A DNA stretch of 64,000 nucleotides from a virus (lineage: Duplodnaviria; Heunggongvirae; Uroviricota; Caudoviricetes): IMG/VR virus record IMGVR_UViG_3300044796_000394; one strand, written 5' to 3'. Below are positions 1 to 64,000 of the stretch, piece by piece (position 1 is the stretch's first letter; every line of letters begins with the position of its first letter). The position numbers were made by a program, and so were the translations under genes. The notes under the pieces were generated by a model. The model was given only the letters and a program-made list of their open reading frames with translations, did not search any database and was not told the DNA's origin.

Positions 1-106
1 AAATCAACAAATCTGCTTTGATTTGATCTACACCACTACTTCTTGAAAAGTATCCACCGGCTGATTTCTGTATTGGATAAGAAAATCCACGAAATGTATT
101 AGTCAT
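1..106 (-). CDS. gp25/GPW-like baseplate wedge protein, 5' part (truncated by window edge)
   Basis: Not in ORF track; manual translation from ATG at 106 gives MTNTFRGFSYPIQKSAGGYFSRSSGVDQIKADLLI, typical gp25 N-terminus; lies downstream of the gp5-like gene. Confidence 0.65.
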   Translation of the reverse strand, partial: MTNTFRGFSYPIQKSAGGYFSRSSGVDQIKADLLI

Positions 107-524
107 GTTTTCTTTCTAAGTACGCAATTGCACTTTTGAGAATTTTTACATCATCTTTACAACAAGACAATAAACGATTACATTTATTATGCAAAATACC
201 TCTGATCTTGCCACTAGCATGACAATGATCGACATCTATTTGTGAAATTTCTTGATCTAATTTAACATTACAAATCGGACATAAGTAATTTTGATTTTTT
301 AATATCACTTCATAATCTGCTAAACTAATTTTGTAAACATGTTTCAACCTCTTATGTTTTGTTCGCTTTCGCAAAACTTCTGGTTGTCGTGTCCGAAGTC
401 GATGAACATAATTTTTTTCATACACAACGAATTTTTCTTTATTTTTAAGATACCATTTTCGCTGATAAGCACGACGCTCTTCAATTTCTTCTTGTGTTAA
501 GTCAGAATATTTTTTCCAATTCAT
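99..524 (-). CDS. Endonuclease VII-family (His-Me) nuclease, probably a free-standing homing endonuclease
   Basis: CPIC...DVDHCHASGKIRGILHNKCNRLL motif; basic N-terminus; AT-rich. Confidence 0.85.
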   Translation of the reverse strand: MNWKKYSDLTQEEIEERRAYQRKWYLKNKEKFVVYEKNYVHRLRTRQPEVLRKRTKHKRLKHVYKISLADYEVILKNQNYLCPICNVKLDQEISQIDVDHCHASGKIRGILHNKCNRLLSCCKDDVKILKSAIAYLERKHD

Positions 525-2611
525 TGATGATTGTCCTCCGAAGCCGATGCAAATACACGATCACTTAAGCTGTTATATAATAGTTTTTTGTGCGTCGGAT
601 CATTTGGATCAGCCATGACACCAAAGTGAACGAACTGCGTATAAGGACAAACAAATGGATCTTTGCCAACCACTACAGGGTGAACACAAGGAACCTTATT
701 CAAAGGCAATTGATTAGGAACACCTCTCGCAGCCGACTCAGCAGCTATCTGTACATTCTCTAACGAACCAGATAATATATTGCTTCCCGTCGTATCATCC
801 GGCGGTGGACAATCACGCCCTGCCAACAAATAGATATAACTTTCGCTATGGAACATCGTCAACTTATTATGATTGAAATAGTAATCGCCACTGTTAACAA
901 TATGCTTGCCAGTAATCTGAACTGATTTATTGCTTGGCGATTCCTTATCTTCCGTACCAACCGCCTCTTCATAATCATCATAAGAGTTAACTACCAAGTT
1001 ACCACCAGCACGCAAGAATACCAATCCCGGCCCTTCAGCAGCTTCTTGAAAAATCAAGGTGTGATGTCCACGCTCTTTATTGTCGTATTGTGGAGCCAAC
1101 AATTCAATTCGCTGTGTTTGTGTTTCTTCTTGACTACTGGAATCCATCATCATCAATTGTAAACCGTAACCAGACCGCAAAAGTACATATGCTTGATCCG
1201 CTTTCGCTTGTGGTTCACCACCTTCTTGTCTCGGCAATCCAACTTGTTTATTTCCCTGATCGTGGAATTCCAAGCGATGCTTTGACGTACTTTCCATCAC
1301 AATACCACGCAAATCACCAGCCATTTCAGGATCACTTGTTTTTCCAATCGTGTGATCATAAAACTGCAACCGGTTACCCAAAGCAGTTTCAATTCTAATG
1401 CCGTTCTTTTCACCACGAATCAAAGTATCCGATTCTTCATCATTCATCTCAAAAACGTGACCAGTTTGCGAACGAAGAAACATCTTCGCTTTGGTCATAT
1501 CAGTACAGCCGAAATCGTAATCCCTGTTCCAAGTTGGTTCGCCTTGCGGTTGATCTACGCTATCATCAATAACAAATTGCCCACCACCAACCGACTGAAT
1601 TTGAATACCACTCTGAGGAAGTTCACATTTCGGGTTCTGATATTGGGCCAACGCTTCGGATGCCTGATAAAATCTCATTTCCTCTTGACGCTTATAAAAC
1701 TTGTTGGCGAACGGCTCTTCGGTATCATTGGCCTTAACTGTATCACAATCAGTATCTTCGCCATCGCCGTTACAAGGGCTATCAGAACCTGCAGCCGTAA
1801 ATCCCCATTGGCCAGCAGGATGTAAATGGTCATCCTTCATCATAAAAATGTTTGTCCGACCACTTGCGATTTCTACACGGCTCCATCGGTGGTTACAATT
1901 GGCATCACCGTCAACCTGCTTGTAATAGTGCTTACCCGGTGTCTTAAAACCGTACTGGTGAGGATATGTTGCCAACTCTTTCGCATTAGTATCACTGTCA
2001 AAGTCTGTTTTGGTATCCCAATCCTTCATTTGATGATTATCGGTATTCCAAGGCATCTTAACTTGATCGCCTTCATTGGAACCCAACAAATAGCCATTAC
2101 GAGTACCTTCATAGAGTTTATCATATTCCGGCACCACGTAAGACCAAAGATCATGACGACTTTCATCTTCGTTTGTTGGAAGTTGATTATCGTCTGAGTT
2201 GTTGGCAGAAGCCTTGCCACGGGTACGAGTATAAAAAGTTCCAATGTAATATGCTTGGTTTTTATCACCATTTTCACAGAGTAAAGCCAACTTGCTACCC
2301 GCAGGCGGCACCCACGTTACGCCGCAATCATCAAAGCCGCCAAACGGTGAAACTGGATAAGCCCAAGGTAAACCGCCAATCGGCGTTCCCGGTGCCGTGA
2401 AGAAAGGCGTGAAGTATTGTACTCGGCCTTCAGCTTGTGGATCAAGCGTACTCACACACAAAGCGCTGAACAAACTCGGTGTTGCCGAAGCAGCATATTC
2501 CATTCGGTGGTTTTGAACCAATTCCGAACGTACAACTTTACGTGTATCAAATGTCGAATCCTGTAAATAGGCTTCGAGCTGTGCTATTCTTTTTTCTAGT
2601 TCTTTTATCAT
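521..2611 (-). CDS. gp5/VgrG-like baseplate central spike protein with OB-fold
   Basis: LDPQAEGRVQ...LPWAYP...VPPAGS...ENGD...YYIG OB-fold pattern; repeated beta-rich (S/T)xxG(H/N)x(F/L)xxxD units. Confidence 0.8.
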   Translation of the reverse strand: MIKELEKRIAQLEAYLQDSTFDTRKVVRSELVQNHRMEYAASATPSLFSALCVSTLDPQAEGRVQYFTPFFTAPGTPIGGLPWAYPVSPFGGFDDCGVTWVPPAGSKLALLCENGDKNQAYYIGTFYTRTRGKASANNSDDNQLPTNEDESRHDLWSYVVPEYDKLYEGTRNGYLLGSNEGDQVKMPWNTDNHQMKDWDTKTDFDSDTNAKELATYPHQYGFKTPGKHYYKQVDGDANCNHRWSRVEIASGRTNIFMMKDDHLHPAGQWGFTAAGSDSPCNGDGEDTDCDTVKANDTEEPFANKFYKRQEEMRFYQASEALAQYQNPKCELPQSGIQIQSVGGGQFVIDDSVDQPQGEPTWNRDYDFGCTDMTKAKMFLRSQTGHVFEMNDEESDTLIRGEKNGIRIETALGNRLQFYDHTIGKTSDPEMAGDLRGIVMESTSKHRLEFHDQGNKQVGLPRQEGGEPQAKADQAYVLLRSGYGLQLMMMDSSSQEETQTQRIELLAPQYDNKERGHHTLIFQEAAEGPGLVFLRAGGNLVVNSYDDYEEAVGTEDKESPSNKSVQITGKHIVNSGDYYFNHNKLTMFHSESYIYLLAGRDCPPPDDTTGSNILSGSLENVQIAAESAARGVPNQLPLNKVPCVHPVVVGKDPFVCPYTQFVHFGVMADPNDPTHKKLLYNSLSDRVFASASEDNHQ

Positions 2612-4180
2612 TTATTTTGATCCACCATCTGGTGCTTTAACTGAAAGATCTTGTCCCGGTGTTAACATTCTTAATTTGAAGGTTGTAGTGAAAGAGCCGG
2701 GCTGAATACTATGAGAGACACCTTCAATCATCCAACTCTCATTAGAAAGAACAGAATTGCACGTTTCTATACCAGTACTCCAACGGCAATTATCTTTAAT
2801 TGTGAATGGATTGATAACAATCACATTGACGAAACGATTCAACAAGAATAAAGGCATACTCATATTCGGGTTGCCTTGAATCGTCAATTCCGCCGTAATA
2901 CCGCCACCAAATACGATATTGGCGAGATTGTTCATATAAGTACAATTATAAGAATAACGCATCGCAGCGTTGATTCTTGTAGCCACTTCACCTTCCTGCA
3001 TAACAATAGAAAGGATATTACCCAACGACATATTGTCAGTACCCTTACCATACAACTGAGGTTGAGACTGCTTATCATTAATTCCATCGGCTGGCCCTTT
3101 AGCCACCATGATCTTAGCTTGTGCACCACCTGCCGTTCCACCAACGCTATAAGCAGTTTGTCCACCTGCCCACTGAATACTCGGCTGAAAGCGAATTACA
3201 GGGCTACAGTTGCCGCCACCAACCACATAAGTACCAATACTGTATTTGGCATACGACGTTACAGCTTGTAAGTGATCAGGAATATCACACATACATATCA
3301 GGCGTGCTGGTTTGGTTGGTTCGTAGAAAAGCTTAATACCTTTTCCCGATTTCCCATCATCACACAATACAGTACGACACCACTCCATAATACATTCCAA
3401 AACCCTACGATTTTTACCTTCCCATTTGCGAATCGGCCCTTTAGTCTTAACATCCGGATTAGGATCATTTTTAGAATCAAATGTAAAAGGAACTGAAGTT
3501 GTCGGGCTGGTGAATTTCTTGAATTCTACCTTCAAATCACGGTCTTGAAATAACTGTGAAATCGCATCAGTCAAATGCATCGGCTTTTCATCAGTACCAA
3601 AAACACCCTTCACTGCCGATTGTTGTAAATCCTGTAACATATCGATACAGTTAATAGTGTATTTGACCAAGCCACCCGAATAACTGAGGGTTACTTTTTC
3701 AATCAAAAACAAGAGTTCCGGACTACTCAAACCGGCTTCTTGTGATAATGGGTTAACTTCTTTAGGTGCTGGCCCCGGCCCTACTATACTTCCATCACAA
3801 TCGTTTGCAATCCAACCGAATCTTACAGATAAAAATGTACCTGCTGATGTACCACCACGGTTCAACTTTTCAAAAATAGTGGCAAACGATCCCGCTTCCT
3901 CATCCACAATTTCAATATCACAGCCAGCACCATTCGCTGAACCATAATGAAACGATTTGACTACCGCCGGTCTGGACTTATTGCCTACGCTAATAGTTGT
4001 TTGAATGCCCAAAACCGTGTCTACGTACTCACGAAGGATTGCTACGGCTGTTGGGCCAGAGTTTCCATCGGTTACCTTAACTATAACGAAAGGTGCCAGT
4101 ACGGGCTGCTTGAGGGCAGTGTGGACAACGCCATTCTGCTTCTTTTGCCCACACAAACCCGTCAAAAAGCAATCGCTCAT
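2612..4180 (-). CDS. Putative baseplate hub protein (gp27/late control D-like)
   Basis: C-terminal AELTIQGNP...WMIEGVSHSIQPGSFTTTFKL pattern; position between gp53-like and gp5-like genes. Confidence 0.6.
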   Translation of the reverse strand: MSDCFLTGLCGQKKQNGVVHTALKQPVLAPFVIVKVTDGNSGPTAVAILREYVDTVLGIQTTISVGNKSRPAVVKSFHYGSANGAGCDIEIVDEEAGSFATIFEKLNRGGTSAGTFLSVRFGWIANDCDGSIVGPGPAPKEVNPLSQEAGLSSPELLFLIEKVTLSYSGGLVKYTINCIDMLQDLQQSAVKGVFGTDEKPMHLTDAISQLFQDRDLKVEFKKFTSPTTSVPFTFDSKNDPNPDVKTKGPIRKWEGKNRRVLECIMEWCRTVLCDDGKSGKGIKLFYEPTKPARLICMCDIPDHLQAVTSYAKYSIGTYVVGGGNCSPVIRFQPSIQWAGGQTAYSVGGTAGGAQAKIMVAKGPADGINDKQSQPQLYGKGTDNMSLGNILSIVMQEGEVATRINAAMRYSYNCTYMNNLANIVFGGGITAELTIQGNPNMSMPLFLLNRFVNVIVINPFTIKDNCRWSTGIETCNSVLSNESWMIEGVSHSIQPGSFTTTFKLRMLTPGQDLSVKAPDGGSK

Positions 4181-4503
4181 ACTATAGAAGGTACCCTCAA
4201 AACTGTACCGATTTTGAGATCGAATACATCGGTGATGTTATTGGCTTCCATGATTTTCCACCAATAACCAATTAATTGTTTGCCGTAAGCTTTCTGGGCA
4301 ATCCTATCAGGACGATATTGTAATCCTGCATTGATAATCAAAAACTTATCATTTGAAGTTTTCGTTACTGGACTTCTCTTGTAAGTCTTGAATGTCAAAA
4401 TTCGCTTATCGCTCCAATAAACCACTTCGGAATTCAGGTAACGACTTGAATTCGATACGAATTGACTTGCTTTTTGCTCCGCTGGTTCTATTGAGTTTGC
4501 CAT
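4177..4503 (-). CDS. gp53-like/LysM baseplate wedge protein
   Basis: YRPDRIAQKAYG...YWWKIMEANNITDVFDLKIGTVLRVP. Confidence 0.8.
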   Translation of the reverse strand: MANSIEPAEQKASQFVSNSSRYLNSEVVYWSDKRILTFKTYKRSPVTKTSNDKFLIINAGLQYRPDRIAQKAYGKQLIGYWWKIMEANNITDVFDLKIGTVLRVPSIV

Positions 4504-4506
4504 ATG

Positions 4507-5043
4507 TTAACTTATGATTTTATCTCTGCCGGGGAGATTGGTACTTGCGAAAACGGCTTCCCATTCCATCTCAACTGAAAACTTATAAGGGAGATAAGTT
4601 TCTTCGTCCCATCCCACTTCGGTAGGATAAGACACAGCATAACGTCTTAGTACGGCGCAAATCGCCTCATCTTTACCAGTAGCAAAAAGTCTCTTACAGG
4701 ACAATTTACAAATCGCAGGCGGGGCATATGGCGTTGAACCATTGGCCGATTGGTCGTATGGATAAACACAACTTTGAATAGCCTTCAATCCATTGACTGC
4801 CTCTGTACGAGTTTGAGCATTAATAATTAAGAAATGCCAACGTACTGAAAAAACACGATTATCAGCATGAGAGAAAGTTTTAATTGGAAAAGAACGACCT
4901 ATAACCACTTCATCAGTATAAGATGCGGATTTAGAGTCGCTGATCTCCGGTAAGATTCTTGGAATTAATGTACCAGCCCCCGGAATGGATATAGTGCATC
5001 CTTCGATCTGTGTCAATAGACCATTTGCATCTGTTGCTTTCAT
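4507..5043 (-). CDS. Tail tube initiator/tube-like protein
   Basis: EISDSKSASY...IGRSFPI..F...R...PPAICKL pattern; upstream of LysM baseplate gene. Confidence 0.6.
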   Translation of the reverse strand: MKATDANGLLTQIEGCTISIPGAGTLIPRILPEISDSKSASYTDEVVIGRSFPIKTFSHADNRVFSVRWHFLIINAQTRTEAVNGLKAIQSCVYPYDQSANGSTPYAPPAICKLSCKRLFATGKDEAICAVLRRYAVSYPTEVGWDEETYLPYKFSVEMEWEAVFASTNLPGRDKIIS

Positions 5044-5069
5044 ATACTTCCGTTAGTAATAGGCTACAA

Positions 5070-5915
5070 TTATTGAGAAAGACCTATCAAATTACCCTGC
5101 CATGTCTGGGAATTGACAGGCGACGAGGGTGAACAAACCAATCTAATAGTTTGATTTGCGGGCAATGTGATCGATTGCCCCAATATAACGATGTCTTTGC
5201 CAAGGCCCATACTCGTTAATTGTGATGTATATAGTTTGGTACCTGCAGGACTCTCTAAAGAAACTTTGCCAAAAACCATGCTATAAGAAGTCATCTCTGA
5301 CCAAACGTAACTACTCCAGCCAGATAAGACAAAAGATTTGGATGGCGTATAGCTTACAATGACCTGATCCGCATCAGAGCTACTGGTAATTAATTCATTA
5401 GTTTGACAATTTGGTGATAAAGGAGTAGAACACGTAACGATAGCTCCACCGTCGGAAACTTTTATGGGTGCATAGGCACCATCATCAGTAATACCAAAAT
5501 TGACCGCCCTTGTCGCTTCTGAAACGGTTTTGGCCGAAACACCGGAGGCAATAGACGTTCTACCACCATCTATAACTGATGTAGAGTACGTCGTTTGAAG
5601 CCTGAAATACTCTTGATCTTCGACTCCGTTAATGTATTGAATTCTAAAATATCTACCCCGTGGCCCTGATGAAGTATAATTACCATCACTCAAATCCAAA
5701 GTAGGAACTGGAAACGATCTATCAATGTCAATACCGTCAGTAGAAAATTGATAATTAAGCAAACCGCCTACATTGGTTCGCCATAGAGTATACAAAATGG
5801 CAGACTGAGAAACATCTTCCCATTTGCCCACAAAAATTTCATTGGCCAACAATGGTTGAAACGTAGTATTATCAATAGAAAACGTGACATTGGAAGATAT
5901 GTTGGTAAATGGCAT
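5070..5915 (-). CDS. Putative virion structural protein
   Basis: Beta-rich, RYFRIQYING motif; likely start ATG 5915 overlapping upstream TAA (TAATG). Confidence 0.5.
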   Translation of the reverse strand: MPFTNISSNVTFSIDNTTFQPLLANEIFVGKWEDVSQSAILYTLWRTNVGGLLNYQFSTDGIDIDRSFPVPTLDLSDGNYTSSGPRGRYFRIQYINGVEDQEYFRLQTTYSTSVIDGGRTSIASGVSAKTVSEATRAVNFGITDDGAYAPIKVSDGGAIVTCSTPLSPNCQTNELITSSSDADQVIVSYTPSKSFVLSGWSSYVWSEMTSYSMVFGKVSLESPAGTKLYTSQLTSMGLGKDIVILGQSITLPANQTIRLVCSPSSPVNSQTWQGNLIGLSQ

Positions 5916-6241
5916 TAAATGAGCTCCGTTATCTGAGCGTTTCCTTGAGCGTCTTCCCAAATTCCATAAATATCACCAACAAAAACAGTCGTCGGCATCT
6001 CATAGGTTGAACTAGGCAAAAGCAAAGCAGTAAACGATTCATTCGTTACGCCATTGCCAAACTTAATGTTTAATTTAAACAATGACTGATTATAAATAAT
6101 CACGCCCTTACGTGACGCATTGGCAGGCACCAAAAGCGTTTCCGAAGAATTAGCCGCTACGGAATTCACATTACACATCAAAGATGTCGTACCGGAAATC
6201 TGAACAACAACATTGCCGGGACTATAATACTGGCCACCCAT
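5915..6241 (-). CDS. Putative small virion protein
   Basis: LLVPANASRKGVIIYNQS pattern common in phage structural proteins; coupled to neighbours. Confidence 0.5.
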   Translation of the reverse strand: MGGQYYSPGNVVVQISGTTSLMCNVNSVAANSSETLLVPANASRKGVIIYNQSLFKLNIKFGNGVTNESFTALLLPSSTYEMPTTVFVGDIYGIWEDAQGNAQITELI

Positions 6242-6880
6242 TTATGCCTCCGTCCATAAAAATTGAACACCCATTCTCAAACCACTCAATAGTGGCGTCG
6301 CAATTTCAAGCCGCAATTCCCATCCTTCGGCAACACCGGCTCGACAAACAGGGCCGGAAACATCAATGGGAAAATCAAAAATAACACTTGATGTTGTGTT
6401 GCCAATAAATGTACTGGTACAAATATCTGTAGCTGCTCTCGTTGGGGCATTGGCACTAATTCTAACAGTAGCACCAGAAGCAGGCGAAGCGGAATTTAAA
6501 GCCAAAGGCACCAGCGTAGAGCCACCCGGCGTATTATTTTCGGCAGTAATTCTTGTTAATCTCACAGCCATTCTGGTACTGCCGCCGCCAGAATCCGTGT
6601 TAACAACAACCTTTTGTAGATTATAAGTTTTATTCAACGAAGAAGGATGCCACAAATAAGCCAAACTCATTGTGGAATTGACCGATAGTGACAGATTGGC
6701 ATAAACGGTAGCTGCGGCATAAGTACTAGTGTCGCCAAAAATAACTACGCCATTATTAACATCTCTAACAACAAGTCCAGCTTCATTTCCCGTAGGATCA
6801 GAAGTCATAACATCGGCAAAAATAGTACCATCTGTAATCAATACCGGTTCGGCAGATTGTAGTTTCGTAACATCAGACAT
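6242..6880 (-). CDS. Putative virion structural protein
   Basis: 212-aa S/T/A-rich beta protein in structural cluster. Confidence 0.5.
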   Translation of the reverse strand: MSDVTKLQSAEPVLITDGTIFADVMTSDPTGNEAGLVVRDVNNGVVIFGDTSTYAAATVYANLSLSVNSTMSLAYLWHPSSLNKTYNLQKVVVNTDSGGGSTRMAVRLTRITAENNTPGGSTLVPLALNSASPASGATVRISANAPTRAATDICTSTFIGNTTSSVIFDFPIDVSGPVCRAGVAEGWELRLEIATPLLSGLRMGVQFLWTEA

Positions 6881-6892
6881 ATCTTATAAATG

Positions 6893-6918
6893 AAAAAGGA
6901 CGGCATTTTGCCGTCCTT
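6893..6918 (-). terminator. Intrinsic terminator-like hairpin
   Basis: AAGGACGGCA-aaa-TGCCGTCCTTTTT on minus strand between two virion genes. Confidence 0.6.
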
Positions 6919-6938
6919 GATCTAATTGTTAATATAAA

Positions 6939-7712
6939 TTAAATTTCGTGTCCGAAAATCGTCGCATAAACGTCTTGCGCAACACCAGCATTATTGGTAA
7001 TTCTTACGTTTACCGGAACAGTAAGTGGAATCGGTTGAGCAAAAGTTATATCAAAATTAGGATCAGCAGCACTAAAAAATCCAACCGCAATAACCGTTTT
7101 GCTATCACCATAATCAATCACCACTTTACATGGGGCACCAGAAGCAGCGGCATGAATTTGTTTAAGGTAAAGAGTTTTGGCGGGCGTATATGTAATAACG
7201 CCTGCAGCACCATTGACCACTGCCGATGCCGAACCAGAGCTAACAATAACACCAGAAGCCACTTCGCCAGTAGTAACCGCAACAGTACCAGATACGGCAA
7301 CCGTACCAGATACTACTTGGGTTGATGGGAAGTTTGAAATCGCTACCGTGCTACTTGATGGGAAGTTGGAAATAGCAACAGTTGTAGGGAAGTTAGAAAC
7401 TGCTACAGTCCCACTAACCGCTTGCGTAGTAGGAAAGCTTGGAAAGTTAGAAACAGCAATCGTACCACTAACTGCTTGTGTAGTAGGGAAGCTTGGAAAG
7501 TTAGAAACTACTACGGTACCACTTACTGGTTGAGTAGCAGGGAAGTTAGAAATGGCTACTGTGCTGCTTGATGGAAAGTTTGATACCGCAATGGTACCAC
7601 TTACCGGCTGAGTAACCGCTGAGCCGTCAACCTTTAAGGCGGTTCCTACGATAGCTACTGTATTAGTGTTATCGGTTATCTTAATCGGTAACTGTGATTG
7701 AATATCTGCCAT
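6939..7712 (-). CDS. Virion fibre-like protein with VSGT(V/I)AVSNFP repeats
   Basis: About 8 xSNFP repeats; SD AAGGAGG before ATG 7712. Confidence 0.6.
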   Translation of the reverse strand: MADIQSQLPIKITDNTNTVAIVGTALKVDGSAVTQPVSGTIAVSNFPSSSTVAISNFPATQPVSGTVVVSNFPSFPTTQAVSGTIAVSNFPSFPTTQAVSGTVAVSNFPTTVAISNFPSSSTVAISNFPSTQVVSGTVAVSGTVAVTTGEVASGVIVSSGSASAVVNGAAGVITYTPAKTLYLKQIHAAASGAPCKVVIDYGDSKTVIAVGFFSAADPNFDITFAQPIPLTVPVNVRITNNAGVAQDVYATIFGHEI

Positions 7713-7805
7713 AATACCTCCTTGGAATATCAAATATATATCCTAATTTTGTTCACTTCTATTAATCGGCCTACCATAAGAGTGACCAATCAACGTATAT
7801 AAGCT

Positions 7806-8228
7806 ATGGAACCCTCACAAGACAATAATTCGCTCCCACAAGTTGCTATGAACATCAATGTTCCAGCCGCCGATCCAAAAAGCGAACTCATCAAAGCTGA
7901 ACAAATCGTCGGTATGTGTCAGCAAATTGCAGCAGACATCGAAGCCGAAAAAAGTGAAGTTACGGAAACTCTCAACAACTTCGCAGAAATGGTATTTAAC
8001 GCTGGTGATGCCACATCTGCCAGCAAAGAAGCTCTAGTTAACCTTTTCAAGTTACGTTCTGATTTGATTGATAAAAAAGCCAGATTAGGTGAAATGATGA
8101 TGAAGGTATTCATGAAAGACGGTATTAAGAGCGTTACTGCTCACCAACACAATGACATCCACATCACAGACAAAGGAAAACTCATCCGAGAACTAAATAA
8201 CTTGGATAAGGAGAATAAAGTACAATGA
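7806..8228 (+). CDS. Hypothetical helical protein
   Basis: 140-aa ORF, TATATA 4 nt before ATG. Confidence 0.6.
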   Translation: MEPSQDNNSLPQVAMNINVPAADPKSELIKAEQIVGMCQQIAADIEAEKSEVTETLNNFAEMVFNAGDATSASKEALVNLFKLRSDLIDKKARLGEMMMKVFMKDGIKSVTAHQHNDIHITDKGKLIRELNNLDKENKVQ

Positions 8229-9013
8229 ATAGAAAAATGAACCGTATGAATCGCCACAAAGCGGTTCCGGCCAACAGTACGACAAATCCTATCCAGATTT
8301 TGACGAACTTTCCACCAATGGTGGAAACGAGTGTTATCAATCAAACACAAACGAATTACGAACTTTCGAGCAGTGGAATCATCTCCCACAAAAGGCGAGC
8401 GGCAGATACGTCGGTAAGGCCAGCCTTTGGCGTCATAGCTAGTATTATCATTTACGCCCCCGGAAAACCCGGCCCAATTACTGCGTACGACTTCGCTGGT
8501 GCATCCGCTGATGGCTCTCCCGCAGCAAGACGTACATATACCAAACTATTTCAAGTAAAATTCGGCAAAGGATTTCATTTAGCGGCGTTCTTCTTAAATA
8601 GTATTCCGCCAATTGATGGTACACAAACACTGGTATTCAAGCACCCGCCATGCAAAAGAAGAGCAATATTGGCTGATCAGATAGTTAACGTAACCGGCGT
8701 AGACCAACAAGCATTCAAAAGCAGCAATAAAATGAATGCTCAAATCAATAGCGGGCCGACAAATGAAACGGCAGTTGATTCAGAATTAGTTTATGGCGTA
8801 ATAGCATTCGGCGGAAACTTCAAGGATTATATCGCTCCGGCAGATTATATTCCAATCAATACCGCTTCAAGTAACGTAGACGAATTTGATGTTTCGTTGC
8901 GAACTTATTATAAATTAACATCCACGACGGGAAGTTTTAGGATTGGAGCCACATCTACTGGCGATTTTCAAGCGGCAGCAGCTGTGCAAACATTCAAGGC
9001 ATTGACTCTATGA
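8225..9013 (+). CDS. Hypothetical, possibly virion protein
   Basis: 262-aa ORF with ATGA overlaps at both ends. Confidence 0.55.
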   Translation: MNRKMNRMNRHKAVPANSTTNPIQILTNFPPMVETSVINQTQTNYELSSSGIISHKRRAADTSVRPAFGVIASIIIYAPGKPGPITAYDFAGASADGSPAARRTYTKLFQVKFGKGFHLAAFFLNSIPPIDGTQTLVFKHPPCKRRAILADQIVNVTGVDQQAFKSSNKMNAQINSGPTNETAVDSELVYGVIAFGGNFKDYIAPADYIPINTASSNVDEFDVSLRTYYKLTSTTGSFRIGATSTGDFQAAAAVQTFKALTL

Positions 9014-10293
9014 ACAAGAACAATTGGCATTTTTGGTACGAAGCAGAAATTCCCACGGGACAAGCGGGGCAAGCCCCTGCATCCGATCCCAACGCACCGG
9101 GACAAGGCGGTAGCGTTACGCAACAACAACCCGCAAATCCGCCACAAGACGGTAGCGATCCCTCCGCACCTGCGCAACCAGAAGATGATGTAACGCAAGA
9201 TCCACAAACCATTGAAACACCAAAATCAAATGACAAGGATTTTGAACAATGGCGTCACGACTTCATGGAAATGGCAGAAAAGTGTGATAATACCGAAATG
9301 ATGAATTCCATCAATTCAGTACGTGATATGCCCGGTCTGGAATCACCACAACGAAAATTTGTAGAAGATAACTTCCAAATCTTCTCGTTCCGCAGAGACT
9401 CCAATATCCTCAAAGCGTCTACTGAAATCCGAAATAACATCAAAAAGGATTTGGATAGAATTAACCCCGGCACTACAGTGATGCAGCACTTGTGTCAAGC
9501 ATTAGACGAACAACCACTGCTTTATCAGAACATCATCAAAATGGCTGGTACATTCGGATGGAAGAGTGATCTCCACCGTAAATGGTTGGCTGCTTTGATG
9601 GGGGCTGTTCAAATCGGCGGCGGCGGTGTTATGAAAGACTTGGTCTACAGTGCCAAAGACTTCAACATTAACTTCAGCACCCGATTCGCAACCCAATTCG
9701 GCGAAATCAACCTCAGCCGTTGGTCGCTGGTACAAGGCGATCCAAAACAATATTTGAAACCAGATGAACAAGAAAGCCTTCAAGAAGGTAGTCCAGAAGA
9801 AAAACAAGTACTCCGTCGTAAGATCATTATCAAATCCATTGGCGAAATGTTCCGCAAAAGAGCATTCTTGATCAATGTGGTTAACACCGATGGTACCGTG
9901 TACTCAATCGGATGGGATTTGGGCAATAGCCTCTTGGAATCCTACAAGAGTGGCAAGATCGTCGTTCGTGGCCAAGAAAGCGAAGACAAGGAAGTACTGA
10001 TCGGCGATGACGGCAATATCATTCCAGTGATCGACTACAACATCATGTTTGTTAAAGAGACCGGTGAAGTGGACGATGACGGAAGGCCAGAAACAAACGA
10101 AGTGCCATTTATTCAAAGACGGGACAGTATTCTGTATCTCGTGGCCGATTTGGATACCATTCGTACTGCTACGGCGGGCATGAGCGGTATTTTCTTCAAG
10201 GAAACGCCTTACGGTGGAAATCCTGCTGAAATCCTGCAGCTACAACGTTCTGTACCGGGATTATTTGAAATCATCTTCCGACAAGTGGTGTAA
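9010..10293 (+). CDS. Hypothetical protein with P/Q-rich N-terminal linker (possible head/internal protein)
   Basis: 427-aa ORF; N-terminus MNKNNWHFWYEAE followed by disordered P/Q tract. Confidence 0.6.
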   Translation: MNKNNWHFWYEAEIPTGQAGQAPASDPNAPGQGGSVTQQQPANPPQDGSDPSAPAQPEDDVTQDPQTIETPKSNDKDFEQWRHDFMEMAEKCDNTEMMNSINSVRDMPGLESPQRKFVEDNFQIFSFRRDSNILKASTEIRNNIKKDLDRINPGTTVMQHLCQALDEQPLLYQNIIKMAGTFGWKSDLHRKWLAALMGAVQIGGGGVMKDLVYSAKDFNINFSTRFATQFGEINLSRWSLVQGDPKQYLKPDEQESLQEGSPEEKQVLRRKIIIKSIGEMFRKRAFLINVVNTDGTVYSIGWDLGNSLLESYKSGKIVVRGQESEDKEVLIGDDGNIIPVIDYNIMFVKETGEVDDDGRPETNEVPFIQRRDSILYLVADLDTIRTATAGMSGIFFKETPYGGNPAEILQLQRSVPGLFEIIFRQVV

Positions 10294-10766
10294 TGAAGAA
10301 GTTTATCTTATCATTAATTTGCTGTTTGAGTCTTGCTACCTATGCGGTTTCAGTTGATACGAAACCGCATATGGAACACAGTACGTCTTTCGTAGCATTT
10401 CCACAAGATTGTAACGCCAATCCGCCAATGGTTTTCGGAGGGAAACTATTATCCGAAATGGATAGATGTGCAGGCATTACGACAAGAAGGTTTCTTTTTG
10501 CTTCACCCGTTGGTGCCAAAGATGCTGTAACGATTGCAATCAATAATGTCAAGTTTCACAAAAGTGCCGAAGTCAAGGATTTATTAATCGTAACGGGAAA
10601 AGTAATCAAGGTTGGTGAAAAGTCCATAACAATCAAAGTAACGATAGAAAAAGAAATGGCTGACGGACTAGAACTGGTGATTGAAGGGGAATTTGTGTTT
10701 TGTGCTTACGACCTAACACAAAAGAAAGCCATACCTCATGGAATAATACTCGAAGAAGGTAAATAA
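10293..10766 (+). CDS. Hot-dog-fold acyl-CoA thioesterase with signal-peptide-like N-terminus
   Basis: PQDCN...VFGGKLLSEMD...AVT...VKFH...VGEKSI...FVFCA; MKKFILSLICCLSLATYA leader. Confidence 0.85.
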   Translation: MKKFILSLICCLSLATYAVSVDTKPHMEHSTSFVAFPQDCNANPPMVFGGKLLSEMDRCAGITTRRFLFASPVGAKDAVTIAINNVKFHKSAEVKDLLIVTGKVIKVGEKSITIKVTIEKEMADGLELVIEGEFVFCAYDLTQKKAIPHGIILEEGK

Positions 10767-10769
10767 GAC

Positions 10770-11285
10770 ATGAGAAGATTTTCAGGCTTTATGGAACGCA
10801 AAGATCGGGAAAACAAGAACAACCTCAGAGTACTGAGTAAAGTTCTTGAACGTGCCGGTTTTACTGTTCATGACCACCTCGATCACCATCAAGATCCATA
10901 CATTTACATTGAAAAACCCATTGGCTTTGATCCCTTGATTGAAAGTTTGACTTTCGGCGGCATCAGAGTTTACACACGTGGTACTGATATTGTCAGTTTT
11001 CGTCCGCAGAACAAAGAAGCCGCTGAGCCTTTTGGATTAGCGTATCTGTTGGACGTAACTGGCATGTATAAAGATTTGATCCGTGAACAAAATACGGATA
11101 AAATCGGCCTCGATCTTATTCGCTATTTAGTTGAAGAAGTTTCTAACTTTTTCGTTATTTCCGCCAAGAAGCAATCTGATGATGAAGGTGATAAAGTTAT
11201 TGACTCAATGGGTACGGTTATTAATGGCAGTACGGGCGGTGCAGGAAGTAAGGATTACGGCAATTCAATAAGTAACCGTGGATAA
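10770..11285 (+). CDS. Hypothetical protein
   Basis: 171-aa ORF, N-terminus MRRFSGFMER. Confidence 0.6.
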   Translation: MRRFSGFMERKDRENKNNLRVLSKVLERAGFTVHDHLDHHQDPYIYIEKPIGFDPLIESLTFGGIRVYTRGTDIVSFRPQNKEAAEPFGLAYLLDVTGMYKDLIREQNTDKIGLDLIRYLVEEVSNFFVISAKKQSDDEGDKVIDSMGTVINGSTGGAGSKDYGNSISNRG

Positions 11286-11294
11286 TGGAGTTAA

Positions 11295-11990
11295 ATGCCA
11301 CCATCACAACCGCCGCAAGGCCCAATTGGAACTTCGCCCGGTCTTACTGCTCAAGACCTGCTCAATAATCAACAAAATGCTCGACAGGCCAATCAACAAT
11401 CTGGCGAGCAACAACAGCAAAAGCTCCAAAATAACGCCGACAAATTCAAAAAGTCGATATTCAAAAAAATACAAAACAAAACGATCCAACCCGGAGCGTT
11501 AATTGTATTTCGATACAATTTTTATAAACACGATCCTTCCCCCCTATGTTTAGTAGGACGGATGGGAATGAACGGAATGTTATCTGGTCTCAATCTACAT
11601 TATTTGACATTTAGGTATGTTAAACAGCTAGTACAGATGTATTGCGGCAAAAACTTTAATTACCAGTTAATCAAAGGCAACAAATACATAGTTAACGCTT
11701 ATCGTAGCTATAAGAGGGAAGGCAGAAAAGACGTTCAGGTTCTTGATTGTGATTTTCTACTAGGAGTATTAGGAACAGTTAGGTCGTTCAAACCGAGCGA
11801 ACTGGAAGCTATAAGGCAATCGGTGCAAAAGCAATTACAGGAAAAGATGCACCCAACTGCCGAAGATGTATCAAAACAATACCAAAATTACGTACGACCG
11901 CAAGATCATACGGCATTTGGAACGAATAAAGAAATGCCGGATGCTCGCATGAACCCTAATAACATGCAGCAACCAGAATTACCTCAGTAA
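11295..11990 (+). CDS. T4 gp2-like DNA end protector protein
   Basis: IQPGALIVFRY...DPSPL...GLNLHYL...YRSY motifs. Confidence 0.65.
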   Translation: MPPSQPPQGPIGTSPGLTAQDLLNNQQNARQANQQSGEQQQQKLQNNADKFKKSIFKKIQNKTIQPGALIVFRYNFYKHDPSPLCLVGRMGMNGMLSGLNLHYLTFRYVKQLVQMYCGKNFNYQLIKGNKYIVNAYRSYKREGRKDVQVLDCDFLLGVLGTVRSFKPSELEAIRQSVQKQLQEKMHPTAEDVSKQYQNYVRPQDHTAFGTNKEMPDARMNPNNMQQPELPQ

Positions 11991-11993
11991 AGT

Positions 11994-14900
11994 ATGGCGA
12001 ATTTTTCTATATCTGATGAAAACGGTCGGTCGAGCAATTTTGATGTGCCGGATGGAATGTCACCGGCTGACCTTGCCAAAGCATTAGCCGACTCACTCAA
12101 AGGGCCGGTAGGCAAAGCCACACCATACAACAAAGGCAAATCCCCAGAGCAACAAAGGGCAATTGAACAACTCAAGCAAATTGAAAAGTTTAACGATGGA
12201 TTGAGTGAAGCTAATGAATCCCTAAAAAATATCCTATCTGTTCTGGCAACTAAGGGCAGTGGCGGAAGTAGAGGTTCAACGGTTCGTGGATTCAGTAACG
12301 GTCGTGGTTATGGTGGTGGCAGTTCTGGAGAAGTTGGCATTGGCGAAGCAGGTTCTGCAAGAGTTGAACGCACCATGACCAATATCTCCCATTCGGCGCA
12401 TGACATCACAAATGAAATGCGATTGATGAAGGGTCATGCTGGTACTTACGGTACCAAACTCAAATTGCTCAAAGGCGACTTCGCAAAAATATTAGGCGAT
12501 CTTGAAACGAAAATTCACTTTGACAAAGAAGATGCTGCACTTATGGAACGTGGTTTAGCCAACTTCCATAAAATGAATGCCGAACAAAGAGACTTCCTCC
12601 AAAAGCGTGCTCACGATCTACAAAAGATTCGTGTTGAATTGGATGCGATGGCCGATGGACAATCCAAAGATTACGCAGCAGCCAAGTACGAAGACCGATT
12701 ACGGGACTTTGTAAGAAACATGTCTTACGCTGCCAATGCTTCCATGACGACAATGATGGACAGACTCCGCAGCTTTGGTTCGGCAATGAGCAGTGTCGCC
12801 AAAACATTAACTGTCAAAGACCTAGTACAAGTAGATTTTCACCTAGACCCCGGACAAATGGCCGATGAGTCCGTTAAGTGGTTGCGTGACATCAATCAAG
12901 CCATGTTTGACGCTACCGGCAATGCGGAAGACATGCGAAAGTCCCAAAAGGGCTTCTACACCGACATTTATAAGTTGGGCTTAGATATTGAAAACATCTA
13001 CGCTGAAACTGGACAAACCGCAGCGGGATGGCGTAAAGAGCTAATGATTATGACCCGCCAAGGTATGCGGGGCGGAAAACAATTAGAGAACACAGTTAAA
13101 GCCGGTTTGTCATTGGCACATCTGATCGGTACTGATGCTACAGCTACCACGCAGGAAATTGGCGGATGGGTACAAGGCTTCGATCTATCCAATGCCGCTG
13201 CGATGAACCTGACTGCTAATATTCGTCAAGTTGGACGAATGACAGGCATTACAGGTGAAAGTCTCTTACAGGCAACTCAGAATGCTAGAGCCTTAGCTAA
13301 GCAAATGTTCAACTTCGGCATGTATAGCGAAGCAGGAACAAAGTCGTTGATCGGCCTGTCGGCGCAAGCCAAGAGGATGGGTACTGAAAATAAGTCTAAT
13401 GAAATCATGATGGGGTTGATGGGACAACAAAACCTTTACGAAAGAACCTCACCGGGCATGAGAGCATTCATGGTACGTGCTGCTTCGCAAGGCGGCGTCA
13501 TGAATCAACTTCAGAATGGCGAAGTACTTAACGATGCTGGTTCCAAGAGAAGCTTTGCTGGCGGCATGAGAGGATCACTGAATAACTTCTTGGGTATGAT
13601 GGGTGTATCAAACGTTTCACAACTCAAGGGACAAAACCTCATCAGCGCCAACAATTTCGCCAAGGGTAATGGATTTGATGGTATTATTGAACTCGAACGC
13701 ACAATTAAGAGCTTTGAGAATTCAGCACTTTCAATCGAAGATAAGATTGCCAGCATCACAAAGGATATAGCCACCAACGTTTACAGTACGAAAGAACTTG
13801 AAGACCTCAATAAAGAGGTTGAATTGTTACGTGCTGGTAAGACCAAAGAAGAATTTACGGATGCGATCACCAAGCTAATTGACGAGTCAAGATCAGGTGT
13901 TAATGTTGAAGATAAGCTAAGAAATGCTGTTGATATGCTCAACAGAAACACTAAAAAGAAGATTACAGAAAAGCAAATCGGTGAAGCGTTAGCTAAAGGG
14001 CCAACTGGCTTTAAGGATTTATTAGAAGATGTCAGTAAGGCTTTACAAGATTCTGATCTTGAGGATAAGCAAAAGGGATTAGATCCAGCGACAGCCGCAA
14101 CTAGAACTTTGGCCGACCAGATGTTGGCAATGCAAAAACAAGTAGAAGCACTAAGACTCGTAACGTTAACACAAACCGAGTTGGTAGTTCGTGCCAATAC
14201 TGAAGCAATTGTTGACTTGATGAACAAACTAATGGGCTTCAAGGATGAAATGGTTGCCTTGAAACATGCCGTTGTTGCATTGAGCGGCGTTAATGCTGCT
14301 AAGATGTTGGCTCCGGGTGGAATGGGTGGTGGAGCAGGCGCATTGGGTGTGGGTCTAATCGGTGCCGGATTAGTAGCAACAGTTGATCAACGAGTCAAAG
14401 CCGATAAAGCCGACACGGCGCAATACGAAAAGCAAGTACTTGACCATTTTGGCAATCAAAATGGTGTGGCTCAAGCGGCCTTAGACGAACAACTGAAAAA
14501 GACACAAAATGCTTTTGAACAAAAAATCATTCTGAAGCAGAAGGAATTGACCGATAGAACGAATCAAGTATTGGCAGATTCCGCAAGTTGGGACAAACGG
14601 TCAAATGACAAAGATGTCCAAATTCAGCGTGGATTAGGAGGTTGGTTCAAGAATCAACTTGGTTATGAAGGTCGTAAAGAACAAAAGGCCCAAGATGCCG
14701 AAATGGCGAAGAAGTTAACCGACGAAGCATTGTCGATTAAGGGTGAACAAGAAGGATTGAATGCCCTTAGAGGGAAACAAAACGATGTTGCTAATGCACG
14801 TGAAGCTTTCCGTCTCAAGATGGGAAGCAAGGCCGGTGATGAAGCATGGAATAAGTACTTCACCGAAGCTGCAAGCAAGAAGATGGGCCAAAACTTCGCA

Positions 14901-15527
14901 AACTACCATTATGCTGTAATGGGCGTGTCGCCGGAAGCTGGTAAAGCCATCTTTAATGAATCTAATGGAATGGGACCGGCAGGTGGTGTTGAATCGTTGG
15001 ATGATTTGGGAATTAAGACCAAATCATTCAATGATGCTATGCTAAACATGAACGATCTAGCCGCTGCTGGATTGAAGCCGGGATCAATTTATGTTCACGA
15101 TACTCACTTGGAAGACCTATTAAAGAATGTTCCGGGTTACATGCAAACGCTAACTACTGCGCCTATGGAAATGGCACTAGCTAGGCCGGAAGAGGTTGCG
15201 GTTGCGGTTGCCGAACAATTGAACCAATCGGTACTTCACAGACGGATTGAAACGGAATTCGCAGGTATTGATGTCGATGCTACGATGCATTTAGCCAATG
15301 ATTTGTTGGCTCAAATTGCCTATAGCAATAAAGAACAAGTGGATTTGATGAGACAACAAATTGGTGCCTTGATGGCAGTTGTCAGATCATTGGGTGGTGC
15401 TGCTGGCCCGGCTGGTAGTACCACAAATCCCGTTGTACCTTTGTCAACGCCTTCATATTACCAATGGAATATGAGACAGATGAATATGGCGAATTTCGGT
15501 GGCGTTGAAAACTATGTTCGAGGATAA
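11994..15527 (+). CDS. Tape measure protein
   Basis: 1177-aa A/G/M/Q-rich helical protein with hydrophobic Gly-rich segment; C-terminal GSIYVHD motif; structural region. Confidence 0.7.
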   Translation: MANFSISDENGRSSNFDVPDGMSPADLAKALADSLKGPVGKATPYNKGKSPEQQRAIEQLKQIEKFNDGLSEANESLKNILSVLATKGSGGSRGSTVRGFSNGRGYGGGSSGEVGIGEAGSARVERTMTNISHSAHDITNEMRLMKGHAGTYGTKLKLLKGDFAKILGDLETKIHFDKEDAALMERGLANFHKMNAEQRDFLQKRAHDLQKIRVELDAMADGQSKDYAAAKYEDRLRDFVRNMSYAANASMTTMMDRLRSFGSAMSSVAKTLTVKDLVQVDFHLDPGQMADESVKWLRDINQAMFDATGNAEDMRKSQKGFYTDIYKLGLDIENIYAETGQTAAGWRKELMIMTRQGMRGGKQLENTVKAGLSLAHLIGTDATATTQEIGGWVQGFDLSNAAAMNLTANIRQVGRMTGITGESLLQATQNARALAKQMFNFGMYSEAGTKSLIGLSAQAKRMGTENKSNEIMMGLMGQQNLYERTSPGMRAFMVRAASQGGVMNQLQNGEVLNDAGSKRSFAGGMRGSLNNFLGMMGVSNVSQLKGQNLISANNFAKGNGFDGIIELERTIKSFENSALSIEDKIASITKDIATNVYSTKELEDLNKEVELLRAGKTKEEFTDAITKLIDESRSGVNVEDKLRNAVDMLNRNTKKKITEKQIGEALAKGPTGFKDLLEDVSKALQDSDLEDKQKGLDPATAATRTLADQMLAMQKQVEALRLVTLTQTELVVRANTEAIVDLMNKLMGFKDEMVALKHAVVALSGVNAAKMLAPGGMGGGAGALGVGLIGAGLVATVDQRVKADKADTAQYEKQVLDHFGNQNGVAQAALDEQLKKTQNAFEQKIILKQKELTDRTNQVLADSASWDKRSNDKDVQIQRGLGGWFKNQLGYEGRKEQKAQDAEMAKKLTDEALSIKGEQEGLNALRGKQNDVANAREAFRLKMGSKAGDEAWNKYFTEAASKKMGQNFANYHYAVMGVSPEAGKAIFNESNGMGPAGGVESLDDLGIKTKSFNDAMLNMNDLAAAGLKPGSIYVHDTHLEDLLKNVPGYMQTLTTAPMEMALARPEEVAVAVAEQLNQSVLHRRIETEFAGIDVDATMHLANDLLAQIAYSNKEQVDLMRQQIGALMAVVRSLGGAAGPAGSTTNPVVPLSTPSYYQWNMRQMNMANFGGVENYVRG

Positions 15528-15584
15528 AAAAATAAAATGCAAAAGTTGACAATACATAATGATATGACTTCTATTCTTGAATTA

Positions 15585-16850
15585 ATGGGCTGCAATTTTA
15601 CCAACTTTGTTAATTACAAAGAAGGCAAAGATACAGCAGCTATCGAACCCCACGTTATCAAAGCTGATCCACCGATGAAAATTCCGGCTGGATTGAAGAG
15701 ATTGGCTGAAGCCTTCAAAAAGGCCAAGGAAGTTTCTATCGGCAAGGAAATCGATACGAAAGCCGGTGGCGAAAAAGACGTTACGCTTAAAGCCAAACGC
15801 CTCTTTATCGTAGGCGGTGCCGTACGTGATCACATGCTGAACCACACGCCAAAGAACTTTGACTTGGCTACTGATGCCCACCCAGAAGAAGTCACTAAGA
15901 TTTTACAAGCTGCAAAGCCTTCTATTCAAATTGTCAAGCAAGACCCCAAAAAGGGCTGTACGACAGTTAAAGTTGACGGTGAAAGCTACGAAATCCAAAC
16001 TCTCAAAAAGAAGAGCGATAATAAAGAAGAAGGCGATGTTTTCACGGCAGAACCGGGCGAAGATAGCCAAAGTCGTGATTACACAGTTAACGCCCTTTAT
16101 TACGATATTTGTGCCAATCAAATCATTGACCACGTTGGAGGATTGCGTCACCTTCAAGACGGTACTGTAAAAGCCATTGGTGGTGCGGATAAACTCAAAG
16201 CTGATGGGATGACGAAATTCAAAGGCATGAGATTATTGAATACCATGCCAAACGGTAAGTTTGATGATGAAACCAAAGCGGCAATGGATAAACATAGCGG
16301 TGATGATGAAGACCTCAATCCAGAAAAAGTGAGAGAAGAATTCTTGCGAGGATTGGAACACGCCCACAGTGATGTTAAGAAGTACATCCAATCTTATGCA
16401 CAACAAGGATTGCTGGCAAAGGTGTTCCCAAAACTCCAAATTTCTAAGGATGTTCCAGATTCAATTTCCAAGAGTCGCCCCCTCGTTTTGGCTTTCTTGT
16501 TAAAAGACAACAAACCTTCCAAGTTGGTACCAGCATTGAAAGCTTTGAAGTACAGCGATAGAGAAATCAAAGATGCTGTTTACCTTATCAATCTGCTTTG
16601 GTTCGCCCCAGACTTTGTGTACGAATTCAAGAAAGAACTTTTGAATACGAGTCTCACCCGTCGCCAAATTCTGGATTGGGCTAAATTAGTTAAGCTCGAT
16701 AAAGGCATGATTGAAAAATTGGTAGATTATCAACTCAGAATTAACGGTGATAATGTTCCCAAGTCGCCCGGTGAAGACGCTACTGCTTCCCGTGAGAAGA
16801 TTAAGAAGATGGAAGCCGACGAATTCAAAAAAACCTTATCGGAGAAGTAA
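15585..16850 (+). CDS. Class II tRNA nucleotidyltransferase (CCA/poly(A) polymerase head) homolog with degenerate motifs
   Basis: FIVGGAVRD, NFDLAT, SRDYTVNALYYD, IIDHVGGLRHL, PEKVREEF; start may be 15537 or 15585. Confidence 0.85.
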   Translation: MGCNFTNFVNYKEGKDTAAIEPHVIKADPPMKIPAGLKRLAEAFKKAKEVSIGKEIDTKAGGEKDVTLKAKRLFIVGGAVRDHMLNHTPKNFDLATDAHPEEVTKILQAAKPSIQIVKQDPKKGCTTVKVDGESYEIQTLKKKSDNKEEGDVFTAEPGEDSQSRDYTVNALYYDICANQIIDHVGGLRHLQDGTVKAIGGADKLKADGMTKFKGMRLLNTMPNGKFDDETKAAMDKHSGDDEDLNPEKVREEFLRGLEHAHSDVKKYIQSYAQQGLLAKVFPKLQISKDVPDSISKSRPLVLAFLLKDNKPSKLVPALKALKYSDREIKDAVYLINLLWFAPDFVYEFKKELLNTSLTRRQILDWAKLVKLDKGMIEKLVDYQLRINGDNVPKSPGEDATASREKIKKMEADEFKKTLSEK

Positions 16851-17746
16851 TGGATAGTTTTGAAGAATATCGTAAACTTCACGAAGAAGAACAGCCGGGG
16901 ATCGACCAAACCGGCTCAATTGAGCAAGTCCCACAACCTGCCCCACCCGATCACACCTTAGCTAACGTACTGAGTAGTGCTGGCTTGGGTTTAGTGATGG
17001 GTGTTTTAGGTGCCTATGGCCTCAAACAAGTTCAAAAAGCATTATATCGCAGCGGTTATGGTTCAGGCCCACAAGCCTTTGTCAGATACGCCAAAAATCT
17101 CGTTGGCATTAAACCTTATCAACCCCATAAATTTACGCCAGAAGAACAAAAGGCTATTAGTCGTAAGTTCTCTGAAATGATGAGTCAAGAGCGTGCAGCG
17201 ATGCGTGGCAAAGACGAAGCCAAGCCAACGGAAGACAATAATCCCTTATTGGCTGACCGCATCAAGGATTTTATCGGACGCATTTTCAATCCAGCAAAAT
17301 CACCGAGACGAGCTACGGCGGCACTTGCTAGAGCGGTTATCGCATTCAGCAGAAACGCCCAACCAGAACAAACAGATGTCCAAACAGTTCTCGGTGCCTT
17401 GTCTAGCGGAAGTGCTTCGGACGAATTCAAGACTTGGTACAGTGCCAACGCAACCAAAGCTAAAGACATCAATAAGACGATTGGTGCTGGTAAAAACAAA
17501 CGACCACTTCAATACACCAAGTACGATCTTGGCAAGTTGCCAATGAAACAAATTGATTTCGGTTTGATAGTTAAGTTCTTCCGATCAATTTACGGCCATC
17601 AAATGAGCGGCAAGACACCAGAAGACGCCAAGCCCCAAGCAAAAGTTATCGGACTTCAAAGTGATGCTGAAAAGCAAGCTAGGGATCATAGACTTGACGT
17701 AACGGCGAATGCCCTACAAAGCAATCGTGGCGAACCTGCTGTATAA
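16850..17746 (+). CDS. Hypothetical protein, one hydrophobic segment (possible internal virion protein)
   Basis: N-terminus MDSFEEYRKLHEE; TAATG-coupled to upstream gene. Confidence 0.6.
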   Translation: MDSFEEYRKLHEEEQPGIDQTGSIEQVPQPAPPDHTLANVLSSAGLGLVMGVLGAYGLKQVQKALYRSGYGSGPQAFVRYAKNLVGIKPYQPHKFTPEEQKAISRKFSEMMSQERAAMRGKDEAKPTEDNNPLLADRIKDFIGRIFNPAKSPRRATAALARAVIAFSRNAQPEQTDVQTVLGALSSGSASDEFKTWYSANATKAKDINKTIGAGKNKRPLQYTKYDLGKLPMKQIDFGLIVKFFRSIYGHQMSGKTPEDAKPQAKVIGLQSDAEKQARDHRLDVTANALQSNRGEPAV

Positions 17747-17747
17747 C

Positions 17748-17776
17748 AAAAAAGCCCCGCATTGCGGGGCTTTTTT
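17748..17776. terminator. Bidirectional intrinsic terminator
   Basis: AAAAAAGCCCCGCA-t-TGCGGGGCTTTTTT between convergent genes. Confidence 0.9.
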
Positions 17777-17952
17777 CATTTATTGATTTTTTCACTCACT
17801 GTGGAATCGCCTTCTTGAGCTATCCAAAGTAATTCACCAGTGTTGGAATTCCAGAAGGCAATACCATAACGGTTCTCACACACTTCATTCCAACCTATAT
17901 TTGCTCTGATTTTGTATGCTTCTTCATTCGTAATGGGGCGAGACTTGTACAT
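17776..17952 (-). CDS. Small hypothetical protein (58 aa)
   Basis: Manual ORF MYKSRPITNEEAYKIRANIGWNEVCENRYG..., with AAGGA SD and its own promoter. Confidence 0.55.
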   Translation of the reverse strand: MYKSRPITNEEAYKIRANIGWNEVCENRYGIAFWNSNTGELLWIAQEGDSTVSEKINK

Positions 17953-17978
17953 GATGAATCATCCTTTTGGAAAAGAAC

Positions 17979-18008
17979 ACTATATCACAAATTAATGCCA
18001 ATTGTCAA
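17979..18008 (-). promoter_or_regulatory. Sigma70-type promoter
   Basis: TTGACA-18 nt-TATAGT with TGn extended -10. Confidence 0.6.
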
Positions 18009-18475
18009 GTCTTTTTATCAATCACCCACGCTAAAGGATAATTGCCATGAACCTGTAAATATTCTTTTTCGAAAACCTTTTTCTCAAACCATTGTTTGGC
18101 AACCATACCCGATCCTAAGTCATCGTGGGCATTCACAACTTGGAACGAAAAAAGACTTTGCTTAACTACTAACATCAAGTGAATTTGTGGTTTCCCATCG
18201 TAATACCACTTGGAAGAAATTGCGACTATCGATCCCTTTTCCAAAGCTTTCTCAATGTCGGCAAGCTCCATTTGGCCGAACATATCAAATTTGGCATCAA
18301 GGGTTTTCAACGTCCGAACAAACTCTTTAGGCGAAATGCCGTCTTTATCGCATTTCATTTGCTCGACAAATAATTTATATTGCTTTTCATACGTCCAAGG
18401 TAATCCCAACCATTTCCCAATATTAATAATTGCTATGGGGGCGCAAGAAAAAGAATTGCGTTGTTTAACGTACAT
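18005..18475 (-). CDS. C39-like papain-fold cysteine peptidase
   Basis: KQRNSFSCAPIAI...HLML...VVN (Q-C-H-N arrangement). Confidence 0.6.
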   Translation of the reverse strand: MYVKQRNSFSCAPIAIINIGKWLGLPWTYEKQYKLFVEQMKCDKDGISPKEFVRTLKTLDAKFDMFGQMELADIEKALEKGSIVAISSKWYYDGKPQIHLMLVVKQSLFSFQVVNAHDDLGSGMVAKQWFEKKVFEKEYLQVHGNYPLAWVIDKKT

Positions 18476-18490
18476 CTTAAATCTTCCATG

Positions 18491-18850
18491 TTACTTTGGA
18501 AACTTCTTTTCTGAATATTTGCGAACCACTTCAATCATTTGGTCATTTTGTTTTCGAGTTGACAAATTCTTCCATTCATCGCCTATTAACTTTATATGAG
18601 CAGCAACAGCACTATGTATACCGTCCATCACCCCTCCAATAGCTTTCCCCGATTCCACAGTTGTAATTAATTCTGCTTCGCCGCCATCATTGGAACAAAC
18701 TTGTTTTAAGGCTTGTTCTTCAGTCATACCACGCTCTTTGAGCTGTAAGTATCTTGGGAATGAAGTAGACCACAACTCACCACGAAAATGTCCACGACTT
18801 TCCGTAAAAGGTTTAGTAGTTTTGGTCTGAAGAATGATGTAATAAGGCAT
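18491..18850 (-). CDS. Hypothetical protein
   Basis: 119-aa ORF in co-oriented run. Confidence 0.55.
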   Translation of the reverse strand: MPYYIILQTKTTKPFTESRGHFRGELWSTSFPRYLQLKERGMTEEQALKQVCSNDGGEAELITTVESGKAIGGVMDGIHSAVAAHIKLIGDEWKNLSTRKQNDQMIEVVRKYSEKKFPK

Positions 18851-18852
18851 GA

Positions 18853-19194
18853 TTAATGAGTCCTCCTGAAACCCATCATTTTGTCAAGTAATTCAGTCAG
18901 ATTGGCACCCGTCATGAAAGTTGCTTTGCCAATCTTCCAATAAGTCCACAACTTTCTACCCTTATAAAATCTCATGTTTTCATTGAAGGTTAATCTTAAA
19001 CGCATTATTTTGGTTTCATGTTTGGTCAATGTACCATAACAAATCATGGCACCTTCCAAATTGCCACCGGCACCCATTTCACACGATTTACTACATTGGT
19101 GAATGGGCATTCCAGCAAGAGTTTCATAATGATGAGGCACCATGAACAAATCTATAGGATGCCCATTACAACAAGTTTCTGGCCATGTATCCAT
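18853..19194 (-). CDS. Hypothetical protein
   Basis: 113-aa ORF with AAGGA SD. Confidence 0.55.
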   Translation of the reverse strand: MDTWPETCCNGHPIDLFMVPHHYETLAGMPIHQCSKSCEMGAGGNLEGAMICYGTLTKHETKIMRLRLTFNENMRFYKGRKLWTYWKIGKATFMTGANLTELLDKMMGFRRTH

Positions 19195-19206
19195 TGAAAG
19201 TATCCT

Positions 19207-19767
19207 TTAAGTCTGGGCACAAAACAATAACTTGCCGTCTTTAATAACGGTTACGGATGCATTGCCAATGATCTTATCCGTCTTTGTTGACATCTTTGCC
19301 ACAAGATCCAGAATGGGCGATAGGTGAGTAACAACGATTGAATATTTGGGCAATTCTTTGATGAAGCTACCCATGTCTTCGTAGTACTGCTTCATCGTTC
19401 TCGCATCTTGCGAAACGCCACTCTTGGGGAATGATCGCCAATCGTAATCGGGAAACTCTTTGTGCCTTGAAATCACATCCGTTAACTTCAATCTCTTGTA
19501 CGCCGCATCAGGCGTTTCCGCAATCCGATGATCTACCGTGAAGTTAATGCCGATCTTATGAAGGGGCATAGCAGTGTGCAGTGTACGCAAGAATGGACTG
19601 ACAAACCCCCGAAAGGGTAAATCTTGCCATTGGTCACCCAAAAGGGATTTTAAACTTAACGTAATGCCTGCAAGCTGCTCTTGTCCTTTTTTGGAAATAT
19701 CACAATCGTGAAAATCCGTCTCATGTGCATTTAACAAAGAATGAACATGTCTAATAAGAACCAGCAT
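19207..19767 (-). CDS. Histidine phosphatase superfamily protein
   Basis: LIRHVHS, SPFLRTLHTA, RIAE, IVVTH motifs; SD AAGGAGG before ATG 19767. Confidence 0.8.
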   Translation of the reverse strand: MLVLIRHVHSLLNAHETDFHDCDISKKGQEQLAGITLSLKSLLGDQWQDLPFRGFVSPFLRTLHTAMPLHKIGINFTVDHRIAETPDAAYKRLKLTDVISRHKEFPDYDWRSFPKSGVSQDARTMKQYYEDMGSFIKELPKYSIVVTHLSPILDLVAKMSTKTDKIIGNASVTVIKDGKLLFCAQT

Positions 19768-19951
19768 CACTTTCCTCCTTGAGGATTTCACAGGTAATTT
19801 TGGATTTTGACCGTCGCAACGTTGGGGGAAGTATATCACGAAAAACAAAATCTAGTTCTTCGGTAGTAAGCTGTCTGCTACCATCTATTCCCCTAGCCGT
19901 TGCACGGTCAGGTCTTCCGTTTGTCATCGCAAATTGAATTTTGATTGACAT
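19751..19951 (-). CDS. Small hypothetical protein
   Basis: 66-aa ORF bridging aspS and the phosphatase. Confidence 0.45.
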   Translation of the reverse strand: MSIKIQFAMTNGRPDRATARGIDGSRQLTTEELDFVFRDILPPTLRRSKSKITCEILKEESDAGSY

Positions 19952-19953
19952 AA

Positions 19954-21456
19954 TTAAATCTCCGACGGCGCATCCATCACGGAAGTTTTACCGCTGCCCG
20001 TCATCGGGAACGGAATGACTTCTTTCATAGAAGTTTCGCCGCATACCAACATCGCCAACCTGTCTATTCCCAAAGCGATACCACCGTGCGGAGGCGTTCC
20101 CAAATCGAACGCTTCCAACATATGCCCAACACTCGCATTGATTTGAGCGTCGGAATATCCCATCACACGATAAGTAGCAGTTAACAATTCCCTACTGTGA
20201 GAACGAATGCTACCGCTACCGATTTCCATACCGTTACAAACCAAGTCGTACTGGTATGCTTGGATTTCGGCAATGTTTTCGCCTTTTTTGTGCCATTCGA
20301 CATGTTCATCGATTGGCCGACTGAACGGGTTGTGCATGAACGTCCAGCCAGACTTACTATCTAGCTTGTCAATTTCTTCTTTGGCTTGCTTGAACATCGG
20401 GAAGTTAACAATCCAACAGAAAGCCAAATCCCCGTTCGCCTTTTCCTTCTCGGTACGAATATCGGGTTTATCCGTGCCGTACTTGTCCATCGCCTCTTTA
20501 TAGGTGATGATGGGGAAAAGTTGCGATTTGAAATTGGCCTGTTCCCGTGGCTTGCCGAACCTTTCGCCGAAGTCCCTTTCCATACTCATCGTGTACGGCC
20601 ATTTTCGTCCACCCAAGGCTTCACGGGGCAACAAACACCGTTCTTCACGACACCCTGCCATACTGTTGAACAAAGCACCTTCAACGACATCAAAAATCTC
20701 TTCCTGTTTAACGAAAGACATTTCCAAGTCTAATTGAGTGAACTCAAACCCACGGTCAGCACGTAACGCCTCATCACGGAAACATCGGGCAATTTGGTAA
20801 TAGCCCTTGAACCCCGCTGTCATCAACAATTGTTTGTACTGTTGTGGACTTTGCGGCAGAGCGTAAAACTTGCCCGGTTGTAGGCGTGAAGGTACAACAA
20901 AGTCACGAGCGCCTTCTTTGGTGGACTGCGTGAGGATTGGAGTCTCAATTTCCGTTAAGTCGCAAGACTCCAACGAAGCCCGCAAATCACGAATGATCTT
21001 GGCACGTGTTTTAATGTTGGCTTGCATCCGTGGGCGGCGCAAGTCCAAGTACCTATAACGCAAACGAACATCTTCCGCAATGTCACGACCATCGCCATCA
21101 ATAGGCAACGGCAAATCCTTACACTTGTTAAGAATTGTCAATTTCTCAACGAACAACTCAACGGTACCAGTGGGAAGATTGGGGTTAACCATCTTCTCTG
21201 GACGTTTGACGACCTTGCCGACAAGCGATACAACGTCTTCACGGTTCAATTCCTCAAAGCCTTTACCGAGAAAGGCTTGAAGAATGTTTCCTTCATTGTC
21301 ACGAATGTCAATGAAAGTAAACTTGCCGTGACTACGTTTGGCATTTACCCACCCCTTAACTTCCCATAAGTTCCCACATTCCCACAAAGCGGGATAGGGG
21401 TTCGTGAGTTTAGAGATGGCTAGTGGAAGTATCATATTAATCTGCGTTGAGGGCAT
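19954..21456 (-). CDS. aspS: Aspartyl-tRNA synthetase, bacterial type without GAD insertion domain
   Basis: OB-fold (FIDIRD), RYRYLDLRR, EGARDF, LPQSPQQYKQ, CFRDE..R.DR..EFTQLD, PPHGGIALGIDRL. Confidence 0.97.
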   Translation of the reverse strand: MPSTQINMILPLAISKLTNPYPALWECGNLWEVKGWVNAKRSHGKFTFIDIRDNEGNILQAFLGKGFEELNREDVVSLVGKVVKRPEKMVNPNLPTGTVELFVEKLTILNKCKDLPLPIDGDGRDIAEDVRLRYRYLDLRRPRMQANIKTRAKIIRDLRASLESCDLTEIETPILTQSTKEGARDFVVPSRLQPGKFYALPQSPQQYKQLLMTAGFKGYYQIARCFRDEALRADRGFEFTQLDLEMSFVKQEEIFDVVEGALFNSMAGCREERCLLPREALGGRKWPYTMSMERDFGERFGKPREQANFKSQLFPIITYKEAMDKYGTDKPDIRTEKEKANGDLAFCWIVNFPMFKQAKEEIDKLDSKSGWTFMHNPFSRPIDEHVEWHKKGENIAEIQAYQYDLVCNGMEIGSGSIRSHSRELLTATYRVMGYSDAQINASVGHMLEAFDLGTPPHGGIALGIDRLAMLVCGETSMKEVIPFPMTGSGKTSVMDAPSEI

Positions 21457-21671
21457 CTAAACATTCCATGTGACTGTTAAATTTTTTCTTGTCGTGCTTT
21501 TTTGCCTTAGCAAGCAAAGCGGTTGCTTCAGTATCTGCTGAACCCCACGGAGTTTGTGCGGTAAATACGTTATTCATATCAATCATACCCAAAACTTGGG
21601 CATTTTTACCAGCATGAACCTGCATATAAGCAGTTGCATCATAACCTTGCCATCGACCGAAAGTGAAATCG

Positions 21672-21899
21672 TTAGCCATGTGATTTACGTGCCTCCTCTT
21701 CGCTAGGGAACAAGCGACATTTCCAATCACTTAATTCCACGGGATCAAAAGTGTTACATGGGAAGTCGTTGTAATACCGCATTACAGCATCCCGAAAATC
21801 CATTCCAAAGGCTTCGCCGACGAGTTGCGCTTTAACAGTGTCGCCACCATACTGAAAGCCTTCCATCCAGATTTGGTAATTCTTGACTGTGTTTGCCAT
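21672..21899 (-). CDS. Small hypothetical phage protein
   Basis: YQIWMEGF...WKCRLFPSEEEARKSHG. Confidence 0.55.
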   Translation of the reverse strand: MANTVKNYQIWMEGFQYGGDTVKAQLVGEAFGMDFRDAVMRYYNDFPCNTFDPVELSDWKCRLFPSEEEARKSHG

Positions 21900-21942
21900 A
21901 TCTCACCAAATCAGTAAATAAACGTGAGAGAGCATCATACTC

Positions 21943-22518
21943 TTATTTGATGTTAGTGTCTAGCTTAACCGTAGACTGCATAAGCGATTTGACATTATCT
22001 TTACAGAACCCGAAACCCTGACGTTCAATGAATTCGTAAATGACACCAGTTAACAAACTCGGCTTAGTAAAGATTTGAGTCAAACCCTCACACGTAAAAG
22101 CCTTGTCACTGGTGAACTCGGCAAAACCTTTTTCCAGCCATTCCTTTTTCTTATCTTCAACATTCGGCACTTCATAAGCCAAATGGTGAATGCCGCCGAT
22201 ATTACCACGGGCCTTGACCCAATTACCAACAATACTACCTTCCGTACCTTCACTCACGAAGATTTCAGGTGCCATATGGTAAGTCAAACCTGTTGGGCCA
22301 TTCGCATCCCAAACCATACTAAACGGGGGATCGTAATCCTTGTACTTGATTTCGTTTTTCTCTGGTGGTTCCAAGGCGATACACCTAGCTACATCTGTTT
22401 TTTCATCATTGAAAAAGATGTCAAATTCAGACTGAAAGGTGTATCCGAACGCATCCATGAAAAACTTAACCGTCTTATCCCTATTGGCGGTACGATATGC
22501 AATGTGGTCTAGTCTCAT
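21943..22518 (-). CDS. VOC-fold metalloenzyme resembling the HPPD C-terminal domain
   Basis: LDHIAY, GIHHLAY, LTQIFTKP, YEFIER, GFCKDNVKSLMQS (His/His/Glu metal triad). Confidence 0.75.
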   Translation of the reverse strand: MRLDHIAYRTANRDKTVKFFMDAFGYTFQSEFDIFFNDEKTDVARCIALEPPEKNEIKYKDYDPPFSMVWDANGPTGLTYHMAPEIFVSEGTEGSIVGNWVKARGNIGGIHHLAYEVPNVEDKKKEWLEKGFAEFTSDKAFTCEGLTQIFTKPSLLTGVIYEFIERQGFGFCKDNVKSLMQSTVKLDTNIK

Positions 22519-22668
22519 GTTATATTTTTCCTACTACACTAATAATCAAGCTGACAAACGAATAGCCCAAAGTAAACGAGGCTATCGTTGTCGTCAAAAC
22601 ATCTTTACTTTTCATCAAAATGGCAATTGATCCACAAAACAAAAATGCCCAAAAAGCTAAAAGGAACA

Positions 22669-22989
22669 TTAACGTCTCCAATTTTGTGATACAGCGGGTT
22701 CCCCAACATAAGAATTAAACCATTCAATATCGTTAGGTTTGAAATATGTTCCATCCGTAGCATAAATCCTTAATTCACTGAACATTTGGGTGACGATTTT
22801 TTCACCCTGATTCACCGGCTCATTAGATTGGGAATCTGCCTGAACGATAACAGGCGGTGGCATTTCTTGAATAACTATATTAGGCGGTTGATGGACAACC
22901 GCAACACTTATATTTCCTCTGACGGCATGGCAAAGACCGATACCGCCAATGAGGCCGACCAACAAAATCAACACATATCTCATAGGCAA
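22669..22989 (-). CDS. Hypothetical membrane-anchored protein
   Basis: N-terminal hydrophobic helix. Confidence 0.5.
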   Translation of the reverse strand: MPMRYVLILLVGLIGGIGLCHAVRGNISVAVVHQPPNIVIQEMPPPVIVQADSQSNEPVNQGEKIVTQMFSELRIYATDGTYFKPNDIEWFNSYVGEPAVSQNWRR

Positions 22990-22996
22990 ACCCTGA

Positions 22997-24274
22997 TTAT
23001 GTCAACTTGAATCCAGGCGCAAAGCATCGCAAAATTTGAATAATTGAATCGGCAGATGCAGTGTCCAAAGTAACACCTTTATTCTTGTTGTAGAATTCCA
23101 TTAATCCACTCACAACCTTGTTCAACTTGAAGTTCGTTACGTTATGATCGATCTCTTTTTCCAGTTCTGGGATATTAACAGGCGGCGGTAATTTCAAATC
23201 ACTTTCCGCTTTACCCAACCAAACTTTCATGCGATTCAAAAATCGTTTCAATCCAACGATCTTGTCATCAGACCAATCCCCGCCATCAAAATAGTGTCCC
23301 AAAAACATTAAGTACATCCGGAGTTCATCCGAGTCGTAATTTTCAGGATTGACGGCATTACCTTTGGACTTGCCCATCTTGGCACCGTTACAAGTAATCA
23401 TCCCCTGATGGATTACCTTGCGGAACGGTTCCTCTTCCGGTACAATGCCCAAATCGTATAAAAACATATGAATGAAGCGAGCATAGATCAAATGCATACA
23501 AGCATGTTCAGCCCCGCCAACATACAAATCCACTGGACGATACGAACCCTTCGGCAAGAATTCATCCTTGCTATCAGTCAAGTACCGCAAGAAGTAAAAA
23601 GAACTATCAACGAAAGTATCTAACGTATCAGTTTCACCCTCTATCGGAATAGGACAACCCCACTTCCTTTGGCGAGATACGCACCAATCCCTCAAATTAG
23701 CTAACCAAGCACGCTGCTGCTTAATAGTACCCTCTGGATAATCAATCTTATCCAAATTGGCAATCAAACGATCCTTATAATCAGTAATCTTGAAGTACCA
23801 TTGGTTCATGGTATTTTCAGAAACCTTGCTATCACAGCGGTCGCACTTTTCATCCTTAACTTGTTCGTTGGCCAATACGGTTTCACAAGAGGGGCACCAA
23901 TTGACAACACCGTTAGCCTTATATGCCAAACCCTTCTCGTACAACTTCATGAACAGCCACTTAGTCCACTTCTCATAATTTGCGTTACAAGTGATGAACT
24001 TTTCTTCGTACTGAGTATTCATTCGCTCCATCTGATGACGGAAGCGTTCAATATTCAAGAAAGTTACGTCGGCAGGATCACCGCCGATTTGCCGTGCGTA
24101 GTTTTCAGCAGGCAAACCGTAGGCGTCATAACCGAAAGGTTGGTTAACTTCAATACCTTTGTACCTTAACCAACGACAATAACTATCTACGAGAGCGTAG
24201 TTGTAGTAATGCCCTAAGTGCAAACCGGCACCACTAGGATAGGGGAACATAACAACAACATTTTGATTATTCAT
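22997..24274 (-). CDS. leuS: Minimal leucyl-tRNA synthetase (no CP1 editing, Leu-specific or C-terminal domain)
   Basis: MFPYPSGAGLHLGH, GYDAYGLPAEN, WCPSCETVLANEQV, LRDWCVSRQRKWGCPIP, DTLDTFVDSS, GGAEHACMHLIYARF, KMGKSKGN; only 425 aa. Confidence 0.95.
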   Translation of the reverse strand: MNNQNVVVMFPYPSGAGLHLGHYYNYALVDSYCRWLRYKGIEVNQPFGYDAYGLPAENYARQIGGDPADVTFLNIERFRHQMERMNTQYEEKFITCNANYEKWTKWLFMKLYEKGLAYKANGVVNWCPSCETVLANEQVKDEKCDRCDSKVSENTMNQWYFKITDYKDRLIANLDKIDYPEGTIKQQRAWLANLRDWCVSRQRKWGCPIPIEGETDTLDTFVDSSFYFLRYLTDSKDEFLPKGSYRPVDLYVGGAEHACMHLIYARFIHMFLYDLGIVPEEEPFRKVIHQGMITCNGAKMGKSKGNAVNPENYDSDELRMYLMFLGHYFDGGDWSDDKIVGLKRFLNRMKVWLGKAESDLKLPPPVNIPELEKEIDHNVTNFKLNKVVSGLMEFYNKNKGVTLDTASADSIIQILRCFAPGFKLT

Positions 24275-24288
24275 TTTACTTTCAAAGG

Positions 24289-25029
24289 TTAAAGATCATT
24301 TGGAATTTGGGAAACTCTTGTCGTTCCTAAACGGGTACTCAATGGTACGCCTTCACGCCGACCCAAAAGAACATCCATTGGAAGACTATAGTGAGGCGAG
24401 CCTGTTTCGGCAGCAGGTTGCTCACCACTGATAACGGCACCACCGGACATATAGCTTGTACCACGTACACTGGTTGGTCTATTATTTCTATGCAGTTGTC
24501 TACTTACACTCAAAGCTGGTGGAAGTCCATCGCCTCTTGAACTATTAGGATCGTGCGATGGAGCAGGAATTGTTGGAATAGAAACCGAGTTCTGCCGTTG
24601 GCCACTCAAGTACCCAGAATGATTAGCAGCAGGTGAGTCATCTTCTTCTACATCACAATGAACTTCATCAGCCTCTAATGCTCGCAACTCACGCAGGAAT
24701 TCACCATCTAATTCCTGTTGTAATTCGTGCCGCAATGGTACATTCCGCCTACTTAATGTTTTATTTGCTCGTCCGGGGCGAGCACTTTTCTTTGCTGAAG
24801 ACTCAGGAGTATCTAACAACTCCATAATATCTTGAACGTACTGGTCAGCACTTTCAGATGTTTCCTCTTGTGCTATCTTGATACTCATCCCACCGGCATA
24901 TACTACCACATCCCAAGTCTCATTGCTATCCTTTTTGACGACATATTTAGAAACGCCCACGATCAGCGACGGGTTAAGATAAATAACATCGTGGTTATTC
25001 GGATTGATTTGAAGAAAGGCTGACATCAT
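24289..25029 (-). CDS. Hypothetical protein with disordered C-terminal half
   Basis: Likely start MMSAFLQINP at 25029. Confidence 0.5.
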   Translation of the reverse strand: MMSAFLQINPNNHDVIYLNPSLIVGVSKYVVKKDSNETWDVVVYAGGMSIKIAQEETSESADQYVQDIMELLDTPESSAKKSARPGRANKTLSRRNVPLRHELQQELDGEFLRELRALEADEVHCDVEEDDSPAANHSGYLSGQRQNSVSIPTIPAPSHDPNSSRGDGLPPALSVSRQLHRNNRPTSVRGTSYMSGGAVISGEQPAAETGSPHYSLPMDVLLGRREGVPLSTRLGTTRVSQIPNDL

Positions 25030-25828
25030 TTTCTCTTGGCTTAAAGTAACATAACCATTCGGCATTCGGTTTGGATCTATTTCCAGAAATTCCACCTTTG
25101 AGTCTACCAGCCGACAATTCATAGCACTCAGTACCAGCTAAACACTTACCCTCGGAAACATAACATGGAACACGCAACGAATTGGCGAATTTTAACAAAT
25201 TAAGTTTGTGACCGTAAAAAGTCGTGTTTTGATAAGGCGGATCAATGTAAATCGTACCTTCGCTCGGTGAAATGTCCCATACGTCACCATGATACCCCGT
25301 AATATCCCTCATCTTGTCACAAACAAGGGCTACCCGCTCGTACAACGTGCTAGGCATCGGCATCATTGGATTAACAGGCGATCTGCGATTAGAAGTGGCA
25401 GTTGGTTCCCAATAATTGCGGAAACTACAATTCTTCCATTTGTTATCTTCAATCCAAATCGCTTTACTACCGAAACTGGACGCCTGTAGTATAAGGAAAA
25501 TATAAATAGTATCAATATCAGCCGGTAGTTTAGATAATTCTTTGACGTGCGCTTGAATTTGACTCTTTTCAGGTATCGCTGAACAATACGACTTGAACTT
25601 ATCCAAATCGAATTCGTTCATTCCAACCTTTTCCCAGAACAAACCCCACGGCCCCTGATCTACCATTAATATATCACGTGGATTGTAACCACGATTGACA
25701 AGCTCAATAGACATAGCACCACTACCACAACATAAGTCGTAAAAAGACCCTGCTGGTTTGATGATGTCTAGGATTTTAGAAGCGAGACGTTGTTTACCGC
25801 CCTGATAGGACGTTACGGGTGTTAACAT
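24995..25828 (-). CDS. D12-class DNA N6-adenine methyltransferase
   Basis: YQGGKQRLA, DLCCGSGAMS, IYIDPPY. Confidence 0.9.
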   Translation of the reverse strand: MLTPVTSYQGGKQRLASKILDIIKPAGSFYDLCCGSGAMSIELVNRGYNPRDILMVDQGPWGLFWEKVGMNEFDLDKFKSYCSAIPEKSQIQAHVKELSKLPADIDTIYIFLILQASSFGSKAIWIEDNKWKNCSFRNYWEPTATSNRRSPVNPMMPMPSTLYERVALVCDKMRDITGYHGDVWDISPSEGTIYIDPPYQNTTFYGHKLNLLKFANSLRVPCYVSEGKCLAGTECYELSAGRLKGGISGNRSKPNAEWLCYFKPRENDVSLSSNQSE

Positions 25829-26179
25829 TCAATATATACAAACACCATTATTTTCCGGAAGTTCTCGTTCTGCTTTACACCAAAATTCTAAATCTAATCC
25901 GCTTGGACAACCCGCATCCGTCCATAGTTTGGAAGCTAATTTTCGAATCAGCCGATGCCTTGGGCCGGGCAAACGAGTATCTTGTTCAGGATTATACCTA
26001 GCACATACAACATCATCTTGATCTATAACCCTCATATCCCAAATACAACGAGCCATATTAACATTACGATTGAATGATTTCATCGCCTGTTCTAATTCAT
26101 CAAACTCTTGGTGACCAGCACGATCCGAAGAAATGGTTTTCCACTCTTGACCATGATTACTTTGAACTAGATACTTCAT
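25829..26179 (-). CDS. Protein with C-terminal DUF2934-like domain
   Basis: IRKLASKLWTDAGCPSGLDLEFWCKAEREL. Confidence 0.7.
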   Translation of the reverse strand: MKYLVQSNHGQEWKTISSDRAGHQEFDELEQAMKSFNRNVNMARCIWDMRVIDQDDVVCARYNPEQDTRLPGPRHRLIRKLASKLWTDAGCPSGLDLEFWCKAERELPENNGVCIY

Positions 26180-26369
26180 ACGTTTACTTCTTTAAAGTTG
26201 CCCACCAACACATTAGATTAGCAATCATCAAACCAAAGATGGCACCAAGAATATACAAACCAACATCATCTAGTTTCAGAATGCAAGCACCTACTGCTAC
26301 TACACAACTACACAACTACACAACTGATTAACGCAATTGCCGAACCAACCCACATTGATAATGGAGGCG

Positions 26370-26660
26370 TCATACATTTTTCCTTTTAGGTTTTTTGCGT
26401 ACAAGATCGTGAGTAATACCAACCCACTTACAATCACTACATTGAACCCTATTCTCATCCTTGAACGATTCAGCTTCAAGGACGTTAATTATGTAACCCA
26501 TGTAGGTGCTTGAATGTCTGTCGCAACCACACTCAGGACAATAAATGTGCTCCGTGTCATAATAAGCCTTACGATACTTCGCAGCCTTTTTTTGCTGACT
26601 CATATACGCTTCTGGATCGATGCCAGAATCACTCAACATCTTCAAAAAGTTTTCGTCCAT
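26370..26660 (-). CDS. Zinc-ribbon protein
   Basis: CPECG...CSDCKW. Confidence 0.6.
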   Translation of the reverse strand: MDENFLKMLSDSGIDPEAYMSQQKKAAKYRKAYYDTEHIYCPECGCDRHSSTYMGYIINVLEAESFKDENRVQCSDCKWVGITHDLVRKKPKRKNV

Positions 26661-26868
26661 TTCTTTCCTGCCTTCTGTACGGCTTCACTACCTGCCATCG
26701 TTTTTTTGTTTCTTTTTCGGTGATATGACCAATATGCCAAGCACAGCATCTTTCGCAAAAATATGAATGGAGATTATCATCACCTAACGAACGCTTCATA
26801 AAAGCCAATGAACTCTTGACACGATTTTTAGAATAGTTAACTTTTTCGCACATCTTGACCTTTGTCAA
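26629..26868 (-). CDS. Small Cys/His zinc-finger phage protein
   Basis: CEKVNY...YFCERCCAWHIGH. Confidence 0.6.
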   Translation of the reverse strand: MTKVKMCEKVNYSKNRVKSSLAFMKRSLGDDNLHSYFCERCCAWHIGHITEKETKKRWQVVKPYRRQERNGRKLFEDVE

Positions 26869-27349
26869 ACTTGTCTAAAATTGCGTCCATATTCGCATTA
26901 ACAAAATCCTTCACCAGCTTACAATGTTCTTCAAGAGGACTCCATACTTGATAATAAGTTCTATTGAAAATCACAAAACGAGTTGTCAGATATGTAAACC
27001 CGTCAATCGAATCAAAGTCTAATTTCCTACAATTCGGGCCACGACATACAACATCTAACACTAAACGACGATCATAAAAATTAGCAAAAAGTATATCATC
27101 AAGAGTTAATGGTTTGAATTCAATGTAAGGATCTAACTCATACACTCTCTGTATCAGTCGCTCCCTCAGCATCATCTCGTCTGTTATCTTCTGAATTCCG
27201 GGTAGACTCGTTCGTTTGGATGTCAGATACTCTAATCTCTTCTTCGATTCCTCGTACTGTTCCTTTGTTATCCGTATCTTTTCGTTTTTTATTGTCACAT
27301 CCGTTATAGACAGTTGAACTATCTTGTTTAAATTCATACTCTGCCTCAT
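26837..27349 (-). CDS. Hypothetical protein (start uncertain)
   Basis: 170-aa ORF overlapping the upstream ORF. Confidence 0.5.
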   Translation of the reverse strand: MRQSMNLNKIVQLSITDVTIKNEKIRITKEQYEESKKRLEYLTSKRTSLPGIQKITDEMMLRERLIQRVYELDPYIEFKPLTLDDILFANFYDRRLVLDVVCRGPNCRKLDFDSIDGFTYLTTRFVIFNRTYYQVWSPLEEHCKLVKDFVNANMDAILDKFDKGQDVRKS

Positions 27350-27464
27350 GTGCCTGTTCGGGATTAGCGTCTAATTCTCTTTGTAAATGACGCCGACGAT
27401 GACGGTTGCCAGTCTTTTTGACAACTCGCTTCAATTCACGTAATTTCTTTTTATCTCTTTGCAT
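27138..27464 (-). CDS. Basic/acidic hypothetical protein
   Basis: MQRDKKKLRELKRVVKKTGNRHRRRHL...; AAGGA SD. Confidence 0.55.
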   Translation of the reverse strand: MQRDKKKLRELKRVVKKTGNRHRRRHLQRELDANPEQAHEAEYEFKQDSSTVYNGCDNKKRKDTDNKGTVRGIEEEIRVSDIQTNESTRNSEDNRRDDAEGATDTESV

Positions 27465-27581
27465 GTTAATCCTTAACATTTAATATCAAATCTATAAATT
27501 CTGCCATGAAATCAGCCCTTTTATCAAGAGGCATCAATCCAGACTATTAATCCGAAAAAGAACCACCAAATACTTATCATT

Positions 27582-27926
27582 TTAGTCCTCAGATACTTTG
27601 CGACTTGAATCTTGCGTTTGTCCTGAAGAGCTAGAATGGAAGGAAGGAAGCGAGCCAGTGAAGCTTCCAAAACTTCGCTCTTCGGTAATACTTGGAGCAT
27701 CCATCAATCCACAATCTTCAGCCAATCGGGCACAAAGAGCAGCGACTTGGGACAATTCTTTGAGCAACTCCTGCTTATCGGGAACCTTCTTAAAGATTTC
27801 CAACTTTACTTCCCAAAACTCTTCTTCTAACAAACCAAGGGCTTCATGCGTACTGCGAATCCGACCGTGGATGTCCCTGGCATTAGTTGCCTCAATATAA
27901 GCCATCTTAAAAAAATTATCAATCAT
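27582..27926 (-). CDS. MazG-like all-alpha NTP pyrophosphatase
   Basis: HEALGLLEEEFWEV...ELLKELSQVAA. Confidence 0.6.
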   Translation of the reverse strand: MIDNFFKMAYIEATNARDIHGRIRSTHEALGLLEEEFWEVKLEIFKKVPDKQELLKELSQVAALCARLAEDCGLMDAPSITEERSFGSFTGSLPSFHSSSSGQTQDSSRKVSED

Positions 27927-27936
27927 AGTTTATCCG

Positions 27937-28236
27937 TTAAGTGTTCCTGCGAATTCGCCCATACGTTCTACTTGTGTAGGAAGTGTAGGAAGTGGTATAG
28001 GGAGTGTTGGTGAAATAGCTAGTTCCCCAATTGAAGTGTGTGGGGCTTGGTTTCCGCTTCCAAGTGACTTCGATAATCTCACTACAGTCGGGGGATATTT
28101 TTTGTGCGTACTTTTCTCTGCTGGCTTGTTCCCAAAACTCTTGGTCTTTACCGTGAGGTTTTCCAGCATCAAGCCATTTGTAATAAGCCCTATTGCTTAT
28201 CTCTTTGATTTCTTCTTCTGTCCAGTCGTAAGACAT
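27937..28236 (-). CDS. Protein with N-terminal DUF2934-like domain
   Basis: ISNRAYYKWLDAGKPHGKDQEFWEQA; start MSYDW at 28236. Confidence 0.7.
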   Translation of the reverse strand: MSYDWTEEEIKEISNRAYYKWLDAGKPHGKDQEFWEQASREKYAQKISPDCSEIIEVTWKRKPSPTHFNWGTSYFTNTPYTTSYTSYTSRTYGRIRRNT

Positions 28237-28781
28237 GTTCCAAATTCTTTCACAATATCGCAAATGCCAAACTTTTTGGCTTCGTTAGCAGTCAAAAATA
28301 CATCCGATGGCGGCATCAAGTGTTTTTTGACATTTGCCTCTGTTAACCTAGTATGCTTGACGAAATGATGGATCATCTGTTTCGTTACTATCTCATCCTG
28401 TTTCTGTTGCGCAATCAACTCATGTTCTTTGCCCCAACGTCCACCCGTCCATTGATGTGACATAATAAGCGTATTCGGCGTCAAAACCCTATGACCCCTG
28501 TCACCAGCAATGAAAATATTCAATGCCATACTCGCTATTACACCCAATCCAACGGTGTGAACAGGAATTCCACTGCCTTCCATTACATCAATAAGAGCAA
28601 ATCCAGAAGTGACAAAACCGCCACCTGAATTGATAATTAACGTCAAATGGTCATGAACACCATTCAAATTAGCTTCTAAAATAAATCGGATCGCATCTGA
28701 ACAATTCCCATCATCAATTTCATCAGATAATTGGTAAATCCCGAAATCTTCCAAATTGCGACTAAGTTTTTCTTCTTGCAT
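28197..28781 (-). CDS. clpP: ClpP-family serine protease
   Basis: INSGGG, GVIASMA (Ser), MSHQ (His), DVFLTANEAKKFGICD. Confidence 0.9.
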   Translation of the reverse strand: MQEEKLSRNLEDFGIYQLSDEIDDGNCSDAIRFILEANLNGVHDHLTLIINSGGGFVTSGFALIDVMEGSGIPVHTVGLGVIASMALNIFIAGDRGHRVLTPNTLIMSHQWTGGRWGKEHELIAQQKQDEIVTKQMIHHFVKHTRLTEANVKKHLMPPSDVFLTANEAKKFGICDIVKEFGTCLTTGQKKKSKR

Positions 28782-28970
28782 ACGTACCCCCTCACCTATA
28801 TAAAGGAGGGTTTACTTTTTCTCTAAACGATCCATCAAGGCTTTGATCTGTTCTTCCAATTTGGCAACCTTTTCTTTAAGAAACTTGACTTCGTTCTCCA
28901 AAATAATATTTGAAGTGACAAATCTATTATTTCCCCAACCCTGATCCGGTGTCATTGGCATAAATTATTC

Positions 28971-29933
28971 TCACATATATTCAAGATTCGTATATGAAAC
29001 CTTATCACAGAGAATTGAATAAATCAACGCCTTTCTGACAGTCACACCATTCTTTGGTTGTTCTTTCAAATATCTAACACGTTTATCACCGTCCAACGAT
29101 GTAGGAATTTCTTCATTTCTCGGCATTGGATGCATGATCAAAGATTTCTCTGGCAAAATCTTCAAATCACTTTCTGTCAAACAAAAATCCTTCCACCGAT
29201 CAGCGTGAATGGAATAATCCACCATCCGCTCTTTCTGCAACCGAGTCATGTAAACCACATCCGGTGAAGATTGAAAGGAATCCTTGATAGACTCGTATTT
29301 GTTAACTTGAACCCTTCTACTCACCAACCAATCTGCCAATTCATCAGGTAAAGACAAACGGTTCGGACTGGTAAGCGATAAAGTTAACTTCGGATAGTTT
29401 GACAGCAAGCGTACGAGGCTGTGTACGGTTCTTCCGTGAAGAAGGTCGCCACATATCATTACGTTGAGATGATCCAATTTGCGGTGCTTTTTGATCGTGT
29501 ACAGGTCAAGCAAAGCCTGTGTGGGATGCTCGCCCGTACCATCCCCCGCATTGATTACAGGAACCTTTGCAACCTTGGCTGCACGTTCTACGGCATTTAA
29601 CACCGGAGTTCGTAAAACGATAATATCGGCATAGTTGGAAACGGTAGCAACCATATCTTCTATGGATTCACCTTTGGCAGCAGATGAGGTTCCGGAATCG
29701 GATACGGTAATGACATTGCCACCCATACAGTACATGGCAGCTTCAAATGAAAGTCGTGTTCTAGTAGAAGGTTCCAAAAAAAGTGTAGCAAGGGTTTTTC
29801 CCTTAGCTAACGAATTAGTGTAAAATAATTTGTCATCTTTAACAACGGCGGCATCAGAAACGGCATTGGCAACGTGAAATAACTCATCCAAACTCTCACG
29901 AGTTTCAAATTGTTTGGCAGAAATGAGGTGCAT
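28971..29933 (-). CDS. pyrB: Aspartate carbamoyltransferase catalytic subunit
   Basis: FLEPSTRTRLSF, KGES, NAGDGTGEHPTQALLD, GDLLHGRTVHS, RLQKER, HPMP. Confidence 0.97.
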   Translation of the reverse strand: MHLISAKQFETRESLDELFHVANAVSDAAVVKDDKLFYTNSLAKGKTLATLFLEPSTRTRLSFEAAMYCMGGNVITVSDSGTSSAAKGESIEDMVATVSNYADIIVLRTPVLNAVERAAKVAKVPVINAGDGTGEHPTQALLDLYTIKKHRKLDHLNVMICGDLLHGRTVHSLVRLLSNYPKLTLSLTSPNRLSLPDELADWLVSRRVQVNKYESIKDSFQSSPDVVYMTRLQKERMVDYSIHADRWKDFCLTESDLKILPEKSLIMHPMPRNEEIPTSLDGDKRVRYLKEQPKNGVTVRKALIYSILCDKVSYTNLEYM

Positions 29934-29956
29934 AGAATGTCTCCATATTTCAACAA

Positions 29957-29985
29957 ATCATATCACGTTAATCATTGCTTGTCAA
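29957..29985 (-). promoter_or_regulatory. Sigma70-type promoter heading the minus-strand block
   Basis: TTGACA-17 nt-TATGAT with TGn extension. Confidence 0.8.
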
Positions 29986-29999
29986 TAGAATGTTTGGCA

Positions 30000-30350
30000 T
30001 ATTCGAAAAGACCCCCTGGGACCAAAGATTAAAGTACTATAGGTGAGTACCTTTTAACTGGCTTTAGGAACTTTGATTCATCTATTTAGAACTACGCCAA
30101 ACTCAGATCCTAGTCCCGTGGGTAGATCAATGAGAACTCGTAATTCAGCGAACTCGGAATGGGGTCAGGTTTCCGGGGAGGCCCGCAAAGTGAAGCGGTC
30201 GCCGGTTTTTCATTCTTGTATTGGCGGATGATGGCTTAGCACAAAAATGGACTTTAGGAAGTCAGCCAGTTCGAAAAAGTTCGTTGAGTTACTAGTTAAT
30301 AGTCTGGTGGAAGTTCTAATTTGTTATCCTCGTAAAAATATTTGAGGATG
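30000..30350. other. Non-coding repeat/hairpin-rich region at gene-orientation switch (candidate origin, packaging site or ncRNA)
   Basis: No ORF; (G)AACT repeats in left half, AGTT(C) in right half; several hairpins. Confidence 0.45.
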
Positions 30351-30385
30351 AACTATATAAAATAATAGATCGCTGAGGAAAATCA

Positions 30386-30877
30386 ATGTCAACACTTTCG
30401 GTAATTCAGTATACGGTTGGAGCAGACGTAGCCATCAACATGTCAGGTTTAGCTGACGGTTCGAAGGCTGTTTCGGATGCGATTGATAATAGCACGACTC
30501 GTTATCAACAAGCTGACATCGGCTTCAAGTTCAAAACGAACCAACACCGCATTGACAAGACCAATGGAACCGTAATTATCGGTATCTTGCGTTCTGTTGA
30601 TGGTGGCACGACTTATGACACCCACCTTCGTCCGGGTAACATCCTCGCCGTGGTTAATGACTTGGATGCTGATACCGAATACGTATTGAGCGTTTCAACG
30701 AATGGTATGGGTTTCCTGCCTTCCCACTTCAAGATTTCAGTTCGTAATAGCACTGGCGCCCCATTCTTCCATAAAGACGAGAAGTTTGGCGTTTGGTACA
30801 CTGGCAAGAAGGTTTTGGGAGTGTCGAGTGATGCTTCAATGGCTATGTCAATGACCGGCGACTGGTTGCGTGGTTAA
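30386..30877 (+). CDS. Putative virion protein
   Basis: Beta-rich, SDAIDNST motif; TATATA and GAGG upstream; followed by terminator. Confidence 0.55.
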   Translation: MSTLSVIQYTVGADVAINMSGLADGSKAVSDAIDNSTTRYQQADIGFKFKTNQHRIDKTNGTVIIGILRSVDGGTTYDTHLRPGNILAVVNDLDADTEYVLSVSTNGMGFLPSHFKISVRNSTGAPFFHKDEKFGVWYTGKKVLGVSSDASMAMSMTGDWLRG

Positions 30878-30901
30878 GTTCCAATAAAAATTCAGTAAAT
30901 G

Positions 30902-30931
30902 AAAAGACCAATTTGATGTTGGTCTTTTTTT
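30902..30931 (+). terminator. Intrinsic terminator
   Basis: AAAAGACCAA-loop-TTGGTCTTTTTTT. Confidence 0.7.
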
Positions 30932-30976
30932 ATTCGATTATCGTGTTATTGTGAGTCAATTCCTCATGGACACATT

Positions 30977-31492
30977 ATGAATCATTACAGTACTACTGAT
31001 CTTTGTATGCTTGGATTCGCATTAACAATTATCGGCCTCACAATAGGTTTTTGTCTTGGTTATTTGGCTTGTATGCGTGAAATCACTCGGCAATTACATC
31101 GAAGTGTTAATAAAGTTTGTTTGGGCGAAAAAGGTGTTCCTTTACCACTTTTGGATGCCCCCGTTGATATGAAACCACCACCTCGGATGTATACTGTAGG
31201 CGGTATTATCAAAAGCGTGTATATGTCTGCTTCTCCGGGGCCACACGTACTTAACGGTGAACCCACTGTTATTTCTCTTGATCAACTTATGTTGGATTTG
31301 GATACCGGTTCAAGTTATACCATTCCACCCGACATCAAGATTACTTTCCGCTATCAAAACTTAACCACAAACGAATTCTTCGACTTGTGGGCAACAAAAC
31401 TATTCAACCAAGAAATACGAGCGAATCTGAGTATTGCCGATGATAAGGTAATCCATGTATTCCTCCATCAAGCAGGAACCGCCAATGATTGA
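30977..31492 (+). CDS. Hypothetical membrane-anchored protein
   Basis: N-terminal TM helix. Confidence 0.55.
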   Translation: MNHYSTTDLCMLGFALTIIGLTIGFCLGYLACMREITRQLHRSVNKVCLGEKGVPLPLLDAPVDMKPPPRMYTVGGIIKSVYMSASPGPHVLNGEPTVISLDQLMLDLDTGSSYTIPPDIKITFRYQNLTTNEFFDLWATKLFNQEIRANLSIADDKVIHVFLHQAGTAND

Positions 31493-31916
31493 AACCATTC
31501 TGTTTATTTTAGCTCTCCACTGGATCGGGGACTTTATCTGTCAATCCCGATGGATGGCCGATAACAAAAGCAAAAATCCCATCGCTCTATCCGTACACGT
31601 ACTGACCTACGGATTCATACTAACAACGTTCCTTGCGTTCGGTTATCCGGTTCTCAGAATGATTGCCGGTTGTATAGATGGAAAATGGGAATACCCACCC
31701 GATATGCCTATGTTGACATTCCTCGGTTTGGTATCCTACGTTGGCGTTAATATGGGTCTTCACTGGTTTACAGACCTGATAACAAGCCAATTTACCAAGT
31801 ACTTCTGGAACAAGAAAAATGTTAGTGCGTTTTTCAGCACCATAGGCTTTGACCAGCTAATCCATTCGTTCTGTCTTGTATTAACAATCAAGCCATTTTT
31901 GTTTTCATATAATTAA
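31485..31916 (+). CDS. DUF3307-like membrane protein
   Basis: LHWIGDFICQSRWMA, HVLTY, HWFTD, GFDQLIH. Confidence 0.8.
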   Translation: MIETILFILALHWIGDFICQSRWMADNKSKNPIALSVHVLTYGFILTTFLAFGYPVLRMIAGCIDGKWEYPPDMPMLTFLGLVSYVGVNMGLHWFTDLITSQFTKYFWNKKNVSAFFSTIGFDQLIHSFCLVLTIKPFLFSYN

Positions 31917-32821
31917 CGAGCTAGTATAAAATCACAGAAGTGGAAACTCATAACTCGTCCTAAATCGCCCTTACCTTCCTTGTACTCTTCCATAGGCGAG
32001 TTTTTGAAGTGTTTTTGAATAACTGACTTGAATACATCATTATCCATAAAAAACTTCTCTACAGGCTCTTGAATCTTATCTTCCTTAACAACCGACAATC
32101 CCGCTTTTTGAATCCAATTCTTGTAAGTCCACATAGGATGGATCACCTTGCGAGTTGGAACAATGTCATAACCGGCTCTCTTTAACTTTTCTTCATCATA
32201 AATCAAGTGCGCAAAAGCCTTGTTGAGTTGGGTGTACAAGTGACTTCCGTGTCTTCCAATCCAAGGATGGAACCGCACGCTGATAAATCCATCTTTCGCC
32301 AGTAATTTAGACAATTCCGACAATACATCTTTCGGGTCTTTGTCCATCACATGATCTAAAACGTCATAAATCAGAATGTAATCGTAAGGTGCATTCTCAA
32401 TTACCTGTTTCCAGTCAGTCGTATAGATCGCAATACCATCTTGTGTGAAGGTTGGCCACTTGGAACCAGCCTTAATATCGTACGCTACTACCTTGCGTGC
32501 GCCCCTACTCAGCACTTCTGACGATACGTGTCCTTCGCCACAACCAAAATCCAGAAAGTTAAGTCCGAATACATCCTGTTCAACGTTCATTTCTACGATG
32601 CTTTTGGCCCGCAGTTGTAGTTCGTCTTCATCATCGGGGTTAACTATGAGTGCTGGATTGACGGCATAAGGCCAATCAATGTCATCTTTTAGATCGACTA
32701 ACATATCGGACAAGAAAACATCGGGATCTTTGACACCAATGGTAATTTCCTTGATGTCGTCCCTGTTTTTGTCAAGAAGTCTTTTAATTGTAGCTGGATT
32801 ACTTACTCTAAAATCGTGCAT
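31913..32821 (-). CDS. Class I SAM-dependent methyltransferase
   Basis: FLDFGCGEG, VAYDI, YDYILIYDVLDH, GSHLY. Confidence 0.9.
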   Translation of the reverse strand: MHDFRVSNPATIKRLLDKNRDDIKEITIGVKDPDVFLSDMLVDLKDDIDWPYAVNPALIVNPDDEDELQLRAKSIVEMNVEQDVFGLNFLDFGCGEGHVSSEVLSRGARKVVAYDIKAGSKWPTFTQDGIAIYTTDWKQVIENAPYDYILIYDVLDHVMDKDPKDVLSELSKLLAKDGFISVRFHPWIGRHGSHLYTQLNKAFAHLIYDEEKLKRAGYDIVPTRKVIHPMWTYKNWIQKAGLSVVKEDKIQEPVEKFFMDNDVFKSVIQKHFKNSPMEEYKEGKGDLGRVMSFHFCDFILAR

Positions 32822-32840
32822 GTCTTTATAATAGGGTAAG

Positions 32841-33491
32841 ATGTTAAAACCATATCGAACATTTTACTGTACCAATTCAGAGAAAGCCCTACATTTGGGC
32901 GATCTAATTAACATCTATCAGCAATGCGCCCAAAGTCGTTCTACGCTTTTTTCGGATCACGTGTGCAAGTGCTGTCAAAACTCCTCAGCCGATGTTTTGA
33001 ACTTTCTCACAGAATTGAATCCTGCTGTTAAGTTTGGCAAGTTGGTAGGAAAGCCGCAGGAAATGTTGCCGTGGTGGTTCAAGGAATGGTCGGGTGAGAT
33101 ATGTCAGTACGTTAAGGCGTTACAGTTGCCGCCCAAAGACTCACATATCGCCGTACAGATTGATTCCCGTAGTAAAGGCAAAAAGATCCCACATTGGGCC
33201 AGTAAGTCCATTCAGTTCCTAAAACGAGCGATAAACGTTGGAGACAGACCGTTAAGGTGCAGAAATAAGATCAAAGTGGATTTACGAACCAAGTTTGACA
33301 TTATTGCTTCAGCTAGGTATTATGTGGGGATTGATAGCGGATTGACTCATTTGGCTTTGATGACGGATACGCCGATAGTTCTTATTCATCCCGAAGATTG
33401 GGATGTTAAGAGGTTCTATCCCGACACCGATCAGATTACCAGTGTTACCAAGTATCGTGATTTCATTAAGGTTGTTGAAAGCTATGCCTAA
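32841..33491 (+). CDS. GT9-like (heptosyltransferase-type) glycosyltransferase domain
   Basis: HLGDLI; IASARYYVGIDSGLTHLA. Confidence 0.75.
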   Translation: MLKPYRTFYCTNSEKALHLGDLINIYQQCAQSRSTLFSDHVCKCCQNSSADVLNFLTELNPAVKFGKLVGKPQEMLPWWFKEWSGEICQYVKALQLPPKDSHIAVQIDSRSKGKKIPHWASKSIQFLKRAINVGDRPLRCRNKIKVDLRTKFDIIASARYYVGIDSGLTHLALMTDTPIVLIHPEDWDVKRFYPDTDQITSVTKYRDFIKVVESYA

Positions 33492-33720
33492 ACTCTACGA
33501 AATTTGGCGAATTGATCTTAGTGATCGAGCGTCTTATGCGTGGGGCAAGTACACTAATAAGGAATTTCCGCTGATAGAGGTTATTGGTGTCATTCATTTG
33601 ATGAGAGAAGAAATCCGTTCAATGGATTTGGAAAAACTCACAGCGAAGTGCAAGTATTTGAATGAATGCGGTTGTGAAGATGAACGTTACGAAATTCGTG
33701 AAGTGCCTTACGATCTATGA
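33484..33720 (+). CDS. Hypothetical protein
   Basis: Start MPKLYEIW, overlapping neighbours. Confidence 0.5.
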   Translation: MPKLYEIWRIDLSDRASYAWGKYTNKEFPLIEVIGVIHLMREEIRSMDLEKLTAKCKYLNECGCEDERYEIREVPYDL

Positions 33721-34166
33721 CACAAGGAGTGTTTATCGTGAATATTAACGAAAAGATACTTGCCGCAAGACAAAGGCTTGAAAACGCCAAGTCGGAAGTA
33801 TTATCTGCCAAAGTAGCATTAGCCAAGTGTTACAAGGATCGCTATTCGGACGGAAAATTCTGTCTTATTAGAGGTACGCAGACGGTTACTGTAGGCGAAT
33901 GGCCCAATCAGAAATATAGCACCCAAGACGTTTATTACGTTTTGGTGGAAGATTCGCCAACGCATAAATTCATTTGTTATAAAATGGATAATAAGGGTAT
34001 TACTCGTCTAACTCGATATCCGTGGACTTCGAGACACAGCAGAAAACTCACCGCTTATGATTCTTACGAGAAGTTGATAATTGGTGCTGATCGCCTTAAG
34101 ATGCCAGTTGAACTTATCAACGAATTCATTGACGAATACAAAAAACCGGGGAGTCGTCGTGGATAA
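33717..34166 (+). CDS. Hypothetical protein
   Basis: 149-aa ORF. Confidence 0.55.
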   Translation: MTQGVFIVNINEKILAARQRLENAKSEVLSAKVALAKCYKDRYSDGKFCLIRGTQTVTVGEWPNQKYSTQDVYYVLVEDSPTHKFICYKMDNKGITRLTRYPWTSRHSRKLTAYDSYEKLIIGADRLKMPVELINEFIDEYKKPGSRRG

Positions 34167-34449
34167 CGAAACTTTGAAAGAAGCCAAACGCATCAATAAG
34201 AATTACGATGCGAAGTTGCGGCGAATGACAATTAAGACTCGCAATGGTGAAAAAGATGCAGCCCTCAATTTCATCAAATTGCTTACTGAACAAGCTCTTG
34301 CTTTGAAGGCGATTGGTTATTGGGTGAACGATGACGGCAAATTGGAAAAAATAACAGAAAAAAGCAGGTTAACCAAGCTGACTGAAATCAGAGAAAAGCA
34401 CGGCGACCCAACGGATGCCGTAAAGTTCCTCAAGAGTTTAATGTCATGA
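34159..34449 (+). CDS. Hypothetical protein
   Basis: GTG start with GGGGAG SD. Confidence 0.5.
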   Translation: MDNETLKEAKRINKNYDAKLRRMTIKTRNGEKDAALNFIKLLTEQALALKAIGYWVNDDGKLEKITEKSRLTKLTEIREKHGDPTDAVKFLKSLMS

Positions 34450-34622
34450 AAATTTGGCCATTTATTCGAGCAATTGCATTCGTCGCCGTTTCAGCATACA
34501 TTGGAATGGTTTGGCTTGCTGGAATTGGTTACGGATGGCACGGAGCGGTATGCGGTGGCATATTTAGCATTTTAATGCTAATCTGGGCGTACAACATCAC
34601 AAAGCGATCTAAAGGAACATAA
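34446..34622 (+). CDS. Small 2-TM Gly-rich membrane protein (58 aa)
   Basis: Manual ORF MKIWPFIRAIAFVAVSAYIGMVWLAGIGYGWHGAVCGGIFSILMLIWAY... Confidence 0.55.
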   Translation: MKIWPFIRAIAFVAVSAYIGMVWLAGIGYGWHGAVCGGIFSILMLIWAYNITKRSKGT

Positions 34623-34623
34623 G

Positions 34624-35244
34624 ATGTTTTGCCTTCAACGTTTTTCACAATTGTCCGTTACAGAAGGCGACTTGTATTTAACGAACTACAACCTTGACAA
34701 GTTGAAGGCAATGAATTTGTCACCTTGTCGATGGGCCGAAAGTACTGACATTGTTTTGATGCCGGGTTTTGGTAGCGGTACACTTCGTCTTGGTGAGCAT
34801 GAGTTCAAAATTACTTATGCTTGGTTAGGTGGTACTGCCGAAGATTCAAAAGATAAATTCAAGGCCAGATCATATACCGTTCGTGTTTCCGGTACAAACG
34901 TTAAGGAATCCTTCAATCAATTGATGAAACAGATTATTGCGGATGAGAACGACGGCAAGTTGTATTGGGATATGCCTATCAAGCAATACATGAAAGAAAA
35001 ATTGTGTTGTAAAAATATGCGACAATATCGCAAAGACGCATACGAGAGTCGGGAAAGGTTAATCAAGCTGTTGGAAGCCAAAGACAGTACATTGTCTCCT
35101 AAATTCCGTTCCGTTATGAAAAGATTAGTTCATACAGACGAACAGCTTGAGCAGGACATTCTTGAGTTTCAACAGGAACTCAAAGCAGGTGGTACTCGCA
35201 AAATTTATTACAAGATGAACAACCTCGATAGAATAGGGAGTTGA
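34624..35244 (+). CDS. Hypothetical protein
   Basis: 206-aa ORF. Confidence 0.55.
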   Translation: MFCLQRFSQLSVTEGDLYLTNYNLDKLKAMNLSPCRWAESTDIVLMPGFGSGTLRLGEHEFKITYAWLGGTAEDSKDKFKARSYTVRVSGTNVKESFNQLMKQIIADENDGKLYWDMPIKQYMKEKLCCKNMRQYRKDAYESRERLIKLLEAKDSTLSPKFRSVMKRLVHTDEQLEQDILEFQQELKAGGTRKIYYKMNNLDRIGS

Positions 35245-35247
35245 TCT

Positions 35248-35571
35248 ATGCGTGGGCCAAACTTTAACGCTGACCACAATGCCGTAGAAACACAGGCAAA
35301 CGGTGAAACACGTACAGTACGCAGTTTGCCCAAAGGAACGCCGTCCAACTGGCTTAAGCCCTCAAGGTTTAAGGCCGGTGATCGTGTTTCTTATACTTGG
35401 CATCCAGATTTGGCGTTAGCGTGGATCACTGGCACCATTTATCAGGTCATTTATTCGCACATATCAGGTTATCAGTATTTGATTCAACGAGAAGGAACAA
35501 ACCGCAATGCTTTGTACGGAAGGGATACCGTTAACGATAGCAATCCTACGTTAAAGTTGGCAAACTCATGA
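35248..35571 (+). CDS. Hypothetical protein, SH3-like pattern
   Basis: FKAGDRV...GTIYQV...YQYLI. Confidence 0.5.
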   Translation: MRGPNFNADHNAVETQANGETRTVRSLPKGTPSNWLKPSRFKAGDRVSYTWHPDLALAWITGTIYQVIYSHISGYQYLIQREGTNRNALYGRDTVNDSNPTLKLANS

Positions 35572-35837
35572 ACTTTCCTTTGCAAATTGACTCACCAGAA
35601 GATGAATTGGCCAAAGCGATTGCCAATGATTTAGTCATTGACGGTATCAATGGTATGTTAGCTTTGCCTTTAGCTATCAAGTTAATGGCAATCATTGATG
35701 AAGCCCATACTGATCCATTGATTGGTGTTAAGAAAATCAAAGAACAACGAAAACAATCCGACCAATGGTGGGTTGACAACTGGCCAAAAACTAAAAACGC
35801 ACGACAAGCAAAAAAGAGACTCAATGCAAAACTATGA
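35568..35837 (+). CDS. Hypothetical protein
   Basis: 89-aa ORF, ATGA-coupled. Confidence 0.5.
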   Translation: MNFPLQIDSPEDELAKAIANDLVIDGINGMLALPLAIKLMAIIDEAHTDPLIGVKKIKEQRKQSDQWWVDNWPKTKNARQAKKRLNAKL

Positions 35838-36042
35838 ACTTGAAAGCAGTGAACTATTTCTCGATAATGAGAAGGTTGTTAATGATGGAACATTAACGTC
35901 TTTGGAATTGGCAACCCTTTATTCTCTTTTTGATAAATGGGTTAACTTGCCAACAAGATTTAAAAGACGAGCTCATATGCAATTGGCCGCAATGGACATT
36001 AGCAAAAAACTATGGGAGGAAGTCCGTGAACTTGGAGTATAA
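35824..36042 (+). CDS. Hypothetical protein
   Basis: Start MQNYELE. Confidence 0.5.
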   Translation: MQNYELESSELFLDNEKVVNDGTLTSLELATLYSLFDKWVNLPTRFKRRAHMQLAAMDISKKLWEEVRELGV

Positions 36043-36409
36043 CAATAGTTTCATTGTCATGCCGACGGATTGTAACTACCACCTTACAATGATCTTCGGC
36101 GGCGCATTCATGGCACAACTTGATTTGTGTGCTGCTGCTTGCGTTACAAGGTTTCTCCACGACTCCGAATGCGACTCGGCAGTTACGTACAGAATAAATA
36201 ATCTCGTTTTTCATGGTGCTGCCATGATTGGCGATATTGTTTTTATGTACGCAAAGATTACACAGGTCAGAACCCACGCAATTGTCGTTAACATTGAAGC
36301 ATTCCGTGAAAAGCGGGACGGCCCAAAGCGTGATAAGGTTGCCGATGCAGAATTCGTGTTTGTTTCCCGTAAGGGCGACAAAGTACACCCACACGGAATG
36401 AAACTGTGA
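36026..36409 (+). CDS. Second hot-dog-fold acyl-CoA thioesterase
   Basis: VMPTDCN...IFGGAFMAQLD...AVT...IGDIV...AEFVFVS; GTG start with GGGAGG SD. Confidence 0.85.
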   Translation: MNLEYNNSFIVMPTDCNYHLTMIFGGAFMAQLDLCAAACVTRFLHDSECDSAVTYRINNLVFHGAAMIGDIVFMYAKITQVRTHAIVVNIEAFREKRDGPKRDKVADAEFVFVSRKGDKVHPHGMKL

Positions 36410-36585
36410 AAACTACAATCGCAGATTGTTTTTGTGGGTTTGCAATTAGCTTTGCTGGAGCAATGACTGGCGCTTCCGTTTCTTCTGTATTTAATATTCC
36501 CGATTTGTGCGGATTCATGATCGGTGGCATCATTGGATTTTTCATCTGGTGTCTCATCGAAATCTATAAGAGGGTATTCCCATGA
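36406..36585 (+). CDS. Small 2-TM Gly-rich membrane protein
   Basis: Manual ORF, GTG start; GFMIGGIIGFF. Confidence 0.5.
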   Translation: MKTTIADCFCGFAISFAGAMTGASVSSVFNIPDLCGFMIGGIIGFFIWCLIEIYKRVFP

Positions 36586-36761
36586 CAGGTTATGATGGTT
36601 TAAGGATCATGGTAACGTCATTTGGCGGTGCTGTTATAGGCTGCGCAATATGTGACTCCCTAATCGCTGGTGTGATTGGATGTTTTTTCGGAACCTACAT
36701 TGGTTACATGAGTTGGCATCACAGAACACAAGAAAAGGTTAATAATGGAAATCAAAAGTAA
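36582..36761 (+). CDS. Small 2-TM Gly-rich membrane protein
   Basis: Manual ORF; FGGAVIG...AGVIGCFFGTYIG. Confidence 0.5.
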   Translation: MTGYDGLRIMVTSFGGAVIGCAICDSLIAGVIGCFFGTYIGYMSWHHRTQEKVNNGNQK

Positions 36762-36999
36762 TATGGGCAATTTCGGTGCCCACGTACATAATGGCGGTAT
36801 CTACGGTAAAATCACCGCAGAGAAACCACATGATAGCGAACACTTTAATTATGAATTTGAAATTGGTGTGAGTAATTTTGCGTGTCTCACAAATACAACA
36901 TTCAATCTACAAGATCGTGAGCTTGTAGAAGAGATGATTGCTGCGTTAACAAATACTCTTAACCACATGAAATCTCACAATATTGCTGAGTACATTTAG
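36745..36999 (+). CDS. Hypothetical protein
   Basis: 84-aa ORF. Confidence 0.5.
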   Translation: MEIKSNMGNFGAHVHNGGIYGKITAEKPHDSEHFNYEFEIGVSNFACLTNTTFNLQDRELVEEMIAALTNTLNHMKSHNIAEYI

Positions 37000-37008
37000 G
37001 AGTTTGAT

Positions 37009-37314
37009 ATGGATGGTTGTTATAGAAACGGCGAATTGATTACCGCCGGAAGAATGGAAGATGAACCTTGGTATTCAAACTATCAGGGTGTTATGGAAGT
37101 CATGAGTTGCGGCCCAACTAAAGATCATGAGAATTTTTACGAAGAATTACCCGATGGTCTCGAAAGAGCATTGGTTGATTGTAAGGCGTACCTCTACGAA
37201 GCACCAAATATGCCTTCTGATGAAGTATTAACTAAGTGGATTGAGAGCAGTTGGTTAAATCAAGAGGCTCTTCAGCAACTCAAAGCGATACTCAATCACC
37301 CTTTTCCAGCCTAA
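37009..37314 (+). CDS. Hypothetical protein
   Basis: 101-aa ORF with AGGAG SD. Confidence 0.55.
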   Translation: MDGCYRNGELITAGRMEDEPWYSNYQGVMEVMSCGPTKDHENFYEELPDGLERALVDCKAYLYEAPNMPSDEVLTKWIESSWLNQEALQQLKAILNHPFPA

Positions 37315-38553
37315 CTATGGATTTTTGCAATCTAAAAGCGAAGGATAATCTTTATGACTATCTTCAATAAAAGATTGTGTAGACACCTCAGTTAAAATAC
37401 TGTTTTTTCTGGCATAGATTTGATGAACGACCTTGCGATCAACTTCAAGTTTGCCGCCCTCTTCAAGTACCATATATTCTTGTGTATCATCGATGTCGGT
37501 TAGTATAACTTCAAACTCGCCAACCAAACAATGCCAAGCTTCTTTTTTGATGGTGTGATAGTGATTACTGAAATATTGATCTTTAAAAAATATCAAATAT
37601 TTTAAACAATAATCACTATGGTTTGCTATATGAACTTCCAATCCCCATGTTTTTTTAACAAGAGTAGAAGATGACAAAGTAACGGCAAATAAGGTTCGCC
37701 AAAAATGTCTATCTTTGCTATTGGTAAAAGAATGACAACGACGACAAAGTGGTACTAAATTTTTATCACAACAATTATTTTTATCGTAATCGATATGGTG
37801 AACACTCATGTTTTCACCATTGTCATCTTTTGTTTTTCCACAAATAAAACAAAGATTGTTAAATTTTTCACGACAATCTTGTGCCGCTTTCTTGAATTCT
37901 TTGGGATAAAGAATGGGTGCTGTTTGTCCTTCATTTGAACTTTGATTGCCACGCCAACATTCAAGTGAACAAAATTTTCTAATAGACCCCGGACTCATTC
38001 CGTTGCGTGAATAAGAAAACATTTTTTGGCAACCTAAGCAAACACAAGACTCTCTCGGCGTCCAATTGGGATTATTTTCACCAATCCTAATTTTACTCAT
38101 GTAAATGCTGTTACATTCGTTCGAGCAAAATTTTTGAGAGCCATAATGTGAAAAATTTTTATGACATTCTTGGCATTCTGATAATTGTTTTATAGATTCT
38201 GGTCTGACTATGGATTTAGATTGACAAGATCGTGAACAATATAGTTGCCCTCTTTGACCATAAGGCACTTCGAAATTTTCACTACAACAATTGCAACTAA
38301 TAGTCAATTTGTTCAATTCATCTTTATTACGACGTGCTGCTGAAGCAGTTTTGATTGCTTCGGTATGAGATTTTTTGAAATTTTCGTTAACTAAATATTT
38401 TTTTTTGTGAATACACAAATTGCATAAGACTTGATTGTGGCATAATTGTGAAGTTTTTGCTGTATCTGTTCTTCTTAAAAATGAGCAGCCGCATTGTTCA
38501 CATAAATATTCACTTTTTTTCCGAACTCTAATTGATGCTTCAGTTGTATTCAT
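37315..38553 (-). CDS. Zn-finger-repeat HNH endonuclease fused to C-terminal cupin domain
   Basis: Repeated CxxC...(Y/F)CSxxC; VHHIDYDKNN...LCRRCH; VKKTWGLE...FSNHYHTIKKEAW...VHQI...EVST. Confidence 0.85.
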   Translation of the reverse strand: MNTTEASIRVRKKSEYLCEQCGCSFLRRTDTAKTSQLCHNQVLCNLCIHKKKYLVNENFKKSHTEAIKTASAARRNKDELNKLTISCNCCSENFEVPYGQRGQLYCSRSCQSKSIVRPESIKQLSECQECHKNFSHYGSQKFCSNECNSIYMSKIRIGENNPNWTPRESCVCLGCQKMFSYSRNGMSPGSIRKFCSLECWRGNQSSNEGQTAPILYPKEFKKAAQDCREKFNNLCFICGKTKDDNGENMSVHHIDYDKNNCCDKNLVPLCRRCHSFTNSKDRHFWRTLFAVTLSSSTLVKKTWGLEVHIANHSDYCLKYLIFFKDQYFSNHYHTIKKEAWHCLVGEFEVILTDIDDTQEYMVLEEGGKLEVDRKVVHQIYARKNSILTEVSTQSFIEDSHKDYPSLLDCKNP

Positions 38554-38571
38554 ATATTGATAGAGTATAAT
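38544..38571 (+). promoter_or_regulatory. Possible sigma70 promoter
   Basis: TTGTAT-16 nt-TATAAT upstream of the 38598 gene. Confidence 0.45.
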
Positions 38572-38597
38572 GTAGGAAATTAACCTCAGAGGTAGTT

Positions 38598-39119
38598 ATG
38601 TCAAACCAGTTAAAAATGGACGAACTTATCAGCAACCTCACCAACGATCCAAATGCTCGTAAAGAGTGGTTGGAAGTGGCGAAACGACTGGAAGCTAAGT
38701 ATCCACAAGACAAGGCTGTTAAAGAAACCAAGTCGCCCGGCAAAGCCTTAAAAGTAGCTGCCCGCACATCGGATGCTGATTGTTGTCGTTTGCTTTATGA
38801 CGATGGATACTCTCTCTGCTTCACTTCGGAAGGGAATATGTTCATCGAGAATGCCACAGACCAAGCTTCGAAGAGTGCAAAGACAATTCAGGAAAACTAT
38901 CCATCAGTATTTCAGACATTCATGGAAAACCACCTTCTCGATCTTGAAGATATGATGTTCGTTGTAAATCATACGGGCTACATGTTCAGTCGTGAGGCAG
39001 TTAAGGGTTTTGACAGACATAAGGCAGTTGTTGCTAAATCGGTACAAAAAACCCAATACATTAACAAAGATAACAAACGGGCTTTCATGGCCGGTCTTGT
39101 TTGTGGGAGACTCGGATAA
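38598..39119 (+). CDS. Hypothetical protein
   Basis: 173-aa ORF with GAGGT SD. Confidence 0.6.
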   Translation: MSNQLKMDELISNLTNDPNARKEWLEVAKRLEAKYPQDKAVKETKSPGKALKVAARTSDADCCRLLYDDGYSLCFTSEGNMFIENATDQASKSAKTIQENYPSVFQTFMENHLLDLEDMMFVVNHTGYMFSREAVKGFDRHKAVVAKSVQKTQYINKDNKRAFMAGLVCGRLG

Positions 39120-39463
39120 TGAGCGGCCCCGGCGAATATGCATTGGACAAAAAAAAGAAAGTTAAGTATTTTGCTGTAGGGCATAGCCTTGTAGTAAAGA
39201 AAACAGCACTTGTTGCCAAACTTGTTGAAGTGAGTGAGGAAAAAGATTCTTATAAGCTTCAATATCCAGATGGACAATACAAGTGGCACAAGAGAACCGA
39301 ATGTGTATCTGACTCATTGGTGAGATGTACAGTTTGTAGAGGTATGATAAAAAGCCTCTATAAACGAAATCCAAAAGGGTGGCTTCAAACTTTCGTTGGC
39401 TTGCATGGCAACCCTACCTGTGTAGGAAGTTTTGCTCCAAGTGAAGGATGCCGATTGTTATGA
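39119..39463 (+). CDS. Hypothetical protein
   Basis: TAATG-coupled start MSGPGEY; CxxC. Confidence 0.5.
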   Translation: MSGPGEYALDKKKKVKYFAVGHSLVVKKTALVAKLVEVSEEKDSYKLQYPDGQYKWHKRTECVSDSLVRCTVCRGMIKSLYKRNPKGWLQTFVGLHGNPTCVGSFAPSEGCRLL

Positions 39464-39693
39464 AAGAAAGATCGATTCGTGAAATATTTGGAGTTGACTA
39501 CTTGTTAAATTCCAATAACTCTACTGGATTCGTTAACTCTTGTGGGCATTGTGGAAATTGGCACCCTAATGCTGCTTGCCCACGTATCAGAGCCATCGAA
39601 TATTATCCAGATGGTACTGTCAAAAAAGTAGTGTATCATACAGACAAGAAGAAGCCCGTTAAATCCAAAACCAAAAACCCATTTGAATTCTAA
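39448..39693 (+). CDS. Small Cys/His protein
   Basis: CGHCGNWH...CPRIRAIEYYPDGTVKKV. Confidence 0.55.
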   Translation: MPIVMKERSIREIFGVDYLLNSNNSTGFVNSCGHCGNWHPNAACPRIRAIEYYPDGTVKKVVYHTDKKKPVKSKTKNPFEF

Positions 39694-39870
39694 TGCTGAT
39701 ACTTGCTATTATTTTATATATTGCCGGTGCCTTAGTAACGATATTGTGTGATTATTGGGAAGATGTGCCAGATCGTGGCGCTCATCCCATTTGCTATTTG
39801 GGCGTTTTGATGATGTTTATTGCCATTGCTTTAATGATCGTAGACATTCAATAATCCATTTGAGTTAATT

Positions 39871-40266
39871 ATGAAATATCCCCACGCCCCATATAGACCA
39901 GTACCACCCGTAAAGACGAAAACAGTTAATCACGGCTCTGAAGTGATTTATACTGGCGATCTTTTTGCTCTTGATCAAATACCAAGCAGTGCTACCCATA
40001 TGAAATTTGACAGGGGCGATGACAGTTACGATGGTTGTCAAGAAGTTCGTTTTATTGAACAAGTTAATTTGAGCGAAGAAGAGATAGCCAAAGATACCGC
40101 TGCTTACGAAAAGAAATTAAAGAAGTACGAAAAAGATTTAGCTAAATTCAATTCGGATTTGAAATCTTATAACGAAAACGCCAAAAACAGAAAACTGGAA
40201 CAACAAAGAAAACAATATCTCAGACTCAAGAAGAAGTTTGAGAATATTGACGAAATAAAAAGTTAG
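39871..40266 (+). CDS. Hypothetical coiled-coil protein
   Basis: C-terminal EQQRKQYLRLKKKFE. Confidence 0.55.
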   Translation: MKYPHAPYRPVPPVKTKTVNHGSEVIYTGDLFALDQIPSSATHMKFDRGDDSYDGCQEVRFIEQVNLSEEEIAKDTAAYEKKLKKYEKDLAKFNSDLKSYNENAKNRKLEQQRKQYLRLKKKFENIDEIKS

Positions 40267-41279
40267 ATAACGCCGACTTTTTTCCAAGCCTTGTTGAATG
40301 CATTGGTTTCCGGACCGGGGCCGAACAATTTGCGACTGACCTTTAACGTCAGATCGGCAAAATCTTGGAAAGTTGTATTAGGATCTGAAAGCCTGCGAGT
40401 TAAGGTGTTATACCAGACTCTACCCGCTTTCTCCCAAGCATTGCCCCCAATATCCACGGCAGCAAGATAAAATGCGTGCGAAGGAATACCACAATTCATG
40501 TGAATTCCACCGTTATCATCAGTTGTATTGACGTAGTCCTTCATATCAGCAACACACGGATCTTTGCCCAATACTTTATCATCGTAAGCTGTACCGGGTG
40601 CTTTGAGACTTCGGATACCAACACCATTGACTTTTTTAGTGAATAAGCCTGCTCCAATAATCCATTCGGCTTGATCTGCTGTTTGTTTGTGCTTATACTG
40701 TAATGACAAGCTTCCGAATACGTCAGAAATGGCTTCATTCATAGCGCCGGGTTGATCGTGGTAACCTAACTGAAGAATCGAACCAGTAACGCCGTGAGTC
40801 ATTTCATGGCCGATAACTTCAAGACACTTGGTAAATCTTAAAAAGATTTTTCCATCACCGTCACCAAAAACCATGCGTTCGCCATTCCAGAAAGCATTGT
40901 TAAAGTTTTTGCCGAAGTGAACGGTGCTAAATAACTTCATCCCGTTTCCATCGAGTGAATTGCGGTTGTAAGCACCAAGATAAAAGTCGTAAACGTCGCC
41001 TGTGTGTTCGTATGCTTCATCTACTGATTTGTCGCCATCTGGTGCTTGGCCTTCTTTGCGACTAACTTGACCAATGAGGTTTTGTGTGTGATCAGCACTT
41101 TGAATAACTCGGAATTTGCCACTGTCTCTTTTACCGAGATTGTAACGACCGAGAATTTCCCGGTGTCCACGAATTCTTTCACTGGAAGTCAAAGTGGCTA
41201 ATGCCCAATGTTTTTGATCGTTTTCACCGTGGTTAACGATGTGTTTCAAGATATGAGGCGGCAAGATATAATTAAGCAT
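40263..41279 (-). CDS. M4 metallopeptidase, protealysin-like
   Basis: ILPPHIL propeptide motif, NNAFWNG, FGDGD, HEMTH, NEAISD, DNGGIHMNCGIP. Confidence 0.93.
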   Translation of the reverse strand: MLNYILPPHILKHIVNHGENDQKHWALATLTSSERIRGHREILGRYNLGKRDSGKFRVIQSADHTQNLIGQVSRKEGQAPDGDKSVDEAYEHTGDVYDFYLGAYNRNSLDGNGMKLFSTVHFGKNFNNAFWNGERMVFGDGDGKIFLRFTKCLEVIGHEMTHGVTGSILQLGYHDQPGAMNEAISDVFGSLSLQYKHKQTADQAEWIIGAGLFTKKVNGVGIRSLKAPGTAYDDKVLGKDPCVADMKDYVNTTDDNGGIHMNCGIPSHAFYLAAVDIGGNAWEKAGRVWYNTLTRRLSDPNTTFQDFADLTLKVSRKLFGPGPETNAFNKAWKKVGVI

Positions 41280-41320
41280 AACGATATTTAGAAGAACATT
41301 TTCATTTTAAGGAATTTGAG

Positions 41321-42034
41321 ATGGCAAAAATTAAAGTCATTCAAGGTAATCAGCCATTCATGCTCATCGCTCCACACGGCGCTGGGCCTACCGACTTGTG
41401 GTCTGCCGAACAAACAGAACACATGGCCAAAGTTCTCGATTGCTCTGCCGTCATTAACGTCGGCTGGAAACGACCTTGGACTGGAAACATTGAAGGTACG
41501 AATGATCGTTGGCCTCATGAAAAACTTGACATTGCCAACGGTATCGCCAATCTTAACGATACCACTCATTGTCGCATGAAACCTCTCAACGATGAGTTCC
41601 TACGGCCCATCAATCGTCTCAAGAGCGATATTGTTCTGGATTACGGTAAATGTGCCATTTACATTATTCATGGCATGGATGACATTGTACGCAATTATAA
41701 GGGTGTCGATCTAGTAGTCGGGGATGGTCTTGGCGAACCCGACAGATCATCCTGTACACGAACATTTAGTGATAAGTTCATCAGTTCCTTGAATGGACAC
41801 TTTACGCCCGCTAGAGGAAAACCGGGTGGTCGTTTCAGTGGTTGGAAGCAAACCAACCTTAATCAACTTTTCCAGAACGACGCCCAAATCATGAGCGTTC
41901 AAATTGAAATGGGGTTAAGTATCCGTGAAAATCTTAAAGATGCTTTGAAGATGGGTGAACGTCTGGCCGATGGTATTCTTACCAATCACTTCGGCAAAAA
42001 TGTTAAGATCATGGGTTCTATCCCTGAAAGATAA
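41321..42034 (+). CDS. N-formylglutamate amidohydrolase-like Zn-peptidase-fold protein
   Basis: LIAPHG, IIHGM, DLVVG.G, SVQIEM. Confidence 0.6.
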   Translation: MAKIKVIQGNQPFMLIAPHGAGPTDLWSAEQTEHMAKVLDCSAVINVGWKRPWTGNIEGTNDRWPHEKLDIANGIANLNDTTHCRMKPLNDEFLRPINRLKSDIVLDYGKCAIYIIHGMDDIVRNYKGVDLVVGDGLGEPDRSSCTRTFSDKFISSLNGHFTPARGKPGGRFSGWKQTNLNQLFQNDAQIMSVQIEMGLSIRENLKDALKMGERLADGILTNHFGKNVKIMGSIPER

Positions 42035-42626
42035 GTTCTGAATACGCACGCCAATTGGTCGTGTATCCAAACCTGTCCATGATTTCATGATTAGATTCAA
42101 TGACTTTTTTGAGAAGCGGTTTAGTGTACCAGCGATCCAACGCAACACCTTCGTTTTTGCGTTGGGTACTACGAGCGAACTTAGGATCAAAAGTTTCACC
42201 GGAAGTTGTTAATGCAGCAATCAAGTCTGTTGACAAGTTTTCTGTACGTCCGATGAAGTCGCATCCGTCGCAATAGGTTTCATAGATTTTAGTTAAGTTT
42301 GTGCGGTCTAATACATTGGCAACCCAAAATTGAAAATCATTGAGTTCTGTATCGTCGGCTAATTCAAATCCCGGTTGGTTTTTGAGTTTTACAGGATGAT
42401 TGTCTCTGGCAAACTTACCAGACCAGCGACTTTGATACCACGTCACAGGATTACGAACAAAAGTAAAATATTTCCTATTGCCGATGAAATGCTTGAATTT
42501 TTTGGGTGGATAGTGGATTGCGGCGATGTTTTGTACTAGGTTCATTCTCCGAAGCACGGCAGATACCCACGTTCCGCCGGTCTTTGGAATGTGAACGAAT
42601 ACTGATTTTGGCAAGATGATAGGCAC
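42018..42626 (-). CDS. Sulfotransferase family protein
   Basis: FVHIPKTGGT, FVRNPVTWYQS, DFIGRTENL. Confidence 0.85.
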   Translation of the reverse strand: MPIILPKSVFVHIPKTGGTWVSAVLRRMNLVQNIAAIHYPPKKFKHFIGNRKYFTFVRNPVTWYQSRWSGKFARDNHPVKLKNQPGFELADDTELNDFQFWVANVLDRTNLTKIYETYCDGCDFIGRTENLSTDLIAALTTSGETFDPKFARSTQRKNEGVALDRWYTKPLLKKVIESNHEIMDRFGYTTNWRAYSELIFQG

Positions 42627-42644
42627 TCAATATAGAGAGTTATC

Positions 42645-42914
42645 GTGAAATTTAACGAATTGAAGGTTGGTTCAAAAATTCGCATTGTAAGTTTGCCGGG
42701 AATTGGCATTCTTAATTATTGCATGCATTGGGAAACGGTAGAAGCATACGAAAAATTAATAGCCCGCAAAAGAGCAGTTAGAATTTCCGAAATTACAGTA
42801 GATGGATTGCCGTGGTTTGAATTCAAATTGAAACATGCGGGTAAAATGGAACATCATCGCATGTGTGTAGCCCCCGATGATATGAATTGGGTTCCTGTTA
42901 AATCAAGAAAGTAA
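42645..42914 (+). CDS. Hypothetical protein
   Basis: LKVGSKIRI SH3-like start. Confidence 0.5.
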   Translation: MKFNELKVGSKIRIVSLPGIGILNYCMHWETVEAYEKLIARKRAVRISEITVDGLPWFEFKLKHAGKMEHHRMCVAPDDMNWVPVKSRK

Positions 42915-42916
42915 TC

Positions 42917-43177
42917 ATGCCATTTCTAGGACTTGCTTGTACGAAACCCGGACATACTGACAAAGAAATTACAAAATTGTTAGTGACAAAGCATCAACAT
43001 GATGTTATACTACTTCCTCTCAAAGTTGGCTATTTTCACGTAGAAAATGTCCCCGATGATTTACTGGAACCTTTGAAAGAAATTGCCAGAGTGTATCGTG
43101 GCGAATTAGTGAAACCGGGCAGCCCAGAGATGGAAAGACTTAAAGAAGTACATTATCCCCACTTAAACGGATATTAA
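42917..43177 (+). CDS. Hypothetical protein
   Basis: 86-aa ORF; TKPGHT resembles next gene TPKTGHT. Confidence 0.5.
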   Translation: MPFLGLACTKPGHTDKEITKLLVTKHQHDVILLPLKVGYFHVENVPDDLLEPLKEIARVYRGELVKPGSPEMERLKEVHYPHLNGY

Positions 43178-43178
43178 C

Positions 43179-43400
43179 ATGTCTCTCGTTTTTATTACAC
43201 CGAAAACCGGACATACAATGCAAAAGGTGTTTAATTACCTACTTTCCAAAGATATTGACATCACTACGGTGAATGTCATCACAATGAAGGCCAAAGTACC
43301 CAAAAAGTACTTTGAACAGTTAGAGAAAATGGCTACGGTTATCACACAGGAACATTATGAACAAACTCTACCCAACGCTCAGCAAGTACATTCTGGCTGA
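43179..43400 (+). CDS. Hypothetical protein
   Basis: 73-aa ORF. Confidence 0.5.
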   Translation: MSLVFITPKTGHTMQKVFNYLLSKDIDITTVNVITMKAKVPKKYFEQLEKMATVITQEHYEQTLPNAQQVHSG

Positions 43401-44574
43401 CAAAAATGCCATCACCGTAGACCTTGACAGAAGTCATGGATCATGGTTAGTGGATGATGAGGGACGAGAACGGCTCGATCTCTTCTCTCAATATGCAAGT
43501 CAACCCTTGGGTTGGAACGATCCAGATGTACTGGCTCAAAAAGACCGGCTCATCCGTATCGTTCAACACAACGTTGCTAACCCTGATTTTTACACTCCTG
43601 AATATGCTCAATTCGTAGAGACATTCGCATCATTCGGCAGTGATTTCAAACACTTCTTCTTCATTGCCGGTGGTACATTGGGTGTAGAGAATGCCTTGAA
43701 AGCAGCATTTGATTACAAGGCAAAAAAGAATGGTTGGTCGGGTGAAAAAGTTAACAGTTTGGATGTAATTCATTTCCGCAATGCATTCCACGGACGAAGC
43801 GGTTATACATTATCACTAACCAATACCACTCCGGACAAGACCGACAATTTCCCCAAGTTCGATTGGACTCGGATGGATATTCCGAATGATGAAATTGGAG
43901 AAGAAAGCGTACTGGACGAGATTTGTGGCAGACTTAACCACAACAAGGAAGTGGCAGCAATTCTGATTGAACCTATTCAGGGTGAAGGTGGTGATAATCA
44001 CTTTACGCCGTCGTTTATGTTTGAATTGAAGAAATTGGCAGACGAATATGATGTCATGTTGATTTTGGATGAAGTTCAGACGGGAATGGGATTAACTGGT
44101 AAGACTTGGGCGTACGAGCATTATGGCATCGTACCTGACTTGATTTCCTTTGGCAAAAAGGTTCAAGTGTGTGGTTGTGCGTCCACTGGCAAGATTGATG
44201 CTGTACCAGACAACGTATTCAAGGTCAAGTCCCGCATTAACAGTACGTGGGGCGGGAATTTGGTGGATATGGTACGATCAACGATTAGCATGGAAGTGAT
44301 TCGTGAAAGAAAGTTGATAGAAAATGCAGCCAAGGTAGGCAAATACTTCCAAATCAAACTTGCAAAGTTGGGATTGGAAAACCTACGTGGTAAAGGGTTG
44401 ATGATTGCTTTTGATCTTCCCAACAGCGATAGCAGGAACAAATTCCTAGATCGTTTGCATGAAAAAGCGATTGCGATCAAATGTGGCAAAAAGAGTGTCA
44501 GATTACGACCGCACTTAACTTTTGGAACAGAGGAGGCCGATTTGGCCGTCGATATGATCCGTGAATCTTTATAA
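43357..44574 (+). CDS. lat: L-lysine 6-transaminase (class III PLP aminotransferase)
   Basis: GGTLGVENALKAAFD, FHGRSGYTLSLTNT, EPIQGEGGDNHF, DEVQTG, FGKKVQVCG, SRINSTWGGNLVDM. Confidence 0.9.
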   Translation: MNKLYPTLSKYILADKNAITVDLDRSHGSWLVDDEGRERLDLFSQYASQPLGWNDPDVLAQKDRLIRIVQHNVANPDFYTPEYAQFVETFASFGSDFKHFFFIAGGTLGVENALKAAFDYKAKKNGWSGEKVNSLDVIHFRNAFHGRSGYTLSLTNTTPDKTDNFPKFDWTRMDIPNDEIGEESVLDEICGRLNHNKEVAAILIEPIQGEGGDNHFTPSFMFELKKLADEYDVMLILDEVQTGMGLTGKTWAYEHYGIVPDLISFGKKVQVCGCASTGKIDAVPDNVFKVKSRINSTWGGNLVDMVRSTISMEVIRERKLIENAAKVGKYFQIKLAKLGLENLRGKGLMIAFDLPNSDSRNKFLDRLHEKAIAIKCGKKSVRLRPHLTFGTEEADLAVDMIRESL

Positions 44575-44576
44575 CT

Positions 44577-45191
44577 ATGAGAACCATGAAAAACAAAAAA
44601 ATAATTGAACTAGCTCCAACGGCACTCAACTACGGCTTCTACGGCTACAAAATACGAAAAGAAGATTTTGGTATTGGGTATCTTTCCGTACCGGGTGAAT
44701 TCGCCAACACAAACAGTAATTGGGGTGAAATATCATCAAAAACCCTTTTCCAGTGGCACAGTTGTCGTGAAACTTTTCATCGGGTGTGTACCAGACAAAA
44801 GGTAAAGAAATTTCTCTTTAGAACACCTGTACCTAATAAGGTCATTGCCTTTATGGAAGGGATTCAAGACAAACTCAAACTCGAAGGTTCTGATAGACTA
44901 AAAATTCTGAGAACAAATTTTAAGAATATCGTTTGTGTTTTTATGAGTCGTTGGTGGCGTGTCCAAATCCGTCGCAGCTTATTAACCGTCTTATTAAGAG
45001 CAAGCCGTTCTTCAAGAGTCAATTCTTGGGAAGCTATTGGTCCAAAGAACAAGTACCTTGGCAATCAAATTGCTTTTAGAAGATTCATGAATGGTCACAC
45101 TAAGTATAATGGTCAATTGCTCGGCGGTTGGCGAAGTGCACTTGGTTATCGTACTGAAAAAGAAATCAAGAAAAAGCTCCTCAAAGGCTAA
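44577..45191 (+). CDS. Hypothetical basic protein
   Basis: 204-aa ORF. Confidence 0.55.
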   Translation: MRTMKNKKIIELAPTALNYGFYGYKIRKEDFGIGYLSVPGEFANTNSNWGEISSKTLFQWHSCRETFHRVCTRQKVKKFLFRTPVPNKVIAFMEGIQDKLKLEGSDRLKILRTNFKNIVCVFMSRWWRVQIRRSLLTVLLRASRSSRVNSWEAIGPKNKYLGNQIAFRRFMNGHTKYNGQLLGGWRSALGYRTEKEIKKKLLKG

Positions 45192-45193
45192 GA

Positions 45194-45472
45194 ATGCTGT
45201 GTGTAATCAACCCTGAAAAAATTGAGAATTTAACTTTTACGGCTTCCGAAAAGGAGTGGCGGGTTTTCCTATCAAAATCTTGTGTGGCAAGTTCCGCCTC
45301 TGCTTTTCTGGAAGTGCTTTGTATCGGTGTCAGTCACGAATATACTGTTTACAAAGTGAAGCAAAGAGGTTATATTCATGAGTATATTCCCAACTTTTAC
45401 TTGGGACAGGTTAAATTTACTCAGCTTGAGCGTAGTGATGTAATATCAACAATCAATTTCAGACAACAGTAA
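45194..45472 (+). CDS. Hypothetical protein
   Basis: 92-aa ORF. Confidence 0.45.
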   Translation: MLCVINPEKIENLTFTASEKEWRVFLSKSCVASSASAFLEVLCIGVSHEYTVYKVKQRGYIHEYIPNFYLGQVKFTQLERSDVISTINFRQQ

Positions 45473-45483
45473 GAGGATCGACA

Positions 45484-45675
45484 ATGTGCGATCAAACTTG
45501 GTGGAATGAAGTCAAAAGGTTAATGGTCGAGAACTTCTATCGTAGTCCCGAAGACGCCGATAAGATCATAGAAAAACGAAAACTAACTGCAATTGTGGAC
45601 TTTAACGATTCCGCATTGTATGAAGCGGAATCTCTTTCTTGGAATATTAATGACAAACCTAGCATTCGGCGCTGA
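45484..45675 (+). CDS. Hypothetical protein
   Basis: 63-aa ORF with GAGG SD. Confidence 0.5.
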   Translation: MCDQTWWNEVKRLMVENFYRSPEDADKIIEKRKLTAIVDFNDSALYEAESLSWNINDKPSIRR

Positions 45676-45931
45676 AACTGTAACCCTTGTCGTCAATCGT
45701 GATGAGGTTTTATACAAAGGCACTAAAAATGCGTGGCTTTATGTTTTCGCCCACTGTCCAATTATAGATGGATGGAAAAAGGGTGAAAGAATTTGTCATG
45801 AATTGTATTTTTCCAGTAAGGAAAAATTTGAAGAACTTTGGGGGCGTCCCATTGACGACAGAGAAGCTTTGATTAAAGTTTGGGTGCCCGAAGATTTTGA
45901 TGATTGGGATTACATTCCAAACGATTATTAA
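45650..45931 (+). CDS. Hypothetical protein
   Basis: Likely start MTNLAFG. Confidence 0.5.
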   Translation: MTNLAFGAETVTLVVNRDEVLYKGTKNAWLYVFAHCPIIDGWKKGERICHELYFSSKEKFEELWGRPIDDREALIKVWVPEDFDDWDYIPNDY

Positions 45932-45943
45932 CGGAGCAAAAGC

Positions 45944-46141
45944 ATGCAAGTCAACTTCCCAGAGTTTGTTGAAATCATGCGGGTGGCTGAAAAGGAAAAT
46001 GAAATCTCACGTGAAGAATCTTTACTGATTCGTAATCAAGTGAGTACGCTAATGCGGCCAAAGTGTCCACCTAAGCTGGCACTTGCATTAGCCCTCGGTG
46101 TTAACGCAAAACTCAAACGTTCGGTTGTTCAAATTAAGTGA
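45944..46141 (+). CDS. Hypothetical protein
   Basis: 65-aa ORF with GGAG SD. Confidence 0.45.
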   Translation: MQVNFPEFVEIMRVAEKENEISREESLLIRNQVSTLMRPKCPPKLALALALGVNAKLKRSVVQIK

Positions 46142-46148
46142 GTTAACT

Positions 46149-46469
46149 ATGAGAAGTATGGATGCTTGTGAGTTGGAGCGACTTATCAAAGAGACCTACA
46201 ACGCAAACGAGGAACAATGTGATATTGTCTCTGGCATAATGATGGATCAAAAAATCATTGAGGCCGATGCATATTCACAAGACCCAGACAAGGATGCTGA
46301 TTCAAAGGAAGTAATTAAGAAGTTTATAGCAGGCGAGTTGGAGCTAAGCGAGCATTATCCTGACAACGCCCAAACGATGGGGCCGCAGGTGCTTGAATAC
46401 ATCATCAACGACCTTTGCTTCAAGAAAAAAATCAAAAAGGGTGAATTCCTCATTCGTTTTGATGATTAA
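46149..46469 (+). CDS. Hypothetical protein
   Basis: Likely start MRSMDAC within ORF 46098-46469. Confidence 0.45.
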   Translation: MRSMDACELERLIKETYNANEEQCDIVSGIMMDQKIIEADAYSQDPDKDADSKEVIKKFIAGELELSEHYPDNAQTMGPQVLEYIINDLCFKKKIKKGEFLIRFDD

Positions 46470-46483
46470 CAAAAAGAATTACC

Positions 46484-46762
46484 ATGAATCCAGAAAAGCA
46501 AGCCATTTTTGATCTAGTGACTTTGGGATACAATGTAGACTGTATCAATCTCAATGTAGGCTTCTTAACTATCAGACCGCTTGTCAATGGGCAGTATCTT
46601 GTATCTCATGATTTGGGTGCCCCACTCGACTTTGATGACCCTATGATGAGTTACGAATCTCTAGATGATACACCGCTTGATTTGAATACGAATTGGAACA
46701 AGACCTTTAATGATTTGAGTGAAGCGGTAGATTTGTTTGTAAGTTTGAGAGATTTCGGGTAA
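46484..46762 (+). CDS. Hypothetical protein
   Basis: 92-aa ORF. Confidence 0.5.
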   Translation: MNPEKQAIFDLVTLGYNVDCINLNVGFLTIRPLVNGQYLVSHDLGAPLDFDDPMMSYESLDDTPLDLNTNWNKTFNDLSEAVDLFVSLRDFG

Positions 46763-46768
46763 GATTGA

Positions 46769-46842
46769 GGCCAAGTGGTGGAACGGTTATACACGTTAGT
46801 TTTAGGAACTAATTTTTGAGGGTTCGAATCCCTCCTTGGTCA
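46769..46842 (+). tRNA. tRNA-Leu(UAG) with short (5-nt) variable loop; CCA not encoded
   Basis: Acceptor GGCCAAG/CTTGGTC, D-arm GTGGAACGGTTATACAC, anticodon arm TTAGT-TTTAGGA-ACTAA, variable TTTTT, T-arm GAGGG-TTCGAAT-CCCTC, discriminator A then CTA. Confidence 0.93.
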
Positions 46843-46859
46843 CTAAACAGGAGAATTTC

Positions 46860-47390
46860 ATGTCAAGAACTGTGAATACTGGTAATGGCAAACCCGTTGG
46901 ACTTTATTTTTTGATCTGCTGTGCAGTCGCAGCATTTGTAATTTTTGGGCTTGTGTATGTCATGACTCCAAAGGCCGTACCTACACCAACCACATTAACC
47001 AAGTCGGCAGTAGGATCAAGTTTTGCTGTCATGGAACAAGACGACAGAATTCAATTTGTTAACTGGGATAAGGTACTGGTTCTTGCAAAAGGCAATGGAC
47101 ACGTAACAATGGCTGTTCGTGATATTGAAGAAGCACCGCCCGGCGAATGTGCAGTGGTTTATTTGGTAGATGGCAATAAAGAGTATGTCGTAGGGCCAGC
47201 GTGCTTCTACCCCGTTGGCATCAAGAAATCCAGTTTTGGATTTCAGATCGATCACGTTCTCGCCAACATTAATTCGTTATCATCGGATACCTTTATCCGT
47301 GTCAGAGACACCAAAGGTAATCTATTAAACTTTGGTGTAGTAGAAGTCAAAGTGACGAGCAAACAACCTGTGATGGGTGAACGCCAATGA
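46860..47390 (+). CDS. Membrane-anchored hypothetical protein
   Basis: AGGAG SD; TM helix LYFLICCAVAAFVIFGLVYV. Confidence 0.6.
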   Translation: MSRTVNTGNGKPVGLYFLICCAVAAFVIFGLVYVMTPKAVPTPTTLTKSAVGSSFAVMEQDDRIQFVNWDKVLVLAKGNGHVTMAVRDIEEAPPGECAVVYLVDGNKEYVVGPACFYPVGIKKSSFGFQIDHVLANINSLSSDTFIRVRDTKGNLLNFGVVEVKVTSKQPVMGERQ

Positions 47391-47668
47391 AACGACCAAC
47401 AAAATTTTTGTACCAATCCATCAACGTATTGCCAAGGCGATTTTGGTTAAGTGAAAAAAGGCACAAGTATCAATTTGATTGTCCTTTATTGGACGAAAAT
47501 CAAAAGACTTGGCCTGAACATGAGGATTATAGTCCCTTCTATACGGTTTCCGTTTGGGGGGTCGATAGTCGCTTCCACGAAATCGGAGCAGTACCTGTAG
47601 ATGCCGTTGATTTTGATGTGGATAAATTCTTGGTTGATGCCAGCATCCTTGACATTATTGGTGAATAA
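47387..47668 (+). CDS. Hypothetical protein
   Basis: 93-aa ORF, ATGA-coupled. Confidence 0.5.
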   Translation: MKRPTKFLYQSINVLPRRFWLSEKRHKYQFDCPLLDENQKTWPEHEDYSPFYTVSVWGVDSRFHEIGAVPVDAVDFDVDKFLVDASILDIIGE

Positions 47669-47744
47669 TGACCCAGAATAAATTCGGATGGATTTTATTT
47701 TTCTTGTTTTTGTTGTGGGTATTAGTTTGTAGCGTCATATAAGA

Positions 47745-47772
47745 TTGATTCTACATTTTTATTTGGTAAAAT
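47745..47772 (+). promoter_or_regulatory. Possible sigma70 promoter
   Basis: TTGATT-16 nt-TAAAAT with TGn. Confidence 0.5.
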
Positions 47773-47796
47773 AAGACCATCACAAGGAAGCAGTGA

Positions 47797-48630
47797 ATGT
47801 TAAAGAAGAAATCAAAATTGACAGCGGCGATTAAACCGAGACGCTCCAGACACCTTAGTAAAATTATCAAAAAAGTAAAATCTCTTAGGGGACACAAGAT
47901 GACTTCGGAAACGGTACCGACTACGGAAACGGAAGTACTGAAGATGCAGGATGACGGTTACACCGGCACCGCTCCAAGTGACGAGGTTAAACCTTCAACC
48001 GAAGTTGTCAAACCTGTTACGCCTGCTGTCAAAGCATGGGCGGCAGCACCGAGAACATATTACTCGCCGTGGCAACGTCAAAACGGTTTCCTTCAACCCG
48101 ACCATATGACAAGGCCGGATCGGTTTCCCAAAATCTTCGAAACCGCCCAAAAGTTTAACCCGAACGCCAAACGAGTTTTGTCATTCGGGTGCTCCACCGG
48201 TGAAGAATGTCAATCGCTCCGCAAATATTTCCCCAACGCTGAAATCGTTGGTGTGGATTTGGACTATACGAGCATTCAAAAAGCTCGCAAAAACAACAAA
48301 GACCCAAACATCCATTTCCATACGGATCTTGGTGCAACCGGCAAGTACGATGTTGTACTCTGCTTGATGGTGTTTTTCTGCATGGATTGTCCTGTCACTT
48401 ACGGCGGTTTTTCCACAGTTCTGAAAAACGTCCACAAGTACATTAACGAAGATGGACACTTGCTCATTTACACCAGCGATCACAATCCGAGTTGGGTTGA
48501 GGAAATCGCCACTGAGTACGAACCGTTAAATGTTTGGACTCGGACACATGATAAAAACAAGAAAGACTATTATAACGGTTACTATCGGCGACTCCGCAGT
48601 GACGAGTTGCCGCCAAAAACCGGTGAGTGA
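47797..48630 (+). CDS. Class I SAM-dependent methyltransferase (CheR-like motif I)
   Basis: RVLSFGCSTGEE, IVGVDL, YDVVLC; start may be 47899. Confidence 0.85.
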   Translation: MLKKKSKLTAAIKPRRSRHLSKIIKKVKSLRGHKMTSETVPTTETEVLKMQDDGYTGTAPSDEVKPSTEVVKPVTPAVKAWAAAPRTYYSPWQRQNGFLQPDHMTRPDRFPKIFETAQKFNPNAKRVLSFGCSTGEECQSLRKYFPNAEIVGVDLDYTSIQKARKNNKDPNIHFHTDLGATGKYDVVLCLMVFFCMDCPVTYGGFSTVLKNVHKYINEDGHLLIYTSDHNPSWVEEIATEYEPLNVWTRTHDKNKKDYYNGYYRRLRSDELPPKTGE

Positions 48631-48772
48631 TTCCGCCTTGCACGCTCACCGGTTTTTCAAACAAAGAGTTAGACATGGATGATAAAAAAGCACCGCCCGG
48701 TTGGGTGATTTTGATTCTTGTTGTTCTTTTTGGCTTTGCCATTCACGGTTGTTTACAGGGAACGTGCTTCAA

Positions 48773-49123
48773 ATGAGCAAGCCCACAAACTGGTCTTTTG
48801 ATCCCACCGTTTTGGGCTTCTATTTTTCCAAAAAATTCAAGTCTGGCATTCTCGATAAAAACTTCAACAAAGATGAATTCACTTGGTATGCCGAATTCGT
48901 TAAAGTTGTTGAAGGTGAAGAATATGACATGTCGGTGTTGTCTCATATCCGAAAAGTTGGTAAAAGTAAGTACCGCATAATGCGGGAACGATGGAAACAC
49001 ATGGTGAGTAATTTCTACGAAGATCGTTACTCTCAAAAACAATGGGAATGTGTTATTGAAAGTCAAAAAGACTTTGAAGAAGTTGTTAAAGAACTAGGTC
49101 TCATTAGGCCGTGGAAAAAATGA
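48773..49123 (+). CDS. Hypothetical protein
   Basis: Likely start MSKPTNW. Confidence 0.5.
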   Translation: MSKPTNWSFDPTVLGFYFSKKFKSGILDKNFNKDEFTWYAEFVKVVEGEEYDMSVLSHIRKVGKSKYRIMRERWKHMVSNFYEDRYSQKQWECVIESQKDFEEVVKELGLIRPWKK

Positions 49124-49323
49124 AAAGACTGTTCGTATTGCCAAGTCCAAATCTGGATCGTAAAAGCAAGCTCAAATGGTTTTTTTATATTACCTGTTGG
49201 GGTTATTTGTTCACCCCCTTCAGTCGTAAAGGTACCGCTCACGCAATTGTTAGAGATTGGGTGTTATCATTAAGTGCCGAACAAGTGTCGTTATTAACCA
49301 AGGAAAAGAATGAAAACTACTGA
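49111..49323 (+). CDS. Hypothetical protein
   Basis: 70-aa ORF. Confidence 0.45.
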   Translation: MEKMKRLFVLPSPNLDRKSKLKWFFYITCWGYLFTPFSRKGTAHAIVRDWVLSLSAEQVSLLTKEKNENY

Positions 49324-49741
49324 ACTTCCAAAAGCCCTCAAAACTCGTATCGCTGATGCCATTTCTGGTCTGTCTAAAAAAGTAGATAAGCGAGCAGAAA
49401 AATATGAAGAATTATTCTCTGTAGCCAAAGAATTTGAAGGCATCAAAACTGCTGCTGGCCATCCAATCAAGGTTGGCGTCAGATCACAATCCCTCAACGT
49501 TAACGGTGTGGTTGGTTTCCATCGCATTATTACACTTGAAAAAGAAGAACCGCTGACTGTCGGTTTCACTAGCCCCAACGTCTTTGTCCCACTTTCAGCA
49601 CCGTTCGCTTATTGCTATTGGGCACCGCACGACGGCAATTATTACATCGGTAGCTGGACGACCGCACCACTCGGCGCACAACCCTTTGGTTGTATTGAAG
49701 AAGTCGTTGTCGGTTTGACTGAAAGAATTATTGCCAATTAA
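49310..49741 (+). CDS. Hypothetical protein
   Basis: 143-aa ORF with AAGGA SD. Confidence 0.55.
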   Translation: MKTTELPKALKTRIADAISGLSKKVDKRAEKYEELFSVAKEFEGIKTAAGHPIKVGVRSQSLNVNGVVGFHRIITLEKEEPLTVGFTSPNVFVPLSAPFAYCYWAPHDGNYYIGSWTTAPLGAQPFGCIEEVVVGLTERIIAN

Positions 49742-50550
49742 ATTGTTAACATCTTAGAAATAAGTCGCATACGATCAAGTATGCGACTTATTGTCGTACT
49801 ATTAGGCAAATCAGGATTATTCAAATCCTTCCAAGACTCCACCTTCGACTTCGTTCTCAACAAATGAGCAACAATCATTTTCTCAGAACCCGGAATGTCT
49901 CCATATAAATCAGGACAGTTACACCACACCGGCAATTCATGACAAGGCAATCCTAATGCTGCCAATGACAGACACAGAGCAAATTGCGGTCTGTGATAAT
50001 GACTCTTCATCGTTATATCAGAAGCTATCAAATATTCTGCCATCGCCTCATTCAATTGTACAACATACTTCGAAGGCATTGCCACAAAGCCCAAATTGAA
50101 GTAATAGGGTGATTTCTTATCGTCGTAATTAGTTGTACAAGAGAGTTTAGGTAAAGGCACACCACAACCATCAAAGAGCCTTTCCCATCCTGTACGATTA
50201 GCAAAGGGGGACTGGTAGGCCATTACGCCGCATACCTTATCCTTCGCTGGCTTCGTAATTGGCGATAAATCACACAAGACCAGCATATCGGTATCCGTGT
50301 AGATCGTAACGTCGCCTTTGGTGGGACAGGCTGTTAGTCCACCATACCACATAGGATTAAAATGCTTATTGTGAGTTATGATTTCGGATTTTTTTCTGAG
50401 ATATGAACTTTCAAGAGTATCGCCGGGATTTTGACATATAGTTAAACAAAAAGGTGTGTTGCCATAAAGTTCAAGAGAACGAATGAAAACCTCAGCTTGG
50501 AATTCATATTTCTTCCCGCCGCTCAAGGTCATGTAAAAGTGAGTCAACAT
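49738..50550 (-). CDS. GT-A fold (GT8-like) glycosyltransferase
   Basis: IYTDTDML (DxD), YFNLGFV, IVAHL; likely start MLTHFY at 50550. Confidence 0.75.
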   Translation of the reverse strand: MLTHFYMTLSGGKKYEFQAEVFIRSLELYGNTPFCLTICQNPGDTLESSYLRKKSEIITHNKHFNPMWYGGLTACPTKGDVTIYTDTDMLVLCDLSPITKPAKDKVCGVMAYQSPFANRTGWERLFDGCGVPLPKLSCTTNYDDKKSPYYFNLGFVAMPSKYVVQLNEAMAEYLIASDITMKSHYHRPQFALCLSLAALGLPCHELPVWCNCPDLYGDIPGSEKMIVAHLLRTKSKVESWKDLNNPDLPNSTTISRILDRMRLISKMLTI

Positions 50551-50563
50551 ATCTAAATATAAT

Positions 50564-51217
50564 ATGACTGAAATATTTAAAGGCGGTGGCAATACGCAAT
50601 GGTTCCATAAAAGGTTCCATTTCTCTCTTAATATCATCCCTGAAAATTATTCATATAGGATTGTTGACATATCGGACGATGGTTTAGCAAAGCGTGTGCT
50701 TGTATTTTTGATCAATGTTTCGGCAGGTTTTGATGAGGGTGACACTGCCTATTGGCAGGATTTCGTATTAGAAGCCGGTGGCATGGCTTATTTCAATTTC
50801 TTCGGCGATAATGTGATTCGAGCGAGTATCAATTCTTTTTCATTGCCTGATACCGTAGCAGTTAATCATACAATTTATGGAAGTAATGGAACTTCAACCG
50901 ATTTTGTTATTGAAGACGGCAGTGTCAATCCTAGTGAATTCAAAATTCACAATAACGATACCACTTACGATATGAATGTATCAATTATGCGTAATGGCCG
51001 TATTATTGAAACAAGTGTTATTGGCCCTGATGCAATCAAGACGGTTCAATATCGGCCAACATTTTGGATTGCGGCAACATCTGATTTAGAAGCGACTATT
51101 ACTTTGGATGATGTCAATACAGAAATATCAATTTTAGGTGTCAATACCGCCGATATTAATGTTGACGCAAGCGATGACGTTTACACCTTCACTTTGGCTA
51201 ATATCACCTTTGCTTGA
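50564..51217 (+). CDS. Beta-rich acidic hypothetical protein (possibly virion)
   Basis: 217 aa; TAAATA 4 nt before ATG. Confidence 0.55.
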   Translation: MTEIFKGGGNTQWFHKRFHFSLNIIPENYSYRIVDISDDGLAKRVLVFLINVSAGFDEGDTAYWQDFVLEAGGMAYFNFFGDNVIRASINSFSLPDTVAVNHTIYGSNGTSTDFVIEDGSVNPSEFKIHNNDTTYDMNVSIMRNGRIIETSVIGPDAIKTVQYRPTFWIAATSDLEATITLDDVNTEISILGVNTADINVDASDDVYTFTLANITFA

Positions 51218-51337
51218 TTTGTAGGGACAATGACGACAATTCGAATGACAACACTTCTTGCGTTTCAGCAAGAAGTGTTCGGTGAATACGTATTTGCCGT
51301 TTTCAATGTAATAATCAATTCCTTCGACTAATTCCAT
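51134..51337 (-). CDS. DUF5522-like small Cys-rich protein
   Basis: EGIDYYIENGKYVFTEHFLLKRKKCCHSNCRHCPY. Confidence 0.7.
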   Translation of the reverse strand: MELVEGIDYYIENGKYVFTEHFLLKRKKCCHSNCRHCPYKSSKGDISQSEGVNVIACVNINIGGIDT

Positions 51338-52867
51338 TTACTTCTTTCTTGGGAACAATGGTTCCAACTTTTCGCTAGTGACCTCAATCTTTCCTTCGGT
51401 ATCGTATTCACGGTGAATGATTTTGTACATCTGATCCCACGTTAACTTTTCCCATTCGTCTTTCCAATTGAAAGCCTTGTATACTTTTTCAGCAGTATCC
51501 GGCAAGTAGGGTTTGAGATAAATGGAAACGATTCGCAAGCTCATGCAACACCAACGTAGGAACGATGGTGTTGACTCAATGGTTTTGTCCCACGGTTTGT
51601 TTTCTTCGATTTGAGTATTGATGTACGTCAAAAGATTCCAAACCAATTGAAGGGCATCACGGTAGTGGTAAAAACACGTTTTTTCAATCCATGTAGAATT
51701 TCTTGGCAGCGGCGGTGCCCATTTTTCGTTATGTGAATTTTCCGCTGTTCCAAACTTGCGAACCAGAGTGTGAACCCGGCTAAGCAGATTTCCAAGATTG
51801 TTAGCAAGATCGGAGTTGTAAACTTCCTTAAAGTGCTGAGGATCATAATCGCCATCTGAGCCGAATGAGCATTTCGCCAAAAAGTAGTAGCGGTAAGCAT
51901 CACGACCGTATTCGCTAACGATTTCTGTTGGATCGATAAACGTACCACTCTTGGAAATCTTCTCACCCTTCGTTTGGATGAATCCATGTCCAAACACCTT
52001 GGAAGGCAGAGCGATATGTGGTTGCGCAATTGGCTGTTCGGCACCAATGTTGTACGCTGCAATCATAGCTGGCCAAAAGATACAGTGGAAGCGAGTGATG
52101 TCTTTCCCGATGATGTGAGCGTCCGCAGGCCACCATTTGAGGAACATCTCTTCATTGTTCCCAAACCCTGCCCCGGTCAAATAATTAATGAGGGCGTCAA
52201 ACCAAACATAAATTACTTGGCTTTCATCCCACGGAATCGGAATGCCCCATCCTTGATTGCGACGACTAATCGAGATGTCTTCAATCTCTTCCAAAAAGGC
52301 TTCCACTTCATTTGCTCTCACTTGCGGTCGAACATTAACCAAAAAGTTTTTGGCGACTTCTTTGAACCTCGGATCGGACAACCGGAAGAAGTAGTTTTCC
52401 TCTTCAACCTGAACTATGTCGAGGGTTTGGTGATTCGGACACTTGCCATCAACGAGGCTTTTACCTGTCTTGAATTCTTCACAACCGGCACAGTAAGGAG
52501 CTTTATACTGTTTTTTGTAAATGGCTCCCGATCTTTCGGCTATGGTAATGAATTTGGTTACTGCTGCCTTGTGTTCGGGGGAGGTGGTCTGGATGAAGGC
52601 ATCGTAGGAAATGCCGAGCAAGTCCCAGACCTTGCGAAATTCGATTGCCATTTCATCGCAATACGCTTGTGGATCTTTGTTGAGTTTCTTGGCACGTTCG
52701 GCAACTTTCAGGGTATTCTCGTCGTTACCCATTAAGAATCGTACTTCGTTGCCAGTCATCCGTTGGAACCGGGCTTGGGCATCAGCACCCAATTTCTCGA
52801 ATGCCGTTCCAATGTGAGGAAGACTGTTTGGGTAATCAATTGCGGTCGTGATGAAGAACTTAGACAT
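51338..52867 (-). CDS. metG: Methionyl-tRNA synthetase (short, no C-terminal appended domain)
   Basis: ITTAIDYPNSLPHIGT, CAGCEEF...CPNH knuckle, EENYFFRLS, YVWFDALINY, IGKDITRFH, KISKS, LANNLGNLLSR. Confidence 0.96.
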   Translation of the reverse strand: MSKFFITTAIDYPNSLPHIGTAFEKLGADAQARFQRMTGNEVRFLMGNDENTLKVAERAKKLNKDPQAYCDEMAIEFRKVWDLLGISYDAFIQTTSPEHKAAVTKFITIAERSGAIYKKQYKAPYCAGCEEFKTGKSLVDGKCPNHQTLDIVQVEEENYFFRLSDPRFKEVAKNFLVNVRPQVRANEVEAFLEEIEDISISRRNQGWGIPIPWDESQVIYVWFDALINYLTGAGFGNNEEMFLKWWPADAHIIGKDITRFHCIFWPAMIAAYNIGAEQPIAQPHIALPSKVFGHGFIQTKGEKISKSGTFIDPTEIVSEYGRDAYRYYFLAKCSFGSDGDYDPQHFKEVYNSDLANNLGNLLSRVHTLVRKFGTAENSHNEKWAPPLPRNSTWIEKTCFYHYRDALQLVWNLLTYINTQIEENKPWDKTIESTPSFLRWCCMSLRIVSIYLKPYLPDTAEKVYKAFNWKDEWEKLTWDQMYKIIHREYDTEGKIEVTSEKLEPLFPRKK

Positions 52868-52879
52868 AGGTTTCCCTTG

Positions 52880-52911
52880 AAAAAAACAAACGCCCCTAAT
52901 GGTGAGGCGTT
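52880..52911 (-). terminator. Terminator-like hairpin in metG leader
   Basis: AACGCCTC-accatta-GGGGCGTT-TGTTTTTTT on minus strand. Confidence 0.6.
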
Positions 52912-52923
52912 AATGTTGAACCT

Positions 52924-52951
52924 ATGATACACTTTATTCGTACAATGTCAA
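52924..52951 (-). promoter_or_regulatory. Sigma70-type promoter upstream of metG
   Basis: TTGACA-16 nt-TATCAT with upstream A-tract. Confidence 0.6.
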
Positions 52952-53051
52952 GTTTTTTTATTCTTGATTTCTTCCAATAAGTCTTCAATCGTTCTCAATT
53001 TATAAGCTACCAAAAACATCCATAAAGCAACAACAAATGAGGCACATACCA

Positions 53052-53714
53052 TTATAGGATCACTCTCTGTAAGAATTTAGGTCGTTTCTTATTAATGAAT
53101 TCCACCAAGCTTGTCTTTCCATCGTATTTGTGCGTCATATTCCGCAACTGCTTGGCCGTTGGGTTCAAATCCCAATCCAACTCCGCTTGTAGATTTCTGT
53201 TTTTAAATCCAAGGTCATCCAACTTGAAATCAATTCCAGCCATCTCACCCAATTGCCGCAAGCCCGGCTTCATATTTTCGTACTGGATTTCTACGTATTG
53301 CTTCGGCAAAATGTTGTAGAGTCCCAAACAATGCATGCTGTTTGAGTACCAGCGTTGCATACAGAGTCTTACTCGTTGGTCAGTTTCATATTCACCGTAA
53401 AGGTTTCTCGGAGGATATGAGTCTGGCTTAGAAAAAGCCATACTGTTTACTACATTATCTGGATCACGCCAGACGTTAACATAAATGCTGTCCGGGTATT
53501 TGTTGGACAAGATGTGTAGGTTTCGCCAGTTTTCGCAATACTTGAATGTTATCGTTTTAGCCTTGGGTGGAAATGTCCATGTTCGTGGTGATTCTAGTGG
53601 GTGTGAATCCCACGGTTCATTGTATGTACGATCAGTATGTTTCCCAACGAAATCTGTTACGAACGTTGTACCGCTTCTTGGGGAACCGATTATAAAGAGC
53701 ATCTTTGCCATCAT
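53052..53714 (-). CDS. Sulfotransferase family protein
   Basis: FIIGSPRSGTT, NEPW, WRDPDNVVNS, IQYE. Confidence 0.85.
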   Translation of the reverse strand: MMAKMLFIIGSPRSGTTFVTDFVGKHTDRTYNEPWDSHPLESPRTWTFPPKAKTITFKYCENWRNLHILSNKYPDSIYVNVWRDPDNVVNSMAFSKPDSYPPRNLYGEYETDQRVRLCMQRWYSNSMHCLGLYNILPKQYVEIQYENMKPGLRQLGEMAGIDFKLDDLGFKNRNLQAELDWDLNPTAKQLRNMTHKYDGKTSLVEFINKKRPKFLQRVIL

Positions 53715-53929
53715 TAAGCCTCACAAACAAATGCGATATGTTTTTCGTCAATATTGATTTTGTTTTTGTAGATCACGTTTGTTGTGACATTCACGCTATA
53801 CAAATTAATTCCCAATTGACCATTTTCCCAACCATATTGATGACAACCTACTATTTTGCCGTATTGAAGACCCATTTTGGGGGTATGAGCAATAGCATAA
53901 TCATTAATTTTATACTTGAATTTTTTCAT
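53714..53929 (-). CDS. Small SH3-like hypothetical protein
   Basis: FKYKIND...YGKIVG...YSV. Confidence 0.5.
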   Translation of the reverse strand: MKKFKYKINDYAIAHTPKMGLQYGKIVGCHQYGWENGQLGINLYSVNVTTNVIYKNKINIDEKHIAFVCEA

Positions 53930-54717
53930 GAAAATATCCTCACACGTGCTTTACATAACTCCTTGTACTCTTTGACAAAAAGCTTTTTGTTGCGAACTCC
54001 TGTATAATGTATCGACTGCATATTAAAAATGTCTGTATATTTACATTTGCTTCTAAATGAGTTGACTTCGTTGTATTGTTTGATCGGTAAGCCGTATTTG
54101 GCTATCAATAGGCTAGTAGGGTGTTCATCATTGTTAAACCACGCCTTATTGCTTTCGATCCAATCCTTTTCATCAAAGAATTCTGCTTTGAGTGCCTTCA
54201 ATTCTTCGGTAATCGCAATACTCGGTCTTGGAATCCAAATCATTCCACAATTGTATTGACGGTCAGCTACTGCCGGTAATGGTTTGCGACAAAGCGTTTG
54301 TAGGTTCCGTGTGGAAGATAGTTGGAAAAGATTGAAGGGGCCGGAAGTTGTTAAATGTCTACGTGCGAAGTTGCGTACTAAAATGATGTCCGTATCAAGA
54401 TACATTGCGGGTGCATCAATTAAACTGTATAATTCAAACTTGGCGGTGTGATTGGGTTCTAATTCAGGTCGATAGTGGAATATCAACTTCTTGAGATTTT
54501 TGTGTCGTTCATTTGTTAAAACGTGGACGGTAGCTTTGGGATAAAAGAAGTTCAGTTGGCTAACCATCGTACTGAACATGGTGTCCTGTGTAGAGTTCCA
54601 AAGATCGACTTTGGTGCTGTGCTCCACATAGGACGGAATGTCGTTAAGGTTTTTTTTGCTGTATTTGACTAGCAAAAAATTATCAATCAGCAATTTATTC
54701 GTTCTAGGGTGGATCAT
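53926..54717 (-). CDS. GT8-like glycosyltransferase
   Basis: KFELY, MYLDTDII, YNCGMIWIPRPS, NDE, IHYTG. Confidence 0.8.
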   Translation of the reverse strand: MIHPRTNKLLIDNFLLVKYSKKNLNDIPSYVEHSTKVDLWNSTQDTMFSTMVSQLNFFYPKATVHVLTNERHKNLKKLIFHYRPELEPNHTAKFELYSLIDAPAMYLDTDIILVRNFARRHLTTSGPFNLFQLSSTRNLQTLCRKPLPAVADRQYNCGMIWIPRPSIAITEELKALKAEFFDEKDWIESNKAWFNNDEHPTSLLIAKYGLPIKQYNEVNSFRSKCKYTDIFNMQSIHYTGVRNKKLFVKEYKELCKARVRIFS

Positions 54718-54794
54718 TGGATTTCCTATGTTATTATAGGAACCTTATGTACAACCTATAAGTCGTGTACAAATAGTGGCGAGGTAATTTACTA

Positions 54795-54971
54795 ATGTGG
54801 AATCCGTGGATGAAATTGGTTAAACTACGGTCACTGTATCCTGTCGGAAGCAGCCATACGGATACCAATGGAATTGGTGGCGTAATTGTTGGGCATTTGG
54901 CTTCAGATGGGAATTTATTTCTGATCCTCGATGTTCGAGGATTCAGATACCGCAAAAGCATTAAGATTTAA
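54795..54971 (+). CDS. Small hypothetical protein (58 aa)
   Basis: Manual ORF MWNPWMKLVKLRSLYPVGS..., GAGGT SD. Confidence 0.45.
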   Translation: MWNPWMKLVKLRSLYPVGSSHTDTNGIGGVIVGHLASDGNLFLILDVRGFRYRKSIKI

Positions 54972-54981
54972 GGAATCGGCC

Positions 54982-55386
54982 ATGCGTCAAGAAAAGACCC
55001 TTACATCGTTTCTCGGCAAACCAGAGGAACCTAAGCCTCGCAAGGGTATGTCGCCAGAGCAAAAGCAACGCATCGGCGGCTACATGGATGATTTCAAGGC
55101 AACCAATGGTGGATGCCTCTTGTGTAAAGACAAAACGCTCATCGCCGAAACGAACGCCTTCCCCGATATTTCCGCAACCCACGCCGGATTGTTCCTTTAT
55201 GGGTTGTGCAAGCAGCACGCCAACGAAGTCGATTCCGATAAGCAATCAGAACTGGCCATGATGCAGATATGGCGTACAAGATCCGAAATTCCCAAAGAAG
55301 AGCGACAAACCCAATCTCTGCCTGCGGATTGCAAAATCGTGATGATCGACCTTAACCAAGATCCCGAAGTGAGAATTTATCTGTGA
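54982..55386 (+). CDS. Hypothetical protein with CxxC...CxxH
   Basis: AAGGA SD before ATG 54982. Confidence 0.5.
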   Translation: MRQEKTLTSFLGKPEEPKPRKGMSPEQKQRIGGYMDDFKATNGGCLLCKDKTLIAETNAFPDISATHAGLFLYGLCKQHANEVDSDKQSELAMMQIWRTRSEIPKEERQTQSLPADCKIVMIDLNQDPEVRIYL

Positions 55387-56243
55387 TTCGATCTGAAATT
55401 GACGCCTACCCCGTTATGCGGGGTAAGGTACGTGATACCTACGATGTTGGTAATAACACTCTGGTGGTTGTAACAACCGACCGCCTGAGTGCCTTTGATT
55501 ATGTACTTCCAAGTATCATTCCCAATCGTGGGAAAGTGTTAACTCAACTCACAAACTTTTGGTTTCCAAGACTACTAACAACAACTCATGTTCTTTCTAC
55601 TGACTTGAAAGATATGCCGAAAGAATTTCATAAAAAGGAATTCGAAGATAGAACGATGTTGGTTACTAAGTGCCAAATGTTTCCCTACGAATGTGTTGTT
55701 AGAGGATTTCTATCCGGCTCGGCATGGGATGAATACACCAAAAAAGGCACCATAGGTTTTCAAGATGCTCCTAAAGGCTTGACTGAATCTATGCCTCTAT
55801 ATCCGCCAGTCTTTACTCCGGCCACAAAAGAAGCTAATGGACACGACATTAATATCTCATTGGATGAAATGAGAGAGGGTTGTGTGTGGGCTGATTTTCT
55901 CTCGCTTCATTCAACTGATATTTTCATAGAAGCACAAGAAATCGCATTTTCCAAAGGATTGCTTTTGGCGGATACGAAGTTTGAATTTGGAGCCAACCAT
56001 AATAAAGAAGTCATATTGTGCGATGAATTCTTGACTCCTGATAGCAGCCGTTATTGGCCAGTCGATACATATCGTACGGGATCGAATGTACCAAGTCTTG
56101 ACAAACAGGTTGTTAGACAATGGCTTTTGGAATCTGGTTGGGATCGCAAGAGCGAACCGCCTGAACTTCCGCAAGCTGTAATAGAAAAAGTCAGTAAGAA
56201 TTACGAACGTGTTTACTTCATGTTAACTGGAAAAACATTGTAA
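55383..56243 (+). CDS. purC: SAICAR synthetase
   Basis: GKVRDTY, DRLSAFD, ECVVRG, ADTKFEFG, DEFLTPDSSRYW, DKQVVR. Confidence 0.96.
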   Translation: MIRSEIDAYPVMRGKVRDTYDVGNNTLVVVTTDRLSAFDYVLPSIIPNRGKVLTQLTNFWFPRLLTTTHVLSTDLKDMPKEFHKKEFEDRTMLVTKCQMFPYECVVRGFLSGSAWDEYTKKGTIGFQDAPKGLTESMPLYPPVFTPATKEANGHDINISLDEMREGCVWADFLSLHSTDIFIEAQEIAFSKGLLLADTKFEFGANHNKEVILCDEFLTPDSSRYWPVDTYRTGSNVPSLDKQVVRQWLLESGWDRKSEPPELPQAVIEKVSKNYERVYFMLTGKTL

Positions 56244-56770
56244 TGGACTCAATTCAAGCGATACTCTGTGGAACACCCAAACTCGAAAAGCATTTCGTTG
56301 GACAAAAGAGCATTTTCGCCATTCTTGTCAATAACGGAAAGCTTTTGAAATTGCCAATGGGCGGATCGCCATATTTAGTTCATAAAGAACGCAACAGTTA
56401 TTTGGGTGTAGCCAATCGTTACATCTTTGAAAAATTTACTGTGGTTGATTTTGGCAATTTGGTAGGGTATAAGAATAATAAGATGGAATCTAAAAATGAC
56501 CGCTGTGGATCGGAGTGGTCATTCAGAGTCGTTGATCCCATTATGGCTCCTAAATTTGCTGCATACGAGTGGACGATTAACAAGATTGAGCTGGTGACAA
56601 GACGTTATTTGATCTCTGACGAAGATGATCATATTCCTGATATGAATGATATGTCTACGTTGATGATAGACCAAATAGACATTGACTCTGACATCAAGAA
56701 AGTTCCAGCACCGCAAGGTGTAACATTGCTACCGTTCAATGTTAATTACATCCTCCACCTTTCCAAGTGA
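56243..56770 (+). CDS. Hypothetical protein
   Basis: 175-aa ORF, TAATG-coupled to purC. Confidence 0.55.
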   Translation: MDSIQAILCGTPKLEKHFVGQKSIFAILVNNGKLLKLPMGGSPYLVHKERNSYLGVANRYIFEKFTVVDFGNLVGYKNNKMESKNDRCGSEWSFRVVDPIMAPKFAAYEWTINKIELVTRRYLISDEDDHIPDMNDMSTLMIDQIDIDSDIKKVPAPQGVTLLPFNVNYILHLSK

Positions 56771-56779
56771 GAAGCCTTT

Positions 56780-57055
56780 ATGTTTTACGCAACTTACGGC
56801 CACGGAAGAGACTCAGTTGTTAAGTTGAAAGCAATGTCCTTGGAAGACGCCAAGGCCGAAGTTGCTGGATTGACGGACAAAGGCTTCTGGAGTACCGTAC
56901 TTGGAAAAAAAATAGTAATCTTGCATGTCATTGGCGAGTATGCTTTTGATTTGAACCAATGGCAAAAAAATCAAGTTCCTCCCACACCTCCACGTAAACC
57001 AACTAGACAAGAATACTACGATTACTTGTATCGTGAGTTGGGCGGCGAAGGTTAA
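56780..57055 (+). CDS. Hypothetical protein
   Basis: 91-aa ORF. Confidence 0.5.
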   Translation: MFYATYGHGRDSVVKLKAMSLEDAKAEVAGLTDKGFWSTVLGKKIVILHVIGEYAFDLNQWQKNQVPPTPPRKPTRQEYYDYLYRELGGEG

Positions 57056-57076
57056 CAATTTTCCGAAGGGTCATTC

Positions 57077-57706
57077 ATGACATGCATCATAGGTTTCGCT
57101 GATAAAGACAAAGTTTATATCGGCGGCGACTCGGCAGGCGTTTCCGGATATAGCATTCATATCCGTGCCGATGAAAAGGTGTTTCGCAATGGCCCATTCA
57201 TTATGGGCTTTACATCAAGCTTCCGAATGGGACAACTTCTCCGGTACGTTTTTCAACCGCCCGAACAACCCGCCGATATGGATGATCGCAAATTCATGGT
57301 TGCGGTATTCATTCCCGCAGTTAAGAAATGTTTCAAAAGCGGTGGTTTTCAAAGAAGTAAAGACGGGGGAGACAGAGGCGGCGCATTCCTAGTAGGATAC
57401 AAAGGCAGACTGTACGAAATTGACGAAGACTACCAAGTTGGCTTATTGGCTGACAACGTGGCCTCGGTTGGATGTGGTGAGAGTGTGGCATTGGGTGCTA
57501 TGTACGGTTTAGCTCATACCAAACTTGATCCCATCGCAAAAATTCTTAAGGCTTTGGAAATTACATCCTACTTGAATGCTGGTGTTAGACCACCATTCAT
57601 TGTTGAGACTCTTTCAATTCACGATACACCACCACTCACGACATTGCCTTTACCATCTTTAACACCACCACCTGTTGAAGCTGTAACAGAGCCAGAGAAG
57701 AGTTAA
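57077..57706 (+). CDS. HslV/proteasome-beta-like Ntn threonine peptidase
   Basis: M-TCIIG N-terminal Thr, GGDS, EKVF, SVGCG...ALGAM. Confidence 0.8.
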   Translation: MTCIIGFADKDKVYIGGDSAGVSGYSIHIRADEKVFRNGPFIMGFTSSFRMGQLLRYVFQPPEQPADMDDRKFMVAVFIPAVKKCFKSGGFQRSKDGGDRGGAFLVGYKGRLYEIDEDYQVGLLADNVASVGCGESVALGAMYGLAHTKLDPIAKILKALEITSYLNAGVRPPFIVETLSIHDTPPLTTLPLPSLTPPPVEAVTEPEKS

Positions 57707-57709
57707 ATG

Positions 57710-57739
57710 AAAAAAGCCGCCCATATGGGCGGCTTTTTT
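57710..57739. terminator. Bidirectional intrinsic terminator
   Basis: AAAAAAGCCGCCCAT-ATGGGCGGCTTTTTT between convergent genes. Confidence 0.9.
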
Positions 57740-57776
57740 ATTGTTTAGTAGCCACTCACTTTCAGATAACCGCTAA

Positions 57777-58706
57777 CTATGAGGCACTCATTATAATCCC
57801 ATTTGAGATGCTGAAATAGGTGTAATTGCCACTACCATTAAACCCGCCTAATGAACTACTGGTTAGATAACCCGCATCGTTGGTAAATGTGCTTACATTA
57901 CTTGGAATACTAGAACTTGTAATATAATTAGCATCATTTGAAAAATAACTTACATTGCTAGGAATACTTGAACTTGTAATATAGTTAGCATCATTTGAAA
58001 AAGAACTTACGTTGCTAGGATAACCAGTAATGTAGCCAACATCATTTGAAAAATAACCTACATTGGTAGGCAGACCACTCAAATCACTATAGTTATTAGA
58101 AGTAGCTACCATTGCCAAACCGCTAGATGTTATAAATCCCGTATCATTATTTAAGTGTGATGTAGCCAAAGCAGCACCACTAACTTTGTAAGAACTCATA
58201 TCACAGGTTAATCCGGTGAGAGTACTAAAAGCCTGAGTTCCACTGAATGTATTGTCAACGTTAGTATAAGCCAAATGGTTTGACACTAGGTAGTTTGGAA
58301 TATCGCCAGTAGAACCGGCAAGATGAGAAGCAGCTAAATTCGTAATACCCGATCCATTTCCAGTCAAAGAAGTAGCGGCAAGTGTGCCAGTTACAGTTTG
58401 TCCAACTGAAAAGTTATTGTTGGTATTCTTCAAAGCAACATTACTAGAAAGACGAGCATCAGCAACAGTGCCAGAAGAAATGTTTGAACCCGAAAGAGCC
58501 GTAATACCACTACCAGCACCAGTTAACGTGGTAGCAGCAAGCGTACCAGTTACGGTAAGTGGGCCACTCATTGTTTGTAATGCTGTTTCTGCGACATTAA
58601 CGCAAGAAACCAAAAAATCTCTAATGTCTTGAGGTGTGATTTCCCCATTTGTATTATCTACTAGAATTGCCTTCAATGCAGCAATATTGCGTACTGTATC
58701 TGTCAT
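57777..58706 (-). CDS. Tail-fibre-like virion protein with NVSxFSNDANYIT repeats
   Basis: DNTNGEITPQDIRD N-terminus, GxGSGITxL, DARLSSNVAL, five or more PSNVSxF(S/T)ND..YIT repeats. Confidence 0.7.
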   Translation of the reverse strand: MTDTVRNIAALKAILVDNTNGEITPQDIRDFLVSCVNVAETALQTMSGPLTVTGTLAATTLTGAGSGITALSGSNISSGTVADARLSSNVALKNTNNNFSVGQTVTGTLAATSLTGNGSGITNLAASHLAGSTGDIPNYLVSNHLAYTNVDNTFSGTQAFSTLTGLTCDMSSYKVSGAALATSHLNNDTGFITSSGLAMVATSNNYSDLSGLPTNVGYFSNDVGYITGYPSNVSSFSNDANYITSSSIPSNVSYFSNDANYITSSSIPSNVSTFTNDAGYLTSSSLGGFNGSGNYTYFSISNGIIMSAS

Positions 58707-58752
58707 AAACCTCTCCTTTGAATAAAAAACACTTTACTCCTATTTATATATT

Positions 58753-59253
58753 ATGGTGGACACCAATAAGAATATTAATGATAATGCAGGCAACAAACAA
58801 TCGGAAAATCCGATGTTGTTGAAACGATTTGCAAAAAAAGTCAAGAATGACAATACGTTTCCGGGCTTTATTAATCCAAATCATATTCCTGATCCACATT
58901 TGAGTAGCTCGTCAAGCGATGCTTTGAGTAACAATATTGGCTTTATCAAGAATATTGTTCGGCATTTCAATCCAGACAGAGCAGTGTTGGTTGTTCGTCA
59001 TAACAAACAAGATTTGAATATTGTTGCCGATTTCAAAACAGAGATTTTGGTAGGTAAGCAAAAGGGTGATTTTGACGACTTAACAATTAACCAAACCATT
59101 GATTTTCAAATTGATAGCCATAATACAGCTTTTTTAATCCAAATCAATGCCGGTGTTTTTGAAGGCAAGGTTCAAAAGATCATTAAGGATGGCGGCGATA
59201 CCGTTATTCTCGTAGAAGACGATTCTAAAAAAAAAACTCTAAGCATTTCATAA
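58753..59253 (+). CDS. N-terminal part of putative frameshifted surface/virion protein (small beta-barrel domains)
   Basis: Stops 5 codons after A10 run; the -1 frame continues into 59376-61556. Confidence 0.65.
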   Translation: MVDTNKNINDNAGNKQSENPMLLKRFAKKVKNDNTFPGFINPNHIPDPHLSSSSSDALSNNIGFIKNIVRHFNPDRAVLVVRHNKQDLNIVADFKTEILVGKQKGDFDDLTINQTIDFQIDSHNTAFLIQINAGVFEGKVQKIIKDGGDTVILVEDDSKKKTLSIS

Positions 59254-61556
59254 TAACGGCTGAAACCTTACGTCGTAAATTCGTTAAAGACGGAATTGTA
59301 TTCTCACGCCGTCGCCTTCATGTAGGCATTGACGTAACAGTTTATTATACAGTTAACGACCATCATAGAGCGAGAATGGTCGTCATTGCTCCGAAGTTAG
59401 GCCAAAACTCATCTTCTCTTTCACTTTCATCAACCACTAAAATGATGAAAAAGAAGAAGAATTCGAAGATGATGAAGACCCGCCCTAATCACATGATGAT
59501 GAAGGCGAAAATGATGATGATGATGGGTCACAAGATGACCATGAAGAAAATGATGTCTGGCATGAAGCCAAAGATGATGTCTATGATGTCTATGATGTCT
59601 AAGATGATGATGAAGAAAAAAATGAAAATGAAGAAAAAGGGGATGATGACCCCCATGATGATGATGAAGATGATGAAAAATAAAATGACCGGTATGAGTG
59701 TTAAGATGATGAAAGGAAAAATGACGGGCACTATGACCGGTATGGGTGGAATGAATGGTGAGCCGGGGGGGCCGGGAACTATGAATGGCGGGCCGGGTAT
59801 GATGATGGGTATGAAGCCTAAAATGTCAATGATGATGAAGATGAAGAACAAGATGAAAATGATGATGATGAAGATGAAGATGAAAATGAAAATGATGAAA
59901 ATGATGAAATCCGGAATGATGATGTTTGCGTCTTCATTCGTTCCTTTTTCCTCTTCATTGTCAAGTTTCGCTAGTTCTGTGCGATCAAGTTTCGTCAGTA
60001 ACTCGGCACAGTCGTCTTACGTACCTTTCTCATCATCGTTTGGAAGTCCTACGTCATTTTCATTTTCGCAGAATTCCCAATCGTTTAGCCCGTTCAGTTT
60101 TTCGCTTGGTAGTAATAGCTTTAATCCGTCCACTTTGCCTTCACCATCACCACCTGCGAGCCTACGACATCCTTCGATATCATTGGAACCTAGTAGTATA
60201 CCAGAACCATCCTTTACAGGGCCACAGCCGACGCCATATCCGTCGCCAAGTAGTCAACCACACCCTTCACCAAGTAGCTCGAAGCCAGCAAGCAAGAGTC
60301 ATGAATACTCTTCGTACTTTTCTTCACACTCTTCATCATCACCACAACCGTGCTGTGAATGCCATTACGAAGTACAGAATTTAGGACTATGTGGTATGGG
60401 TATTTTCGGCTTCCAATTTTGCCCTGAAGAAAATCACCCAGAACTAGGATGTGCAGGCGGATTTGGTACTCGTTTACTCCAAAAGGGTTTCGGCGCTACA
60501 GTATGTGGCGGGCCATTCATTGTATGTTGGTTCGGAACAGCACGATTGGAAGTATGTGAGCCGTGTCCAGAACCTTCGGGAGGTGGACCGGGACCGGGTG
60601 GTCCAGGACCGGGTCCAGGGCCGGGACCGGGTGGACCAGGGCCGGGACCACAACCGGGACCGGGTGGAATGGGTGGTGGCATGATGGGCATGGGGCCAGC
60701 AGTAGCAACTCGTCTAGTTGTCACAACCGACAAAGATAGCTATAAGGCGGGCGAAACCATTTATGTTAACGTCAAAACATATCGTGGCAAGAAGTTTTTC
60801 AATAGATATAATGGTGTTCTTGCCATTCACGCTAATGATGATACTGGTGTTTATCCATTAACTGTTATGATAACTAATGGTATTGGAAACTTTACCGCCA
60901 CATTCTGCAAGCCGGGACTGAGTCATAGAATCAAGGTTGGCGACGGCGTACTCATTGGTAAAACTGACAAATTTAGAATCATACCGGGTGATGTTGTTGG
61001 ATTTGATGTACAATACTTACGTCCACCAGATGAACCGGCTACTATTGAAGCCTGTAAAATATTAACTATTACGGTATGTGCCAAAGATGGATGTGGTAAT
61101 ATTGTAAAGAATTTTGTTGGATTAGTTAATTTTTCTTCTACGGATTTGAATGCTACTTTACCTATTCCTATTAATTTCAAGAAGGGATTCCAAGGTTGCA
61201 GCCAAAGAACTATGACATTTACAACGGTAGGCAGTCAAATATTAACTGCTACATCTGCTGATAATCCAACACTCACCGGAACAATGCCAATGTTGGTTGT
61301 ACATAATGTAATTAGAAAATTCATTGTGAAACGAGTTGGTGGTCAAGTTTGCATTTCAGCATCAGATAGATGTGGCAATACAATTACCGAATATGTCGGC
61401 ACCGCTGTTATTACAACAACGGTATCAGGCATTCCTTCAAGTTACACGTTTATGGTAAGTGATTTTGGTACAAAGTGTTTTACTACACCAAGTAATGGTA
61501 ATGTTCTAGCGATTGATAATATTAATTGTGAAATTAGGGGAAGTGGTATCGTATAA
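59229..61556 (+). CDS. Met/Lys-rich, Ser/Pro-rich, Gly-Pro-repeat protein with C-terminal Ig-like domains
   Basis: Frame open from 59229 (first ATG 59376); C-terminal repeats TVCAKDGCGNIVKNFVGLVNFSSTD / ISASDRCGNTITEYVGT. Confidence 0.75.
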   Translation, partial: KKNSKHFIITAETLRRKFVKDGIVFSRRRLHVGIDVTVYYTVNDHHRARMVVIAPKLGQNSSSLSLSSTTKMMKKKKNSKMMKTRPNHMMMKAKMMMMMGHKMTMKKMMSGMKPKMMSMMSMMSKMMMKKKMKMKKKGMMTPMMMMKMMKNKMTGMSVKMMKGKMTGTMTGMGGMNGEPGGPGTMNGGPGMMMGMKPKMSMMMKMKNKMKMMMMKMKMKMKMMKMMKSGMMMFASSFVPFSSSLSSFASSVRSSFVSNSAQSSYVPFSSSFGSPTSFSFSQNSQSFSPFSFSLGSNSFNPSTLPSPSPPASLRHPSISLEPSSIPEPSFTGPQPTPYPSPSSQPHPSPSSSKPASKSHEYSSYFSSHSSSSPQPCCECHYEVQNLGLCGMGIFGFQFCPEENHPELGCAGGFGTRLLQKGFGATVCGGPFIVCWFGTARLEVCEPCPEPSGGGPGPGGPGPGPGPGPGGPGPGPQPGPGGMGGGMMGMGPAVATRLVVTTDKDSYKAGETIYVNVKTYRGKKFFNRYNGVLAIHANDDTGVYPLTVMITNGIGNFTATFCKPGLSHRIKVGDGVLIGKTDKFRIIPGDVVGFDVQYLRPPDEPATIEACKILTITVCAKDGCGNIVKNFVGLVNFSSTDLNATLPIPINFKKGFQGCSQRTMTFTTVGSQILTATSADNPTLTGTMPMLVVHNVIRKFIVKRVGGQVCISASDRCGNTITEYVGTAVITTTVSGIPSSYTFMVSDFGTKCFTTPSNGNVLAIDNINCEIRGSGIV

Positions 61557-61557
61557 C

Positions 61558-61588
61558 AAAAAAAGCCCGGCCAAGCCGGGCTTTTTTT
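61558..61588. terminator. Bidirectional intrinsic terminator
   Basis: AAAAAAAGCCCGGC-caa-GCCGGGCTTTTTTT. Confidence 0.9.
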
Positions 61589-61589
61589 G

Positions 61590-61949
61590 TTACATCGGGA
61601 TTTGACTAATTAATTCATCCTTTTCAAATATTTCAATTTGAAGTTTAGCAATTTCCATTTTGAGTCTTCGGACGGTGCTTTCCAATTCGAAAATTTTAGC
61701 TTCATTGTGTCTTTGATCGATATCAATGCCAGCTAATTTTTTCATCCAATTAATTTCTTTCAAGGCTTTTTCGTAATAAGCAGGCGAAAAGCCGGAAGTA
61801 TTTAACGTTCCTTCTTTTTCTCTCTTCTTCCAGCCCGTCTTAACACAATTGGGATAAATTTTAGAATATTCTTGTTCGGCTTGTTTGACTTGCTCCGAAA
61901 ATTCTAAACTAACTTGCATTCCACTCATCTTAACTGATTCTTTTGACAT
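61590..61949 (-). CDS. Hypothetical coiled-coil protein
   Basis: 119 aa, AAAGGA SD. Confidence 0.55.
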   Translation of the reverse strand: MSKESVKMSGMQVSLEFSEQVKQAEQEYSKIYPNCVKTGWKKREKEGTLNTSGFSPAYYEKALKEINWMKKLAGIDIDQRHNEAKIFELESTVRRLKMEIAKLQIEIFEKDELISQIPM

Positions 61950-62029
61950 GCTTTCCTTTCGTTAAAAAACATACGTATCGGGGTGTATGGTCACAGAGTT
62001 AAGTTAGTTCTTCATAAAATAAAAATTGA

Positions 62030-62058
62030 TTGATTGTTAATGACGTAAGTGGTATATT
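62030..62058 (+). promoter_or_regulatory. Possible sigma70 promoter
   Basis: TTGATT-17 nt-TATATT with TGn. Confidence 0.5.
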
Positions 62059-62270
62059 GGATTTCATCAAGGAGTCATGCGGTGAAAGATGTTTTGCATT
62101 GGTGGTTAGTCGGTTCGATTCTGGTGCAATTTCTATTTAATTGTTTTTGTTCACCAGTGCCAATGTTGCAAAATAAAATAGGTGATTACACCCAATACGT
62201 TCATTGTTTTTCTTGTTGTTTTTGTATGTCTCTTATTTGGTGTTAATATTTTCAAGTGATCGTGGTTGTA

Positions 62271-62768
62271 ATGAAAAGAAAAGATATTTCTGGACAAGAA
62301 TTTGGTCGACTTAAAGTTGTTGAATTTTCTCATATTGAAAACGAAATGGCTCATTGGGAATGTGTATGTTCCTGTGGTTCAATAAAAAAAATAAATGGTA
62401 GAAGTTTGAGAACAGGAAAAACTCAAAGTTGTGGCTGTTTACACAAAGAAAAAGCAAAAAGTGGTACAAGACCAATTAAACATAACGAAGCTAAAAAGGG
62501 GCAAAAAACTCCCGAATACAAAATATGGATTGGAATGAGAACAAGATGTAATAATAAAAAAAGAAAAGATTATGAGGATTATGGTGGTAGAGGCATTACA
62601 ATTTGTGAAAGATGGGAAAATTTTCAAAATTTTCTTTTAGATATGGGCCGTCGACCAAGTAATACGACGCTGGATCGTATAAACAATGATGAAGGCTATA
62701 ACCCTTCAAATTGTCGATGGGCAACTAATAAAGAACAAGCAAACAATAGACGCCAAAAAAGAAGGTAA
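62271..62768 (+). CDS. HNH homing-type endonuclease
   Basis: DISGQEFGRL, WECVCSCG, SCGC, YGGRGITICERW, TLDRINNDEGY.P.NCRWAT..EQANN. Confidence 0.88.
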   Translation: MKRKDISGQEFGRLKVVEFSHIENEMAHWECVCSCGSIKKINGRSLRTGKTQSCGCLHKEKAKSGTRPIKHNEAKKGQKTPEYKIWIGMRTRCNNKKRKDYEDYGGRGITICERWENFQNFLLDMGRRPSNTTLDRINNDEGYNPSNCRWATNKEQANNRRQKRR

Positions 62769-62769
62769 T

Positions 62770-63204
62770 ATGTTTCCTTTCAACCAAGAACCGAAAACCA
62801 AAGATTGCGGTTACCGATGCCTGTATTATGCATTGGAAAGCGATCTGCCTTATGAAGAGTGGATTGACCAATTTAAGGTATTCGATCCTGCACATCACGG
62901 CATATTCTTCTCAGATATTGCTCAAGTCTTAAAGTTTAATGAGCGGGACTTCAAGTTCACTCAACTCACTGAAAAAGGATTGTATATCATCTTCAGTGGT
63001 TGCTGGCTCAAACATGGTCACTACTTTGTCTATCAAGATGGCGTTGTTTTTTGTAGCACGAAAAGTGGGCCTTATCGAATGCCTTTGAAAGATGTTATTG
63101 AACAATTGGAAACCAAATCATCTGATCATGGTTTCAAAGTAATGAAAGTTTTTCCAAAGGGTGAAAAACACGAACTCAAACTTAAGCCGTGGGAGCAATC
63201 ATAA
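62770..63204 (+). CDS. C39-like papain-fold peptidase (tentative)
   Basis: NQEPKTKDCGYRCL...GHYFVY. Confidence 0.5.
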   Translation: MFPFNQEPKTKDCGYRCLYYALESDLPYEEWIDQFKVFDPAHHGIFFSDIAQVLKFNERDFKFTQLTEKGLYIIFSGCWLKHGHYFVYQDGVVFCSTKSGPYRMPLKDVIEQLETKSSDHGFKVMKVFPKGEKHELKLKPWEQS

Positions 63205-63872
63205 TGTTTGGTAGACAAATTCCAATTCGCCCATATATTCCACCCGCACCCGTTGTACCCAAAGACGTTGTTCCTAATAGAATGTCTTGCTTCGTATCGG
63301 CCTATTTCAATAAGAAGTTTGTAACATGCAGCAGAACCGCATGTTGGGCCATGCTCAATTACCCTTTCTATTGGGAAATGGCCCCAAACGGTAAGCCGGT
63401 CGCTTATAATGCTAATTCTTTTAAGATAGATTATACTTTCGCTGGCAGGTACATCTACATCAGCGATTATAATCATCCAAAAACTATTGAACACCAATAC
63501 TTATTGTTCAATATCATCAATGAAATTACGCCTTGTCGAATCACTGATATTAAAGGAACACCGTATATCAAATTTAAGTGTTTGGGTACCTATGATCAAA
63601 GCTTAATTGTATTGAACTTCATCAGAAATTTGTGGCATAGCCCGTTTCCTCAATACTCAGAAAAGTTTTTTGAGCATTTGAGAAATGCTACCCAATCTGA
63701 TCCGATGGAAAGATTGACATGGGCCAATATGAATGCTGTTAAAGAAACTTCAAAATCCGCATATAACAGTCCCGGTCACTCCAATATTTTCACTGGTCTG
63801 AGAGTCAAGACCACTGCTCAACTCTTGGCATGGAAAGGCAATGTCATTAGTGTCTTTTTGACTGGAAGATGA
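63204..63872 (+). CDS. Hypothetical protein
   Basis: TAATG-coupled start MFGRQIP. Confidence 0.55.
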   Translation: MFGRQIPIRPYIPPAPVVPKDVVPNRMSCFVSAYFNKKFVTCSRTACWAMLNYPFYWEMAPNGKPVAYNANSFKIDYTFAGRYIYISDYNHPKTIEHQYLLFNIINEITPCRITDIKGTPYIKFKCLGTYDQSLIVLNFIRNLWHSPFPQYSEKFFEHLRNATQSDPMERLTWANMNAVKETSKSAYNSPGHSNIFTGLRVKTTAQLLAWKGNVISVFLTGR

Positions 63873-64000
63873 TATGATATGATATGATATGATATGATAT
63901 GATATGATATGATATGATATGATATGATATGATATGATATGATATGATATGATATGATATGATATGATATGATATGATATGATATGATATGATATGATAT
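63871..64000. repeat. Perfect (GATAT)n pentanucleotide tandem array, at least 26 copies, running off the window
   Basis: Directly visible. Confidence 0.97.

Follow-up and report, generated by a model that had tools for sequence, protein, structure and literature searches.

The window analysed here, a 64-kb stretch of DNA that forms the end of a 174.7-kb IMG/VR virus record (a large phage from peat soil), carries a tRNA-Leu(UAG) gene from which the variable arm is missing. Our preferred reading, to which we give a probability of about 0.65, is that the gene encodes a genuine short-armed tRNA-Leu(UAG), likely leucylated by the LeuRS of the host and possibly by a mini-LeuRS of the phage too, and that it would read CUA and CUG codons, perhaps all CUN codons. 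The arm-less tRNA-Leu is a widespread class in phages and bacteria, and the window copy is one member of it. Taken alone, the locus is unremarkable, since the idea that gave it prominence, that of a private pair with the mini-LeuRS, does not hold.

Structure and descent of the tRNA gene

The gene and its distinctive parts are the following:
46769..46842, + strand: type I tRNA-Leu with anticodon UAG, A73 and no encoded CCA (ARAGORN, Rfam, fold, alignment to type II relatives)
46803..46805, + strand: anticodon TAG (U34 A35 G36), followed by G37 (sequence, ARAGORN)
46813..46817, + strand: variable loop UUUUU, where related phage tRNA-Leu(UAG) have an arm of 11-20 nt (sequence, alignment, length census)

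ARAGORN made a single call in the 64-kb window, tRNA-Leu(tag) at 46769-46843, and the only Rfam match in the same 64 kb was that of RF00005 at 46769-46842, which scored 61.3 bits (E 7.6e-11) where the gathering score is 29 and extended over the full model (positions 1-71 of 71). A sequence-only reading of this DNA had described a clean Leu-type cloverleaf with UUUUU as its variable region and had called for a covariance-model search; Rfam and ARAGORN agree on the gene, and the description was borne out in every detail checked against the sequence and the two programs.

The acceptor stem has seven base pairs (G1-C72, G2.U71 and five Watson-Crick pairs). U8 precedes a 3-bp D stem with G13.A22, and the D loop holds A14, A15, G18 and G19. 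The 5-bp anticodon stem carries the loop UUUAGGA (U33, UAG, G37), the T arm is made of the stem GAGGG/CCCUC and the T loop UUCGAAU, and the discriminator is A73. CCA is absent from the gene, which is directly followed on its 3' side by CUA. The minimum-energy fold showed the cloverleaf helices at -23 kcal/mol (z -2.25), with 4 of 200 shuffles equally good. All the elements of a cloverleaf are thus present (four helices, U8, A14, G18G19, U33 and a GTTCRA T loop), as are those of bacterial tRNA-Leu descent, namely the Leu anticodon, A73 and the Leu-type D arm (3-bp stem, G13.A22, A15, G18G19). A type II tRNA-Leu has a variable arm of at least 11 nt with a helix and the window tRNA has 5 nt at this place, which corresponds to the type I structure, an otherwise complete tRNA-Leu with a variable loop of about 5 nt as defined in the S. 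coelicolor study (PMC6614811).

The nearest matches of the window tRNA among 50,697 phage records were annotated as tRNA-Leu. By ARAGORN, the best of them were tRNA-Leu(UAG) of 80-84 nt in which a variable arm is present, though short (LR756511, GiJojo, LR745206, Hades and Sf-FR1). In an 11-sequence alignment, the window tRNA and five other arm-less tRNAs matched five type II tRNA-Leu(UAG) along their full length except for the arm, where there was a gap of 8-10 columns found nowhere else. Judged by this alignment, the window tRNA descends from long-armed phage tRNA-Leu(UAG) through loss of the arm alone.

The yeast mitochondrial tRNA-Thr(UAG) is likewise a tRNA of class I shape that bears a Leu anticodon. 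A similar recoding in the phage, in which the tRNA would be charged with another amino acid and CUA (or CUN) read differently in the phage genes, is nevertheless extremely improbable in our estimation: the entire tRNA body, with its D arm and A73, derives from tRNA-Leu, there is no G3.U70 in the window tRNA and most other synthetases read the anticodon (PMC9976931).

Occurrence of the arm-less form

A broad pattern for tRNA(UAG), which required the Leu-type D arm and left the variable region free, matched 120 loci, with about 4800 stretches estimated in IMG/VR. The variable region measured 11-20 nt in 108 of 123 viral tRNA-Leu(UAG) matches, 9 nt in six and 5 nt in nine. A strict pattern was then defined by variable loops of 4-6 nt, the Leu D arm and any NAR anticodon. 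It found 122 loci in 14 of the 64 parts of IMG/VR (about 560 stretches estimated) and 121 loci in 20 of the 64 parts of a set of 185,579 bacterial and archaeal species genomes (GTDB; about 380 stretches estimated), the bacterial matches including Acidobacteriota, Nostocales, Bacteroidota, Saccharibacteria and others. All 247 parsed matches of the strict pattern had a Leu anticodon, and the Phe anticodons GAA and AAA, which the pattern permitted, were found in none of these 247. A variant of the pattern with a gap of 15-16 gave three stretches with 3-4-nt loops. The locus had been singled out from the sequence as the best candidate for a new system in the window; the arm-less form proves common in phages and bacteria.

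Covariation was analyzed in 97 distinct arm-less sequences, composed of the window tRNA, those of phages Panino and TrudiRoth and 94 IMG/VR copies. Standard pairs made up 97.9% of the pair cells and both-side changes were found in 17 of the 19 pairs; none of 500 shuffles reached the level of the arm-less alignment and no slid register came near it. Invariance in parts of the D arm and of the T loop is imposed by the search pattern itself, which leaves the acceptor, anticodon and T stems free. This compensatory covariation shows that the arm-less class consists of working tRNAs under selection rather than of debris. A decaying, non-functional type II tRNA-Leu with a deleted arm would fit the clean deletion relative to the nearest relatives, and the tRNA decodes the rarest Leu codon of the contig. 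We find this explanation very improbable all the same, because none of the four helices and none of the conserved tertiary positions is damaged, the 97 distinct relatives hold the fold through compensatory changes and five nucleotides are the working length in S. coelicolor (PMC6614811). In 46 of the 97 sequences the tRNA opens with a G1.U72 wobble (alignment columns 1 and 76), and the window copy has G1-C72.

Short tRNA-Leu genes are of more than one kind. The D arm of the window tRNA is that usual in type II tRNA-Leu (GUGGUGGAA...ACAC), unlike the GUAGCCCAA kind, which is found in the 74-nt tRNA-Leu(CAA) of GiJojo and in many copies from huge phages. Huge phages and the Streptomyces phage GiJojo have in common a second kind of short tRNA-Leu, whose D arm is class-I-like (GTAGCCCAA...GAGGC) and whose variable loop ends in AGT (L137:8126-8200, L143:9752-9826, L125:6109-6183 and L003:2888-2961). 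Further kinds were seen at L130 (GGCGTCGTAGGCAA...) and L406 (GTACGCTAA...).

Type I tRNA-Leu is already known from S. coelicolor (PMC6614811) and from animal mitochondria. The S. coelicolor tRNA-Leu(CAA) of Fan et al. 2019 (PMC6614811) is, like the window tRNA, of bacterial type with a 5-nt variable loop. In S. coelicolor a full-length LeuRS of the ordinary kind charges it alongside type II isoacceptors. The window tRNA differs from it in that its anticodon is UAG, it is phage-borne and it is known from the gene alone. Animal mitochondrial tRNA-Leu also has a short variable loop, with A73 and A14 as identity elements, but it is described as floppy with mismatched stems (PMC9976931), whereas in the window tRNA the stems are regular and the elbow (G18G19, UUCGAAU) is canonical. 

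Among phage isolates, the tRNA-Leu(UAG) of Panino (PP540027) and TrudiRoth (MZ501109) are like that of the window in architecture, in a near-identical variable loop (AUUUU) and in T-arm type. Both phages have many other tRNAs and no LeuRS-like gene, and their short tRNA is annotated plainly as tRNA-Leu; we found no paper in the open-access literature that remarks on its missing arm. The TrudiRoth type is held only by TrudiRoth (two records) and, over 64 nt, by SelmaRatti, a limitation that rules it out as a general T5-like trait. Larkin et al. are said to have engineered, in 2002, an E. coli tRNA-Leu without the variable and anticodon arms. Such an arm-less tRNA keeps A73 and the elbow of the D and T loops and accepts leucine (ref. 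53 of PMC9976931); it is a laboratory construct, whereas the window tRNA is encoded by a natural gene and has its anticodon arm complete.

The open-access literature, to which our search extended, yielded no paper on short-armed phage tRNA-Leu or on a phage mini-LeuRS. One exception among bacteria, that of Streptomyces, is in print (PMC6614811), and the window tRNA is one of hundreds of such genes in phages and many bacterial phyla. In practical terms, these genes provide a set of natural arm-less tRNA-Leu and, in the genome of the window tRNA, a naturally occurring LeuRS core of 425 aa, material with which the minimal recognition needs of a LeuRS can be probed.

The mini-LeuRS and its relation to short tRNA-Leu

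The gene for the phage enzyme lies 22.5 kb from the tRNA, close to the roughly 22 kb given in the sequence-only reading:
22997-24274, - strand: mini-LeuRS of 425 aa, catalytic core, candidate charger of the tRNA (family search, alignment, model)

Its best family was bacterial LeuRS, with 383 bits, which is below the full-length cut-off of 548. In a pairwise alignment it kept residues 34-226, 418-436, 487-578 and 635-691 of the T. thermophilus LeuRS, without the CP1 editing domain, the leucine-specific domain (LSD), the C-terminal domain and most of the anticodon-binding domain; in place of the 187 residues of the anticodon-binding and C-terminal domains it has only 75. The HIGH- and KMSKS-type motifs and the zinc-knuckle cysteines are invariant in 19 mini-LeuRS homologues, whose alignment columns are on average 70% identical. 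An AlphaFold model of the protein (pLDDT 87.7) had its best structural match in the LeuRS of M. mobile (PDB 3ziu; TM 0.89 on the query, 34% identity). The M. mobile enzyme also lacks CP1 and the LSD, yet its chain has 637 aa where the phage protein has 425 (PMC3643597). Full-length copies of the mini-LeuRS, with 50-71% identity, were found in 21 IMG/VR contigs, mostly of huge phages, and in LR745206 at 61%. At two loci, L140:10001-11241 and L144:10001-11237 (69% and 50% identity in the best segment), the translation showed 11 and 31 stop codons, respectively; these could reflect a frame shift in the match, a broken gene or another genetic code, and both loci were excluded from the alignment of homologues.

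Deletion of the C-terminal domain abolishes aminoacylation by the E. coli and T. thermophilus LeuRS, as stated in PMC3561953, so that charging by the mini-LeuRS is itself putative. Its gene uses UUG or UUA for 32 of its 36 leucines and CUN for four, with no CUA and no CUU. CUN codons make up 45% of the Leu codons contig-wide, and their depletion in this gene has a binomial p of 1.6e-5. Since the gene is nearly free of CUN, synthesis of the enzyme would barely depend on tRNA-Leu(UAG).

The sequence-only reading had proposed that tRNA and enzyme were reduced together and may form a partly orthogonal, private Leu pair. The two reductions are real: the alignments show a tRNA without its arm and a LeuRS without its C-terminal domain. 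The private pair is unsupported, as each gene type is also found without the other in complete phages. In its strong form, the proposal is that the mini-LeuRS, lacking the C-terminal and leucine-specific domains with which a type II tRNA would be held, acts preferentially or exclusively on the arm-less tRNA, and that the two maintain a leucylation channel apart from that of the host. The loss of charging in the C-terminally deleted enzymes (PMC3561953) speaks in its favour, since a tail-less enzyme may need another kind of substrate, and so does the failure of E. coli LeuRS to charge a natural type I tRNA-Leu, reported in PMC6614811. 

If the pair were private, each of the two gene types would be expected only where the other is present, and this expectation failed in both directions. 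Absence of the enzyme was assessed by searching whole records with the mini-LeuRS, a search that recovers the gene both in the contig from which it comes and in LR745206. No LeuRS-like gene was found in three complete isolate phages that carry arm-less tRNA-Leu: the Maribacter phage Panino (77 kb; 74-nt tRNA-Leu(UAG) with the loop AUUUU), the E. coli phage TrudiRoth (114 kb; tRNA-Leu of 77 nt including CCA) and the Streptomyces phage GiJojo (74-nt tRNA-Leu(CAA)). Two near-complete huge phages with arm-less tRNA-Leu, G016 (340 kb, 99% complete) and G017 (494 kb, 98% complete), gave no match to the mini-LeuRS either. The same was true of nine more arm-less contigs, which carry little weight as enzyme-free cases because they are 8-77% complete. 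In the other direction, the mini-LeuRS phage G033 (482 kb, 100% complete) has 55 tRNAs, among which the four tRNA-Leu all measure 83-84 nt. G032 (500 kb, 100% complete) has 41 tRNAs with five long tRNA-Leu and one doubtful short ARAGORN call, of 76 nt and without the GTTCGA T loop, that we do not trust. In G031 (608 kb, of which 200 kb picked for tRNA clusters were read), there were six long tRNA-Leu and one short tRNA-Leu(UAA), the latter 60 kb from the mini-LeuRS gene. The arm-less tRNA-Leu therefore occurs independently of the mini-LeuRS, the very outcome that the sequence-only reading had named as refuting its proposal, and the private pair is left unsupported.

A comparison of names had little power, given that 14 of 64 parts were scanned: none of the 80 listed contig names (of the 122 arm-less IMG/VR loci) was among the 21 mini-LeuRS contigs. 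In G030, a mini-LeuRS contig with 71% identity, the tRNA block consists of Glu and Asp tRNAs only, and no protein of it is common to the neighbourhood of the window tRNA. The eight Glu/Asp tRNA calls there (L470, G030:15001-35000) measure 75-86 nt and several are odd in length or shape.

We also looked for short tRNA-Leu genes within 10 kb on either side of the enzyme gene at 20 distinct mini-LeuRS loci (L137 and L138 are the same and were counted once). The controls were 16 contigs of 106-513 kb without the enzyme, taken from a random pattern sample, in which 10 kb on each side of a type II tRNA-Leu(UAG) were considered. tRNA-Leu genes occur at ten of the 20 mini-LeuRS loci, and at seven of these ten one or more are short; 14 of their 42 tRNA-Leu genes are short. 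In the controls, short tRNA-Leu were found in one of the 16 contigs and made up 2 of 27 tRNA-Leu genes, one more call being ambiguous. The resulting p values ignore kinship, although the mini-LeuRS phages may all belong to one clade, and they compare groups obtained by different kinds of sampling:
Loci with short tRNA-Leu among those bearing tRNA-Leu: mini-LeuRS 7/10, controls 1/16, Fisher p 0.0013
The same with the ambiguous control call counted as short: 7/10 against 2/16, Fisher p 0.0085
Loci with short tRNA-Leu over all distinct loci: 7/20 against 1/16, Fisher p 0.053
Short genes among tRNA-Leu genes: 14/42 against 2/27, Fisher p 0.018

LR745206 has three further short tRNA-Leu at 15-16 kb from its mini-LeuRS gene. 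The enrichment of short tRNA-Leu near the mini-LeuRS is no more than a hint, which would fit a looser functional tie.

The same Leu anticodon was observed in long and short form at the mini-LeuRS loci L125, L130, L137, L143 and L001 and at L396 of G017, as in caa75 with caa87 (L125), taa75 with taa81 (L137) and gag74 with gag84 (G017). This duplication in several mini-LeuRS phages, like the 7/10 against 1/16 proximity, would suit a dedicated pair. Against it stand the arm-less tRNA-Leu of the five enzyme-free phages, the exclusively long tRNA-Leu of G033, the five long and one doubtful of G032, the p of 0.053 over all 20 loci with their non-independence and with controls chosen by their type II tRNA, and the four CUN and zero CUA codons among the 36 Leu codons of the mini-LeuRS gene. 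On balance, we consider a dedicated pair quite unlikely. Equally doubtful is its extension to huge phages in general, in which two leucine channels would exist, the long-armed tRNA-Leu being charged by the host LeuRS and the short-armed ones preferentially by the mini-LeuRS. Were it true, reading CUN codons in the second channel would fall to the window tRNA, and that channel would sustain phage translation during a shut-down of host tRNA-Leu or LeuRS.

G017 carries long and short isoacceptors yet has no LeuRS, so such parallel forms exist in phages without the enzyme as well. They would also fit a short form that served to evade a host nuclease or a tRNA-depleting defence directed at the long-armed tRNA-Leu of the host, so that leucine codons would still be decoded during infection, with the host enzyme charging the tRNA, and the weak codon-supply motive on this contig (see below) points the same way. 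That phages escape host defences which deplete tRNAs has been put forward in general terms (PMC10264068), but that article concerns changes of the anticodon loop and the word 'variable' is absent from it; the anticodon loop of the window tRNA is canonical (UUUAGGA). Our analysis identified no bacterial nuclease directed at tRNA-Leu or at the arm, and the short form is also present in about 380 bacterial genome stretches. We hold this explanation to be unlikely.

Charging, codon use and genomic context

The preferred reading, that of a working tRNA-Leu charged by the host LeuRS, accords with what is known of leucine identity. In E. coli, as set out in PMC9976931, this identity resides in A73, A15-U48, G18G19 and contacts of the D and T loops, the sequence and fold of the arm being irrelevant, and tRNA-Leu retains activity when both the anticodon arm and the variable arm are removed. 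All of these E. coli identity elements are present in the window tRNA. In addition, the LeuRS of S. coelicolor charges a natural type I tRNA-Leu, for which five variable-loop nucleotides suffice (PMC6614811). The same study reports that the E. coli LeuRS and one Streptomyces LeuRS fail on the S. coelicolor type I tRNA-Leu(CAA) and that the leucine-specific domain decides its charging; by analogy with these failures, charging of the window tRNA by its host is not guaranteed.

In the proposed sequence of events, the tRNA would be transcribed within the row of genes in which it stands, released by RNase P and 3' nucleases and provided with CCA by a phage or host enzyme. A LeuRS would then recognise the elements that were kept, A73, U8-A14, A15-U48 and G18G19 with the T loop. 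The genes that bear on these steps are:
46484..46762, + strand: upstream ORF of 92 aa, no family match, stop codon 6 nt before the tRNA
46860..47390, + strand: downstream ORF of 176 aa, no family match, AGGAG and ATG start 17 nt after the tRNA
15537-16850, + strand: CCA-adding enzyme / poly(A) polymerase family protein (Pfam PolyA_pol 2.5e-27; NCBIfam matches all below cut-offs)

The two ORFs, on the same strand and separated from it by 6 and 17 nt, place the tRNA within a gene row. Promoter-like (12) and terminator-like (7) sites in 43000-50000 showed no excess over shuffles. The protein of the CCA-adding / poly(A) polymerase family may be relevant to a tRNA gene without CCA. In the neighbourhood, 16 of 17 ORFs had no PHROGs match. 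At 47797-48630 (+), 1 kb downstream of the tRNA, a SAM methyltransferase gave a weak match to the PHROG 'tRNA methyltransferase' (2.1e-08); its NCBIfam matches were to generic SAM methyltransferases alone, all far under the cut-offs.

Among the 4185 Leu codons of 207 crude ORFs on the contig, CUA is the rarest (259, 6.2%) and CUG the next (8.4%), with CUN codons together at the 45% given above. Taken by itself, codon supply is thus a weak motive for the tRNA. The contig's highest number of CUA codons (17 of 108 Leu codons) was seen in a 1177-aa ORF without family match at 11994-15527 (+); the next genes have five.

By ARAGORN, the tRNA-Leu(UAG) is the sole tRNA on the 174.7-kb contig. CheckV puts this contig at about 35% of a genome, so the missing two thirds may hold more and it cannot be claimed as the sole tRNA of the phage. 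G+C is even along the contig, and the phage collection contained no DNA match to 44000-49000. The tRNA region was found at 100% identity in one DNA run, which probably represents the source sample, and in one peat metatranscriptome run; the contigs of the RNA library had a flat depth of about 12-23 over the tRNA and aaRS regions alike, resembling the DNA run.

Other genes of the window with a family assignment are:
19954-21456, - strand: AspRS, 500 aa (542 bits against a cut-off of 443)
21943-22518, - strand: glyoxalase-fold protein
28971-29933, - strand: aspartate/ornithine carbamoyltransferase
40263-41279, - strand: thermolysin/protealysin-like M4 peptidase
43357-44574, + strand: class III aminotransferase
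51338-52867, - strand: MetRS, 509 aa
55383-56243, + strand: SAICAR synthetase

AspRS and MetRS are encoded, yet ARAGORN called neither tRNA-Asp nor tRNA-Met on the 175-kb contig. The five metabolic or cell-like genes in this list may be the reason why IMG/VR classes the record as 'provirus'.
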